A stretch of 32,000 nt of DNA from an archaeon. Lineage in GTDB: Archaea; Iainarchaeota; Iainarchaeia; Iainarchaeales; 1-14-0-10-31-34. Positions 1 to 32,000 of this stretch are shown here, piece by piece (the stretch's first letter is position 1; every line of letters begins with the position of its first letter). The stretch spans positions 360,001 through 392,000 of the forward strand of contig JAJRVL010000004.1 in NCBI GenBank assembly GCA_024277355.1, in the 5' to 3' direction. A program made the position numbers and the translations under genes. Below the pieces are notes generated by a model. The model was not told the DNA's origin. It was given only the letters and a program-made list of their open reading frames with translations, and did not search any database.

Positions 1-260
1 GGTTTTTTTGCTGAATCAAATAAAACTAAATGCTTGTTGTTTGAAATTAAAGGACTTAATTTATTTTTTATTTTTCCATCAACTCTATCTTTATAAATCC
101 AGTTTTCTTGTTCTTTAAATGAATAAGCAGTTGAATTAACTTTACTCTTAAAAAAAGCAACTGGTTTTTGTTTAATTCTTTTTCTTAATATTTTTTTTGG
201 TTTTTTTAAACGACTTAAATTAAATAAACTTTTTTTTGGTTTTTTAATTTTAGAAGGCAT
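1..260 (-). CDS. hypothetical protein, N-terminal part only (gene runs off the left edge)
   Basis: Absent from the ORF track because the window edge truncates it. The reverse-complement reading from ATG (260-258) stays open for 86 codons down to position 1 (MPSKIKKPKKSLFNLSRLKKPKKILRKRIKQKPVAFFKSKVNSTAYSFKEQENWIYKDRVDGK...). The N-terminus is Lys-rich and I recognise no family. Confidence 0.4.
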   Translation of the reverse strand, partial: MPSKIKKPKKSLFNLSRLKKPKKILRKRIKQKPVAFFKSKVNSTAYSFKEQENWIYKDRVDGKIKNKLSPLISNNKHLVLFDSAKK

Positions 261-297
261 AAATAAAATACTTTTTAAGAATTATTAAAATTATGCT

Positions 298-1716
298 TTA
301 AAAAAACAAAGGCAGTGCATTTAACAAAAACAAAAATAATATTCCAATTGAAAGAATTTTCATTATTAATTTTTCTTTTTGTGTTTTTTCTGTTTTCCAG
401 AAACCAAAATAAGAAGGAAAAATAACTCTTGCAATTCTTCCTCCATCAAACGGTTCCATTGGCAAAAAATTAATTACTGCAACTAATAAACTTAAAATAA
501 TAAGCCATTTAAAGAAATCAAAAAACAAGTAATACCAAAAAAGATATATTTCTTCTAAAAAAGAATAAGATTTTGAGTTAACTTCTTTTACAGTAAAACC
601 AAACTGTCCAACAGAATTAGGTTTAAGTAAAAATTCTTTTTCTTCTCCGTTTTCTTCAACCAAAAAAGAGAATTCTTCATTTAATTCTTTTCCCTGATAA
701 GCTTTAACAAAATCACCGCTTAACTGGATTTTAACTCCATTTATTTCTTTTATTTTCATTCCTTTTTTTAATACTCCCAAAGCAGGAACATCAAATTTTT
801 CTCCGCAAAAACTTAATTTATCTGAAACAGAAACAATTTCTATTCCTTCAATTGAATTTCTTTTAATTGATTCAATTGAAGGAGAAAAAGCCAAAGACAC
901 TGCAATTAAAATAATAAAAAAAACAGGAATTGAAGCTAAATTAGCCATTGGTCCAGCAGCATAAACCCTTAATTGTTTCATTGGTTCAGCTTTTCTTATT
1001 TCTTTTTCATCTGGTTCAACAAAAGCACCAATTGGAAAAAAACCAAACAACAATAAACCAGAACTTTTAATTTTAAGTTTTTCTTTTCTTGCAGTAATTC
1101 CATGAAATCCTTCATGAATAACTAAAATAATTAACAAAGAAATCCAAGCATGCAATGGAACAACCAAAGGAACATTTGGAATTTCCACTCCAGGAATTAC
1201 CGGTGCAACTCCAGGACAGGCTTTTATTCCTGTTAAAGTTTTAGTTAAAATGTCAACTGCACTTATTACTAAAGAAAAAATTACAAAACCAGCAAAACCA
1301 GTTAAAGCAAAAACAAAACTTAACAAATTTAATCCATAAAAGTTTGTGTAACCTTCAGTAATAAAACTTGAAGAAGAAAAAATTCCAAAAACAAACTCAA
1401 AAACAAAATACAAAACTAAAATTGAAATTATCCATAAACCAAATCTTTTTAGTTTATTTAATTTTTTGCCGTACAAAAAATCTATTCCAATTAAACCAAA
1501 ACCTAAAATTAATCCAAGAGAAGTCAAAAAATTAATTATTTTTTCATGATGAGCAAATTTATCAAATATTGGATTAGCTTTAGTTGTTTTATACATTGAG
1601 CCAATATAATAAGTTTTAGCTGAAGTGAATTTTTTTAATAAAAAAGTAAATATAACTGAAGCAACTAAAAATAATGTTAACCAAAAAAAGAAATTTGAAG
1701 TTAATTCTTCTAACAT
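298..1716 (-). CDS. site-2 protease family (M50) membrane zinc metalloprotease with PDZ-like insert
   Basis: 472-aa polytopic ORF. It has an HExxH motif inside a hydrophobic helix (LVIHEGFHGITA) and the second M50 motif NxxPxxxxDGG (NFLPMEPFDGG) near the C-terminus. A soluble PDZ-like segment (GMKIKEINGVKIQLSGD...) lies between them. Confidence 0.85.
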   Translation of the reverse strand: MLEELTSNFFFWLTLFLVASVIFTFLLKKFTSAKTYYIGSMYKTTKANPIFDKFAHHEKIINFLTSLGLILGFGLIGIDFLYGKKLNKLKRFGLWIISILVLYFVFEFVFGIFSSSSFITEGYTNFYGLNLLSFVFALTGFAGFVIFSLVISAVDILTKTLTGIKACPGVAPVIPGVEIPNVPLVVPLHAWISLLIILVIHEGFHGITARKEKLKIKSSGLLLFGFFPIGAFVEPDEKEIRKAEPMKQLRVYAAGPMANLASIPVFFIILIAVSLAFSPSIESIKRNSIEGIEIVSVSDKLSFCGEKFDVPALGVLKKGMKIKEINGVKIQLSGDFVKAYQGKELNEEFSFLVEENGEEKEFLLKPNSVGQFGFTVKEVNSKSYSFLEEIYLFWYYLFFDFFKWLIILSLLVAVINFLPMEPFDGGRIARVIFPSYFGFWKTEKTQKEKLIMKILSIGILFLFLLNALPLFF

Positions 1717-1748
1717 AAAATCACAAAAAAAAGTATTTAATTAATTCA

Positions 1749-1792
1749 TTTTATTTTCCAAGTTTATTGCTTTTATTTTCCAAGTTTACTGT
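1749..1792. repeat. tandem 22-nt direct repeat (2 copies, 20/22 identical) in the MBF1-to-M50 intergenic region
   Basis: TTTTATTTTCCAAGTTTATTGC (1749-1770) is followed directly by TTTTATTTTCCAAGTTTACTGT (1771-1792). Looser TTAATTTAATTAATTT and TTATTCAATTA repeats follow up to 1892. Confidence 0.7.
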
Positions 1793-1892
1793 TTTTTAAT
1801 TTAATTAATTTATTTTATCTATTTATTTTTTTATTTTTTAATTTAATTAATTTTATTTATTCAATTATTTTTTATTTTTTTATTCAATTAAT

Positions 1893-2282
1893 TTATTGTT
1901 CTCTTAAATTTATTTCCAGTTCTTTTTCTATTTTTTTTATTATTTTATCTGATGGAGTAAATTTTTCTGATTCAATTCTATGCAGAACTGAATCTTTTTC
2001 ATATAATTTCATTGCTAATTCTTTTATAGTTAAACCTTTTTTTTGTCTTGACTGCATTATTTTTTTTCCAAAACCATCAATTAATTCAACTGAACTAAAA
2101 CTTGGTTTTGAAGCAAAATTTTGTGTTCTTTGAATTCTTCTTTCATTTCTTTCAGTTCTTTCATCAGGCACTTCAATTTGTTTGCCTAAAGAAGTACAGT
2201 TTTCACAGACATCAAATTGTGTTCCGTCAATTAAAACTGTTTTTGGTTTGTCAATTTCATTCCCGCAAATTTCACAATTCAT
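1893..2282 (-). CDS. mbf1: archaeal multiprotein bridging factor 1 (zinc ribbon + XRE-type HTH)
   Basis: Track ORF trimmed to the ATG at 2282 (MNCEICGNEI...). An N-terminal CxxC...CxxC zinc ribbon (CEICGN...CENC) precedes a C-terminal helix-turn-helix (KKGLTIKELAMKLYEKDSVLHRIESEKFTP). This is the archaeal MBF1 architecture. Confidence 0.8.
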   Translation of the reverse strand: MNCEICGNEIDKPKTVLIDGTQFDVCENCTSLGKQIEVPDERTERNERRIQRTQNFASKPSFSSVELIDGFGKKIMQSRQKKGLTIKELAMKLYEKDSVLHRIESEKFTPSDKIIKKIEKELEINLREQ

Positions 2283-2355
2283 TCTATCATAAAACAATAA
2301 ATCAGTTAGGCTTTTATTGATTGCTTTTATATTAGTTTTTTTAGGAAGAGAGAAT

Positions 2356-3537
2356 ATGGCAGAAGAAAATAACACTATGGTAAGGAAAACTCCAATTTTT
2401 GATATTTATGATTATGTAACTAAATTAGAAGAACAAGTTAGATTACTTCAGACAGAAAAAAATTTAATTAAATCAAAAAACAGTCAAATGGAAATTGAAT
2501 TCCAAAAAATCAGAAAAGAATTAGAAGAAATGAGAAAACCGCCTTTAATTGTTGGAACAATCCAAGAAGTAATTAATGACACTGCAATAGTAAAAAATTC
2601 CAATGGATTAGAATTTTTAGTTGAATTTGAAAAAAAACAAGAAGGAATTAAAGCAGGAAGCAAAGTTGCAATGACTCAAAGAAGCCTTAAAGTAGTTAAA
2701 TTACTTCCGGAAACAAAAGATCCAAGAGCAAAAGCAATGGAAATAATAGAAAAACCAGATGAAAGCTTTGAAACAATAGGAGGCTTAAAAAAAGAAATAA
2801 CTGAATTAGAAGAAGCAGTTACATTGCCTTTAACTTCTCCTGAAAAATTTGAAAAATTAGGAATTGAAGCACCAAGCGGAGTATTACTTTTTGGAGAAAC
2901 CGGAACAGGAAAAACATTATTAGCTAAAGCAATAGCCAATAAAACTAATTCAACGTTCATTAAAATTACTGCATCAGAATTAGTCAGAAAATATATCGGC
3001 GAAGGAGCCGAATTAGTAAGAGATGTATTTAAGTTAGCTGAAGAAAAAAAACCTTCAATTATTTTTATTGATGAATTAGATGCAATTGGAACAACAAGAA
3101 CTGATGACACTTCAGGCGGAGACAGAGAAGTCCAAAGAACTTTAATGCAGTTATTATCTGAAATGGATGGATTCAGAAAAAGAAAAAACATTGCAATAAT
3201 TGCAGCAACAAACAGAATTGACGTAATTGATTCAGCTTTATTAAGGCCAGGAAGATTTGACCGAATGGTTGAAGTTCCTCTGCCAGATGTAAATGAAAGA
3301 GAAGAAATTTTTGCAATTCATTCAGCTTTAATGTCTTTACAAAACGTAAATTTAAGAGAATTAGCTGAATTAACTGAAAGTTCATCAGGAGCAGAAATCA
3401 AAGCCATCTGCATGGAAGCAGGAATTTTAGCTTTAAGAGAAGAAACTGATTTTATTTCACAAGAACACTTTATACAGGCAATAGAAAAAGTTATAGGAAA
3501 AGAAGAAGAAGAAAACGAAGACAAAATGTTTAGTTAG
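2356..3537 (+). CDS. pan: proteasome-activating nucleotidase (AAA+ ATPase)
   Basis: Trimmed to ATG 2356, with GGAAGAGAG just upstream. The protein has an N-terminal coiled coil and an OB-like segment (GTIQEVINDTAIVKNSNGLEFLV). It carries one AAA+ module with Walker A GETGTGKT, Walker B IIFIDELD and ATNRIDVIDSALLRPGRFDR. It ends in TAG. Confidence 0.9.
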   Translation: MAEENNTMVRKTPIFDIYDYVTKLEEQVRLLQTEKNLIKSKNSQMEIEFQKIRKELEEMRKPPLIVGTIQEVINDTAIVKNSNGLEFLVEFEKKQEGIKAGSKVAMTQRSLKVVKLLPETKDPRAKAMEIIEKPDESFETIGGLKKEITELEEAVTLPLTSPEKFEKLGIEAPSGVLLFGETGTGKTLLAKAIANKTNSTFIKITASELVRKYIGEGAELVRDVFKLAEEKKPSIIFIDELDAIGTTRTDDTSGGDREVQRTLMQLLSEMDGFRKRKNIAIIAATNRIDVIDSALLRPGRFDRMVEVPLPDVNEREEIFAIHSALMSLQNVNLRELAELTESSSGAEIKAICMEAGILALREETDFISQEHFIQAIEKVIGKEEEENEDKMFS

Positions 3538-3622
3538 CCGGTTCCATTCGGCTGTAACAGTACACAACTTCATTTCATTCAGCTCTGCTGATTATTTTAC
3601 ACACATTCAATATACCCCTCAC

Positions 3623-3679
3623 TGTACATTATCCAATACCTTCAATGCACATTATTTATATAGTTTATTGCACACTTAT
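3623..3679 (+). promoter_or_regulatory. candidate autoregulated promoter/operator of the RHH-RelE module
   Basis: Three copies of TG(Y)ACA(c)TTAT occur at 3623-3632, 3646-3655 and 3669-3679. The last two flank a TATA-like TTTATATA (3655-3662) about 35 nt upstream of the antitoxin ATG (3695). The function is inferred. Confidence 0.3.
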
Positions 3680-3694
3680 CATTTAGGTGGTTTT

Positions 3695-3931
3695 ATGAAT
3701 ATTAATTTAGGAATACCTTATGAAGCAATTGTTAGAAAAACCATAGAAAAAGGTTATGCAGGAAACCAAACTGAAGTAATCAGACAGGCTTTGATTGCTT
3801 ATGAAAGACTAATTGAAGAAGAAGAAAAAGAACTCGTTTCAAAGGCAATTAAAATAGAAATGGAAGAAGTAAAAGCAGGCAATATTAAAACAAAATCTTT
3901 TAATGCCATGAAGAAAAAGTTCAAGTGGTAA
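3695..3931 (+). CDS. type II antitoxin, ribbon-helix-helix (ParD/CopG-like)
   Basis: Trimmed to ATG 3695, which sits behind AGGTGG. The 78-aa protein begins MNINLGIPYEAIVRKTIEKGYAGNQTEVIRQALIAYERL (beta-strand then two helices) and has an acidic tail. Its stop lies 1 nt before the toxin ATG. Confidence 0.65.
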   Translation: MNINLGIPYEAIVRKTIEKGYAGNQTEVIRQALIAYERLIEEEEKELVSKAIKIEMEEVKAGNIKTKSFNAMKKKFKW

Positions 3932-3932
3932 A

Positions 3933-4193
3933 ATGGAAATAAAAATTCTTGAAACCGCTGAAAAAGAACTTGAAAAAATAGCAAATCCATTAAACAAGCG
4001 GTTTGGAAAACATATTAAAAAAATTGCTTTAAAAGAAACAAGCAGACACCTGAAACACGGTTTGCCATACTTAGCTGAAAATGTTACAAAGCAAGCAAGA
4101 ATTATTTATTACATTAAAGAAAAAACCATTTATGTAATGCATTGCTTTAAATCACACAAAGAATATGAAAGATGGTACAAATCATATAAATAA
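3933..4193 (+). CDS. type II toxin, RelE/ParE superfamily
   Basis: 86-aa protein. The C-terminal pattern ...QARIIYYIKEKTIYVMHCFKSHKEYERWY matches the RelE/ParE core (yRiiY...i.i..i.hRkeaY). It is tightly coupled to the upstream RHH gene. Confidence 0.7.
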   Translation: MEIKILETAEKELEKIANPLNKRFGKHIKKIALKETSRHLKHGLPYLAENVTKQARIIYYIKEKTIYVMHCFKSHKEYERWYKSYK

Positions 4194-4739
4194 AAAAAAC
4201 TAATTTAATTTTAAATCTAAATTCTAAATAATTCAAAAAATCTAAATTCCAACTAAAAAAATAAACCTAATTCTAAATAAAAATAATTATTTTAATTCTA
4301 AAGACACTTAATTAATTGCAATCTGAAAGATAATTTCTAAAGATATATAATAAATTATAACCTAATAAAATAAATCGATAAAGACTTCTATCAATTATAA
4401 TATTAAAAAATAACTCTAAAGAATTTTATCAATTATAATAAAAGAATGAATTAGGAGGAAAGAAAGAATTGTCTTTCCTCAATTCAAGAGAGTTGGTATT
4501 TGAATCTGGAAAAAAAAAATCGAGATAGGCTCACTATAACTTCCAAATCCAATTAACGTATTATATTGGAAGGCAAGTTATATTTAAACATAACTAATAG
4601 TTATGTATAAGCTTGTTTGGCTTATATCGTCAAATAACGAAGAAAAACAAATATAAAAACAAGCTTCAAACATATAAAACATGAAAAAGAAAATTAAAAT
4701 ATTTGAAATTTAAATAAATTAATTAATAGGGGAAAAAAT

Positions 4740-5090
4740 ATGAACAAAAATAATTCAAAGTATTCAATTAAGTTTGTTATAATTGTTTTTTTTGTTGGCT
4801 TATTTTTTGGAGTACTAATGGAATTTACTACTTTTTCACGTAATAACTATCCAATCACTATTTATGCAGCAACACAAGAAAAAAAATTTGAATGGAATCA
4901 AACAATTCAATGTAAATGGCTTGATGAACAACCGCAATATTGTTCTGCTCTTGACTGGAACGAATATTTTCCAATTTATTTTTTTGAAGGAGCTTTGGAA
5001 TCAAAAGGTTGTAGTGGATTAAATTTTGCTAGTAACTTGAATAACAAATATGCTGGCCATACGTTTAAAATTTGCTGGGTTGAAAAATAA
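4740..5090 (+). CDS. small N-terminally anchored/secreted Cys-containing protein, unknown function
   Basis: 116-aa ORF behind GGGGAAAAAATATG. It has one N-terminal hydrophobic helix (FVIIVFFVGLFFGVLM) and 4 Cys in the remainder. Confidence 0.5.
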   Translation: MNKNNSKYSIKFVIIVFFVGLFFGVLMEFTTFSRNNYPITIYAATQEKKFEWNQTIQCKWLDEQPQYCSALDWNEYFPIYFFEGALESKGCSGLNFASNLNNKYAGHTFKICWVEK

Positions 5091-5251
5091 AGACTACTTG
5101 AAAATAAAATATAAATAAGAAAAATATTTTTAAAAAAATAATCAAGGCTTAAAACAAGCAATTATTCAACCAAAAAGTTGATTTTTGTTTAACTTAACTA
5201 ATAAAAAGAAATAAAACACTAAATGCTTTATTTATTAAGGGGGGAAATTAA

Positions 5252-5665
5252 TTGACTGGGAAAATAAATAAGTTAATGATAATTATTTTTGCTTTAATTA
5301 TTTTTACTTCAATTAGTTCTGCTCAAGAAATAAATAACCTGAATATAGAATGGCAAACGCAATATAATGCTAAAATAAATTATATTGATGAAAACACTTA
5401 TGAAATAACATGGAACAATAATCCTTCAAATTCATTTATATCTAACGCATTAAGTGCAGCAAATGCTGATTCAATCTGGGTAAGCACAGCTTTAGGTTGT
5501 GAAGCATATTATTACGATGATGGAAGCGGAACAACTTATTGTGGAAAAGTATGTGGCAAACCTGCTACATGGCGCTGTACTGCAACTGGCAAACCATATA
5601 ATCCAATGGATTTGAAAACATTGTATTTGCAATGTGTGATTCTTGTTCATTTAAACAACAAGTAA
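5252..5665 (+). CDS. N-terminal fragment (signal peptide + first ~115 aa) of the interrupted surface protein
   Basis: 137-aa track ORF with a signal peptide (KLMIIIFALIIFTSISSAQE). A strong SD (AAGGGGGG) lies 6 nt upstream of the TTG start. Confidence 0.6.
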   Translation: MTGKINKLMIIIFALIIFTSISSAQEINNLNIEWQTQYNAKINYIDENTYEITWNNNPSNSFISNALSAANADSIWVSTALGCEAYYYDDGSGTTYCGKVCGKPATWRCTATGKPYNPMDLKTLYLQCVILVHLNNK

Positions 5666-6744
5666 TAAACAATTATTACAGCAGATGTAATAACCCAACT
5701 TGTTAGGGGAGTTATACTTATTCAAATTTAGTTCTTCAAAATGAAAGCGGTTATTACGCAGCAGATGACTGCAAATACACAAACAGAAATTCCTGCGGAA
5801 GCAATTCTTATTGTTCAACTGGAAGCTGTGAATGTAATGCAGGATACAGCAACTGCAATGGAAACCAAAATGACGGATGTGAAACAAACTTAAATTCAGA
5901 TAATTATAATTGCGGTTCATGCGGAAATTATTGCGGAGCAGGATATCAATGTGTTAGCGGAAGCTGTGTATTACAAGATCCTTGTGCAGGAGTAACCTGC
6001 AATAATTATTGTTCAGGAGAAACACGTTATTTTAGTGGTTATTGTTCTAGCGGAAGCTGTACAGGATACAATACAGAAAACTGCAATGCATATGACAATT
6101 ATGCCTGCAATGGAAACACAAGAGAATACCGAGATTATTATTGTTCATCTAATGGCTGTAATTATTCTGTTTCAAGTTCAATTAACTGTGATTCATTAGA
6201 CAGTTATGGGAACCTTGAATATTATTGTTCAGGCAATGACAGAAGACAACACAGAATATCATATGATTACAGTTGTTCTGGAGCTGACTGCTCTTTAATT
6301 TCCTCTAATTATGTTGACGACCAGTTAACTGAAACATGCACATATGAATGCTTAGGTTCCACTCCAAACGCTTACTGCAACAATGGTTGTTCAGGACAAC
6401 TTAATATTTCAGTTGAAGACAAACAAGGAAGCCTTTTACAAAACGCGTTAGTTTATGTTAATAATTTACTTCAGGGAACAACTGATTTACAAGGAAAATT
6501 TAGTGTTCCTACTTTAAGTAATCAATGCAATGAAATTTTTTCAATTAAAGTTGTTTCAGCTAAAGGAACTGACTGCGGAACAAAAACAACAATAATAAAC
6601 GAAGAATCAGACAAAGACTATATTTATTTTGCCTGCCAAGATCCCTTACCTCAAATAGAATTAGATACAGTTCCTGGAACCTATACTTATGTTTTAAATG
6701 AAATAATTAATTTTTCTGTTACAGCTTTTGATGAATTATCTGAA

Positions 6745-8613
6745 ATGCTTTCAAATGTTGGAATAGGAGTAGAAGACCCGCAACAAAATATTTCTTTCTG
6801 GAGCATTATTGCTTCTTTTCCATGGAATTATTCAAGTACAGCAGTTTCAACCGGCTTAACTGAATTCCAGTTCTCTGCATTCAAACAAGGCTTTGAACCA
6901 GACTACAAAAAAGTTTCAATTCAAATAGAAGACTTACCTTCAATTAAAGTTCAAGTAAAAGATTCACAAAACAATCCAATAGAAAACGCAAAAGTTTTAC
7001 TTGACAACGAATTAATAGGAACAACAAATTCTAATGGAACAAAAAACATTCCAGATTTATTAAAAGGACTTCATTCAATTGAAACACAATGCGCAAACAA
7101 TAAAACCTGCGGAACAAAAACAGTTGTCGCAGTAAGCGGAGAAAATGAAACAAACTTTACATGCAACTGCCGAGGAGATTTGTTAGTTGGGGCATTCACA
7201 GCACAAAATAATCTTCCTTTAGCAAATGCTTATGTCTTCATTGATGACATCAACAAAGGATTAACAAATCCTTCAGGATACCTTTACATAAAAAACAACC
7301 CATACGGATACCGCAACATTACTATCGGAATGAAAACAAAAACAGATGAAAACTCTGACTATGAAATAAGAAGTTCTTCTGTGTTAATTAATTTCATTGA
7401 AAACAAACAAGAAATAATATTCAACGTAGATGTAAATGAAATAACTGTGTTACAAAATTCTAGTGAAGAACAACAGCAAGAAATTCCAACAATAAACAAA
7501 ATAACAAGCCAAGACTTTAGTGAAATAATAGTTCCAGTATTAATATTATTTGGAATAGTTTATTTAAGTATTCAAGAAGCAAACTTCAAAGAAAACTGTG
7601 TTTACCCCTACAAAGAACACGGCAAATGGCCAGCACAACCATGCCAAGAAGAACTATTAACTTTAGAAACTGAATATACAATAGAAGCAGCAACCATAGG
7701 ACTCCCAATAAACAAATATCTTGGAAAATTCGCTGCATATTTTGGAAAAGGAGCAGTACAAACAATAGAAGCATTACCAAAAGGCTCAAAAGCAATTAAA
7801 TACCTTGGCAGAATTACCAAACTCATTGACAGCAAAAGAAACACATATTTACTAAAACTAAACAGAGGAATTGGCTTCAAAATAATAAACATTGGGGAAG
7901 AACTAATACAAACAGCAAACTCAATAAAAAATCCAATTATAAGACAAAAAATTGAAGAAACTGGAAACTTTATTTTTAAAATGGGGGCAAGAAATATTGG
8001 GAAAGAAGAATTCTTTTTGTATAGCAGTAAAGGAGGTAAAGATGCAGTACTAGGAGATTTAGGAGAAATATTTGGCAGACAATTAAACAATGATCTTGCA
8101 AACCAAGGAGTAGGAAGAGTTGTAAGCCAAGCAGATACTATAGACGGGCACACATTAGGAACTGTGATTTATAGAGATACAGAAGGAGTTATTAGAGAAG
8201 TTACTATCTCATTAAAAAGCAATCTTAGAAGTGTTCAATTTAAATCAGGTTTTGATAACATTGGGGAAATAGACGACCTTTTTTATTTTAGGGACGATTT
8301 AGGAACAGTTTGGCTCGACGCAAAAACAAAAAATAGTGCTTATAATATAGCTGAAGATATAGAAAAACAAGCACTAAGAAATAATCAGATACTAGAATCA
8401 CTTACAGGCAAACCTAGTCAAGGAATAATTACTGTGCCAAAAGGGACTTTATCAGAACCATTTATTTGGGGAAATAAAGGAGTAACAGTCACTTTAAAAG
8501 ACTTGGAACAAAAATATGGAGTAAGGTTTATTGAAATGGAGAATAACTATGTTGAATTAAATGAATGGTCAAACCAAATATTTAGGCTATTAGAAGGTGG
8601 AATATATGGATGA
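6745..8613 (+). CDS. C-terminal part of the interrupted surface protein: CarboxypepD_reg-like domains, one TM helix, nuclease-like C-terminal domain
   Basis: Track ORF beginning at the first ATG of a frame that is open from 5707. It contains beta-sandwich modules (IKVQVKDSQNNPIENAKVLLDNELIGTTNSNGT...; LVGAFTAQNNLPLANAYVFIDDINKGLTNPSGY...). A TM helix IIVPVLILFGIVYLSI (7525-7572) is followed by a ~345-aa domain with GDLGEIFG and GEIDD...LDAKTK. Confidence 0.7.
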   Translation: MLSNVGIGVEDPQQNISFWSIIASFPWNYSSTAVSTGLTEFQFSAFKQGFEPDYKKVSIQIEDLPSIKVQVKDSQNNPIENAKVLLDNELIGTTNSNGTKNIPDLLKGLHSIETQCANNKTCGTKTVVAVSGENETNFTCNCRGDLLVGAFTAQNNLPLANAYVFIDDINKGLTNPSGYLYIKNNPYGYRNITIGMKTKTDENSDYEIRSSSVLINFIENKQEIIFNVDVNEITVLQNSSEEQQQEIPTINKITSQDFSEIIVPVLILFGIVYLSIQEANFKENCVYPYKEHGKWPAQPCQEELLTLETEYTIEAATIGLPINKYLGKFAAYFGKGAVQTIEALPKGSKAIKYLGRITKLIDSKRNTYLLKLNRGIGFKIINIGEELIQTANSIKNPIIRQKIEETGNFIFKMGARNIGKEEFFLYSSKGGKDAVLGDLGEIFGRQLNNDLANQGVGRVVSQADTIDGHTLGTVIYRDTEGVIREVTISLKSNLRSVQFKSGFDNIGEIDDLFYFRDDLGTVWLDAKTKNSAYNIAEDIEKQALRNNQILESLTGKPSQGIITVPKGTLSEPFIWGNKGVTVTLKDLEQKYGVRFIEMENNYVELNEWSNQIFRLLEGGIYG

Positions 8614-9418
8614 CAAAGAAATATCAATTAAAATAGTCCTTAACAAAAAACACGATTCAATTGAAACAGTCTTTGAACTATTTGAAATTTTAGAAGACCT
8701 TAAGATATTCAGGTTATTTCCCATAGAAAAATATAAAACAGCAAAAAATATTCCTCAGAAAATAAAAAAAGAAAAACTAATTAAAGTTGATGAAGGCTGG
8801 CTTAATGAAACAAAAATTTCTGTAAATAATATTTCAATACATTTTGGTTTATGGACAAAAGAGTTTAATAGACAAAATGCAGAAGAAATCTATGAAAAAA
8901 TAAAAAAAGACAAAATACTACAACAGTTTAGCATTCAAATTAATTCCCCTTCAACAGTAATCACAATTAGCAACAATGCAACAAAAATAAACAACAAAGT
9001 CAGTATTGAAAACATAAAATGCATTCTTTCAAAATACACGCCAAACCAAGAAGGATGCGCAATAAAAATTTTAACAGACCAACAGTTATCAATAAACTAC
9101 TTTAAAGCAAAAAATAACATAATAAGTTTGAGATTTTATGAATTCTGCTCTTTTGATAAAAAAGAACGTAAATACAATAAATTAATAAAAAAACTTGTTG
9201 AATTTTCAAATAAAGTTAATCCAATAATAATATATGGAGGAATGTCTCCGCTGGTTACTGAATCTTCTTTAGAATACTACAGGGAAATCTATTACTTTTG
9301 TTTAGAACCGAAAACCCCTCAAAAAATGGGAATTCACACAGTAATAAAAAGTTTTGAGTATTTAACACAAAAAAACGAAAAAATAGAAGAAATAAAAAAA
9401 ATATTAAAAAAAGAATAA
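8606..9418 (+). CDS. hypothetical cytoplasmic protein, translationally coupled to the surface-protein gene (candidate immunity/partner protein)
   Basis: ATG 8606 lies behind GAAGGTGG and overlaps the upstream stop (ATGGATGA). The 270-aa protein has no signal peptide or TM and I recognise no family. The track start, GTG 8597, is also possible. Confidence 0.6.
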   Translation: MDDKEISIKIVLNKKHDSIETVFELFEILEDLKIFRLFPIEKYKTAKNIPQKIKKEKLIKVDEGWLNETKISVNNISIHFGLWTKEFNRQNAEEIYEKIKKDKILQQFSIQINSPSTVITISNNATKINNKVSIENIKCILSKYTPNQEGCAIKILTDQQLSINYFKAKNNIISLRFYEFCSFDKKERKYNKLIKKLVEFSNKVNPIIIYGGMSPLVTESSLEYYREIYYFCLEPKTPQKMGIHTVIKSFEYLTQKNEKIEEIKKILKKE

Positions 9419-9621
9419 CTTATTGAACTGATTAAAAAACACTCTGCCAAATTAATTGAAACAAAATATGGAATATTAGTAATAAAAAATAATTTGAATT
9501 CAACGGATTTAAAAAAAATCTATATGAATCCAAGATATTTTATTAACAAAGAATTACGAAAAAGAGGCATGCAAATAGAAGAAGGCAAAGCAGAAAAATA
9601 CGCAAAAAAGTTGGGATTAAA

Positions 9622-9747
9622 ATGAAAAAAGTATTCCTTCTTCTGATTTTAATTTTTTTAATCTATTCAGTTTCAGCTCAATCAAACTTTGAACCAGACT
9701 ACAAAAAAATTCCAATTGAAATAGTTCCTTATGGCGGAGGAGAATAA
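9622..9747 (+). CDS. 41-aa signal-peptide mini-ORF carrying a copy of an internal segment of the upstream surface protein
   Basis: MKKVFLLLILIFLIYSVSAQSNFEPDYKKIPIEIVPYGGGE. Its ATG overlaps the stop of the preceding open frame (ATGA), and its TAA abuts the next ATG (9748). Bases 9687-9708 are identical to 6891-6912. It is below the track length cut-off. Confidence 0.3.
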   Translation: MKKVFLLLILIFLIYSVSAQSNFEPDYKKIPIEIVPYGGGE

Positions 9748-10365
9748 ATGAAAATTAAAGAAAAAGAATTAATTGAAAGATTAAAAGGATCACTACAACT
9801 AAACTTAGTTCATTATGGAACAGAAATAGAAGATATAGAATTGCATATTAAAGGAACTTTAGAAAATGGATACGATGTTTCATCTGCAATTGAAACAAGA
9901 ACACAAATAAGTATCTTGTTAAACTATCTAAAAGACAAACCAACAGACACAAAAACATTTAACATGAAAGAATACAAAGAATTATTGAAATTCTTAGATA
10001 AAAAATTTGAAAAAATTAAACAAAGAAAAGATTTTCATGAAAAAGCACTGAAAGACTTAAAAAGTTTAGTAAACACTTGGGAACATCATGTGCAATGGCC
10101 TGCGATAGAATCTAATTCATTTGATAACGATTTAGAATTCCGAGACGACTGCGAAGCACTATTAAGAGAATTACAAGAAAAAAAAGAGATAACTGAATTA
10201 AAAAAAAGAATTAAAAACGCAGATGTAACTTTTCAAGGACATTCTTTAGAATTACTCAAAAGATTTCAAGGAGTCTATGAACATGGCGAATGGAATTATT
10301 ACCCTAAAAGTTATTGGTGGAGACACCTAAAAGAATTTGTGGAAAAACAAGAGGAAAAAAAATGA
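9748..10365 (+). CDS. hypothetical all-alpha cytoplasmic protein
   Basis: 205-aa ORF behind GGAGGAG. Its stop overlaps the next start (ATGA at 10362-10365). I recognise no family. Confidence 0.6.
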   Translation: MKIKEKELIERLKGSLQLNLVHYGTEIEDIELHIKGTLENGYDVSSAIETRTQISILLNYLKDKPTDTKTFNMKEYKELLKFLDKKFEKIKQRKDFHEKALKDLKSLVNTWEHHVQWPAIESNSFDNDLEFRDDCEALLRELQEKKEITELKKRIKNADVTFQGHSLELLKRFQGVYEHGEWNYYPKSYWWRHLKEFVEKQEEKK

Positions 10366-11849
10366 CTCAAAAAGTTTTCTGGAAAAGCGCATTAAAAGCC
10401 AGTGCTTTAATGTATTTTATTATTGGAATACTTTCAACAGTTATTTTAATTCTGTTTTTCAGTGACAAACTAGACCAAATAATGAGCATTGCAATGACTG
10501 ACAAAGAATGGCTTGAAGCAACAGCATTTCCAATGACAATAATGTATGTATTCTTGATTTTTGCATGGATTCCGTTTGGCTTTTTATACAAAAAAATCCC
10601 TTTCAAGAAAACAATTGTAAAAGTATTTTTGTTTAACTTAATTCTTGTAGGAATTGAATTATTGATTACAGCTGTATTTGAAATAAAAAATACAGATGTT
10701 CTTAATGAAATATTTTTTGGTTCAGATAACTGCTGTTATTCGTTTATTCCCTTGTTTCTTTTAACAACAATAATGTTTGCATATTTGTTTGATTTCTTTA
10801 AGAAAAGAGAAGAAAAAGAGATTTCAGGAAAAACAAAAAACAAGCTTGCTTCAATTCCAAGAAGATTGCTGGCTTATATAATTGACTTAATAATTCTGTC
10901 AATTATCTTTGGAATAATTTCATTTATTATATCCTCAGTAGCAAACATTATGGTATTTAATTCAAACATTGAACTAAGTTCTGTTGCAGTAATAACTTTA
11001 ATGTCATTTTGTTTTGTTGTTGCCCAAACAATTTACTGGACAGTAGTAGAAGGAAAATTTGGTGCAAGCATTGGGAAAAAAATATTGAAAATAAAAGTAA
11101 TAAAAGAAAATGGAAAAGAAATAAGCTACATTGATGCATTCTTTAGAAACATAACAAAATTTGCCGATAATCTTTTGCCTTTCTTACTAATAGATGCATT
11201 AACAATTTTTACAACAAAAAACAAGCAAAGATTTTTTGATAAAGTTGCAGGAACAATTGTAGTTAGAACTGATTTAAAAAAAGAAAAATTAATGTTAGAT
11301 TCACCTAAAGCAGGTTTTATTCAAAGATTTAGTGCAAGAATTATTGATGGACTAATATTATTGGCATTACTATGTATTTCAGTATTTGTTTCAGCAATAA
11401 TTATTATGGCAGCAGGAAACGATCCAACATTAATTTTTTTGCCTGCTCTTTTTCTTTATTTAATTCACTTGTTTATTTTTGAACCAGTATATTGGATTTA
11501 TTTCACTGCAACAAAAGGCCAGACAATCGGAAAACAATTAAGAAAAATAAAAATTTATACAATAGAAGGAAACACTCCTGTTGGCTGGAAAAAATCAATA
11601 CTAAGGTATTTTGCTTACTGGATTTCCCTTTATTCTTTTTTGCTGGGCCTTTTATGGATTATTTTTGACAAAAACAAACAAAGCTGGCATGACAAATTTG
11701 CAGATACTTTTACAGTAAGAGAAGAGAAAAAGGCTTTTGAAATAAAAAAATACACAATTTATTTGATTGCTATTTCAATAACATTAGGCGTGTTTTTTGG
11801 AGTTCTGTTCAGTTTAATTGGCATTGCAATGCAAGGAGGGATTGCATGA
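10362..11849 (+). CDS. polytopic membrane protein with two RDD-family domains
   Basis: Trimmed to ATG 10362 (MTQKVFWKSALKAS...). It has two units of the RDD pattern: a basic start (IPRRLLAYIIDLII / FIQRFSARIIDGLI), TM helices, then ...FFDKVAGTIVVR and ...SWHDKFADTFTVR. An extra N-terminal multi-TM region is present. Confidence 0.7.
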   Translation: MTQKVFWKSALKASALMYFIIGILSTVILILFFSDKLDQIMSIAMTDKEWLEATAFPMTIMYVFLIFAWIPFGFLYKKIPFKKTIVKVFLFNLILVGIELLITAVFEIKNTDVLNEIFFGSDNCCYSFIPLFLLTTIMFAYLFDFFKKREEKEISGKTKNKLASIPRRLLAYIIDLIILSIIFGIISFIISSVANIMVFNSNIELSSVAVITLMSFCFVVAQTIYWTVVEGKFGASIGKKILKIKVIKENGKEISYIDAFFRNITKFADNLLPFLLIDALTIFTTKNKQRFFDKVAGTIVVRTDLKKEKLMLDSPKAGFIQRFSARIIDGLILLALLCISVFVSAIIIMAAGNDPTLIFLPALFLYLIHLFIFEPVYWIYFTATKGQTIGKQLRKIKIYTIEGNTPVGWKKSILRYFAYWISLYSFLLGLLWIIFDKNKQSWHDKFADTFTVREEKKAFEIKKYTIYLIAISITLGVFFGVLFSLIGIAMQGGIA

Positions 11850-12526
11850 ATATATCTAAAAAGTTTTTAATTTATTTTTTCTTGATTTTGTTTTTAGTTC
11901 AGTTTAGTTATCCTTTAATTTTAACTAAATCTTTTGTTGTTTCTGAACCAATAACTGAAGTTTCACAAAAAATTTCTCCTGAATTAGTTTCTTTAACTGA
12001 AAGTTTTCCTTTAAAAACAACTAAAGTTTTAATTCAAGCAGAAAACGAAAATGCATTAAATGAAATTGCTTTATTAACAGAAAGTTTAGGCGGAACAAAA
12101 GCAGAAAATGTTTTAATTGAAATATTTTTTGACGGAATAAAAATTCATGATGAAAACATTAATGTTAATTCAAATGAAACAAAATCAATTATAGCAGAAA
12201 CAAACCAAAACACTGGAATTCATTTAATTGAAGTTAAAATAAATTCAAGTCAAACAGTTATTGAATCAGATTACACAAACAATAATTTAATTTATGAAGC
12301 ATATTTATGCAGTAAATCAAATATTTTAATTATAAATGACAATGACGCAGAAAATTATGCAACAGACAATCCTGAAAGCATTAATGCATTTGAAGAAGCA
12401 TTAAAAGCAAACCTTTATTGTTTTGAAGTATGGAATGAAAAAACACAAGGAGTTCCAACAATAGAATACTTAACTAAATTTAATTTATTGATTTGGAGTA
12501 TACTGGAAATTACTGGAACACAGTAA
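11846..12526 (+). CDS. secreted protein with CARDB-like domain, 5' fragment of a frameshifted gene
   Basis: The ATG overlaps the upstream stop (ATGA). It has a signal/anchor sequence (FLIYFFLILFLVQFSYP). A CARDB-like beta-sandwich ends ...GIHLIEVKINSSQTVIESDYTNNN. The reading frame continues in another frame from about 12499. Confidence 0.6.
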   Translation: MNISKKFLIYFFLILFLVQFSYPLILTKSFVVSEPITEVSQKISPELVSLTESFPLKTTKVLIQAENENALNEIALLTESLGGTKAENVLIEIFFDGIKIHDENINVNSNETKSIIAETNQNTGIHLIEVKINSSQTVIESDYTNNNLIYEAYLCSKSNILIINDNDAENYATDNPESINAFEEALKANLYCFEVWNEKTQGVPTIEYLTKFNLLIWSILEITGTQ

Positions 12527-13152
12527 TAAACGAAGAAGACATGAATTTACTGCAAGAATACACTAAAGGAATTATATTTGAAGGAACAGACATTGCTTTT
12601 GACCATGCAAATGAATTGTTTTTAGAAGAAAAACTTTATTCAAATTTAGATAAAGATTTAATAATTGACGGACAAGAACCATTAATTCTATCAAACCATG
12701 AATTATTAAATGGAATAACTCAGATTACAATTGATGGAAACATTTCTCCTTACCCTGATTCAGTTACTCCAGTTAATTCAATCAGCATTGCTGACTGGAA
12801 TAATGCTGAATCTGCAATAATTTTAGCTGACTCAAATAAAACAATTTATTTTGCTTTTTCAGTTAATTCAATTAATGAAATTAATTCAAGAAATAAATTA
12901 ATTGCAAATTCAATTGAATTCATTATTCAGTCAACTTCAACACAAGAATGCGGAAACCTTGACAACAAAGACTCAGTTGACATATCTGATTTAATTTATT
13001 TAATTAATTACCTGTTTAAAGGAGGCCCTGAACTTCAATGCATGCCAGTAACCTGTAATGCTTCAAATGACTTAACTCAAAACTGGACAATAGAAGATAT
13101 AAGCAATTACATTGAAAACGCACAGCAAACAAATATACAAATAAAGAATTAA
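12493..13152 (+). CDS. 3' fragment of the same frameshifted secreted protein, dockerin-like C-terminus
   Basis: This frame is open only from 12484. The sequence continues the upstream protein (..NLLIWS | YTGNYWNTVINEEDMNLLQEYTKGIIFEGTDIAF..). The C-terminus has a dockerin/EF-hand-like segment, CGNLDNKDSVDISDLIYLINYLFKGGPELQC. Confidence 0.55.
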   Translation: MEYTGNYWNTVINEEDMNLLQEYTKGIIFEGTDIAFDHANELFLEEKLYSNLDKDLIIDGQEPLILSNHELLNGITQITIDGNISPYPDSVTPVNSISIADWNNAESAIILADSNKTIYFAFSVNSINEINSRNKLIANSIEFIIQSTSTQECGNLDNKDSVDISDLIYLINYLFKGGPELQCMPVTCNASNDLTQNWTIEDISNYIENAQQTNIQIKN

Positions 13153-13204
13153 ACAACAACAATATATTTATATTATAATTCTCCCATTATAGGTTAATAG
13201 TGAT

Positions 13205-13840
13205 ATGATGAGTTTTAGTTTGCTTGTTAGAAAACTTTTGCTTGATAACAAAAGATATATTTCTAAAGAAACACTTAAAGAATACTGTAAAAAACTTGGA
13301 ATTTCTTATATTAATGCAATAAAATATTTAAGCAAATACAAATATATTAAAAGAATTGTCAGAGGTTTTTTTTATGTTCCGTGAATTGAAGAAAGAAAAC
13401 TTAAAACAGGCAGACCAAACCATTTAGAAGCCATTGCAGAAGCAATGAAATATAAGAACGTAAAAAAATGGTATGTTGGACTGGAAACAGCTATAAAATT
13501 AAATACAATAACACATGAATTTTTTACAGTAGATTATGTTGTTTCTGATAAAATATTCAGGGCAAAAGCATTTGAAATATTAGGAAGAAAAGTAAAATTT
13601 GTTAAACTAAATAAAAAATTGTTTGGTTTTGGAATAAAAAAAACTGGAAGAATACCTTTCTCTGATTTAGAAAAAACATTGCTGGATTTGATTCATTTAA
13701 AGGTTCATTCAGGTAAATCAGAAAACGCAATAAAAAACGAGTTAATTGAATGGATTAAAAAAGCAGACAAAAGTAAATTAAAGACATACAGCAAACACTA
13801 CAACAATAAAGTAAAAAAAATTATAGAGGAATTAATTTGA
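13205..13840 (+). pseudogene. abiEi: AbiEi-family type IV antitoxin interrupted by an in-frame TGA (13382-13384)
   Basis: ATG 13205 opens the wHTH part (MMSFSLLVRKLL...LGISYINAIKYLSKYKYIKRIVRGFFYVP), which then hits TGA. The same frame continues IEERKLKTGRPNHLEAIAEAMKYKNVKKWYVGLETAIKLN... to 13840. Joined, the sequence has the AbiEi layout (wHTH ending rGxYy, then the C-terminal domain). Confidence 0.65.
13445..13840 (+). CDS. AbiEi C-terminal domain ORF (track ORF downstream of the TGA)
   Basis: 131-aa track ORF in the same frame as 13205-13381. It contains ...WYVGLETAIKLNTITHE...IPFSDLEKTLLDLIHL, typical of the AbiEi C-terminal region. Its stop overlaps the toxin start (TTGA). Confidence 0.6.
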   Translation: MKYKNVKKWYVGLETAIKLNTITHEFFTVDYVVSDKIFRAKAFEILGRKVKFVKLNKKLFGFGIKKTGRIPFSDLEKTLLDLIHLKVHSGKSENAIKNELIEWIKKADKSKLKTYSKHYNNKVKKIIEELI

Positions 13841-14763
13841 TTTCAAAAGGAATAATTGAATTGCTTTCACAAAAACTAGAAATAAAAAACAATTCATTAA
13901 TAGAAAAAGACCTTTATTTGCAGGGGTTGTTAATTGAATTATCAAAATCAGATTACTTTGCTGAAAATTTTGCTTTTAAAGGAGGAACTTGTTTAACTAA
14001 AGTATATTTTGGTCATTATAGATTTTCTGAAGATTTGGATTTTACTTGGATTAATCAAAAAATATTTGAAAACAAATCAGAAAAACAAATAAGAAAAATG
14101 CTTTCAAAAGAAATAAATAAAATAACAAAATTAATTGAAATTATTGCTGAAAAACTTGAACTTGAATTTAAGGGAATAAAATCAGACAAACATTTTGTTG
14201 AACTTGGAGGAAGCAATAAGTTTACTACATTGAAATTATGGTATAAGTCAACAACAGAAAACAGGAAAACTTTTATTAAAATCCAAATTAATTTTATAGA
14301 AAAACTATTTTATAAACTAAAAAAACAAGAAATAAAAGCTATTGCTGAAAAACACAAAAAAGAACTTGAATTTTTATATCCTAAACACGCTAAAATGGCA
14401 ACACAAAATACTAAATTAAAAGTCTATGACTTAAAGGAAATAGCCGCAGAAAAAGTCAGAGCATTGCTTACCAGAAGAGGATTTAAAGCAAGAGACATTA
14501 TTGACTTGTATTTTCTTTCAAAAAAAGGAATTACAATAAAATCAGTGAAAAAAATAGCCATAAAAAAAACAATGTTTATGTTAAAATACCTTAAATACTG
14601 GGAAAACCTAAAAAATAAAAAATTTGAAGAAGAATTCAAAGCAGGAGAAGAAAAACAACTTATAATAAAAGAAATATCAAAAGACTTCAGCAAATTTGCA
14701 GAAACAAACCTGAAAGAATTAAATAAACTTGCTGAAGAAATAAGAAAAAAACACAAAAAATAA
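13837..14763 (+). CDS. abiEii: AbiEii/AbiGii-family nucleotidyltransferase toxin (DUF1814)
   Basis: 308-aa protein with the N-terminal NTase signature FAFKGGTCLTKVYFGHYRFSEDLDFTW. Later it has EIAAEKVRALLTRRGFKARDIIDLYFL. The TTG start sits behind AGAGGA and overlaps the antitoxin stop. Confidence 0.85.
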   Translation: MISKGIIELLSQKLEIKNNSLIEKDLYLQGLLIELSKSDYFAENFAFKGGTCLTKVYFGHYRFSEDLDFTWINQKIFENKSEKQIRKMLSKEINKITKLIEIIAEKLELEFKGIKSDKHFVELGGSNKFTTLKLWYKSTTENRKTFIKIQINFIEKLFYKLKKQEIKAIAEKHKKELEFLYPKHAKMATQNTKLKVYDLKEIAAEKVRALLTRRGFKARDIIDLYFLSKKGITIKSVKKIAIKKTMFMLKYLKYWENLKNKKFEEEFKAGEEKQLIIKEISKDFSKFAETNLKELNKLAEEIRKKHKK

Positions 14764-14813
14764 TGCAGACTATATACAGAAATACTAAAAAAAATATTTT
14801 TTTAAAACAGAAT

Positions 14814-15647
14814 TCAGAAATAAGCTTCAAATTTTTCTTTTAATTGTTTTGCAATTTCTGGATTTTTTGTTACAGTTAAGGGAATTCCTACTTTTCTTTC
14901 AAAAACTTTAGTAAATAACCCCTCCACATCTAAATCTTCAATTTTTTTTATTTTTTTGAATTCTTTATTTACTTCATCTATAATGTTTTTTGGGTAAAAC
15001 ACCTGAAAAATATAATCTTCATAAACTATAACTTCAGGCATATTAAAATCAGTTATGTTTGTCTTAAAATTTTTTTGATTAAATTTTCTTAAAATTTGAC
15101 CACACCATTTATCTAAAGAAGTATCTCCTTTAATTAAGACATATAATAAAGTATTCTCTGCTAAAGTTTTCATTTTAGAATATCCTTCTTTAGAAAAAAA
15201 CAAAGGAATCCATGAATGAAACCAATAAAAATACAAGGGCTTTTTTTCTTCCGTAGATATTGCTTCTCTTGTACTTAATAAAAATCTGTCAACTGCTGCC
15301 AAATCTTCAAAATAAAAATTTGAAATATCTTTATTTATTACTTCTAATACTGTCAAATTATTATCTTCTTTTGAAAGAAGTTGTTCAGTGAATTTCTTTA
15401 ATGAGTTAATCCAGTTTAAATTTAATTCATATTCTTTTCCTTTTTTTTCTATTATTCCTTTTTCCATTAATTCATTTAATGTTTTATGCACTGCCTGATA
15501 AGAAATATTTAACGCATACTTTCGTTTAGTTCTTGCATGAATCTGCTTTGCACTTAACTTCTGTTCATAAGCAAGCAAAGAAATAATTACATCTTTAGAA
15601 GAAGCTTTTTCTCCATTCAAAACCGGCAAAACTAAATTCAAAGTCAT
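14814..15647 (-). CDS. winged-HTH regulator with C-terminal ~190-aa domain of unknown function (paralog A)
   Basis: N-terminal wHTH: IISLLAYEQKLSAKQIHARTKRKYALNISYQAVHKTLNELMEKGIIEKKGKEYELN. The C-terminal domain shares motifs with the two divergently transcribed neighbours: W..W.P, ..YEDYIFQVFYP.., and ..IPLTVTKNPEIAKQLKE. Confidence 0.65.
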   Translation of the reverse strand: MTLNLVLPVLNGEKASSKDVIISLLAYEQKLSAKQIHARTKRKYALNISYQAVHKTLNELMEKGIIEKKGKEYELNLNWINSLKKFTEQLLSKEDNNLTVLEVINKDISNFYFEDLAAVDRFLLSTREAISTEEKKPLYFYWFHSWIPLFFSKEGYSKMKTLAENTLLYVLIKGDTSLDKWCGQILRKFNQKNFKTNITDFNMPEVIVYEDYIFQVFYPKNIIDEVNKEFKKIKKIEDLDVEGLFTKVFERKVGIPLTVTKNPEIAKQLKEKFEAYF

Positions 15648-15735
15648 TTCTTCAACCCATATAACTCTTATAATTACTAAAAGTTAAATTTAAATTTCCT
15701 TTTTATACATAAGATACTGAGAAGAGTTGTTAAAC

Positions 15736-16563
15736 ATGAAGATTTCAAATACTTCTGAACAAATAATTGAAATTTTAAGTAATGAATGGCCTTTAACTAC
15801 AAAACAAATTCATCACAGACTAAAAAGAAGTTACGGAATAAATATCAGTTATCAAGCAGTTCATAAACATATAAAAGAAATGATAAAAGAAAAAATACTT
15901 TCAAAAAACGGCGCAGAATTATCTATAGCTTATTCTTGGATTAAAAATCTTTCAAATTACGCTAAAAAACTTGAATTATCACTTGAAAAAACAAACTCAA
16001 AAGATGGTTCAACAATGATTGTTTTTGATTCATTAGTTGATTGCGGAAAATTCTTAATAAATGAATTTATGGGGAATGAATCTGGCAAATATGGCAATCC
16101 AAAAAAAAAAGATTGTGTTTGTGTTTGGAATCATGCTTGGCCAATTATTGGCGCATCACAAGAAGAACACAAAAAAATGAAAAAAATGTTTAGTGGAACA
16201 GTTCACTGGAATATTTGTGCGCATAACACTTTTTTAGATAAAGTAACATCAAAATATGTTGCTAAACTAGGAAAAAAAGTTGCTTTAAACAAAAAATTTT
16301 CAATGAATACAGATACTTTTGTTGAAGGAGATTACATACTTCAAGCACACTTCCCAAAAGAACTTAAACAAGACATGAAAAAATTATACACCAAAGTTAA
16401 AAACGAAAAAGACTTTGACATGCAAAAAATGTTTGAATTTGGTTCAAAAAAATACGGAATAAAAATAGCAGTATTTAAAAACAAAGAATTAGCTGACTCT
16501 TTAAGAGAAGAAGCAAAAAAAATTTATGAAGAAAGCCAGAAAGAAAAAAATAAAAGGAAATAA
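15736..16563 (+). CDS. winged-HTH regulator with the same C-terminal unknown domain (paralog B)
   Basis: IIEILSNEWPLTTKQIHHRLKRSYGINISYQAVHKHIKEMIKEKILSK, then ..CVWNHAWP.., ..VEGDYILQAHFP.., ..IKIAVFKNKELADSLRE. I placed the start at ATG 15736; the track uses TTG 15727. Confidence 0.65.
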   Translation: MKISNTSEQIIEILSNEWPLTTKQIHHRLKRSYGINISYQAVHKHIKEMIKEKILSKNGAELSIAYSWIKNLSNYAKKLELSLEKTNSKDGSTMIVFDSLVDCGKFLINEFMGNESGKYGNPKKKDCVCVWNHAWPIIGASQEEHKKMKKMFSGTVHWNICAHNTFLDKVTSKYVAKLGKKVALNKKFSMNTDTFVEGDYILQAHFPKELKQDMKKLYTKVKNEKDFDMQKMFEFGSKKYGIKIAVFKNKELADSLREEAKKIYEESQKEKNKRK

Positions 16564-16565
16564 AA

Positions 16566-17375
16566 ATGACTAAAGAAGAAAATACTAAAAACAAAATTAT
16601 AGAAATTTTAAGTGAAAACTGGCCATTAACAGCAAAACAAATTTATAATAGACTTCAAAGAAATTATGCTATTTCAGTTTCATATCAAGCAGTACATAAA
16701 CAATTAAAGCAAATGATGGAAGAAAAAAATATTTCAAAAACTCAGTCAGAATATATTATAAATGAAGAATGGATAAAAAAAATTCAAAATAATGCTGAGT
16801 TAATAGCAGAAAAAATCAAAAACAAACAAAAAGGAACAAATTTAATTGAAATGAATGAAAGAGAATCCAGAAATTTTGTATTTAAGGGAATATTAGAAAT
16901 TGGCTGGTTTTTGATTGATAAAATAATGAAAGCACCAAATCCTGAAAACAAACCTTGCCTTGCATTATGGAGATTTTGTTATTCATTAGTTGGATTAGAT
17001 GAAAAACATTTAACTGGATTTAAAGAAGTATGCAAAATAAACAAGTGGTACATGAGAGTAGAAGAAGAAAATGAAGCAGATAAAATGTTTGGAATAACAC
17101 TTAAAGAATATGGCATAAAAGAAATTAAATATGGAATAAAAGGTTGTGCAACAAAACTCAGTGATAAAATAATTATTGGAGATTACATAGCAGAAATAAT
17201 TTATCCTAAAGGATTCAGAAAAATATGGGAAATACAAAACAGGCTTCCAAAACAACTTGCAAAATTTAATATAGGAAAACACATACAACTAATGAGATTA
17301 CCCCAACCAAAAATAACAGTTATAATAACAAAAAACAAAGAACTAGCAGAAGAATACAGAAAAATGTATTTTTAG
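16566..17375 (+). CDS. winged-HTH regulator with the same C-terminal unknown domain (paralog C)
   Basis: IIEILSENWPLTAKQIYNRLQRNYAISVSYQAVHKQLKQMMEEKNISK, then ..LALWRFCY.., ..IIGDYIAEIIYP.., ..ITVIITKNKELAEEYRK. It starts 2 nt after the paralog B stop and ends in TAG. Confidence 0.65.
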   Translation: MTKEENTKNKIIEILSENWPLTAKQIYNRLQRNYAISVSYQAVHKQLKQMMEEKNISKTQSEYIINEEWIKKIQNNAELIAEKIKNKQKGTNLIEMNERESRNFVFKGILEIGWFLIDKIMKAPNPENKPCLALWRFCYSLVGLDEKHLTGFKEVCKINKWYMRVEEENEADKMFGITLKEYGIKEIKYGIKGCATKLSDKIIIGDYIAEIIYPKGFRKIWEIQNRLPKQLAKFNIGKHIQLMRLPQPKITVIITKNKELAEEYRKMYF

Positions 17376-17564
17376 TTAAAAAAACTGAAAAGAATAAAAA
17401 AATTTCCAAAACGGTTAAAATACATTTTTTAAAGATAAGAAATAATAAACATGGAAAAAAAAGTTTAAAAAAATAAATTTTAAAATATTAAATAAATAAT
17501 TTCAATATTTAAACTTAACTCATCCTTTTTAAAATTATGCTTCGCTATTAATTACGGTGCTAAC

Positions 17565-18425
17565 TTGAAAGATTTAGAAAGACAATATAAAAAAACCATT
17601 AAACTAAATTTAAAAAAATTAAATTACATTGTAAAAAAAGAAATAAAAATCAAAAACCCTCAAGCAAATAAAATTATAGAAAATTCTTTGAATATTGCAT
17701 ATAAACATCTTGCTAAAAAATGGTTAAATGAGGAAAAATATTTAAGAACATATTTTGCAAAAAAAGCAATACCATTCTATCCTGAAAAAATCATAAATTT
17801 ATCAATATCTTTAGATGCTACTATAAATATATTAGACGATTTATTTGATGAAAAATTAGAAACAGAAATCAAAGCACTTTATATATTAGAACTTTTAAGA
17901 AGTTTAACTGTTACTTATAACCATAAATATAATAAAAAAATCACTGAAATAATGGAAAATTATTTTAATAAGATAATATCAATAGCAGTTTTAGAAAGTT
18001 TTTACAAAGAACTTTTAGAAAAAGAAACAGACTTCGATAAAGTAGTTGAGTTATCTATGCAAATTTATGATTGTAGAAGTTTAGATATGGATATATACGT
18101 AGAATTACCCCTAATGAACAAGAAATTAAAAAATAAAAAAGAAATTATGGAGATTTCAAGAACATTTAGAGCAGTAAATTTAATAAAAAAAGATATAACT
18201 GATTTAAAACACGATGAAGAAAATCAAATATATAATGGAATCAGATCTGCAGATAAAAAAGGCTTTAGAAACCCCTTAATACTAACACTTATTAATTTTT
18301 ATGAAAAAAGAGCAATTCAAATCAAAAGGAAAAATAATGGAAAAATAATAAGAAATTTTTTTGAAATGATTGAAGAAGAAAACATTAAAATAAAAAAATC
18401 GATTGAGAAATTACATCTTATTTAA
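17565..18425 (+). CDS. all-alpha hypothetical protein with a DDxxD motif (possible divergent class I isoprenoid-synthase-like fold)
   Basis: 286-aa ORF with a TTG start. Its composition looks predicted-helical. LSISLDATINILDDLFDEKLE (DDLFD at 17835-17849) resembles the first Asp-rich motif of polyprenyl/terpene synthases. A degenerate acidic patch, LIKKDITDLKHDEEN, lies about 120 aa later. The functional call is weak. Confidence 0.3.
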   Translation: MKDLERQYKKTIKLNLKKLNYIVKKEIKIKNPQANKIIENSLNIAYKHLAKKWLNEEKYLRTYFAKKAIPFYPEKIINLSISLDATINILDDLFDEKLETEIKALYILELLRSLTVTYNHKYNKKITEIMENYFNKIISIAVLESFYKELLEKETDFDKVVELSMQIYDCRSLDMDIYVELPLMNKKLKNKKEIMEISRTFRAVNLIKKDITDLKHDEENQIYNGIRSADKKGFRNPLILTLINFYEKRAIQIKRKNNGKIIRNFFEMIEEENIKIKKSIEKLHLI

Positions 18426-19079
18426 TTTATCTATAATATATGAGGATAATTCAGCTTCATTCTCTTCATTAAATTCAATAAAAATTTTATTTTGAAGTGG
18501 CAAAAGTTTATCCAATTTATATCTTTTATAAGCAACATCCCAAACTCCTCTGCTCTTTAATTCTTCTTCAGTCCCTGTAATAAAATCACAGACTGGATCT
18601 CCTTTTATCATACACGAAGTTTCCACATTTTGACACAATTTATTATGAACTAAACAACCACCACCAGCCATAGATCCTGCTACAAAAATATCTAAAGGTT
18701 CCATAATTTTTTCATCTTTAAAATATTTAGTAATAGGATTTGTTTTAACTACAAAATGAGTATATTTTCCAGGATAATAATCATGAGTTTTATATAATCC
18801 TAAACCCATAGCTTCTGCTAAATCCATTCCTAGAGAATATATTTGATCCTGCGTTTTAAGATTAAAACTATGCACTACAGATCTAACTAAAACAAACCCC
18901 CAATACCAAGAAAGCATATAAAATTTATAAAGATTATTTTCTTTCATATAATATTTTGTTAATTCTGCCACAAAAAAAGACGGTAAAAGCGTCAAATAAG
19001 TTCCTTTAAGTTCAATAACACCATTCTCAAATTTTAGTTGTTTGGTCATTAATAATTTAGCTAAAAGACCCATTACCAT
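18411..19079 (-). CDS. V4R (4-vinyl reductase-like) small-molecule-binding domain protein
   Basis: 222-aa protein. Its N-terminus is LLMTKQLKFENGVIELKGTYLTLLPSFFVAELTKYY. It also has the Cys-bearing element AGSMAGGGCLVHNKLCQNVETSCMIKGDPVCDFITG, typical of V4R domains. AAGGTG lies upstream, 18 nt after the KaiC-like stop. Confidence 0.5.
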   Translation of the reverse strand: MVMGLLAKLLMTKQLKFENGVIELKGTYLTLLPSFFVAELTKYYMKENNLYKFYMLSWYWGFVLVRSVVHSFNLKTQDQIYSLGMDLAEAMGLGLYKTHDYYPGKYTHFVVKTNPITKYFKDEKIMEPLDIFVAGSMAGGGCLVHNKLCQNVETSCMIKGDPVCDFITGTEEELKSRGVWDVAYKRYKLDKLLPLQNKIFIEFNEENEAELSSYIIDKLNKM

Positions 19080-19097
19080 TTAAAACACCTTTAATAT

Positions 19098-19856
19098 TCA
19101 CTTTATTAGAGTTGTTTCTTCTCCAACTGTTAATCCTTTTTCATTTATAACTGTGGAAAACATTCCATGTTGATGAGAAGTATATCTCATCTTTCTTATT
19201 TGAATATTTCCAAAATTTTCCCCACCTATTGTCGTATGATAAAGTAAAATTACTCCATCGCAGATATATTCGCTTAATCCATCTGCACTTAACTGCCCAC
19301 CCTGTTCAGGCAGTTCTGTTGTCAGTAATGCGGTTGCATCAAAGTTTTTCAACTCATTAATTAGTGCAGTTAAGATTTTTTTGCTCATTAGTTTTTCTGA
19401 AAAGAATTGTGGAATAACATTGTTTTGGATTGTTGTTATGCTCCATGATTGTTTTGAGTAATCTGTTACTGCCATGTAATCAGATAAAGTTGACATTGAA
19501 TCAATGACTAAACGTTTTGGTTTAAAGTTTTTTATTGCTTCTCTTGTTTTTTCAATGAAATTTCCGCCTTTAATTATATCAATATAAATAACTTTTAGTA
19601 ATCCTTTTTCTTCTAGTTCCCATAAATTCCAGCCATATTGTTCGCCTTGTTTTTTTAGTTCTCCGTCTGACTGTTCAGTGGAAATATATAATCCTCTTTC
19701 TTTGAACATTTTTGCGCCGTTAACTAAATACTGCATGCATAAAGTACTTTTTCCTGTTCCTGCTCCGCCTGAAACTAAAACTAAATTTCTTGCAGGAATT
19801 CCGCCATTTAAGGCTTTATCTAATCCTTCAATTCCAGTTTTAACTCTTTCAACCAT
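19098..19856 (-). CDS. KaiC-like RecA-superfamily ATPase (single domain)
   Basis: GIEGLDKALNGGIPARNLVLVSGGAGTGKSTLCMQYL (Walker A) and KPKRLVIDSMS (Walker B). It is about 250 aa with one RecA/KaiC domain. I placed the start at ATG 19856; the track uses TTG 19859. It ends in TGA. Confidence 0.8.
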   Translation of the reverse strand: MVERVKTGIEGLDKALNGGIPARNLVLVSGGAGTGKSTLCMQYLVNGAKMFKERGLYISTEQSDGELKKQGEQYGWNLWELEEKGLLKVIYIDIIKGGNFIEKTREAIKNFKPKRLVIDSMSTLSDYMAVTDYSKQSWSITTIQNNVIPQFFSEKLMSKKILTALINELKNFDATALLTTELPEQGGQLSADGLSEYICDGVILLYHTTIGGENFGNIQIRKMRYTSHQHGMFSTVINEKGLTVGEETTLIK

Positions 19857-20115
19857 CAAACCACACTCTCAAAAAAACCTCAAGTTTATTAGATTACAAC
19901 GTCATGGTTTAAAAACTTTTACTAAAAAGAAAACAAAAAGAAAATGAATTAAACAAACAATAAAACAGACAAACATTAATAAAAAACAAAAGAAATTAAA
20001 CAAACGAATAGAAATCAACTAAATAAACAAACAATAAAGAAAAACAAAAGAAATACATTTAAATAAAGAATTAAACATAATTTGTATTAAAGTTATTACT
20101 TTGGAGGGAATAAAA

Positions 20116-21231
20116 ATGAAGAAAATTTTTGTTTTATTAACAATAATATTTTTAGCTAGTTTTTCAATGGCGTTAATTAAACCTTTACTTAATACAAATG
20201 AAATAACAGAAATAACACCTAAAGAAAGTGTTGAGGATACAAAAATATATTCTTATTCGCTTTGCAATGGAATAGACTTTCCAATATATGGAGATTCAGG
20301 AAATTTTGAAGGATACCGTTATGGAGGAGATGTATTAACAGAACAAGCAGGAATATGCAATGTAAGAAATAGACACACCGTTGGAACTTGGATGGTTCCT
20401 ATAGATGCAAATTTAGCAATACTTGACATGCCTGAAGATGTAAGCAGATTTCCAGGATTAACTTATCCTGACGGAATGATTGGAAACATTACTTTACCAA
20501 TCTGGAGAATTGGAAGATATGTTGAAGCAGACTTAAACTGGAATAAGCCGGAAGATTATTGTTTTACAGAAAAATATACTACAAGAAATATAACAGGACA
20601 ATTACTGCCCTTAATAAATTATTGGGGGAATGTATTTGATAATTCAAAACTCTCTGTTTCCATATTTAAATATTTAAATGGAAGTTGGTCACAAGTTGAT
20701 TTTGATTACATATATCTACAAGTAAAAAACATCAATAAACCTTTGCTTGGAGTAGGAACAGACAAACAAAATTATACTGTAATTGAAAACGGAACAGCAA
20801 AAATAAAATTAACAATAACAGATGATGACTTGTTATGTGGAGAACCTGACTGGAATGTAGCTTCAAGTTATAAAGTTAATTATAAAAGTGCAGAAACATT
20901 TGAAATCAGAATTAATGGAACACCAATAGATTCAACTGATGCAAATAGCGGTGCTTTTGGAGTTAAGTTAATTGGAAGCAATCAAGGAGAATTAACAATA
21001 ACCTTAAACGCTGAAGACTTTAATTTAGGAGCACAAGATTTAAACATCACAGTAATAGACACAGACGGATACCACCAAGGCTCAGGATCAACTGTTGGAG
21101 AATTTGCAGTAGACCAATATTACAATCAAATAGAAAAAACAGTTCAACTTAATGTAATCCAAACAAGTACTTCTTGCACACCTCAATTTGATAAAACAAC
21201 ACTGAACTGGATTTTTTGTTCTCAAATATAA
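20116..21231 (+). CDS. secreted protein, unknown function
   Basis: Trimmed to ATG 20116 behind GGAGGG. The signal peptide is MKKIFVLLTIIFLASFSMA. The protein has Asn/Thr-rich beta-type composition and many N-x-S/T sequons. Confidence 0.6.
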   Translation: MKKIFVLLTIIFLASFSMALIKPLLNTNEITEITPKESVEDTKIYSYSLCNGIDFPIYGDSGNFEGYRYGGDVLTEQAGICNVRNRHTVGTWMVPIDANLAILDMPEDVSRFPGLTYPDGMIGNITLPIWRIGRYVEADLNWNKPEDYCFTEKYTTRNITGQLLPLINYWGNVFDNSKLSVSIFKYLNGSWSQVDFDYIYLQVKNINKPLLGVGTDKQNYTVIENGTAKIKLTITDDDLLCGEPDWNVASSYKVNYKSAETFEIRINGTPIDSTDANSGAFGVKLIGSNQGELTITLNAEDFNLGAQDLNITVIDTDGYHQGSGSTVGEFAVDQYYNQIEKTVQLNVIQTSTSCTPQFDKTTLNWIFCSQI

Positions 21232-21233
21232 AA

Positions 21234-21269
21234 AGCCTTTTCAAAAAGGCTCTACTTTTTCTTTTTTTT
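21234..21269 (+). terminator. hairpin + oligo-T terminator candidate
   Basis: AGCCTTTT/AAAAGGCT inverted repeat (21234-21251) starts 3 nt after the TAA stop. It is followed by CTACTTTTTCTTTTTTTT, and oligo-T tracts are archaeal termination signals. Confidence 0.5.
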
Positions 21270-21314
21270 ATTAAAAGAAACAATTAAATTTTAGTCTGCT
21301 TTAATAATAAAAGC

Positions 21315-23486
21315 ATGAAAAAAAAATTAATTCTCATTTTAGTATTTTTATTTTTTTTAGTTAATGTTAATGCATACGAAATAAACCTTGATGTAAACCA
21401 AATACAAGATGTAATTCCAAAACAAGAATTCTGGCATTGGATGATATTAAACTGGGATTACACAGGGCCTTCCTCAGGAGACCAAAACTGGCAAACCTGT
21501 GACTTTGAAAGTCCGGATAAAAATTATGGAATAACTTTAACTGAAAATAAAAATGAATATTCTATTCAAGAAAGTTTTGGGCCGACAACAGTTTTTGATG
21601 AGTGTTCGCCTGAAGGTTCAGATTTAAGATGCACTGCAAAAACAAGTTATTTTTTTAAAGTTAAAACAAACAGTACCAGCCAAAATTACACTATCCCAGT
21701 TAACATAAGAGGAATCTGCGGGGTAATTGAAACTCCAACTGAATTCCCAGTTGACATGAATTATGATTATAATTTTACTTTTGATTCAAGTTATGAAACT
21801 ATATTACCTGATGTTAATGTAAAAAGCTGGTGGGGAAAACGTTCTTCTTTTGGTTCCCCAGAAATAAAAGATGCAGTTTTGAAAATGGTTTCCCATGACC
21901 CTCAAAATAAAAATATTATTGATGTTGAATGGATTGTTTCAAATGATTGTCCTGATAAGTCAAGTGTTGATACTGGAATTTATTCTTCTGATGTTAATTC
22001 AACTTTGAATTTAATGTGCAATAAGCCCGGAACACAAATTGTTGTTGTTAAAGCAACAAATCAAGATGGTTATTCTGGTTATAGTGCTGCTTTAACTTAT
22101 TTTTCTGATAATAATGATGAAGTTGAATTTGATGGAGATTATGGTGTTTTAGTTACTTTACCTAATTCAGATAGACTAGAATTATTTTGGACACCTGAAG
22201 AAAATTTTGATTATCGTTTAGCTGAAATTAGTAAATTAAAGAAAACAGTTATAATAAAAAATACAGGGAATGGTTTTCCAACAGAACCAAACAACAATAT
22301 AACTCGGATTAATTCAACTGCTTTTACTTCAGTTTTAAATCCTGATTGCCCTTTAATACAATACAAAGGAGGCGGATCTGCTTTTAATGGAGAAGATTTT
22401 AATATTATAGAAAGAGATTATGCCTTTTTTTGTCAGCCTGGAAACCATAACTTAAAAATTTCTTCAACTGGAAATTATTCTAATGGAAGTCCTTATTCTT
22501 TAATTGATGACTTTAATTTTGTTGTTCCAGATATTAATGTACATGTAATAAACATGAAAACAACTTCTGAAACTTTGCCTACTTATGGAATTATTTACGG
22601 AGAAGACGGAAGACTTGACTTAAATATTGTAATAAATAATTATTCTCCTGAGTTTGTAGGAATAACTGATGTAAATTTATATTATACTGAAAACACAAGC
22701 AATGCAACATATTATAATTCAAATATTACCTGCACTTCAGCTGACATAAATAGTTTTTCTGAAACTGACACTAAATGGAAAATTAATTCTTATTTAGAAT
22801 GCACTGATTTTCATTTATTTAATTCAATAATTAAATTAAGTGACGGAAGCGAATATATTCCTGGAGGAATAACTGTTTTTTGGATAAACACGCCAACAGA
22901 TAAACTTAAAAATGATTCAACTATAATGGAAAATTTATATGATGACATATGGGATCCTAATACAGGTTATGTGTGCAACTGGAAACTAGAAGACTGCAAA
23001 GCACCAGGAGCGGGGAGTTCAGGAAATCAAGCAGAAGGCGCAATTATTTTGCCTGAATCACAATTAATTGTAACTACAGGAGACTTAATTAGATTTTATT
23101 CAACTGTAACAAATGTAAGTAATAAAAAGTTAGGTGCAAAAATAGAACTTGTAATAATTGATTCACAAGGGAATACTGCAGCAACTCTTTCACAAGAAAT
23201 AGTTGAGGGTCTAAGTCAAGGAATTGATCCTTTAACAAAATATGAATTTAATATATTGTTTTATGACACTGAATTCCTAAAAGAAAATGAATTATACACT
23301 GTTACTTCAACTATTTATTGGATGCCTGCACCGGGATTTTATGAATTAGATGAAAAACCATTAAATAACACTAAACTAACTTATTTTTATGTAATAGGAG
23401 AAAGTGCTGTAGAAAATTTACCTGAAACAAATTTAATTGGAATAATAATTATTTTGTTTTCAGTTTTCGTTATTTTAAAAAAATAA
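21315..23486 (+). CDS. large secreted surface protein with C-terminal LPETN-TM-KK sorting/anchor signal
   Basis: 723-aa protein with signal peptide MKKKLILILVFLFFLVNVNA. Its composition is beta-rich, Asn/Thr-rich and glycoprotein-like. The C-terminus is ...ENLPETNLIGIIIILFSVFVILKK. Confidence 0.7.
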   Translation: MKKKLILILVFLFFLVNVNAYEINLDVNQIQDVIPKQEFWHWMILNWDYTGPSSGDQNWQTCDFESPDKNYGITLTENKNEYSIQESFGPTTVFDECSPEGSDLRCTAKTSYFFKVKTNSTSQNYTIPVNIRGICGVIETPTEFPVDMNYDYNFTFDSSYETILPDVNVKSWWGKRSSFGSPEIKDAVLKMVSHDPQNKNIIDVEWIVSNDCPDKSSVDTGIYSSDVNSTLNLMCNKPGTQIVVVKATNQDGYSGYSAALTYFSDNNDEVEFDGDYGVLVTLPNSDRLELFWTPEENFDYRLAEISKLKKTVIIKNTGNGFPTEPNNNITRINSTAFTSVLNPDCPLIQYKGGGSAFNGEDFNIIERDYAFFCQPGNHNLKISSTGNYSNGSPYSLIDDFNFVVPDINVHVINMKTTSETLPTYGIIYGEDGRLDLNIVINNYSPEFVGITDVNLYYTENTSNATYYNSNITCTSADINSFSETDTKWKINSYLECTDFHLFNSIIKLSDGSEYIPGGITVFWINTPTDKLKNDSTIMENLYDDIWDPNTGYVCNWKLEDCKAPGAGSSGNQAEGAIILPESQLIVTTGDLIRFYSTVTNVSNKKLGAKIELVIIDSQGNTAATLSQEIVEGLSQGIDPLTKYEFNILFYDTEFLKENELYTVTSTIYWMPAPGFYELDEKPLNNTKLTYFYVIGESAVENLPETNLIGIIIILFSVFVILKK

Positions 23487-23547
23487 ATTTAAATTATTAA
23501 CAAAAACAAAACTTTAAATTAATAAACTATAAGAAATTTGTGAGAAC

Positions 23548-24612
23548 ATGGAATTCAAAGAATACTTAAAAAAAAATCAAAATTTAATTGATGCTGAAAT
23601 GAAAGAATTTTTTCCAAGAAAACTGGAAAAAAAATGGCTGGAAAAAGCTTTAGGCAAAGCAGAATTTCAGTTAGATGAAAAAACTTTAACTAAAAGTTTA
23701 AGTGAACCAATATGGAATTTTTTGGAAAGAGGCGGAAAAAGATGGCGTCCAAGTTTAATGATTTTAAGTTTTGAAGCTTTAGGCGGAAAAAACAAAAAAA
23801 AAATTTTACCTTTAACTATGCTTCCTGAATTTTTGCATAACGGAAGCATTATGATTGATGATATTGAAGATTCATCTGAATTAAGAAGAGGAAAAAAATG
23901 CACTCATTTATTGTTTGGACAAGACATTGCGATTAATGCAGGAAATGCAATGTATTTTTTGCCGTTTATGTTATTGTATAGAAATGAACTGAAATTAAAA
24001 GACAAAACTATTCGAAAAATTTATGATTTATGTTCAATTGAAATGATGAGATTAAGTGCAGGGCAAGGAATGGATATTTTATGGCATAAAGAAAATCAAA
24101 ACCATTTAACTGAAGAGCATTACTTGCAGATGTGTGCATATAAAACCGGAGCTTTATCCAGAATGAGTGCAAAATTAGGTGCAATTTTAACTGAAGCAAC
24201 AGAAAAAGAAATACAAAAAATAGGAAAATATGCTGAAAGCATTGGAATAGCTTTCCAGATTCAAGACGATGTACTTAATTTAGTTGGAGAAGAATTCAGC
24301 AAAGGAAAAGGAATAGGCGAAGACATTCATGAAGGAAAAAAAACTTTGATTTTACTGCATACCTTAAAAAAAGCAAGCAAAGAAGACAAAAAAAGATTAG
24401 AAGAAATTATTGCAATGCATCCTGAAGAACAGGAAATAATAAACGAAGCAATAGGCATAATGGAAAAATATGATTCAATTGAATATGCAAAACAAAAAGC
24501 AAGAAATTTAATTAAAAAAAGCTGGAAAGAAGTTGAACCATACTTAAAAAAAGGAAAAGCAAAAGACTTATTAAAAAAATTCGGAGAATACTTAATTGAA
24601 AGGGAAATATAA
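23548..24612 (+). CDS. trans-polyprenyl diphosphate synthase (GGPP synthase family; chain length not determinable by eye)
   Basis: GGKRWRP, the first Asp-rich motif LHNGSIMIDDIEDSSELRRGK, the second Asp-rich motif IAFQIQDDVLNL, and GKGIGEDIHEGKKT. Confidence 0.9.
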   Translation: MEFKEYLKKNQNLIDAEMKEFFPRKLEKKWLEKALGKAEFQLDEKTLTKSLSEPIWNFLERGGKRWRPSLMILSFEALGGKNKKKILPLTMLPEFLHNGSIMIDDIEDSSELRRGKKCTHLLFGQDIAINAGNAMYFLPFMLLYRNELKLKDKTIRKIYDLCSIEMMRLSAGQGMDILWHKENQNHLTEEHYLQMCAYKTGALSRMSAKLGAILTEATEKEIQKIGKYAESIGIAFQIQDDVLNLVGEEFSKGKGIGEDIHEGKKTLILLHTLKKASKEDKKRLEEIIAMHPEEQEIINEAIGIMEKYDSIEYAKQKARNLIKKSWKEVEPYLKKGKAKDLLKKFGEYLIEREI

Positions 24613-24743
24613 TAAATGAAATAATAGAATAATAAAGCAACATAAAAAGCTTTAAAAAAGGTTTTGAAGGCAAATATTAAAGTAAAAACTCTATTTTTTT
24701 AGAGAATTAAATCCTTATTTATAGCTGTATTAAAAGTGATAAA

Positions 24744-25022
24744 ATGAAAATACCAAAAACAATCAAAATTTACTGTAAAAAATGCAATGAACACCAAGAC
24801 CACAAAATTAAAGTAACTAAATCAAAAAAAGCAAGAGCAGACAGCAAAGGAACAAGAAGATTCCAGAAAAAACACAAAAAAGGTTATGGTGGAAAAGCAA
24901 AATTTACAATTAAACCAAAAAAACAAACAAAAAAACCAAATTTTACAGCAGAATGCAGTAAATGTAAAAGTAAAAAACCTTTTTCAATTCCAAAAAAAAT
25001 GAAAAAAGTTGAAATAGTTTAA
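24744..25022 (+). CDS. rpl44e: 50S ribosomal protein L44e (eL42)
   Basis: 92-aa, very basic protein. It has a CxxC...CxxC zinc ribbon (CKKCNEH...CSKCKSK) and the GTRRFQKKHKKGYGGKAKF core typical of L44e. Confidence 0.85.
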   Translation: MKIPKTIKIYCKKCNEHQDHKIKVTKSKKARADSKGTRRFQKKHKKGYGGKAKFTIKPKKQTKKPNFTAECSKCKSKKPFSIPKKMKKVEIV

Positions 25023-25023
25023 T

Positions 25024-25587
25024 TCATATTTTTGGATTTAACTGTTGCTGAGTATTTTTTTTAGAAAAATCAAATTCTGTGTTTTTGTTTACAATAAATT
25101 CGCATTCAGATGAATTAATTGAAGCACATTTAGTTTCAACACAATCCAAATCCATATCTAAAGCAAAAGAAAAAACTCCTGCAATAATTCCTCTTAAAAT
25201 ATGATCAACTGGTTTCTTTGGTTTATTTTTTAAATTAACAGAAAAAGGCGAAGAAGAAACTAAAAGAATTGACCTTGAATTCTCTTTATCAAAATGAACT
25301 ATTCTTATTTTTCCAAAACCTGAACTGGAAAAAAATTCATTGCAAAAATTAACCAAAGAAGTTCCTGAATATTTTGGTTTAGCCTGAAGTTTAGGAAGAA
25401 AACTTTTAACTGATTTTTTAACTGAAACATAAATTTGTTTTGCCTGATCATCAGAAACAGAAACTAATACTTCAGATAAAATTTCAACAGGAAACAAAAG
25501 AAAAGGAATATCAATAAGAAAAAAATTAGAATGATTAAATTTAATTTGTCCTGTAAAAATAAATTTATCGTAATAATTGTTTAGCAT
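25024..25587 (-). CDS. V4R-like domain protein (second copy in window)
   Basis: Trimmed to ATG 25587 behind GGAGG. FIFTGQIKFNHSNFFLIDIPFLLFPVEILSEVL at the N-terminus and GIIAGVFSFALDMDLDCVETKCASINSSECEFIV near the C-terminus parallel the 18411-19079 protein. Confidence 0.45.
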   Translation of the reverse strand: MLNNYYDKFIFTGQIKFNHSNFFLIDIPFLLFPVEILSEVLVSVSDDQAKQIYVSVKKSVKSFLPKLQAKPKYSGTSLVNFCNEFFSSSGFGKIRIVHFDKENSRSILLVSSSPFSVNLKNKPKKPVDHILRGIIAGVFSFALDMDLDCVETKCASINSSECEFIVNKNTEFDFSKKNTQQQLNPKI

Positions 25588-25882
25588 TTTTTTCCTCCAA
25601 AGGTTTATCAGAAATAATTGAATCAATAACCCTGTATTTTTCTACTTCAACAGGCCAGACAATTAAAGTGTTTCCTGACTTTTTTGAAAACAAAACTTTA
25701 TTTGAAATTAATTTTTTTAAATAATAAGAATACTTTGAATAAGCTCTTTTCTTTGATTTTCTTGAATCAATTTTATCATTAAATAATTCAGCTAACTCAA
25801 TTGAAGTAACAGGCCAGTTCTCTTTAATTAAATCCAGGAGTTTTAATTCAAAACCAATGCTAATTTCTGAATTGCCAGACAT
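25565..25882 (-). CDS. small winged-HTH DNA-binding protein
   Basis: 105-aa protein. LIKENWPVTSIELAELF...YYLKKLISNKVLFSKKSGNTLIVWP shares the (E/N)WP(L/V)T start of the recognition module with the three paralogs at 14814-17375. It overlaps the downstream V4R gene by 23 nt. Confidence 0.55.
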   Translation of the reverse strand: MSGNSEISIGFELKLLDLIKENWPVTSIELAELFNDKIDSRKSKKRAYSKYSYYLKKLISNKVLFSKKSGNTLIVWPVEVEKYRVIDSIISDKPLEEKNAKQLLR

Positions 25883-25983
25883 TTAAACCTAAAATTAAAA
25901 GAATTCAGCAAATAAAAACCTATTGTTTCTGTCATGCCAGAGAAAAGCTTGTTTTATTAAGATTTTTTGGCTTAATTTTTTTA

Positions 25984-27063
25984 ATGAATTTAATTACAAT
26001 TGATTTGCATACGCATTTAAATGAAAAAAATACTATTCCAAGCGAATACTGGAAAAGAGTAAAGTTAATTGGATTAAATGCTGTTGCAATAACAGAACAC
26101 AATTACTGCAATCCAAGAGATGCATTTGAGAAATTAAATAAAATTAAACCTGAAGACGTTGTGTTAATTCCAGGAATAGAATTAGATACTGATGCAGGGC
26201 ATGCATTAGTTTATGCAAAAGATGAATCACTTTATGATGAAATTGAATTATTTGAAACAAAAGTAGACATTGAAAGAGTAATGGAAATTATAAAAGAAAA
26301 AAACTTTTTTCTGAGTTTTTCGCACCCTTATGGATATGAAAATGATTCAGTTTGTTTTCTAAAAGGAACTGCTGCTGCAAAAAAATTAATTAGAAAAAAC
26401 CAATGCGGAGTAGAAATATACAACGGAATGATTTCACATTTAAGTAATTTTTTGTATGACTCTCAATGGATTGCAAAACCAATTAATTTCTTTTCATTTC
26501 TTGAAAAAAACATGGTGTCAAAAAAAATCGGTTTAGGAAAAGTAGGAGTAAAAATAAAAGATTCACTTGATTCAAAAAGACAGGACATTTTAATGAGATG
26601 CATTAAATCAATTGAATTAGGAAAAGAAGCAGGATTTATAACTGCAGGAAGCGACGCCCATTCAGCTGAAAGAATAGGAACAGGAATAATGAAAATAAAA
26701 TTTAAAAAAGAATTAACTGAAGAAAACATTCTTGAATCATTAAAACAAAAAGAAAACATTGAATGGTCAGGCCCATTAATAGTTGAAACAAGAAAAGGAG
26801 TCTATGAAAAAGTTGACGAACCATTAAAAGGAAAAGAAATAGTACAAGGAGTAAAATACATTACAACAAAAGCAGTGAAAAAAGGAAGCCAGAAAATCAA
26901 AACAAACAAAATAACAAACAAAATTACAGGAATAAAAGATTCAGGAATAGAAAAAATAAAGGAAATAAAAATAAAAGACAAAATAAAAGAAAGCCAAATA
27001 ACAAAAAAAATAAAAAACATTAAAATACAAGATGAAATAAAAAACAGATTAAAAAAAGAATAA
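25984..27063 (+). CDS. PHP-domain metal-dependent phosphoesterase with Lys/Ile-rich low-complexity tail
   Basis: IDLHTHLNE...AITEHN...GHALVY...SHPYG...GSDAHS is the His/Asp pattern of the PHP fold. The last ~60 aa are KIK/KIT repeats. Confidence 0.6.
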   Translation: MNLITIDLHTHLNEKNTIPSEYWKRVKLIGLNAVAITEHNYCNPRDAFEKLNKIKPEDVVLIPGIELDTDAGHALVYAKDESLYDEIELFETKVDIERVMEIIKEKNFFLSFSHPYGYENDSVCFLKGTAAAKKLIRKNQCGVEIYNGMISHLSNFLYDSQWIAKPINFFSFLEKNMVSKKIGLGKVGVKIKDSLDSKRQDILMRCIKSIELGKEAGFITAGSDAHSAERIGTGIMKIKFKKELTEENILESLKQKENIEWSGPLIVETRKGVYEKVDEPLKGKEIVQGVKYITTKAVKKGSQKIKTNKITNKITGIKDSGIEKIKEIKIKDKIKESQITKKIKNIKIQDEIKNRLKKE

Positions 27064-27226
27064 AAAAAATACATAAAAAATAAACAAAAAAAAACAATTA
27101 AAAAAATAAATAAACAAAAAAAATAAAATAAACAATTAAGAAAATAAAAAAAAGAAACAAAATTAAACTAAAAAAAATAACAAATATTAAAAAATAAAAT
27201 TAATAAACCAAAGAAAAAGTGAAAAA

Positions 27227-27634
27227 ATGAAATACTCTTTTTATCCTGAAACAAACATAAGAGACATTCCTGTTAATGCAGAAAAAATTCATTTTATCAG
27301 ACCAATAAAAGAAGCAAAAATAAAAGAACTATTAAAAAAAAGAAAAATAAAAGAAATAAGTTTAAGTGAATCCACATTAAAAAGAATGAAACCTGATGCA
27401 GTAAAATTAATTGAAAAAAAAGAAATCACAATAAAAAAAGAATCAAAAAGAGGAAGAGCCATAAAAGCAGGATTTGATTCAATACTGAAAATAATTGAAT
27501 TAAAAAAAGATTATTTTAGTGCAAGAAAAATAGGAAAACAGACAGGAATCCCAAAAAGCACTGTTCATTATCTATTAAAGTATGCAAACAGAGACAAAAT
27601 TAAAAAGAAAAAGCAGACAATATATTTAGAGTGA
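27227..27634 (+). CDS. small protein with C-terminal Hin/resolvase-type helix-turn-helix, no catalytic domain
   Basis: KRGRAIKAGFDSILKIIELKKDYFSARKIGKQTGIPKSTVHYLLKYA resembles the DNA-binding tail of serine recombinases (GRP..., ..S.r.IA...g.s..TvyryL). The N-terminal ~70 aa are unassigned. Confidence 0.45.
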   Translation: MKYSFYPETNIRDIPVNAEKIHFIRPIKEAKIKELLKKRKIKEISLSESTLKRMKPDAVKLIEKKEITIKKESKRGRAIKAGFDSILKIIELKKDYFSARKIGKQTGIPKSTVHYLLKYANRDKIKKKKQTIYLE

Positions 27635-27640
27635 AAAAAA

Positions 27641-27949
27641 ATGACTTTATATGAAACCACTTTAACTGAATTCAAAAGAAAAGGAGACGAAGAAAAAGTA
27701 AGGTGGCTTGAAGGATTAAACAAAAGAATAACTTTAAGCCAGAAAAAAAGAATCCAAGAAAATGACACAAAAATAATGCAGGAATTATTTACTCCAAAAT
27801 GGGTTTCATGGGAATTAATGTATTCCTGGGCAACAAAAGGACTGCAGACAAAAAATTGTATTTTATGCAATAAAAAAGATTCACTAGGAATGGACTTTAA
27901 AGGAAAATTCTTATGTGCTAATTGCTTTATTGAAATAAAACACAAGTAA
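27641..27949 (+). CDS. hypothetical protein with C-terminal CxxC...CxxC zinc ribbon
   Basis: 102-aa ORF starting 6 nt after the previous stop. The C-terminus is CILCNKKDSLGMDFKGKFLCANCF. Confidence 0.5.
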   Translation: MTLYETTLTEFKRKGDEEKVRWLEGLNKRITLSQKKRIQENDTKIMQELFTPKWVSWELMYSWATKGLQTKNCILCNKKDSLGMDFKGKFLCANCFIEIKHK

Positions 27950-28010
27950 AGTATACATAACTAATAGCAAGACTTATTAATGGGAAAAACTATTGTTTAA
28001 AGTGATAATA

Positions 28011-28400
28011 ATGTTTGAAATAGACGAAAAACTACGAAAAAAGCTTTTAGCTGAAGAATTTAAATTAAGAAAAAAACAACCTCCTTCTTGGGCAAAATTC
28101 AAATACAGGAAATTTGTAAGACTTCCAAAAGAAGAAAGAGAAAAAGAAAAAGCCAAGAAAAAAGCCGAAGAAGAACAAAAACAAAAAGAATTAGAAATAA
28201 AAGAACAAGCAAAAGCAAAAAAGAAAGCAGCAGCTGAAAAAATAAGAGAAAAAGCCAAAGCCAAAAAAGCAAGAGAAAAAGCCAGAGAAAAAAAAGCAAG
28301 AGAACAGGCTAAAGCCAAAGAAAAAAAAGAAAAAGCCAAAGCCAAAAAAGAAGCTGCAAAGAAAAAATCAGTTAAAAAAACAAAAAAGAAAAAAAAATAA
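28011..28400 (+). CDS. Lys/Ala/Glu-rich low-complexity basic protein (histone-H1-like composition)
   Basis: MFEIDEKLRKKLLAEEFKLRKKQPPSWAKFKYRKFVRLPKEE is followed by ~85 aa of (K/R)-A-K-E repeats (AKAKKKAAAEKIREKAKAKKAREKAREKKAREQAKAKEKKEKAKAKKEAAKKK). I placed the start at ATG 28011; the track uses TTG 27993. Confidence 0.5.
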   Translation: MFEIDEKLRKKLLAEEFKLRKKQPPSWAKFKYRKFVRLPKEEREKEKAKKKAEEEQKQKELEIKEQAKAKKKAAAEKIREKAKAKKAREKAREKKAREQAKAKEKKEKAKAKKEAAKKKSVKKTKKKKK

Positions 28401-28404
28401 TTAA

Positions 28405-28899
28405 TTAAATTTTTTTATTTTGAGGTTTCTTTTTTGTTTTAATTACATCTTTTAATTCTTTTAGTGCCTTTTTTTTCATTGCATTGTATTTTTCGTCTTC
28501 CATAAAAGCATCAGAAAAAGGATCTAAACCATCTTTTTCTACTGGTTTTTCTAAATCTTCTCCAAAATCAAATTCTTTAGTTAAATCTTTTGGAGAACTT
28601 TTGAGAAAATCATCTAATTTCATTTTGCTTTCTTTAGGAGAATCTTTAATTAAATCAGTTACTTTAGCTGAAGGCTTATATTCAATTTCAGTTTTATTTT
28701 CTTGTGTTGAAGAATAATCATAATAAATTCTCCAAGCCATAACCCCTGCAATAACAAAAACAATTAATGCAATAATATAATTAAACGGTTGAATTTCAAT
28801 TAAAAAAAACACTGAAATTAACGCCAAAATAAACAATATTGCCGGAAAAGAATAACTTACTTTAAATTTCATAGAATCATTAATTAGTAAACATTTCAT
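28405..28899 (-). CDS. membrane protein (2 TM) with charged C-terminal tail
   Basis: 164-aa ORF with two hydrophobic helices (FPAILFILALISVFFLI and YIIALIVFVIAGVMAW), then an acidic/Lys-rich soluble tail. The start could instead be the internal Met (MKFKVSY). Confidence 0.5.
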   Translation of the reverse strand: MKCLLINDSMKFKVSYSFPAILFILALISVFFLIEIQPFNYIIALIVFVIAGVMAWRIYYDYSSTQENKTEIEYKPSAKVTDLIKDSPKESKMKLDDFLKSSPKDLTKEFDFGEDLEKPVEKDGLDPFSDAFMEDEKYNAMKKKALKELKDVIKTKKKPQNKKI

Positions 28900-29027
28900 T
28901 TATTTAAATATTCCGCTAAAAAAACAACAACAAGATTATCTAAAAAAAGCATATATTTTAATAGAAAAACAAACAAATATTAATACAATTAATTAAACAT
29001 AATTTTTTGTTGTTGAGAGGGAATAAA

Positions 29028-32000
29028 GTGAAAGTAAAAGGACAAAATGAATTAATTATCGCAGTCGCAATAGTTTTAATTGCTGCAGCAGTAGTAACAA
29101 CACAAGTATTAACCTCAACTGATTCAGGTAAAGCTACAATTTATTTTGCACCAGACTGCCAGGCAGCTGACTGCGATGGAAGCCCTCCTGACTGCGCTGG
29201 AACCTGCACTGCAACAACACCTACACTTACTACAGTGTTTAATGGAAATAAAATTGATATAACAATCACAGGAGATATAGGAAACTTACAAAAAAGAATT
29301 GAAGGAGCCACAACTTGGACAAATTTAAACAACACAGGAACTTTTTATGAAGATTTTGATATAATTTCTGGAACAACTTATGAATACAGAACAAACAATG
29401 CAGGAACAGAACAAACATCTGCATACTGCATGAATGATCCTTCCCCTCCAAATTGTTCTTGGGCTTGCTCAACACAAAGCTGTTATGCTTATTCAACAAT
29501 TTCTTCTGTTACAGTTCCAAATATTCCTGCAATTCCAACAGGATTAACTGCTATTCCAGGAACAAACCCTGGAGAAATCAATTTAAACTGGGATGCAACT
29601 TTAGGCGCAGACTATTACAAAATTTATTATTTAACTAACCCAAAAGATTCTTCTTGTCTTACATGCACTTATCCAACCACTCTTACTAATACATATACTT
29701 ATGTGTTTTCAGTCGAACCTGCAAGCGGATTATATTTTTCAGTAAATGCATGTAATTCAAATGGATGCAGTGAATATTCTTCTCCAATGGTTTTTTCTTA
29801 CCCTAAATTAGGAGCAGAAGCAAACGGACCTTACTCAGGAACAATTGGAACAAACATTACATTAACCGGAGCTGCTTTATTTGAAGTAGGAGGCATAACA
29901 ACTTATTTATGGAGCATTACAGGTGCAGGATGCACTTTAACTAATGAAACAACACTTACTCCAACAGCAAATTGTTCAAGTGAAGGAACTGCAACAGCAA
30001 ATATAGTTATTAATGCAGATAATGGACAAGCAACAGATACAACCGCAATAACTATAACTGCAACAACAGACACTACGCCTCCAATAGTAAATATTACTTC
30101 TCCTTTAGATGGACAAACTGTTTCAGGAACAATTAATTTAACTGCTGATGCATCAGATACAAGCGGAATAACAAAAGTAGAATTTTATATTGACACAACA
30201 TTAATTTCAACTGACACAACTTCTCCTTACGAATATTCCTGGAATTCAACAACTGTTTCAAATGCAAGCCACATAATCAAAGCAATAGCAATAGATCCAG
30301 CAGGAAACACAGCAGAAAACACAATTACAATTCAAGTTGACAATTTAGCAGTTCCTGATACTCCAACAGGATTAACTTCATTACCAGGACCTAATATAGG
30401 AGAATTAACAATAAATTGGAATGCTGTTTTAGAAGCAACATATTATTCTGTATTAATTTCTCCTGATTTAGAAGTAAATTACTATCTAGCAACCGATCCC
30501 ACTTATTCTCAAAATAATTATCTTTTATCAGTTTCACAGGAAAATCCAGAAAGTTTTCTAATTTATTTTAAAGTTATGGCCTGTAATTTAACAGGATGCA
30601 GTTTAGAAACTACCTCACAATATGACTACCTTAAATTAGGAGCAAAAACAAACGGACCTTATACTGGATTAATAAACGAACCAATTACATTAACTGCTTC
30701 TCCTTTATTTGCAGCTGGAACTCCAAGTTATTCTTGGATTATAGCAGGAACATCAAACTGCACTCCAATAACTTCAACTGAACAAAACCCCATAATAACC
30801 TGCTTAAATGAAGGAACTTCAATTGCAAATTTAACTATTACAGCAGACAACGGAACTGCAACAAACACAGCAGATATTACTATTACTTCCACAGCAGACA
30901 CTACTAATCCAACAATAAATATTACAAACCCATCTAATGGACAGACTGTTTTAGGAACAGTAAATATAACTGCTAATGCTTCAGACACAAGCGGAATAAA
31001 ACACATAGAATTTATTATTGATGATTCATCAAAAGCAATAGATAGTTCTTCTCCTTATGAATATTCATGGGACACAAGAACAGAAGCAAACGGAAGCCAT
31101 ACAATTAAAACAAGAACAGAAGACGCAGCAGGAAATACTGCTGAAACAAGTATTACTATAAATATAAATAACGCTTCTTCTGGAATTGAATGCGGAAACG
31201 GAATAATTGAATCAGGAGAAGAATGTGAATTTGATTCAGAATGCAACTACTCCAAAACAAACTGCAATACTTCAAATCAAACTTATGGAACAAGAAGCAT
31301 TACCTGCAGTTCTTGCAGTTGTTCAACAGGAAACTGGAATTATGATTCACCAAACTCAACTTCATACTGCAATAACTGTAATGCATGCGGAGACGGAATA
31401 CAAAACTGCAATGAAACAGCAGAATCATGTCCGGCAGACTTTGGAGGAGAAACAGATAATACGCCTCCTTCAATTCCAACTGGATTAAATGTAATAAAAA
31501 CAACAGAAAACACAATTACATTAGAATGGAATCCAAACACTGAACAGGATTTAAGAAGATACCAAATACTTTATTCAACAACAGCCAATAATTACTCTAA
31601 AACTGAAATTGCATTAAAAACAGAAACAAGTTTGATTTTAACAGGATTAAAACCAGACACAAAATATTATTTTGCAATAACTGCAGTTGACTTAAGTGGA
31701 AATGAAAGTCTTTATTCAAATGAAGTTTCAGCAACAACAAAAAAAGAAACAATAACAACAGTTAAAACTCCTGCAAATTTAACAGCAGAATTAAAAGACG
31801 GAAACATCACATTAAAATGGACTCACACTAACCCAAAACCTTCTCATTATATTATTCAAAGAAAAGGAGAATTCTTTGAAGAAATAACTACAACATCAGA
31901 TAATTCATTTACAGACAAAGAAATCACAAAAGGAAAAACATATGCATATAGAATAGCTGGATTTAAAGACGGAAAAACAAGTTCTTATTCAGAAGAAGTA
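29028..32000 (+). CDS. giant surface adhesin-like protein with class III (type IV pilin-like) signal peptide; FN3, PKD-like, Ig-like and Cys-rich modules; 3' end outside window
   Basis: Absent from the track because it has no stop in the window. GTG 29028 lies behind GAGAGGG, and the frame is open for 991 codons to the edge. The N-terminus is (M)KVKGQNELIIAVAIVLIAAAVVTTQVL. Modules include FN3-like (PTGLTAIPGTNPGEINLNWDA..), PKD-like (ANGPYSGTIGTNITLTG..) and Ig-like (PPIVNITSPLDGQTVSGTINLTADASDTSGITKVEFYID...SPYEYSWNS), plus CGNGIIESGEECE. Confidence 0.8.
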   Translation, partial: MKVKGQNELIIAVAIVLIAAAVVTTQVLTSTDSGKATIYFAPDCQAADCDGSPPDCAGTCTATTPTLTTVFNGNKIDITITGDIGNLQKRIEGATTWTNLNNTGTFYEDFDIISGTTYEYRTNNAGTEQTSAYCMNDPSPPNCSWACSTQSCYAYSTISSVTVPNIPAIPTGLTAIPGTNPGEINLNWDATLGADYYKIYYLTNPKDSSCLTCTYPTTLTNTYTYVFSVEPASGLYFSVNACNSNGCSEYSSPMVFSYPKLGAEANGPYSGTIGTNITLTGAALFEVGGITTYLWSITGAGCTLTNETTLTPTANCSSEGTATANIVINADNGQATDTTAITITATTDTTPPIVNITSPLDGQTVSGTINLTADASDTSGITKVEFYIDTTLISTDTTSPYEYSWNSTTVSNASHIIKAIAIDPAGNTAENTITIQVDNLAVPDTPTGLTSLPGPNIGELTINWNAVLEATYYSVLISPDLEVNYYLATDPTYSQNNYLLSVSQENPESFLIYFKVMACNLTGCSLETTSQYDYLKLGAKTNGPYTGLINEPITLTASPLFAAGTPSYSWIIAGTSNCTPITSTEQNPIITCLNEGTSIANLTITADNGTATNTADITITSTADTTNPTINITNPSNGQTVLGTVNITANASDTSGIKHIEFIIDDSSKAIDSSSPYEYSWDTRTEANGSHTIKTRTEDAAGNTAETSITININNASSGIECGNGIIESGEECEFDSECNYSKTNCNTSNQTYGTRSITCSSCSCSTGNWNYDSPNSTSYCNNCNACGDGIQNCNETAESCPADFGGETDNTPPSIPTGLNVIKTTENTITLEWNPNTEQDLRRYQILYSTTANNYSKTEIALKTETSLILTGLKPDTKYYFAITAVDLSGNESLYSNEVSATTKKETITTVKTPANLTAELKDGNITLKWTHTNPKPSHYIIQRKGEFFEEITTTSDNSFTDKEITKGKTYAYRIAGFKDGKTSSYSEEV
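29514..31187 (+). repeat. intragenic tandem duplication, 2 x ~837 nt (FN3-PKD-Ig module triplet)
   Basis: Unit 1 starts at GTTCCAAATATTCCTGCAATTCCAACAGGATTAACT (29514). Unit 2 starts at GTTCCTGATACTCCAACAGGATTAACT (30351). The units are colinear at protein level throughout and visibly similar at DNA level, e.g. CTTAAATTAGGAGCA(G/A)AA(G/A)CAAACGGACCTTA. Confidence 0.75.

Follow-up and report, generated by a model that had tools for sequence, protein, structure and literature searches.

An important question raised by this locus is why about 1 kb of coding DNA should come without a start codon. The locus lies in a 32,000-nucleotide window (the whole stretch of DNA that was analysed, in whose positions all coordinates are given). 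In the region 5252-8613, the listing of open reading frames on the + strand contains just two entries, 5252-5665 (137 aa, with a TTG start and a signal-peptide-like N-terminus) and 6745-8613 (622 aa). The original prediction took these to be the visible ends of a single surface-protein gene, ~1,120 codons long, which is interrupted twice, once by a change of frame somewhere in 5602-5665 and once by a TAG in frame, and offered three options, i.e. a fresh pseudogene, a phase-variable gene or a recoded gene. The observations behind it hold. The frame of 6745 is open as far back as 5707, with the TAG at 5704-5706 directly before; 34 further open codons, starting at 5602, precede this TAG, and a TAA at 5599-5601 closes them off upstream; and the 346 codons of 5707-6744 contain no ATG, GTG or TTG, ATG 6745 being the earliest candidate start past the TAG. 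The lack of Met here is a property of the family, as the equivalent region of an intact homologue (P0002) is likewise free of it. The Cys-rich modules described for the start-less stretch are present in the translation of the 5707 frame. A CarboxypepD_reg-like module, placed there as well, is real but lies elsewhere: PF13620 (37.8 bits against a Pfam cut-off of 32.3, and also matched in homologues) maps to residues 412-482 of the 5707 frame, i.e. downstream of 6745, whereas the sole Pfam match within 5707-6744 is a weak one to CarbopepD_reg_2 (E 0.079).

Comparison with homologues confirms, at the level of sequence, that 5252-5665, 5602-5703, the TAG at 5704-5706 and 5707-8613 are pieces of one gene of ~1,120 codons. 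The intact homologues P0002-P0005 (1085-1195 aa, one of them from the same genus) are colinear with the conceptual fusion over both lesions, and uninterrupted homologous frames are found in the genomes G002 (1106 aa), G005 (1096 aa) and G033 (907 aa). All homologues examined are single open frames, and neither interruption was found in any of them. Relatives genuinely split at the same points, with starts of their own, had been named as a possible counter-argument; a search among relatives for a split like that into 137 aa and 622 aa found none. The product is predicted to be a large protein that is anchored in the membrane and exposed on the cell surface of a DPANN-type archaeon with a small, AT-rich genome; behind its signal peptide come Cys-rich modules and beta-sandwich domains, and then a single transmembrane helix ahead of a C-terminal domain (see the table).

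Features of the interrupted gene (gene 1) and of its downstream neighbours, in window positions
Feature	Positions	Strand	Remarks
N-terminal part, first frame: predicted signal peptide and start of ectodomain	5252..5604	+	117 codons and 2 further bases; aligned with residues 1-141 in the orthologue from the same genus
Frame-change site	5600..5607	+	reading ..YN-P / N-GFEN.. one base short; no homopolymer or repeat
Between-lesion segment, second frame	5605..5703	+	33 codons; best-conserved piece of the N-terminal region
In-frame TAG	5704..5706	+	aligned with Tyr (TAT) in G002 and Asp (GAT) in G033
Remainder of gene	5707..8613	+	968 codons: Cys-rich modules, CarboxypepD_reg beta-sandwich domains, one predicted transmembrane helix, 330-aa C-terminal domain
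622-aa gene-caller ORF	6745..8613	+	apparently begins at a Met inside the full gene
T TTA AAC heptamer, first frame	5648..5654	+	resembles the classic -1 slippery site; not the shift point
Gene 2, conserved partner	8597..9625	+	17 nt overlap with end of gene 1; cut by in-frame TAA 9416-9418
Gene 3 remnant	9622..9747	+	41 codons; ~888 nt missing versus G002

Both lesions can be placed closely. The frame change, narrowed from the broader interval first proposed, is held within 5600-5607 and equals one base lost at ~5603-5605, since the TAA at 5599-5601 shuts the second frame upstream and second-frame homology begins at codon 5605-5607; at the same site, the orthologue reads YNANQFES without interruption. 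When the DNA is aligned with that of G002, TAT stands opposite the TAG, and the net shortfall of 4 nt corresponds to one codon plus one base. Within the second-frame segment 5605-5703, a run of 16 residues from MCDSCSF is identical to that of P0002/L002. Retention of 40 of the 41 invariant cysteines, together with 86.6% of the columns invariant in four intact homologues (as against 89.6-95.4%, in a test for relaxed constraint that is confounded by branch length and not decisive), suggests that the lesion is young.

Could the two listed frames nevertheless be separate products, i.e. a secreted N-terminal fragment of 137 aa and a 622-aa protein made from ATG 6745? Both are callable, and the 622-aa ORF is the public gene call for the locus (P0001). 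No G-rich ribosome-binding motif was found, however, on inspection of the sequence upstream of ATG 6745, in contrast to start 5252, upstream of which lies AAGGGGGG; the 622-aa call therefore seems to begin at an internal Met and not at a true start. This Met sits within a block, ..FSEMLS.., that is common to the homologues. Moreover, the 622-aa protein would lack a signal peptide despite its extracellular-type beta-sandwich domains, some 1 kb of conserved coding DNA would go untranslated and no relative is divided in this way. Thus, 6745-8613 looks like a gene-caller artefact, and two functional products are extremely improbable.

Programmed expression of the full protein, either by -1 ribosomal frameshifting combined with read-through of the TAG or under a phase-variable on/off switch, has some points in its favour: surface proteins are typical phase-variation targets, the long downstream frame is undamaged, and the first frame does contain a T TTA AAC heptamer. 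This heptamer was rejected as the shift site, however, because it sits 45 nt past the point at which the homology switches frame, the homologous second-frame reading FENIVFAMCDSCSF being already encoded upstream of it, and the sequence at 5600-5607 itself (AAT CCA ATG) has neither a slippery heptamer of the X XXY YYZ form nor an A/T run or repeat. ARAGORN, applied to the genome, found no tRNA that reads UAG through a CUA anticodon, whether intron-containing or not, and a search of the genome for PylS gave nothing above cut-off. TAG behaves as a normal stop, since it ends 58 of the 750 long frames and in just one of these 58 is then followed by a long open stretch; nor is either interruption common to any homologue. 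Recoding thus fails for lack of a slippery heptamer at the site, a tRNA(CUA) and PylS, and because TAG is a normal stop, and phase variation fails because the frame-change site has no homopolymer or short tandem repeat. Of the three options originally offered, only the fresh pseudogene survives. Programmed expression is very unlikely, and recoding, phase variation and functional fragments remain improbable even when taken jointly. What remains is either a fresh pseudogene of an ordinary kind or a sequence error, and nothing points to special decoding.

Sequence error, with the gene intact in the organism and both lesions being assembly defects, has to be taken seriously: the original prediction itself named it as a refutation, and similar lesions scattered over the genome, some of them in essential genes, strengthen it. 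Such defects may be consensus errors at low depth, G-to-T miscalls of the damage type or, in an accessory region that varies between strains, minority variants taken into the assembly. Raised counts of internal stops are known to mark assembly error, with coverage and the assembler as causes (Cooley and Wright 2024, BMC Genomics 25:365, PMC11017572), and an excess of internal stops and frameshifts that includes essential single-copy genes is what this assembly contains. Candidate in-frame stops number roughly two dozen in its 1.13 Mb, alongside several frameshifts, a count that is approximate: strict scans gave 21 and 27 stop candidates, only some of which proved to be true interruptions by Pfam, and a first genome-wide scan based on a codon-usage score was discarded as far too loose (459 candidates). 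In-frame stops occur inside conserved domains of a carbamoyltransferase, an M17 aminopeptidase and deoxyhypusine synthase, where the orthologues have GAA, GGA and GGA, respectively; all three of these checked stops are G-to-T changes on the coding strand. The only ProRS of the genome is broken by a TAA and its only deoxyhypusine synthase by a TGA, neither of which could be fixed in a living cell, and therefore the assembly contains errors or minority variants. Alternatively, the organism could cope with premature stops and frame changes throughout its genome, either tolerating or correcting them by efficient read-through, ribosomal frame correction or RNA-level repair, such that the full surface protein, ProRS and deoxyhypusine synthase would still be made from interrupted DNA, but this is hardly to be expected.

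At the gene itself, the evidence on assembly defects is divided. The coding sequence is well conserved apart from the lesions, and the frame change and the TAG are only 100 nt apart in a gene of 3.4 kb, a proximity with a chance of about 6%, which matches a locally poor assembly no worse than two independent mutations; a shortened, repeat-rich neighbour could likewise be an assembly collapse. With GAG as the ancestral codon, the TAG at 5704 could be counted in the G-to-T series, but the closest relative, G002, has TAT in this column, which would need T-to-G. Of six frameshift candidates in other parts of the genome, four lie at homopolymers of 7-10, whereas the frame change in gene 1 is away from any homopolymer, as is the second one in the surrounding accessory genes.

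These accessory genes are damaged as well. In gene 2, the TAA is aligned with GAA (Glu) in G002 and is thus another G-to-T change, which adds to the series just described; a C-terminal truncation of gene 2 was also considered and rejected, as its ending matches the natural C-terminus of the family. In the gene 3 remnant, a signal peptide and the first residues are joined in frame to the last 13 residues by an 888-nt deletion. The counterpart of a 1841-aa gene of G002 consists here of two ORFs in different frames, with ~1,240 codons missing, and an AbiEi-like antitoxin that is intact in seven relatives contains a TGA. Altogether, this island of accessory genes, which spans 8.6 kb (5252-13840), shows five point lesions besides two large deletions. 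Five lesions in 8.6 kb, as compared with an estimated one per roughly 35-40 kb genome-wide, is about ten times the average, and large deletions such as that of 888 nt are beyond base-calling or other base-level errors. Furthermore, the full-length gene is present in two of the five other same-genus genomes searched, a patchy distribution as expected of a dispensable gene. A tblastn search against the organism's own genome found no paralogue, and when metagenome and genome collections were scanned for exact matches to a degenerate 47-mer from between the lesions, in search of a second sampling of the same population, the G002 orthologue was the only match.

On balance, we favour real and recent decay of the gene within an accessory island as the probable, if by no means secure, reading, while assembly defects in a gene that is intact in the organism are a possible but less likely one. 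The lesions would then be present in the DNA of the organism and not just in its assembly. In this process of decay, two recent events would have inactivated the gene: one base was lost at ~5603-5605, and a sense codon at 5704 turned into TAG. Ribosomes setting out from the real start would stop at the TAA at 5663-5665 after 137 residues, and therefore the remaining 1,000 codons would not be made. The 8.6 kb island, this gene included, would be decaying as a whole.

The C-terminal domain of gene 1 has no sequence match in Pfam, NCBIfam or PDB and only six weak matches among 1.84 billion representative proteins, which makes it almost an orphan; its AlphaFold2 model (mean pLDDT 34, from a 3-sequence alignment) is unusable for recognizing a toxin fold. 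A toxin-immunity pairing in the style of polymorphic toxins, with strict co-variation of the gene 1 C-terminus and the downstream gene, is unsupported: members of the gene 2 family also follow gene 1 at three further loci, and the family stays there even where the C-terminus of gene 1 differs.

For annotation, our data suggest merging the 137-aa and 622-aa calls into one interrupted gene, which explains the ~1 kb of start-less coding DNA. More generally, this assembly has many single-base stops, and frameshifts in places, with essential genes among those hit; ‘recoding’ or ‘split gene’ readings in it therefore have to be proved at the level of reads first. Should the local decay be real, one lineage is losing an accessory surface-protein island that sister genomes in the genus keep, a pattern expected for host-interaction genes of small symbiotic archaea.

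How does this locus compare with known systems? With programmed recoding, i.e. the decoding of UAG as pyrrolysine in Methanosarcinales or -1 frameshifting of the dnaX type on an X XXY YYZ heptamer, it shares an in-frame TAG and a -1 frame change inside one conserved coding sequence, but not the Pyl machinery, a suppressor tRNA, a slippery site at the shift or conserved interruptions. Spurious, error-born pseudogenes (PMC11017572) are similar in their raised internal stops and homopolymer frameshifts, the metagenome-type assembly and lesions in genes that are necessarily functional, whereas the non-homopolymer shift, the roughly tenfold denser lesions and the accompanying large deletions set the present case apart. 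Among large, fast-evolving surface proteins of DPANN archaea, those putative ones of Nanoarchaeota show an elevated density of non-synonymous SNPs (Jarett et al. 2018, PMC6142677); the predicted protein differs from this class in its almost orphan C-terminal domain, in a gene family known from sequence, but resembles it in its signal peptide, long beta-sandwich and Cys-rich ectodomain, membrane anchor and variable presence and termini in close relatives. Young pseudogenes of the frameshift or nonsense kind, as they occur among the accessory genes of reduced microbes that depend on a host, finally, are different insofar as the present assembly also has stops in essential genes, beyond what true pseudogenisation explains; they are alike in having intact orthologues, few lesions and a well-preserved frame, as well as damaged or deleted neighbours and a patchy distribution in the genus.

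The surface-protein gene at 5252-8613 (gene 1, plus strand, ~1,120 codons) is one ordinary gene with interruptions that make it a fresh pseudogene or else are assembly lesions; the single-gene reading is supported by its homologues, and no new way of decoding is involved. The plus-strand ORF list over gene 1 contains only the two ORFs given in the table. Translated in one frame, 5602-8613 comprises 1,003 codons, closed upstream by TAA at 5599-5601, with TAG at 5704-5706 as the sole stop, and within it 5707-6744 is devoid of ATG, GTG and TTG and encodes Cys-rich modules. The original prediction had described the ORFs, the open frame, the start-less stretch and the TAG correctly, but had placed a CarboxypepD_reg module within 5707-6744; in Pfam, this domain (PF13620) scores above gathering, and its position in the 5707 frame, residues 412-482, is downstream of 6745.

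With 5602-8610 as the query and TAG read as a residue, a database search matched full-length proteins of 1100, 1165, 1085 and 1195 aa at a query coverage of up to 94%, and a search of 40 relatives returned unbroken open frames of 1106 aa (in the same-genus genome G002), 1096 aa (G005) and 907 aa (G033). P0002, the closest homologue in the N-terminal region and identical to the open frame of G002, aligns along a single colinear path from the first ORF through the 33 inter-lesion codons into the long frame. At the frame-change site the window reads ..YN / NGFENIVFAMCDSCSF.. where P0002 has ..YNANQFESLAYVMCDSCSF.., and at the TAG site it reads ..NPTC-TAG-GSYTYSNL.. where P0002 has ..NPTCYSSYSYSNL... 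The proposal of one gene broken by a frame change and an in-frame TAG is borne out by this alignment of the conceptual fusion, in which intact full-length homologues run uninterrupted over both lesions; neither interruption is present in any homologue, contrary to the alternative that these are split at the same points. The locus of the homologue P0003 has the same chromosomal neighbourhood (M50 peptidase, HTH protein and PAN ATPase, followed by the gene 1 homologue).

Compared with G002 DNA, the window is shorter by one codon and one base, and the frame change maps to within 5600-5607 (AAT CC- AAT GGA) and is equivalent to the loss of one base. At the TAG column G002 has TAT (Tyr) and G033 has GAT (Asp); these relatives are ~77% identical at the DNA level and too distant to fix the ancestral codon here. 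A phase-variable or recoded gene, both options of the original prediction, is very improbable, since the interruptions are not conserved and neither a slippery site nor a homopolymer or repeat was found at 5600-5607, ARAGORN (with and without introns) detected no tRNA with a CUA anticodon in the genome, and the PylS model gave just weak class II synthetase matches, all under the cut-off. TAG terminates 58 of 750 long frames, with a long open stretch following just one of these. A -1 frameshift would need AAT CCA ATG as its shift point, which is no slippery heptamer, and a T TTA AAC heptamer at 5648-5654, which shares the zero frame with the first ORF and closely precedes the stop of that ORF, is coincidental, the homologous reading being already in the other frame 45 nt earlier. 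That the 137-aa and 622-aa pieces are functional split products is hardly credible: ATG 6745 lacks a ribosome-binding motif and lies within a block common to the homologues, and does not look like a genuine start.

A strict genome-wide stop scan (two long same-frame open stretches, one stop between them and no start codon soon after) yielded 21 cases. Among ten read-through translations analysed with Pfam, three stops fell inside conserved domains, i.e. in a carbamoyltransferase, an M17 aminopeptidase and a deoxyhypusine synthase, and because the intact orthologues have GAA, GGA and GGA, these stops are G-to-T changes on the coding strand. The frameshift scan gave seven candidates including gene 1, with four of the six others located at homopolymers of 7-10 bases. 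A fixed nonsense mutation in a cell's only ProRS is incompatible with life; the assembly therefore demonstrably includes lesions that are errors, damage or minority variants. A second synthetase-like frame (C2:515685) likewise has a TAA. Assemblies containing such lesions have been described (Cooley and Wright 2024, PMC11017572). In the same-genus genome G001 the M17 aminopeptidase (C25:2915-4351, L034) also has one in-frame TAA, so interrupted genes within the genus are not peculiar to GCA_024277355.1.

Features of gene 1, its island and other interrupted genes (C2, C6 and C7, contigs of the source genome; other positions, window)
Feature	Location	Strand	Remarks
Gene 1, first ORF	5252-5665	+	137 aa; TTG start preceded by AAGGGGGG; signal-peptide-like N-terminus
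Gene 1, second ORF	6745-8613	+	622 aa
Gene 2	8597-9625	+	overlaps gene 1 end; in-frame TAA at 9416-9418, GAA (Glu) in G002
Gene 3 remnant	9622-9747	+	41 codons, in frame; signal-peptide protein of 341 aa in G002
Two overlapping ORFs	11846-13152		different frames; one repeat-rich 1841-aa gene in G002; ~1,240 codons absent
AbiEi-like antitoxin	13193-13840		in-frame TGA at 13382-13384; Thr or Ser in five relatives
Carbamoyltransferase	C2:271435-273252		in-frame stop; same-genus orthologue intact, GAA at stop column
M17 aminopeptidase	C6:3950-5449		in-frame stop; same-genus orthologue intact, GGA at stop column
Deoxyhypusine synthase	C7:24586-25917		sole copy in genome; in-frame TGA; same-genus orthologue intact, GGA at stop column
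ProRS	C2:246123-247553		sole copy in genome (above TIGR00408 cut-off); in-frame TAA

Gene 1 is the head of a conserved module also found on G002 contig JBDRFE010000055.1. At four of five loci gene 1 or its homologue is followed by a gene-2-like protein, whose gene often overlaps the stop codon. Read through, gene 2 encodes 342 aa ending in the natural C-terminus of its family. Around gene 3, 9609-9711 and 9698-10467 match G002 segments lying 888 nt apart, and the gap of ~888 nt falls between short stretches of similar sequence at an FEPDYKK-coding motif. Gene 4 and the RDD-family gene are both intact. In the two overlapping ORFs the frame switches near 12500, outside any homopolymer and between residues contiguous in G002; their shortening could reflect real decay or assembly collapse of repeats. 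The AbiEi-like antitoxin has intact 210-aa homologues in seven relatives, and the adjoining AbiEii toxin gene (13837-14763) is intact. Over 8.6 kb, the accessory genes of the island have accumulated five point lesions as well as two large deletions, compared with ~1 point lesion per 35-40 kb genome-wide.

On balance, we lean towards a real and recent inactivation of gene 1. Lesion density in the island is tenfold the genome-wide rate, its lesions are limited to dispensable genes with intact genes in between, and full-length gene 1 occurs in only two of five other genomes of the genus. That the gene 1 lesions are instead errors is possible, if less likely: impossible lesions are proven elsewhere in the same assembly, TAG 5704 may derive from GAG, just 100 nt separate the two lesions, a strain-variable island may have low effective depth, the repeat-rich gene may be collapsed, and the coding sequence of gene 1 otherwise looks fully constrained, with 40 of 41 invariant cysteines still in place and a retention of 86.6% among invariant columns (versus 89.6-95.4% in intact homologues). 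Against error, however, the two non-homopolymer frame changes and the TGA at a Thr/Ser column do not match the genome-wide error signature (G-to-T changes and homopolymer indels), and base-level error cannot produce the island's deletions.

The gene 1 product consists of a signal peptide, a Cys-rich region, beta-sandwich domains, one transmembrane helix and a 330-aa C-terminal domain, which is nearly an orphan, carries a putative D..(D/E)xK-like motif and gave neither family or PDB matches nor a usable AlphaFold model. Among homologues this domain varies, being like that of the window in P0002 and P0003 and unlike it in P0004 and P0005. It corresponds to 7600-8613, past the transmembrane helix, a part variable between genomes (loci L027, L054, L055 and L003). 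The assembly (1.13 Mb, 11 contigs, 28% G+C, 96% complete) is that of a small archaeon, a PAN-type proteasome ATPase lies near gene 1 and homologues are named ‘archaeon’ or ‘Diapherotrites’; the source organism is probably a DPANN-type archaeon. The gene 1 product is probably a cell-surface protein of the fast-evolving type that has been associated with host contact among DPANN archaea (cf. Jarett et al. 2018, PMC6142677).

Follow-up and report, generated by a model that had tools for sequence, protein, structure and literature searches.

A rare cytoplasmic tail with a restriction-endonuclease-like signature on a single-pass surface protein of a DPANN archaeon

Results

The window, by which we mean the whole stretch of 32,000 nucleotides analysed here, belongs to the 28%-GC genome of a low-GC DPANN archaeon related to Diapherotrites/Iainarchaeum. 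It contains a big surface-protein gene followed immediately by an ORF of 270 amino acids and then by gene fragments, all on the forward strand. Related MAGs keep synteny on both flanks, with M50, HTH and PAN genes on one side and V4R-like and KaiC genes on the other, and 3.6-14.8 kb of the window is not syntenic in them. The variable island around the big gene carries ParDE-like and AbiEii genes. A secreted-protein gene at 11846-13152 is split by a frameshift.

Frame 1 of the big gene stays open from 5707 to the TGA at 8611-8613. No in-frame start codon precedes the ATG at 6745, where the database gene call P0002 (622 aa) begins. The 346 codons upstream of this ATG (5707-6744) are open, contain no ATG, GTG or TTG, and encode the Cys-rich repeat part of the ectodomain; their product is homologous to another large protein, P0005 (residues 186-310 vs. 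789-908, 34% identity, E 2e-11). The membrane-proximal ectodomain (6745-7515) contains a CarboxypepD_reg-like beta-sandwich at about 6940-7152 (Pfam PF13620, E 2.4e-9). Further upstream, a frame-2 ORF of 137 aa (5252-5665) encodes a signal peptide, KLMIIIFALIIFTSISSAQE, with its hydrophobic segment at residues 5-23, and a Cys-containing ectodomain start. This ORF lies in a different frame from 5707-8613, frame 1 reopens at 5599, and an in-frame TAG interrupts the Cys-rich coding frame at 5704-5706. The PAN gene (2317-3537) terminates in TAG, so the codon does serve as a stop in this genome. The 5252-5665 ORF is probably the N-terminus of the big gene, and the frameshift at about 5600-5665 together with the TAG at 5704 cuts it off from the remaining gene. 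With its signal peptide detached in this way, the window copy may have lost its function as a surface protein, and the copy looks damaged. The order of the big protein is signal peptide, disulfide-rich Cys repeats, CarboxypepD_reg-like beta-sandwiches, one transmembrane (TM) helix and a tail of 346 residues. A secretion signal and a repetitive carrier part, comprising the Cys-rich repeats and the CarboxypepD_reg domain, are thus both present.

The single TM helix, FSEIIVPVLILFGIVYLSI, spans 7516-7572 (Kyte-Doolittle value of 2.3 in a 19-residue window), which confirms the helix originally placed at 7525-7572. The body of the protein has no other hydrophobic segment. P0005 is built likewise, and both proteins have one N-terminal hydrophobic segment and one TM helix. 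Cysteines make up 36 of 606 ectodomain residues in the window protein and 70 of 1037 in P0005, vs. 2 of 346 and 2 of 331 residues in the respective tails. Because a signal peptide lies upstream and a TM helix precedes the tail, the tail is placed in the cytoplasm of the producer. The region 7525-8613 codes for the membrane anchor and cytoplasmic tail of a giant, single-pass (type I) protein of the cell surface. The original prediction also put this domain on the producer's cytoplasmic side and regarded its position as a puzzle. We agree with the side and see no puzzle, as the tail is better read as meant to be cytoplasmic; the same topology is found in SPEARE-type giant DPANN surface proteins (PMC6642349).

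The tail (7573-8610) is non-repetitive. An exhaustive phmmer search over 1.84 billion representatives returned one true homologue of it, P0005 (E 8e-13). By sequence comparison, the tail is a genuine domain, though a very rare one. P0005 shares the architecture of the window protein, and a single continuous HSP between the two (E 1.8e-42) covers ectodomain, TM helix and tail. Identity to P0005 is 27.9% in the ectodomain, 27.3% in the first subdomain of the tail (residues 1-149; 7573-8019) and 24.5% in the second (residues 150-346; 8020-8610). Ectodomain and tail are equally diverged from P0005, so that the TM helix marks no breakpoint. In this one comparison, the tail belongs integrally to the protein family, inherited vertically with it, and does not behave as a swappable cassette.

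These results bear directly on the proposal that the locus is a polymorphic toxin system. Here the ectodomain would be the carrier, the tail a restriction-endonuclease (REase)-fold toxin for a neighbouring cell and the 270-aa ORF an immunity protein, with delivery occurring, for example, by proteolysis at the membrane, membrane fusion or a cytoplasmic bridge. The large, secreted and repetitive N-terminal part speaks for such a system, which we nevertheless consider very unlikely. The TM helix between carrier and 'toxin', together with the upstream signal peptide, directs the tail into the producer's own cytoplasm. No HINT, PrsW, pre-toxin or other processing or release domain was found by Pfam; with a TM helix directly upstream and a Cys-poor composition as well, the tail does not have the properties of an exported or releasable C-terminal domain. 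The equal divergence of ectodomain and tail from the only relative also argues against it. A survey for swapped C-termini had been suggested, and an invariant association of the C-terminal domain and downstream gene with one N-terminal part was named in advance as evidence against a toxin; P0005, the sole homologue found and the one available relative, carries the same tail on the same N-terminal part with no sharp breakpoint.

The first subdomain has a conserved Cys pair just past the membrane (C9 and C24) and the conserved strings PY..KW and E.hP.GS..I.YhG; Pfam, NCBIfam and PDB searches with it gave no match. The second carries the restriction-endonuclease-like signature. Candidate motif I, GDLGEIFG (8053-8076; GALAEIWL in P0005), contains the invariant E165 on a predicted helix. 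Candidate motif II, IGEIDD (8260-8277; IGEFEG in P0005), provides D234 or E232. Candidate motif III is D249-A-K251 (8317-8325), a (D/E)xK string that ends the beta-prone stretch TVWLDAK (LALEAK in P0005). An invariant glutamine, Q266 (8368-8370), follows on the next helix, 15 residues past K251. The positions originally given for GDLGEIFG and for GEIDDLFYFRDDLGTVWLDAKTK (8263-8331), which holds GEIDD...LDAKTK, were verified. About 45 residues separate the E-helix from motif II, which is a lot of inserted sequence for a minimal REase core.

The ordered signature E ... D ... (D/E)xK is kept between both family members, as E165, IGE-x-[DE], [DE]-A-K and Q266. P0005 has glutamate at the D234 and D249 positions; a glutamate in place of the 'PD' aspartate is less usual. 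At an overall identity of about 25%, the joint probability of keeping these residues is about 0.03, judged against the alignment's own background. Because the only true homologue keeps these residues, the nuclease-like signature is more than a one-off; the conservation statistics are thin because the family has two members only. The strict pattern G[DE]x[DE]-x8-28-[DE]xK is present in 10% of tail shuffles, and a looser structural version of the motif is present in 36% of shuffles, and 9 of the 31 window proteins contain it as well. The motif by itself is weak evidence, being common by chance in this K/E/D-rich proteome. By analogy, Q266 offers a lead, since it fits the 'E, D, ExK, Q' signature of several Tox-REase families (PMC3482391). 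The shared E, D, ExK and Q residues are a point in favour of the toxin proposal, and the lack of any Pfam match to Tox-REase or Imm families is a point against it.

Profile and sequence searches with the tail gave no nuclease. There were zero matches in Pfam, NCBIfam, PADLOC and PHROGs at E cut-offs of 1 to 10 depending on the search, and phmmer and profile searches of the PDB returned no nuclease. Two runs of AlphaFold2 on single sequences reached pLDDT values of 35.3 and 39.5, and the Foldseek output was noise because the model of the tail was too poor. Both low-confidence models show a helix with the E, strands, a beta-hairpin with D...DxK, a helix with the Q and a strand, an order compatible with the REase fold. 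The likeness to YraN and Hjc noted originally did not hold at the profile level, where the hhalign probabilities were 0.7% against the YraN profile and 0.05% against the Hjc profile. The best local paths nevertheless aligned IGEIDD with CGEIDL of YraN, and DAK with VEVK of YraN and IEVK of Hjc. The tail hairpin also draws false matches to beta repeats of the PKD-like and VCBS-like kinds, worth about 15 bits per repeat. Of the original PD-(D/E)xK assignment, the conserved strings stand; the fold found no confirmation in models, profiles or hhalign.

A plausible alternative is that the tail is not an enzyme. It could be a lineage-specific cytoplasmic scaffold or anchoring domain of an adhesin, which for example docks intracellular partners, with E/D/DxK as a chance feature of the beta-hairpin and the 270-aa ORF as the next gene in a packed operon. 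The frequency of the motif in shuffles and in other window proteins, the lack of profile, PDB or hhalign support for a nuclease, the spurious repeat matches of the hairpin and the E at the motif II D position in P0005 agree with this. Against it, the four signature residues and the Gln are kept in register at low overall identity, they lie on the secondary-structure elements expected for the REase fold in the low-confidence models, and the best hhalign paths coincide with the catalytic strings of YraN and Hjc.

The 270-aa ORF (8606-9418) starts at an ATG that overlaps the stop of the big gene by 8 nt as ATGGATGA, an overlap that had been predicted and was confirmed. GAAGGTGG lies at 8593-8600, and AGGTGG is found 6 nt upstream of this start. 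The product is cytoplasmic and basic (K+R 47, D+E 35), and no hydrophobic segment was found in it. It has a public NCBI record on a 526,574-bp contig, clusters as a singleton and matches no family in Pfam, NCBIfam, PADLOC or PHROGs, in agreement with the original description of a protein with no signal peptide and no recognisable family. At the P0005 locus, a small cytoplasmic ORF follows after a 1-nt gap. The downstream ORFs of the two loci are unrelated (best E 3.1), both are basic, and neither matches an Imm family in Pfam. Equally tight coupling occurs in 8 of the 23 same-strand neighbour pairs of the window. Tight gene coupling is generic in this genome.

A small cytoplasmic ORF directly downstream at both loci is what a toxin system would have, and being unrelated is common among fast-evolving immunity genes. 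The variable island with its toxin-antitoxin and Abi genes and a recombination scar downstream of the ORF point the same way. On the other hand, both putative immunity proteins are basic, the coupling is not peculiar to the big gene and the 270-aa ORF, and tblastn of the tail and the downstream ORFs found no orphan toxin or immunity cassettes in the window. The generic coupling and the unrelated downstream ORFs are also consistent with a non-enzymatic tail followed by an ordinary next gene.

The frame of the 270-aa ORF continues past its TAA (9416) with 68 sense codons until the TGA at 9623-9625 (9419-9625). The chance of 9419-9622 staying open is about 0.0012, and the product has no Pfam match. 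This stretch is either a C-terminus cut off by a nonsense mutation or a small gene of its own starting at TTG 9494. It is followed by a 41-aa ORF (9622-9747) with a signal peptide and FEPDYKKIPIEI. This ORF contains a 38-nt, 92%-identical copy (9687-9724; repeat family D7) of the big-gene segment 6891-6928, which marks it as what recombination or decay has left of a paralogous gene for a surface protein. The gene fragments of the original prediction are real, and neither copies the C-terminal domain; the copied piece is an ectodomain segment and not the junction with the tail, which speaks against a toxin system.

The lesions raise the question of whether the module is a decaying remnant, now without function in this genome whatever its ancestor did. 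We regard this as doubtful. The frameshift and in-frame TAG in the big gene, the 346 codons without a start codon, the codons open in frame past TAA 9416 as if after a premature stop, the 41-aa signal-peptide fragment and the split neighbour at 11846-13152 are all in line with decay. However, errors of sequencing or assembly could explain the lesions. Apart from them, the frame 5707-8613 and the 270-aa ORF show no damage in more than 1,200 codons at 28% GC, which argues for recent or continuing selection, and the 622-aa product from ATG 6745 could still insert via its TM helix.

Discussion

The anatomy originally described for this locus, a secreted, repetitive and Cys-rich carrier, a TM helix, a 346-aa tail and a coupled cytoplasmic ORF, is borne out by our analysis; the toxin layer built upon it is not. 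We tentatively favour as plausible a type I surface protein whose cytoplasmic part is a new domain, possibly with a nuclease fold, and acts in the producing cell itself. Within this tail, the second half would most likely be a divergent PD-(D/E)xK module with E165, D234, D249-x-K251 and Q266. This predicted nuclease module would be tethered under the membrane and would work within the producer. One option is that it cuts nucleic acid entering at a contact site held by the ectodomain, and the other is that the tail is the intracellular effector of a surface sensor. We speculate that the 8606-9418 product might be a lineage-specific partner or regulator, as opposed to an immunity protein of the classical kind that counters an incoming toxin; equally speculative are the part played by the ectodomain and a link between the tail and the 270-aa ORF.

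A bolder form of this idea, which we think unlikely, is an undescribed membrane-tethered, cytoplasm-facing REase-fold enzyme hard-wired to an adhesin in host-dependent DPANN archaea, serving as a nucleic-acid cutter or a suicide effector. As a cutter at the contact site, the REase-fold tail might contribute to nucleotide scavenging or form a barrier to foreign DNA. As a suicide effector, it might be triggered by contact or damage, and the hypervariable downstream protein would be its inhibitor.

DPANN archaea need physical host contact, and little is known of how their giant surface proteins communicate inwards. Should the tail prove to be a real nuclease, this would be the first adhesin fused directly to an intracellular DNA-cutting module. 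If it is not, it is merely a rare lineage-specific tail on an ordinary surface protein. In either case, unless C-terminal swapping is seen in new homologues, the locus no longer counts as a candidate polymorphic toxin system of archaea.

Comparison with known systems

The Tox-REase-1 to -10 systems (Zhang et al. 2012, PMC3482391) resemble the window locus in their large secreted repetitive N-terminal part, their C-terminal E / D / (D/E)xK / Q pattern and the small cytoplasmic ORF immediately downstream. Unlike these systems, the window has a TM helix before the domain, no release or pre-toxin domain, no orphan cassettes, no C-terminal swapping (in one comparison) and no Pfam Tox-REase or Imm match. 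The PD-(D/E)xK nucleases YraN (UPF0102) and Hjc share with the tail the order G-E-I-D-[hydrophobic] ... hydrophobic-[DE]-x-K after a Glu-bearing helix; the similarity of the tail to their profiles is not significant. The tail differs from them by the residues inserted between the E-helix and motif II (about 45) and by its fusion to a 150-aa subdomain without known family and to a membrane anchor.

The VARTIG modules of Thermococcales (Makarova et al. 2021, PMC8416519) are alike in having a large surface-type protein in a variable island with variable, unrelated downstream genes, and their authors compare them with polymorphic toxin systems. VARTIGs are defined by Ig domains, a hypervariable C-terminal Ig domain and evidence of recombination (PMC8416519), whereas the window protein has a cytoplasmic non-Ig C-terminus in which no hypervariability was seen.

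DPANN archaea have giant anchored proteins whose TM helix is C-proximal and whose conserved cytoplasmic domain is enzymatic (PMC6642349; PMC10266531). SPEARE, from Nanohaloarchaeota (Hamm et al. 2019, PMC6642349), shares a DPANN source with the window protein. In each, an adhesin-like extracytoplasmic part of great length is followed by a single TM helix near the C-terminus and by a conserved C-terminal region in the cytoplasm. The next gene is tightly linked, and for both a cytoplasmic 'restriction endonuclease' role has been proposed. They differ in size (about 1,000-1,400 aa in the window protein vs. 3,000-8,500 aa in SPEARE), and by Pfam the window protein has no laminin-G, ResIII or VirB4/TraG domain. 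SPEARE has a VirB4/TraG-like ATPase domain in the cytoplasm and a VirB4/TraG ATPase gene downstream (PMC10266531). In contrast, Pfam found no ATPase or helicase family in the tail or the 270-aa ORF, and no Walker A motif (GxxxxGK[ST]) was seen in the tail by direct reading. The 'restriction' domain of SPEARE was first thought to be such an adhesin-nuclease fusion; the call was later overturned, and the domain is now considered a VirB4/TraG-like ATPase (PMC10266531), which is a warning on nuclease calls made from motifs or weak matches. The likeness of the two proteins is one of architecture, with no sequence relationship shown, and by this analogy the SPEARE-type giant anchored DPANN proteins are the nearest precedent for the window protein.

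Genomic context of the surface-protein locus

A variable island holds the gene described here. Its product is a Cys-rich type I surface protein of a DPANN archaeon whose cytoplasmic tail is a conserved and very rare domain. The window is low in GC (about 22-36% per 1-kb window) and contains archaeal housekeeping genes for a PAN ATPase, ribosomal protein L44e, KaiC and a polyprenyl synthetase; Rfam and tRNA scans of the window returned nothing. The closest PAN homologues (79-81% identity) come from Diapherotrites, Iainarchaeum and Micrarchaeota MAGs. The upstream M50 peptidase, HTH and PAN genes are syntenic in related MAGs, and the downstream V4R-like and KaiC genes are syntenic in one of these (L006). 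The 3.6-14.8 kb region (window 3600-14800), flanked by the conserved M50-HTH-PAN genes on one side and by wHTH/V4R-like/KaiC genes on the other, is not shared: the related Iainarchaeum/Diapherotrites MAGs L003-L006 keep the flanks and carry other genes between them. Thus, the surface-protein locus lies within a variable accessory island, which holds a ParDE-like pair, the surface-protein gene, a 270-aa ORF, an RDD membrane protein, a split secreted protein and AbiEii.

The two small adjacent genes at 3668-4193, 1 nt apart, gave weak Pfam matches to ParD antitoxin (E 6e-4) and ParE toxin (E 4.5e-3) and are probably a type II toxin-antitoxin pair. At 13445-14763, an AbiEii nucleotidyltransferase toxin (PF08843, E 5e-30) is overlapped by an upstream 131-aa ORF without a Pfam match, presumably its AbiEi-like partner. 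The neighbouring genes at 14814-15647 (-), 15727-16563 (+) and 16566-17375 (+) are paralogues of one winged-helix family, also found in L003 and L006 with 23-67% identity. At 28965-32000, a frame stays open for 1,012 codons or more and runs past the window end. Its product has a hydrophobic anchor at the N-terminus and is probably another giant surface protein; this long frame explains the ORF-poor, higher-GC stretch at 29-32 kb.

Gene integrity and membrane topology

Frame 1 is open from 5707 to a TGA at 8611-8613. The hydrophobic segment FSEIIVPVLILFGIVYLSI (7516-7572) is the only one in the body of the product, and the 346 residues C-terminal to it (7573-8610) form the tail. The positions reported in the original prediction for GDLGEIFG (8053-8076), GEIDDLFYFRDDLGTVWLDAKTK (8263-8331), the overlap of the stop with the next start, ATGGATGA (8606-8613), and GAAGGTGG (8593-8600) were all exact on direct check. 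The first in-frame start codon of frame 1 is ATG 6745, and the public NCBI record starts the same gene there (P0002, 622 aa, on a 526,574-bp contig). The Cys-rich product of the preceding stretch, 5707-6744, aligns to the homologue P0005 (34% identity, E 2e-11), which makes it clear that this stretch is coding. The signal peptide is encoded in another frame, by an ORF at 5252-5665 which two lesions cut off from the remainder: a frameshift somewhere within 5599-5665 and, at 5704, an in-frame TAG. The window copy is therefore either N-terminally broken or mis-assembled. Recoding of TAG, which would rescue the codon at 5704, was ruled out, since the conserved PAN gene terminates with TAG and this codon is thus a real stop in this genome.

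Because the protein is predicted to have a signal sequence at its N-terminus and a single TM helix after it, its tail must be cytoplasmic. The cysteine content agrees with this placement: the ectodomains of the window protein and P0005 are Cys-rich (36/606 and 70/1037 residues, respectively), and their tails are Cys-poor (2/346 and 2/331). The only two cysteines of the tail, C9 and C24, lie just under the membrane (7597-7644) and are approximately conserved as a pair in P0005; they could form a membrane-proximal metal site or a lipidation site.

Rarity of the tail

A word-index search of 5.8 billion proteins with the tail gave no match, and the same type of search with a two-sequence profile recovered the query's own protein only. 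No credible family emerged from Pfam, NCBIfam, PADLOC or PHROGs for the tails of the window protein and P0005 or for the ORFs downstream of both. PDB phmmer and profile searches found nothing relevant, the best matches being triosephosphate isomerase and a lectin (E 0.17 and above). An exhaustive phmmer search with the tail against 1.84 billion cluster representatives gave five non-self matches. Four of these (P0004, P0006, P0007 and P0008) were rejected as homologues; they are PKD-like/VCBS-like repeat proteins which match only tail residues 183-260. They score about 5-15 bits per repeat, and their low E-values are artefacts because they are summed over the repeats.

The fifth match, P0005 (1,383 aa, E 8e-13), is truly homologous. 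In this protein, a hydrophobic segment at the N-terminus is followed by a long region rich in cysteine, repeats of the CarboxypepD_reg-like type, a single TM helix and a tail of 331 aa. One continuous BLASTP alignment starts in the ectodomain, crosses the TM helix and reaches the end (413-963 vs. 837-1375, E 1.8e-42). P0005 comes from a pair of near-identical metagenome contigs, L001 and L002 (1 mismatch in 3,373 nt), which were the sole matches when metagenome contigs were scanned. The tail thus represents a genuine, extremely rare domain family with two known members. The family profile had no match among genome contigs, a collection without the source genome, and no match was found in a scan of viral contigs or in plasmid and phage tblastn searches.

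The downstream ORF and the polymorphic-toxin reading

The 270-aa product of the next gene (8606-9418) has no hydrophobic segment, and a word-index homologue search with it recovered only itself; it is a singleton cytoplasmic ORF. Looking up its exact sequence among contigs gave no record. The frame stays open right after its TAA for 68 sense codons (9419-9622), to a TGA at 9623-9625 (P ~0.001 by chance), so that 9419-9625 is a C-terminus truncated by a nonsense codon or else an unannotated small gene with its start at TTG 9494. The region 9748-11849 contains a 205-aa helical singleton ORF without a family; the gene after it, which overlaps it as ATGA, encodes a membrane protein that has two RDD domains (PF06271, E 3e-42). 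A second ATGA overlap links the stop of this RDD gene to the start of the secreted-protein gene at 11846-13152, for which a weak CARDB match was obtained. An apparent frameshift near 12500 splits the secreted-protein gene into two ORFs, 11846-12526 and 12493-13152, which overlap. Together with the open frame past the TAA at 9416-9418 and a 41-aa ORF at 9622-9747, the split gene is a further sign of decay nearby.

The original prediction likened the locus to a polymorphic toxin with its immunity gene; the model of an exported toxin of this kind is not supported, and we consider it improbable. That prediction had itself named a C-terminal domain that always stays with the same N-terminal part as evidence against a toxin, and this is what was found in P0005, the only available comparison. 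Against P0005, the ectodomain is 27.9% identical, tail subdomain 1 (residues 1-149) 27.3% and subdomain 2 (150-346) 24.5%; the divergence does not break where the protein crosses the membrane. Pfam searches revealed no release module of the HINT, PrsW or pre-toxin type, and neither the tail nor the downstream ORFs recur elsewhere in the window. The supposed downstream fragment, the 41-aa ORF, consists of a signal peptide and a 38-nt, 92% copy of 6891-6928; the part that it duplicates lies in the ectodomain, about 210 codons before the TM helix, and is not the carrier-tail junction.

The tight coupling of the small ORF was confirmed as an overlap. In the window, 8 of the 23 same-strand neighbour pairs are equally tight (5 nt apart or less, or overlapping), and most internal genes have an SD-like AGGAGG or AGGTG box ahead of them, so that such coupling is not specific evidence; 5252-13152 looks like one packed same-strand array. 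On L001, a gap of 1 nt separates the homologue from the next gene, a 180-aa cytoplasmic ORF that shows no relation to the 270-aa ORF (best E 3.1). Both downstream proteins are basic. The lack of relation between the two ORFs is compatible with fast-evolving immunity genes, but also with unrelated neighbours. At L001 2475-5203, the 180-aa ORF, also a singleton, is succeeded by a gene that overlaps its predecessor and encodes a secreted, subtilisin-like S8 protease (PF00082, E 8e-59); the homologue and both genes are tightly packed on one strand.

Nuclease-like signature of the tail

Two pairwise alignments of the tail with P0005 kept G-x-L-x-E-I (E165), I-G-E-x-[DE] (E232, D234), [DE]-A-K (D249, K251), S-A and Q266, with D234 replaced by E in P0005. 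In the alignment background, an acidic residue stays acidic in 43% of cases and a lysine stays lysine in 34%; on this background, the joint conservation of the three acidic residues and the lysine has p ~0.03. The motif alone is not rare, since 10% of tail shuffles contain the strict pattern and 36% a looser structural version, which 9 of 31 window proteins also have. E, D, ExK and Q form the signature listed for several Tox-REase families (PMC3482391), and the likeness of the tail's residues to it is a lead, not a test.

Hjc sequences were confirmed in PDB, and a profile was built from 1GEF, 2WCW, 1OB8 and 4TKD. Hhalign matches of the tail to this profile (probability 0.05%) and to a YraN/3FOV profile (probability 0.7%, E 0.077) were not significant. 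For Hjc and YraN alike, the best local path placed IGEIDD...LDAKTK onto the catalytic D...ExK strings. Tested for membership of any named nuclease family, the tail failed to qualify. Two independent AlphaFold runs on the tail reached pLDDT of only 35.3 and 39.5; therefore the models, and Foldseek searches with them, carry no weight. Both low-confidence models have the order long helix with E165, strands, an unmodelled stretch, helix with Q266 and strand GIITVP. The unmodelled stretch, DDLFYF-RDDLG-TVWLDAK, is hairpin-like on direct reading, and this order is compatible with an alpha-beta-beta-beta-alpha-beta core with an inserted hairpin.

We put a restriction-endonuclease fold for the second half of the tail at somewhat short of an even chance. 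This half may be a divergent PD-(D/E)xK module acting inside the producer, with the neighbouring 270-aa ORF perhaps as its partner. A non-enzymatic tail, with which the motif's frequency in shuffles is consistent and against which the joint conservation in P0005 speaks, is nearly as likely as the nuclease reading and a serious possibility.

Comparison with known systems

The original prediction saw a puzzle in a TM helix that leaves the nuclease-like domain on the cytoplasmic side. The layout is instead that of giant anchored DPANN proteins. Most of a SPEARE protein is extracytoplasmic; its TM domain lies toward the C-terminal end, and the part inside the cell is conserved (PMC6642349). This intracellular part was originally taken for a restriction enzyme and has since been reinterpreted as a VirB4/TraG-like ATPase (PMC10266531), a history that cautions against motif-level nuclease calls. 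By analogy, we considered a P-loop/VirB4-like ATPase in the tail and rejected it, as the tail has no Walker A motif and no Pfam match. The architectures are alike, but the window tail lacks an ATPase signature, and the likeness to SPEARE proteins is therefore architectural only. The finding belongs with anchored DPANN surface proteins bearing a cytoplasmic module.

Follow-up and report, generated by a model that had tools for sequence, protein, structure and literature searches.

The gene that starts at position 29028 of the window (the whole stretch of DNA analysed, 32,000 nucleotides) encodes a lineage-restricted surface protein of one DPANN family that is exported through the membrane. Outside the cell it forms a rod of the ~40-nm class, built of about ten Ig/FN3-type beta-sandwich domains and disulfide-rich modules, and it carries a highly conserved transmembrane (TM) helix at its C-terminus. 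Taken as a whole, the protein is tentatively read as a C-terminally anchored adhesin whose leader is trimmed by an A24 peptidase and which is not a pilus subunit. Considered by itself, and judged from sequence features, trimming of the leader by a prepilin peptidase is possible, with a chance approaching even. DPANN archaea rely on contact with other cells, and little is known of the devices they attach with; for one such lineage, the adhesin is a candidate fibril for contact or spacing.

Gene, extracellular rod and C-terminal helix

The GTG start at 29028 on the forward strand, proposed in the first-pass annotation, is borne out by a Shine-Dalgarno (SD)-like GAGGG (29017..29021, forward strand), whose GAGG lies 7 nt before the start codon and makes a 4-5 base match to the SD sequence GGAGG (the 3' end of the 16S rRNA reads ...GGATCACCTCCTT). 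In the relatives, the start codons are placed 3-9 codons ahead of a conserved K-G pair and each has an SD of its own. No stop codon interrupts the reading frame between 29007 and the window end, and the in-frame TTGs at 29007, 29010 and 29013 are located upstream of GAGGG and lack an SD. An upstream TTG had been considered a threat to the short leader, but even this start would give a leader of 12 residues only (MLLRGNKVKVKG), which is still short. As anticipated, the gene runs past the window: the complete copy on the contig (C2:389028-392168) encodes 1046 aa.

Pfam models for Big_7 (two matches, E 2.9e-40) and fn3 (three matches, E 5e-21) recognise the adhesin, which holds 34 Cys and 27 N-glycosylation sequons, and the AlphaFold2 model (mean pLDDT 70) comprises about ten beta-sandwich domains. 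The FN3, Ig-like (Big_7) and Cys-rich modules described earlier are therefore present, whereas for the PKD-like modules no PKD model of Pfam matched the protein. The N-terminal ectodomain (residues 37-165; 29136..29522, forward strand, as are all parts of the adhesin) consists of two 4-Cys stretches around a beta-sandwich, with strands at residues 61-123 predicted at pLDDT 74-85. It is followed by a three-domain unit of 828 nt that is duplicated with 70% nucleotide and 49% amino acid identity. Repeat unit 1 (residues 166-441; 29523..30350) contains an FN3-like domain, a second beta-sandwich and a Big_7 Ig-like domain (residues 352-419 in Pfam); the same three domains make up repeat unit 2 (residues 442-717; 30351..31178), and direct DNA repeats link the two at a spacing of 828 nt. 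The adjoining Cys-rich module with 12 Cys (CGNG...GEEC...; 31179..31457) is the best-conserved stretch of the adhesin family, with invariant Cys columns in the alignment and low AlphaFold2 confidence. Two FN3 domains (residues 811-991; 31458..32000), matched by fn3 at 816-901 and by a second copy, reach the window end, beyond which a 4-Cys stalk, the C-terminal TM helix WGIGATIVVISAALAYVFFTFNI and, after 168 nt, the stop codon complete the gene. A Foldseek search with the full model returned generic Ig/FN3 arrays, with structural matches to titin/MyBP-C, contactin and the neck of the GhpA grappling hook, and no pilin among the best 50 matches listed. The beads-on-a-string arrangement of Ig/FN3 domains is also that of bacterial Big_7/FN3 repeat surface proteins, a similarity at the domain level only.

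The single TM helix that ends the protein behind its extracellular domain is kept in all relatives. Within the genus it is nearly invariant at the amino acid level, while 33% of the same-residue codon pairs differ, which rules out a DNA constraint from the start of the downstream gene as the source of this conservation. A function as sorting signal for a small archaeosortase-like gene, found 1.5 kb downstream in one relative, was also considered and proved uninformative; the small gene occurs in 9/9 family genomes, one of which lacks the adhesin, and in the query genome it is not linked to the adhesin. Two archaeosortase-like genes are present in this genome, and seven other surface proteins carry a C-terminal signal (LPETN-TM-KK(K) in six, a terminal -NRK in one). 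The tripartite archaeosortase/exosortase signal of motif, TM helix and basic cluster was not found in the adhesin, which ends in ...FTFNI without a basic tail and fits neither the LPETN-TM-KKK ending nor the Sec-signal pattern of the genome. Among ~20 class-III-like candidates, a C-terminal TM was found in the adhesin and in two probable polytopic membrane proteins, which are likely false positives; none of the recognisable pilin-like proteins of the genome has one. A class III signal paired with a C-terminal TM anchor has, to our knowledge, no precedent.

The N-terminal signal

The N-terminus of the adhesin reads MKVKG/QNELIIAVAIVLIAAAVVTTQVL followed by TSTDSGKA, the slash marking a putative prepilin-peptidase site. 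The GTG and the 5-residue basic leader MKVKG (29028..29042) place K at -2 and G at -1 of this site. They are followed by Q+1, N+2, E+3 and an uncharged hydrophobic helix of ~20 residues (29043..29111) and then by the polar linker TSTDSGKA (29112..29135), in which P-x-G-K-A is conserved family-wide. The first-pass description of a basic leader ending in K-G, a Gln at +1, a Glu soon after and a ~20-residue helix was accurate. In one genome alone such a motif could arise by chance. However, K-2 and G-1 occur in 10/10 and Q+1 and E+3 each in 9/10 aligned genus relatives, and since these ten sequences are only ~43% identical overall and show synonymous codon changes, the motif is more than chance. 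Conservation peaks at the putative cleavage site and the first ~10 helix residues and then decays along the helix, a pilin-like gradient. Leader lengths vary between 3 and 9 residues in the genus, in the MKG/Q style of the true pilins of the same genome. Minimally, class III cleavage requires a charged residue at -2, G, A or S at -1, a short leader and a hydrophobic stretch next to it (PMC4371748, PMC3387779), and K-2, G-1, the 5-residue leader and the ~20-residue uncharged helix provide all of these.

Enzymes for such a cleavage are encoded in the genome. Two intact A24 prepilin peptidase genes were found, one EppA-like with an Arc_PepC domain (C2:521119, 377 aa) and one FlaK-like (C11, 279 aa), along with at least five pilus loci, all away from the adhesin gene; the objection that peptidase and pilus machinery might be missing has thus fallen away. 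EppA needs a Gln at +1 (PMC4371748). The first-pass view of small pilins as the typical substrates of prepilin peptidases turned out to be incomplete, as the known or predicted substrates in archaea also include sugar-binding proteins, proteases and large proteins resembling pilins (PMC2910488, PMC4371748). A large pilin-like adhesin is encoded elsewhere in the query genome, a 731-aa protein starting with MKG/QASVE.

Profile searches failed to recognise this N-terminus. With PF04021 (Class_IIIsignal/DUF361; Pfam membership threshold 23.7 bits), the check proposed in the first-pass annotation for the first 40 residues, no match was obtained at E<=10 in the first 40 or 47 residues of the adhesin, and a six-frame search of the genome with the same model detected 14 other sites and not the adhesin. 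The sole match to the N-terminus in Pfam and NCBIfam was N_methyl, at a meaningless E of 4.4. An HMM built from 16 canonical pilin N-termini of the same genome recovered its training set and nothing resembling the adhesin. After correction for a 2-residue offset, the adhesin family scored at most 10.7 bits (query 6.2) and true pilins 28-36 bits. Descent from a canonical DUF361 signal by a 2-codon deletion was likewise considered; insertion of the offset did not rescue the HMM score, and the idea is unsupported beyond K-G-Q...E.

Motif definitions gave a mixed result. The DUF361 motif QxSxExxxL has Gln at +1 and Glu at +5 (PMC2910488, PMC4371748), and 15/16 canonical pilins of the genome show Q-x-[STA]-x-E, the remaining one having Asp at +5. 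QxSxExxxL is absent from the adhesin N-terminus, where Gln is present at +1 but the sequence continues as Q-N-E-L-I with Glu at +3. The FlaFind 1.2 rule asks for [KRDE][GA][ALIFQMVED][ILMVTAS] ahead of a hydrophobic H-domain (PMC4307647). The adhesin has the H-domain and fails the motif with KGQN, Asn at +2 being outside the allowed set, while 6/10 genus relatives pass it (KGQT, KGQS, KGQA, KGET). The claim of a class III signal therefore stands as regards a motif that is conserved in the genus and differs from Sec signals, and it falls short with PF04021, the pilin HMM and the FlaFind motif, so that on sequence grounds the class III assignment is not secure. A K-G/Q start alone does not make a pilin, which marks a limit of sequence-based calls.

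In the AlphaFold2 model, whose confidence is low over the N-terminal 51 residues, a helix is formed at residues 11-25 only, followed by coil (26-60) and an independent beta-sandwich. The sequence after the N-terminal helix (TSTDSGKATIYFAPDCQAADCDGSPPDC) is rich in Gly, Pro and Cys. The model does not contain a pilin module, i.e. a long alpha-1 helix packed on a beta-sheet head; modelling of the helix together with the first domain, suggested at the outset, thus yielded no pilin head.

Processing and anchoring

According to the preferred reading, the protein would be a fibril that works like an adhesin or as a spacer and is fixed to the cell membrane by its C-terminal helix. Within the genus, the export signal would have taken an EppA-type prepilin form with a 3-9-residue leader, K-G/Q, an early Glu and a 20-residue helix. 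Cleavage of the leader by one of the two A24 peptidases appears most likely, and the N-terminal helix would then remain membrane-embedded, as a handle for docking or a further anchor, resembling the sugar-binding proteins of the Sulfolobus bindosome and not a filament-polymerising pilin. Homologues in the sister genera g3 and g4 lack Gly at -1 but retain the helix and P-x-G-K-A, and the ancestral signal was therefore probably a Sec signal or anchor of the ordinary kind. Should the leader be cut, a doubly anchored adhesin would join the known non-pilin substrates of prepilin peptidases, and the signal type would have switched between sister genera; if it is uncut, the protein would be an ordinary C-terminally anchored Ig/FN3 surface protein.

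The G-K-A of the linker, with small residues at -3 and -1, could be a signal peptidase I (SPase I) site or the vestige of a 'PTG' linker of the FN3 type. It is conceivable, if somewhat doubtful, that the adhesin is an ordinary type I surface protein that SPase I cuts near G-K-A (after residue 36), with the C-terminal TM as sole anchor and K-G-Q-x-E as merely a conserved n-region. The query sequence G-K-A/T fits the SPase I rule with Gly at -3, Ala at -1 and Thr at +1, the genome has a gene for a Sec11-type SPase I, and P-x-G-K-A is located ~28 residues past the n-region throughout the family, including outgroups without K-G. However, Pro directly follows G-K-A in 5/13 relatives, a residue unfavourable at +1 that disfavours a shared SPase I site, and 'PTG' is found repeatedly as a linker or at the start of FN3 domains (with duplicates in G012 and P0208), so that it does not have to mark a site of cleavage. 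The Sec signals of the genome consist of MKK, a 10-14-residue F/L-rich core and VNA/VSA, in contrast to the A/V/I-rich core of ~20 residues in the adhesin. Cleavage by SPase I would also leave the invariant K-G and the near-invariant Q and E without reason, although it agrees with the failure of the class III profiles and with the 369-aa FN3 protein that occupies the same genomic slot in G017 and carries a classical Sec signal and a C-terminal anchor. Moreover, pairing an SPase I signal with a TM anchor at the C-terminus is standard in archaea (PMC3387779). Unprocessed Sec signals can in turn act as N-terminal anchors (PMC3387779), and an uncleaved signal anchor would turn the protein into a loop held at both ends, with the conserved, cytoplasm-facing K-G-Q-x-E and the conserved C-terminal TM contacting a membrane partner. 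Both termini changed together in the genus, with the gain of K-G-Q-x-E at one end and, at the other, a TM that shed its basic tail and turned nearly invariant; the small neighbouring protein dn102 has a nearly invariant TM as well. This arrangement is nevertheless rather unlikely: a K-G site where a TM helix meets the cytoplasm is a target for A24 peptidases, two of which are present, and in other genera the neighbours also occur where the adhesin is missing, which argues against obligate partnership.

Two further explanations involve pilus machinery. The adhesin may be a double-ended class III protein whose pilin-like helix docks into the base or platform of a type IV pilus while the tail stays in the membrane; the pilus machine or fibre would then be tethered to a 40-nm adhesive rod, and a Sec-type surface protein would have been converted to a prepilin-type one within one genus. 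We regard this as quite unlikely. Still less probability is given to a giant adhesin of the type IV pilin-like kind that would be incorporated, after processing, into the tip or shaft of a pilus, despite its K-G/Q motif and hydrophobic helix, the many pilus loci, the 731-aa pilin-like protein of the genome and the existence of modular pilins in bacteria (PMC8179133). No pilin module stands behind the helix, Glu is at +3 instead of +5, and the C-terminal TM anchor would keep the protein in the membrane; the canonical large pilin-like proteins of the genome lack such a TM, and the gene is neither in nor near a pilus operon in any relative. The missing pilin head, the conserved C-terminal anchor and the lack of adjacent pilus genes leave a role as pilus subunit or tip unsupported. 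The pilus-tip or pilus-integrated adhesin put forward in the first-pass annotation is accordingly disfavoured, a tip role being unlikely, with a small chance. The C-terminal anchor and the absent pilin head change the mechanism.

Known systems and genomic context

A close counterpart of the cleavage motif is provided by EpdA-E of Methanococcus maripaludis, EppA-processed DUF361 (PF04021) pilins with processing sites KGQ[VLI] (PMC4371748). They share with the adhesin a short basic leader, K-G/Q, an early Glu and a ~20-residue helix, and an EppA-like peptidase is encoded in the query genome. Unlike EpdA-E, the adhesin has Glu at +3 and not at +5, neither QxSxExxxL nor a PF04021 match nor a pilin head, and its helix is followed by ~1000 residues of Ig/FN3 domains and a C-terminal TM anchor, without a pilus locus. 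The closest functional analogy for the adhesin N-terminus is offered by the Sulfolobus bindosome sugar-binding proteins, non-pilin PibD substrates with class III signals (PMC2910488, PMC3387779) that are held in the membrane by their N-terminal helix. Unlike the adhesin, whose processing is putative, bindosome proteins bind solutes, need the Bas assembly system and have no C-terminal TM.

The other end of the protein resembles the S-layer anchor and oligopeptide-binding proteins of Sulfolobus, which are SPase I substrates with a C-terminal TM anchor (PMC3387779). Common features are a large extracellular domain, a stalk, a single C-terminal TM and an abundance of Cys and glycans; the adhesin differs by K-G/Q, a 20-residue core and a nearly invariant C-terminal TM without a basic tail. 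In PilB and PilC, bacterial modular type IV pilins of Streptococcus sanguinis (PMC8179133), a prepilin-like N-terminus also precedes adhesion-type domains. These proteins have a complete pilin module (long alpha-1 on a beta-sheet), lack a C-terminal TM and are usually encoded in pilus operons, none of which holds for the adhesin.

Small membrane proteins and housekeeping genes surround the adhesin gene here and in the relatives (up164, dn102, dn76 and a prefoldin/exosome superoperon), and neither pilus assembly genes nor pilins were found beside it in the query genome or the relatives. The divergent gene up164 (28405..28899, reverse strand, an ORF) encodes a membrane protein of two TM helices whose cytoplasmic tail is rich in K, E and D and which matched no Pfam or NCBIfam family. 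It adjoins the adhesin in all genus relatives and is present in 9/9 family genomes, with or without the adhesin. The view of the small membrane-protein neighbours as obligate partners is weakened by their occurrence without the adhesin in other genera. True orthologues of the adhesin are restricted to one archaeal family (DPANN). A search of a representative library with the Cys-rich and FN3 part retrieved only two further family members, and unrelated FN3 giants dominated the matches.

The complete gene and its domain architecture

The adhesin frame that starts with a GTG at window position 29028 is open up to the window end, as the first-pass annotation had described, and runs on to a stop 168 nt outside, which gives a protein of 1046 aa. 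The window corresponds to C2:360001-392000 of a 1.13-Mb genome (28% GC, 96% complete). A GAGGG at 29017-29021 places its GAGG 7 nt ahead of the GTG and provides a 4-5 base match to the Shine-Dalgarno sequence GGAGG (the 3' end of the 16S rRNA of this genome is GGATCACCTCCTT). In five relatives, too, a G-rich run resembling a Shine-Dalgarno sequence precedes the start codon by 3-7 nt (GGGGAG in two of them, just GGG or GG in the remaining ones), and the start lies 3-9 codons ahead of K-G. An upstream TTG start, which in the first-pass annotation would have destroyed the short leader, finds no support: TTG codons occur in frame at 29007, 29010 and 29013, all of them ahead of the GAGGG, and the resulting leader, MLLRGNKVKVKG, would remain short and basic.

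With Pfam, the Ig-like domain Big_7 was detected twice (E 2.9e-40) and fn3 three times (E 5e-21). The AlphaFold2 model, built from a 7-sequence alignment, is a chain of about ten beta-sandwich domains (mean pLDDT 70); confidence is low at both ends (residues 1-51 and the C-terminal tail) and in the Cys-rich module (716-764). Foldseek matched only Ig/FN3 structures of the beads-on-a-string kind (titin/MyBP-C, contactin, the GhpA neck and cytokine receptors), and the 50 top matches listed include no pilin. The gene contains two copies of an 828-nt unit of three domains, 70% identical in nucleotides and 49% in amino acids. The 34 Cys residues and 27 N-x-S/T sequons are what would be expected of an extracellular protein. 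The part outside the window consists of a 4-Cys stalk and a protein-terminal transmembrane (TM) helix (...NLLQWGIGATIVVISAALAYVFFTFNI). The adhesin is a secreted, disulfide-rich Ig/FN3 rod with a C-terminal membrane helix; the rod is probably glycosylated and may serve at the cell surface as a fibril of adhesin-like or spacer type.

The C-terminal helix is near-invariant across the genus (WGIGAAIIVVSAALAYVFFTFDI) in proteins that are about 43% identical overall, and this conservation acts on the protein, since 33% of same-residue codon pairs differ. It is devoid of the basic tail found in outgroup homologues and in LPETN-tailed proteins, and its change coincides in the genus with the gain of K-G-Q-x-E. 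Of about 20 class-III-like candidates of the genome, only two besides the adhesin have a C-terminal TM, both of them probably polytopic membrane proteins and likely to be false positives; large canonical pilin-like proteins, for instance a 731-aa MKG|QASVE protein, have none.

Possible processing of the N-terminus

In the genus clade (ten sequences), K at -2 and G at -1 are invariant, Q at +1 and E at +3 are each found in 9/10 and position +2 is free. Conservation is moderate at +4 to +14 and thereafter falls to background, a gradient known from pilins and not from cleaved Sec signals. Codons at the conserved motif differ synonymously (GGA/GGC, CAA/CAG). The leaders are MKG, MKVKG, MNNIKG or MKLNTKMKG, and undoubted pilins of this genome likewise begin MKG|Q... 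The ordinary Sec signals are unlike the adhesin: MKK is followed by an F/L-rich core of 10-14 residues and VNA/VSA, and proteins carrying them frequently end LPETN-TM-KKK. Prepilin peptidases and pilus machinery, which the class III proposal had called for, are present, with six secretion ATPases, about five TadC pairs and two intact A24 peptidases. One peptidase (377 aa, Arc_PepC domain), which aligns weakly over its full length with EppA, sits in a pilus operon beside five tiny DUF361 pilins; the other (279 aa) is FlaK-like. Gln at +1 is required by EppA (PMC4371748).

The class III signal proposed in the first-pass annotation is backed by the conserved K-G|Q...E, the short leader and the A24 peptidases, but not by motif models. 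PF04021, the suggested check, gave no match to the adhesin. A profile of the genome's 16 canonical pilin N-termini, which scored its own set at 28-36 bits, did not retrieve it, and with a 2-residue offset inserted (Glu moved to +5) the ten relatives still reached at most 10.7 bits (Sec controls, 2-4 bits). Canonical pilin sites of this genome read Q-x-[STA]-x-E, that of the adhesin Q-N-E. The FlaFind 1.2 motif, [KRDE][GA][ALIFQMVED][ILMVTAS] (PMC4307647), is missed because of Asn at +2 and satisfied by 6/10 relatives.

Cleavage of the leader by an A24 peptidase has, on balance, close to an even chance. The cut would fall at K-G|Q, and the N-terminal helix would remain embedded in the membrane, serving as a second anchor or as a docking handle; an analogue is offered by the Sulfolobus bindosome, whose binding proteins carry class III signals (PMC2910488, PMC3387779). 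An ordinary signal peptidase I (SPase I) signal, with the C-terminal anchor alone holding the protein, is rather unlikely. Against a class III signal, homologues from the two sister genera begin MNLRIPWELF..., MNESLPVKLLL... or MKVDKLQEALI..., without Gly at -1; they retain a helix of about 22 residues and, behind it, P-x-G-K-A, which is similar to the c-region of an SPase I signal. The genome has a gene for a Sec11-type SPase I. However, Pro directly follows this motif in 5/13 family sequences, and 'PTG' recurs in the family as an FN3-start or linker motif (doubled in the relative G012, leading directly into an FN3 domain in P0208); the motif need not mark a cleavage site. An uncleaved signal anchor appears less probable again.

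Least probable is an adhesin borne on a pilus, and the pilus-tip or pilus-integrated placement first suggested found no support. Pilin modules are defined by alpha-1C and a pilin head (PMC8179133), both absent from the AlphaFold2 model, in which the predicted N-terminal helix comprises residues 11-25 alone and leads into a coil rich in Gly, Pro and Cys, after which comes an independent beta-sandwich. With a TM helix at the other end, the adhesin was rejected as a pilin, and no pilus gene adjoins it in any relative. In contrast to giant pilin-headed DPANN adhesins, it mimics the cleavage site only, lacks a pilin head and has a conserved C-terminal anchor. Large archaeal class-III-signal proteins are known or predicted (PMC2910488, PMC4371748, PMC4858521); if processing is real, the adhesin is a new variant, and if not, an ordinary anchored Ig/FN3 adhesin.

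Distribution and genomic neighbourhood

True orthologues P0002-P0006 are 43-47% identical across 58-68% of the length, and P0150, P0160, P0172 and P0208 are further ones. Among species-representative genomes, orthologues occur in 6/8 from the family to which the window belongs and in 0/206 from elsewhere in the class (E<=1e-40). One genus member, G011, was scored negative; there the flanking genes dn102 (G011:C32:108-386) and up164 (G011:C18:1049-1519) each open a contig, and the repetitive adhesin gene has probably fallen into an assembly gap and is not truly missing.

On one side of the adhesin lies up164, a divergent gene for a 2-TM protein (28405-28899, minus strand). On the other follow the co-directional small TM-plus-Cys genes dn102 and dn76 (C2:392171-392708, window-equivalent 32171-32708) and then a prefoldin/exosome/proteasome superoperon. 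The start of dn102 is 2 nt behind the adhesin stop; its product combines a TM with a 4-Cys ectodomain, the segment GFIAGFFSLIYLSSTGNLLLELNQKPC that spans the TM and its juxtamembrane part being almost invariant, and dn76 encodes a signal or anchor and a twin CX3C arrangement. Gene order is the same in the four genus relatives with recovered loci. All three small genes are found in 9/9 family genomes; the adhesin lies between up164 and dn102 only in the window's genus. In G017 its place is taken by an FN3 protein of 369 aa, which has a classical Sec signal and a C-terminal anchor, and G018 and G016 have nothing in this slot. Here the small proteins therefore count as neighbours that are co-expressed, not as proven partners. 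On a GCA_964397185.1 contig of one relative (L030:1420-10910), two adhesin copies of 1163 and 1452 aa stand in tandem, each beginning MKG|Q...; the small genes do not border them, and 1.5 kb downstream comes an orthologue of the archaeosortase-like gene on C10.

Other surface and prepilin-like proteins of the genome

Seven surface proteins, one at window 23418-23486 and six others across contigs C1, C2, C3 and C10, end with LPETN, a TM of about 17 residues and a K-rich tail. No sortase is encoded in the genome; two small archaeosortase-like (Exosortase_EpsH) proteins are (C3:12061-12486 and C10:91974-92459), and the tails look like an LPETN-CTERM sorting class, whose signal is absent from the adhesin. 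Three paralogous proteins of about 2400 aa are encoded at C10:93-125 kb, with an archaeosortase-like gene and a secretion ATPase of 760 aa next to them; they have an unusual start, a cytoplasmic segment of about 45 residues (M.LK[ED][IV]YS.IE.KYY...) followed by a single TM.

The pilus operon at C2:516-523 kb comprises an ATPase, two TadC genes, the EppA-like peptidase, two more pilin-like genes and a tandem row of five very small pilin ORFs of DUF361 type, which measure 55-81 aa from stop to stop and have N-termini such as MDNKA|QGALEYLLLIGG. Two large proteins, at C10:100942 (573-aa ORF) and C9:48226 (915 aa), carry bacterial-style prepilin motifs, KKG|FTLFTALVSFVLILL and NKG|FTFTLDSILALLIV, so that the genome has at least two prepilin-like N-terminal styles besides DUF361.
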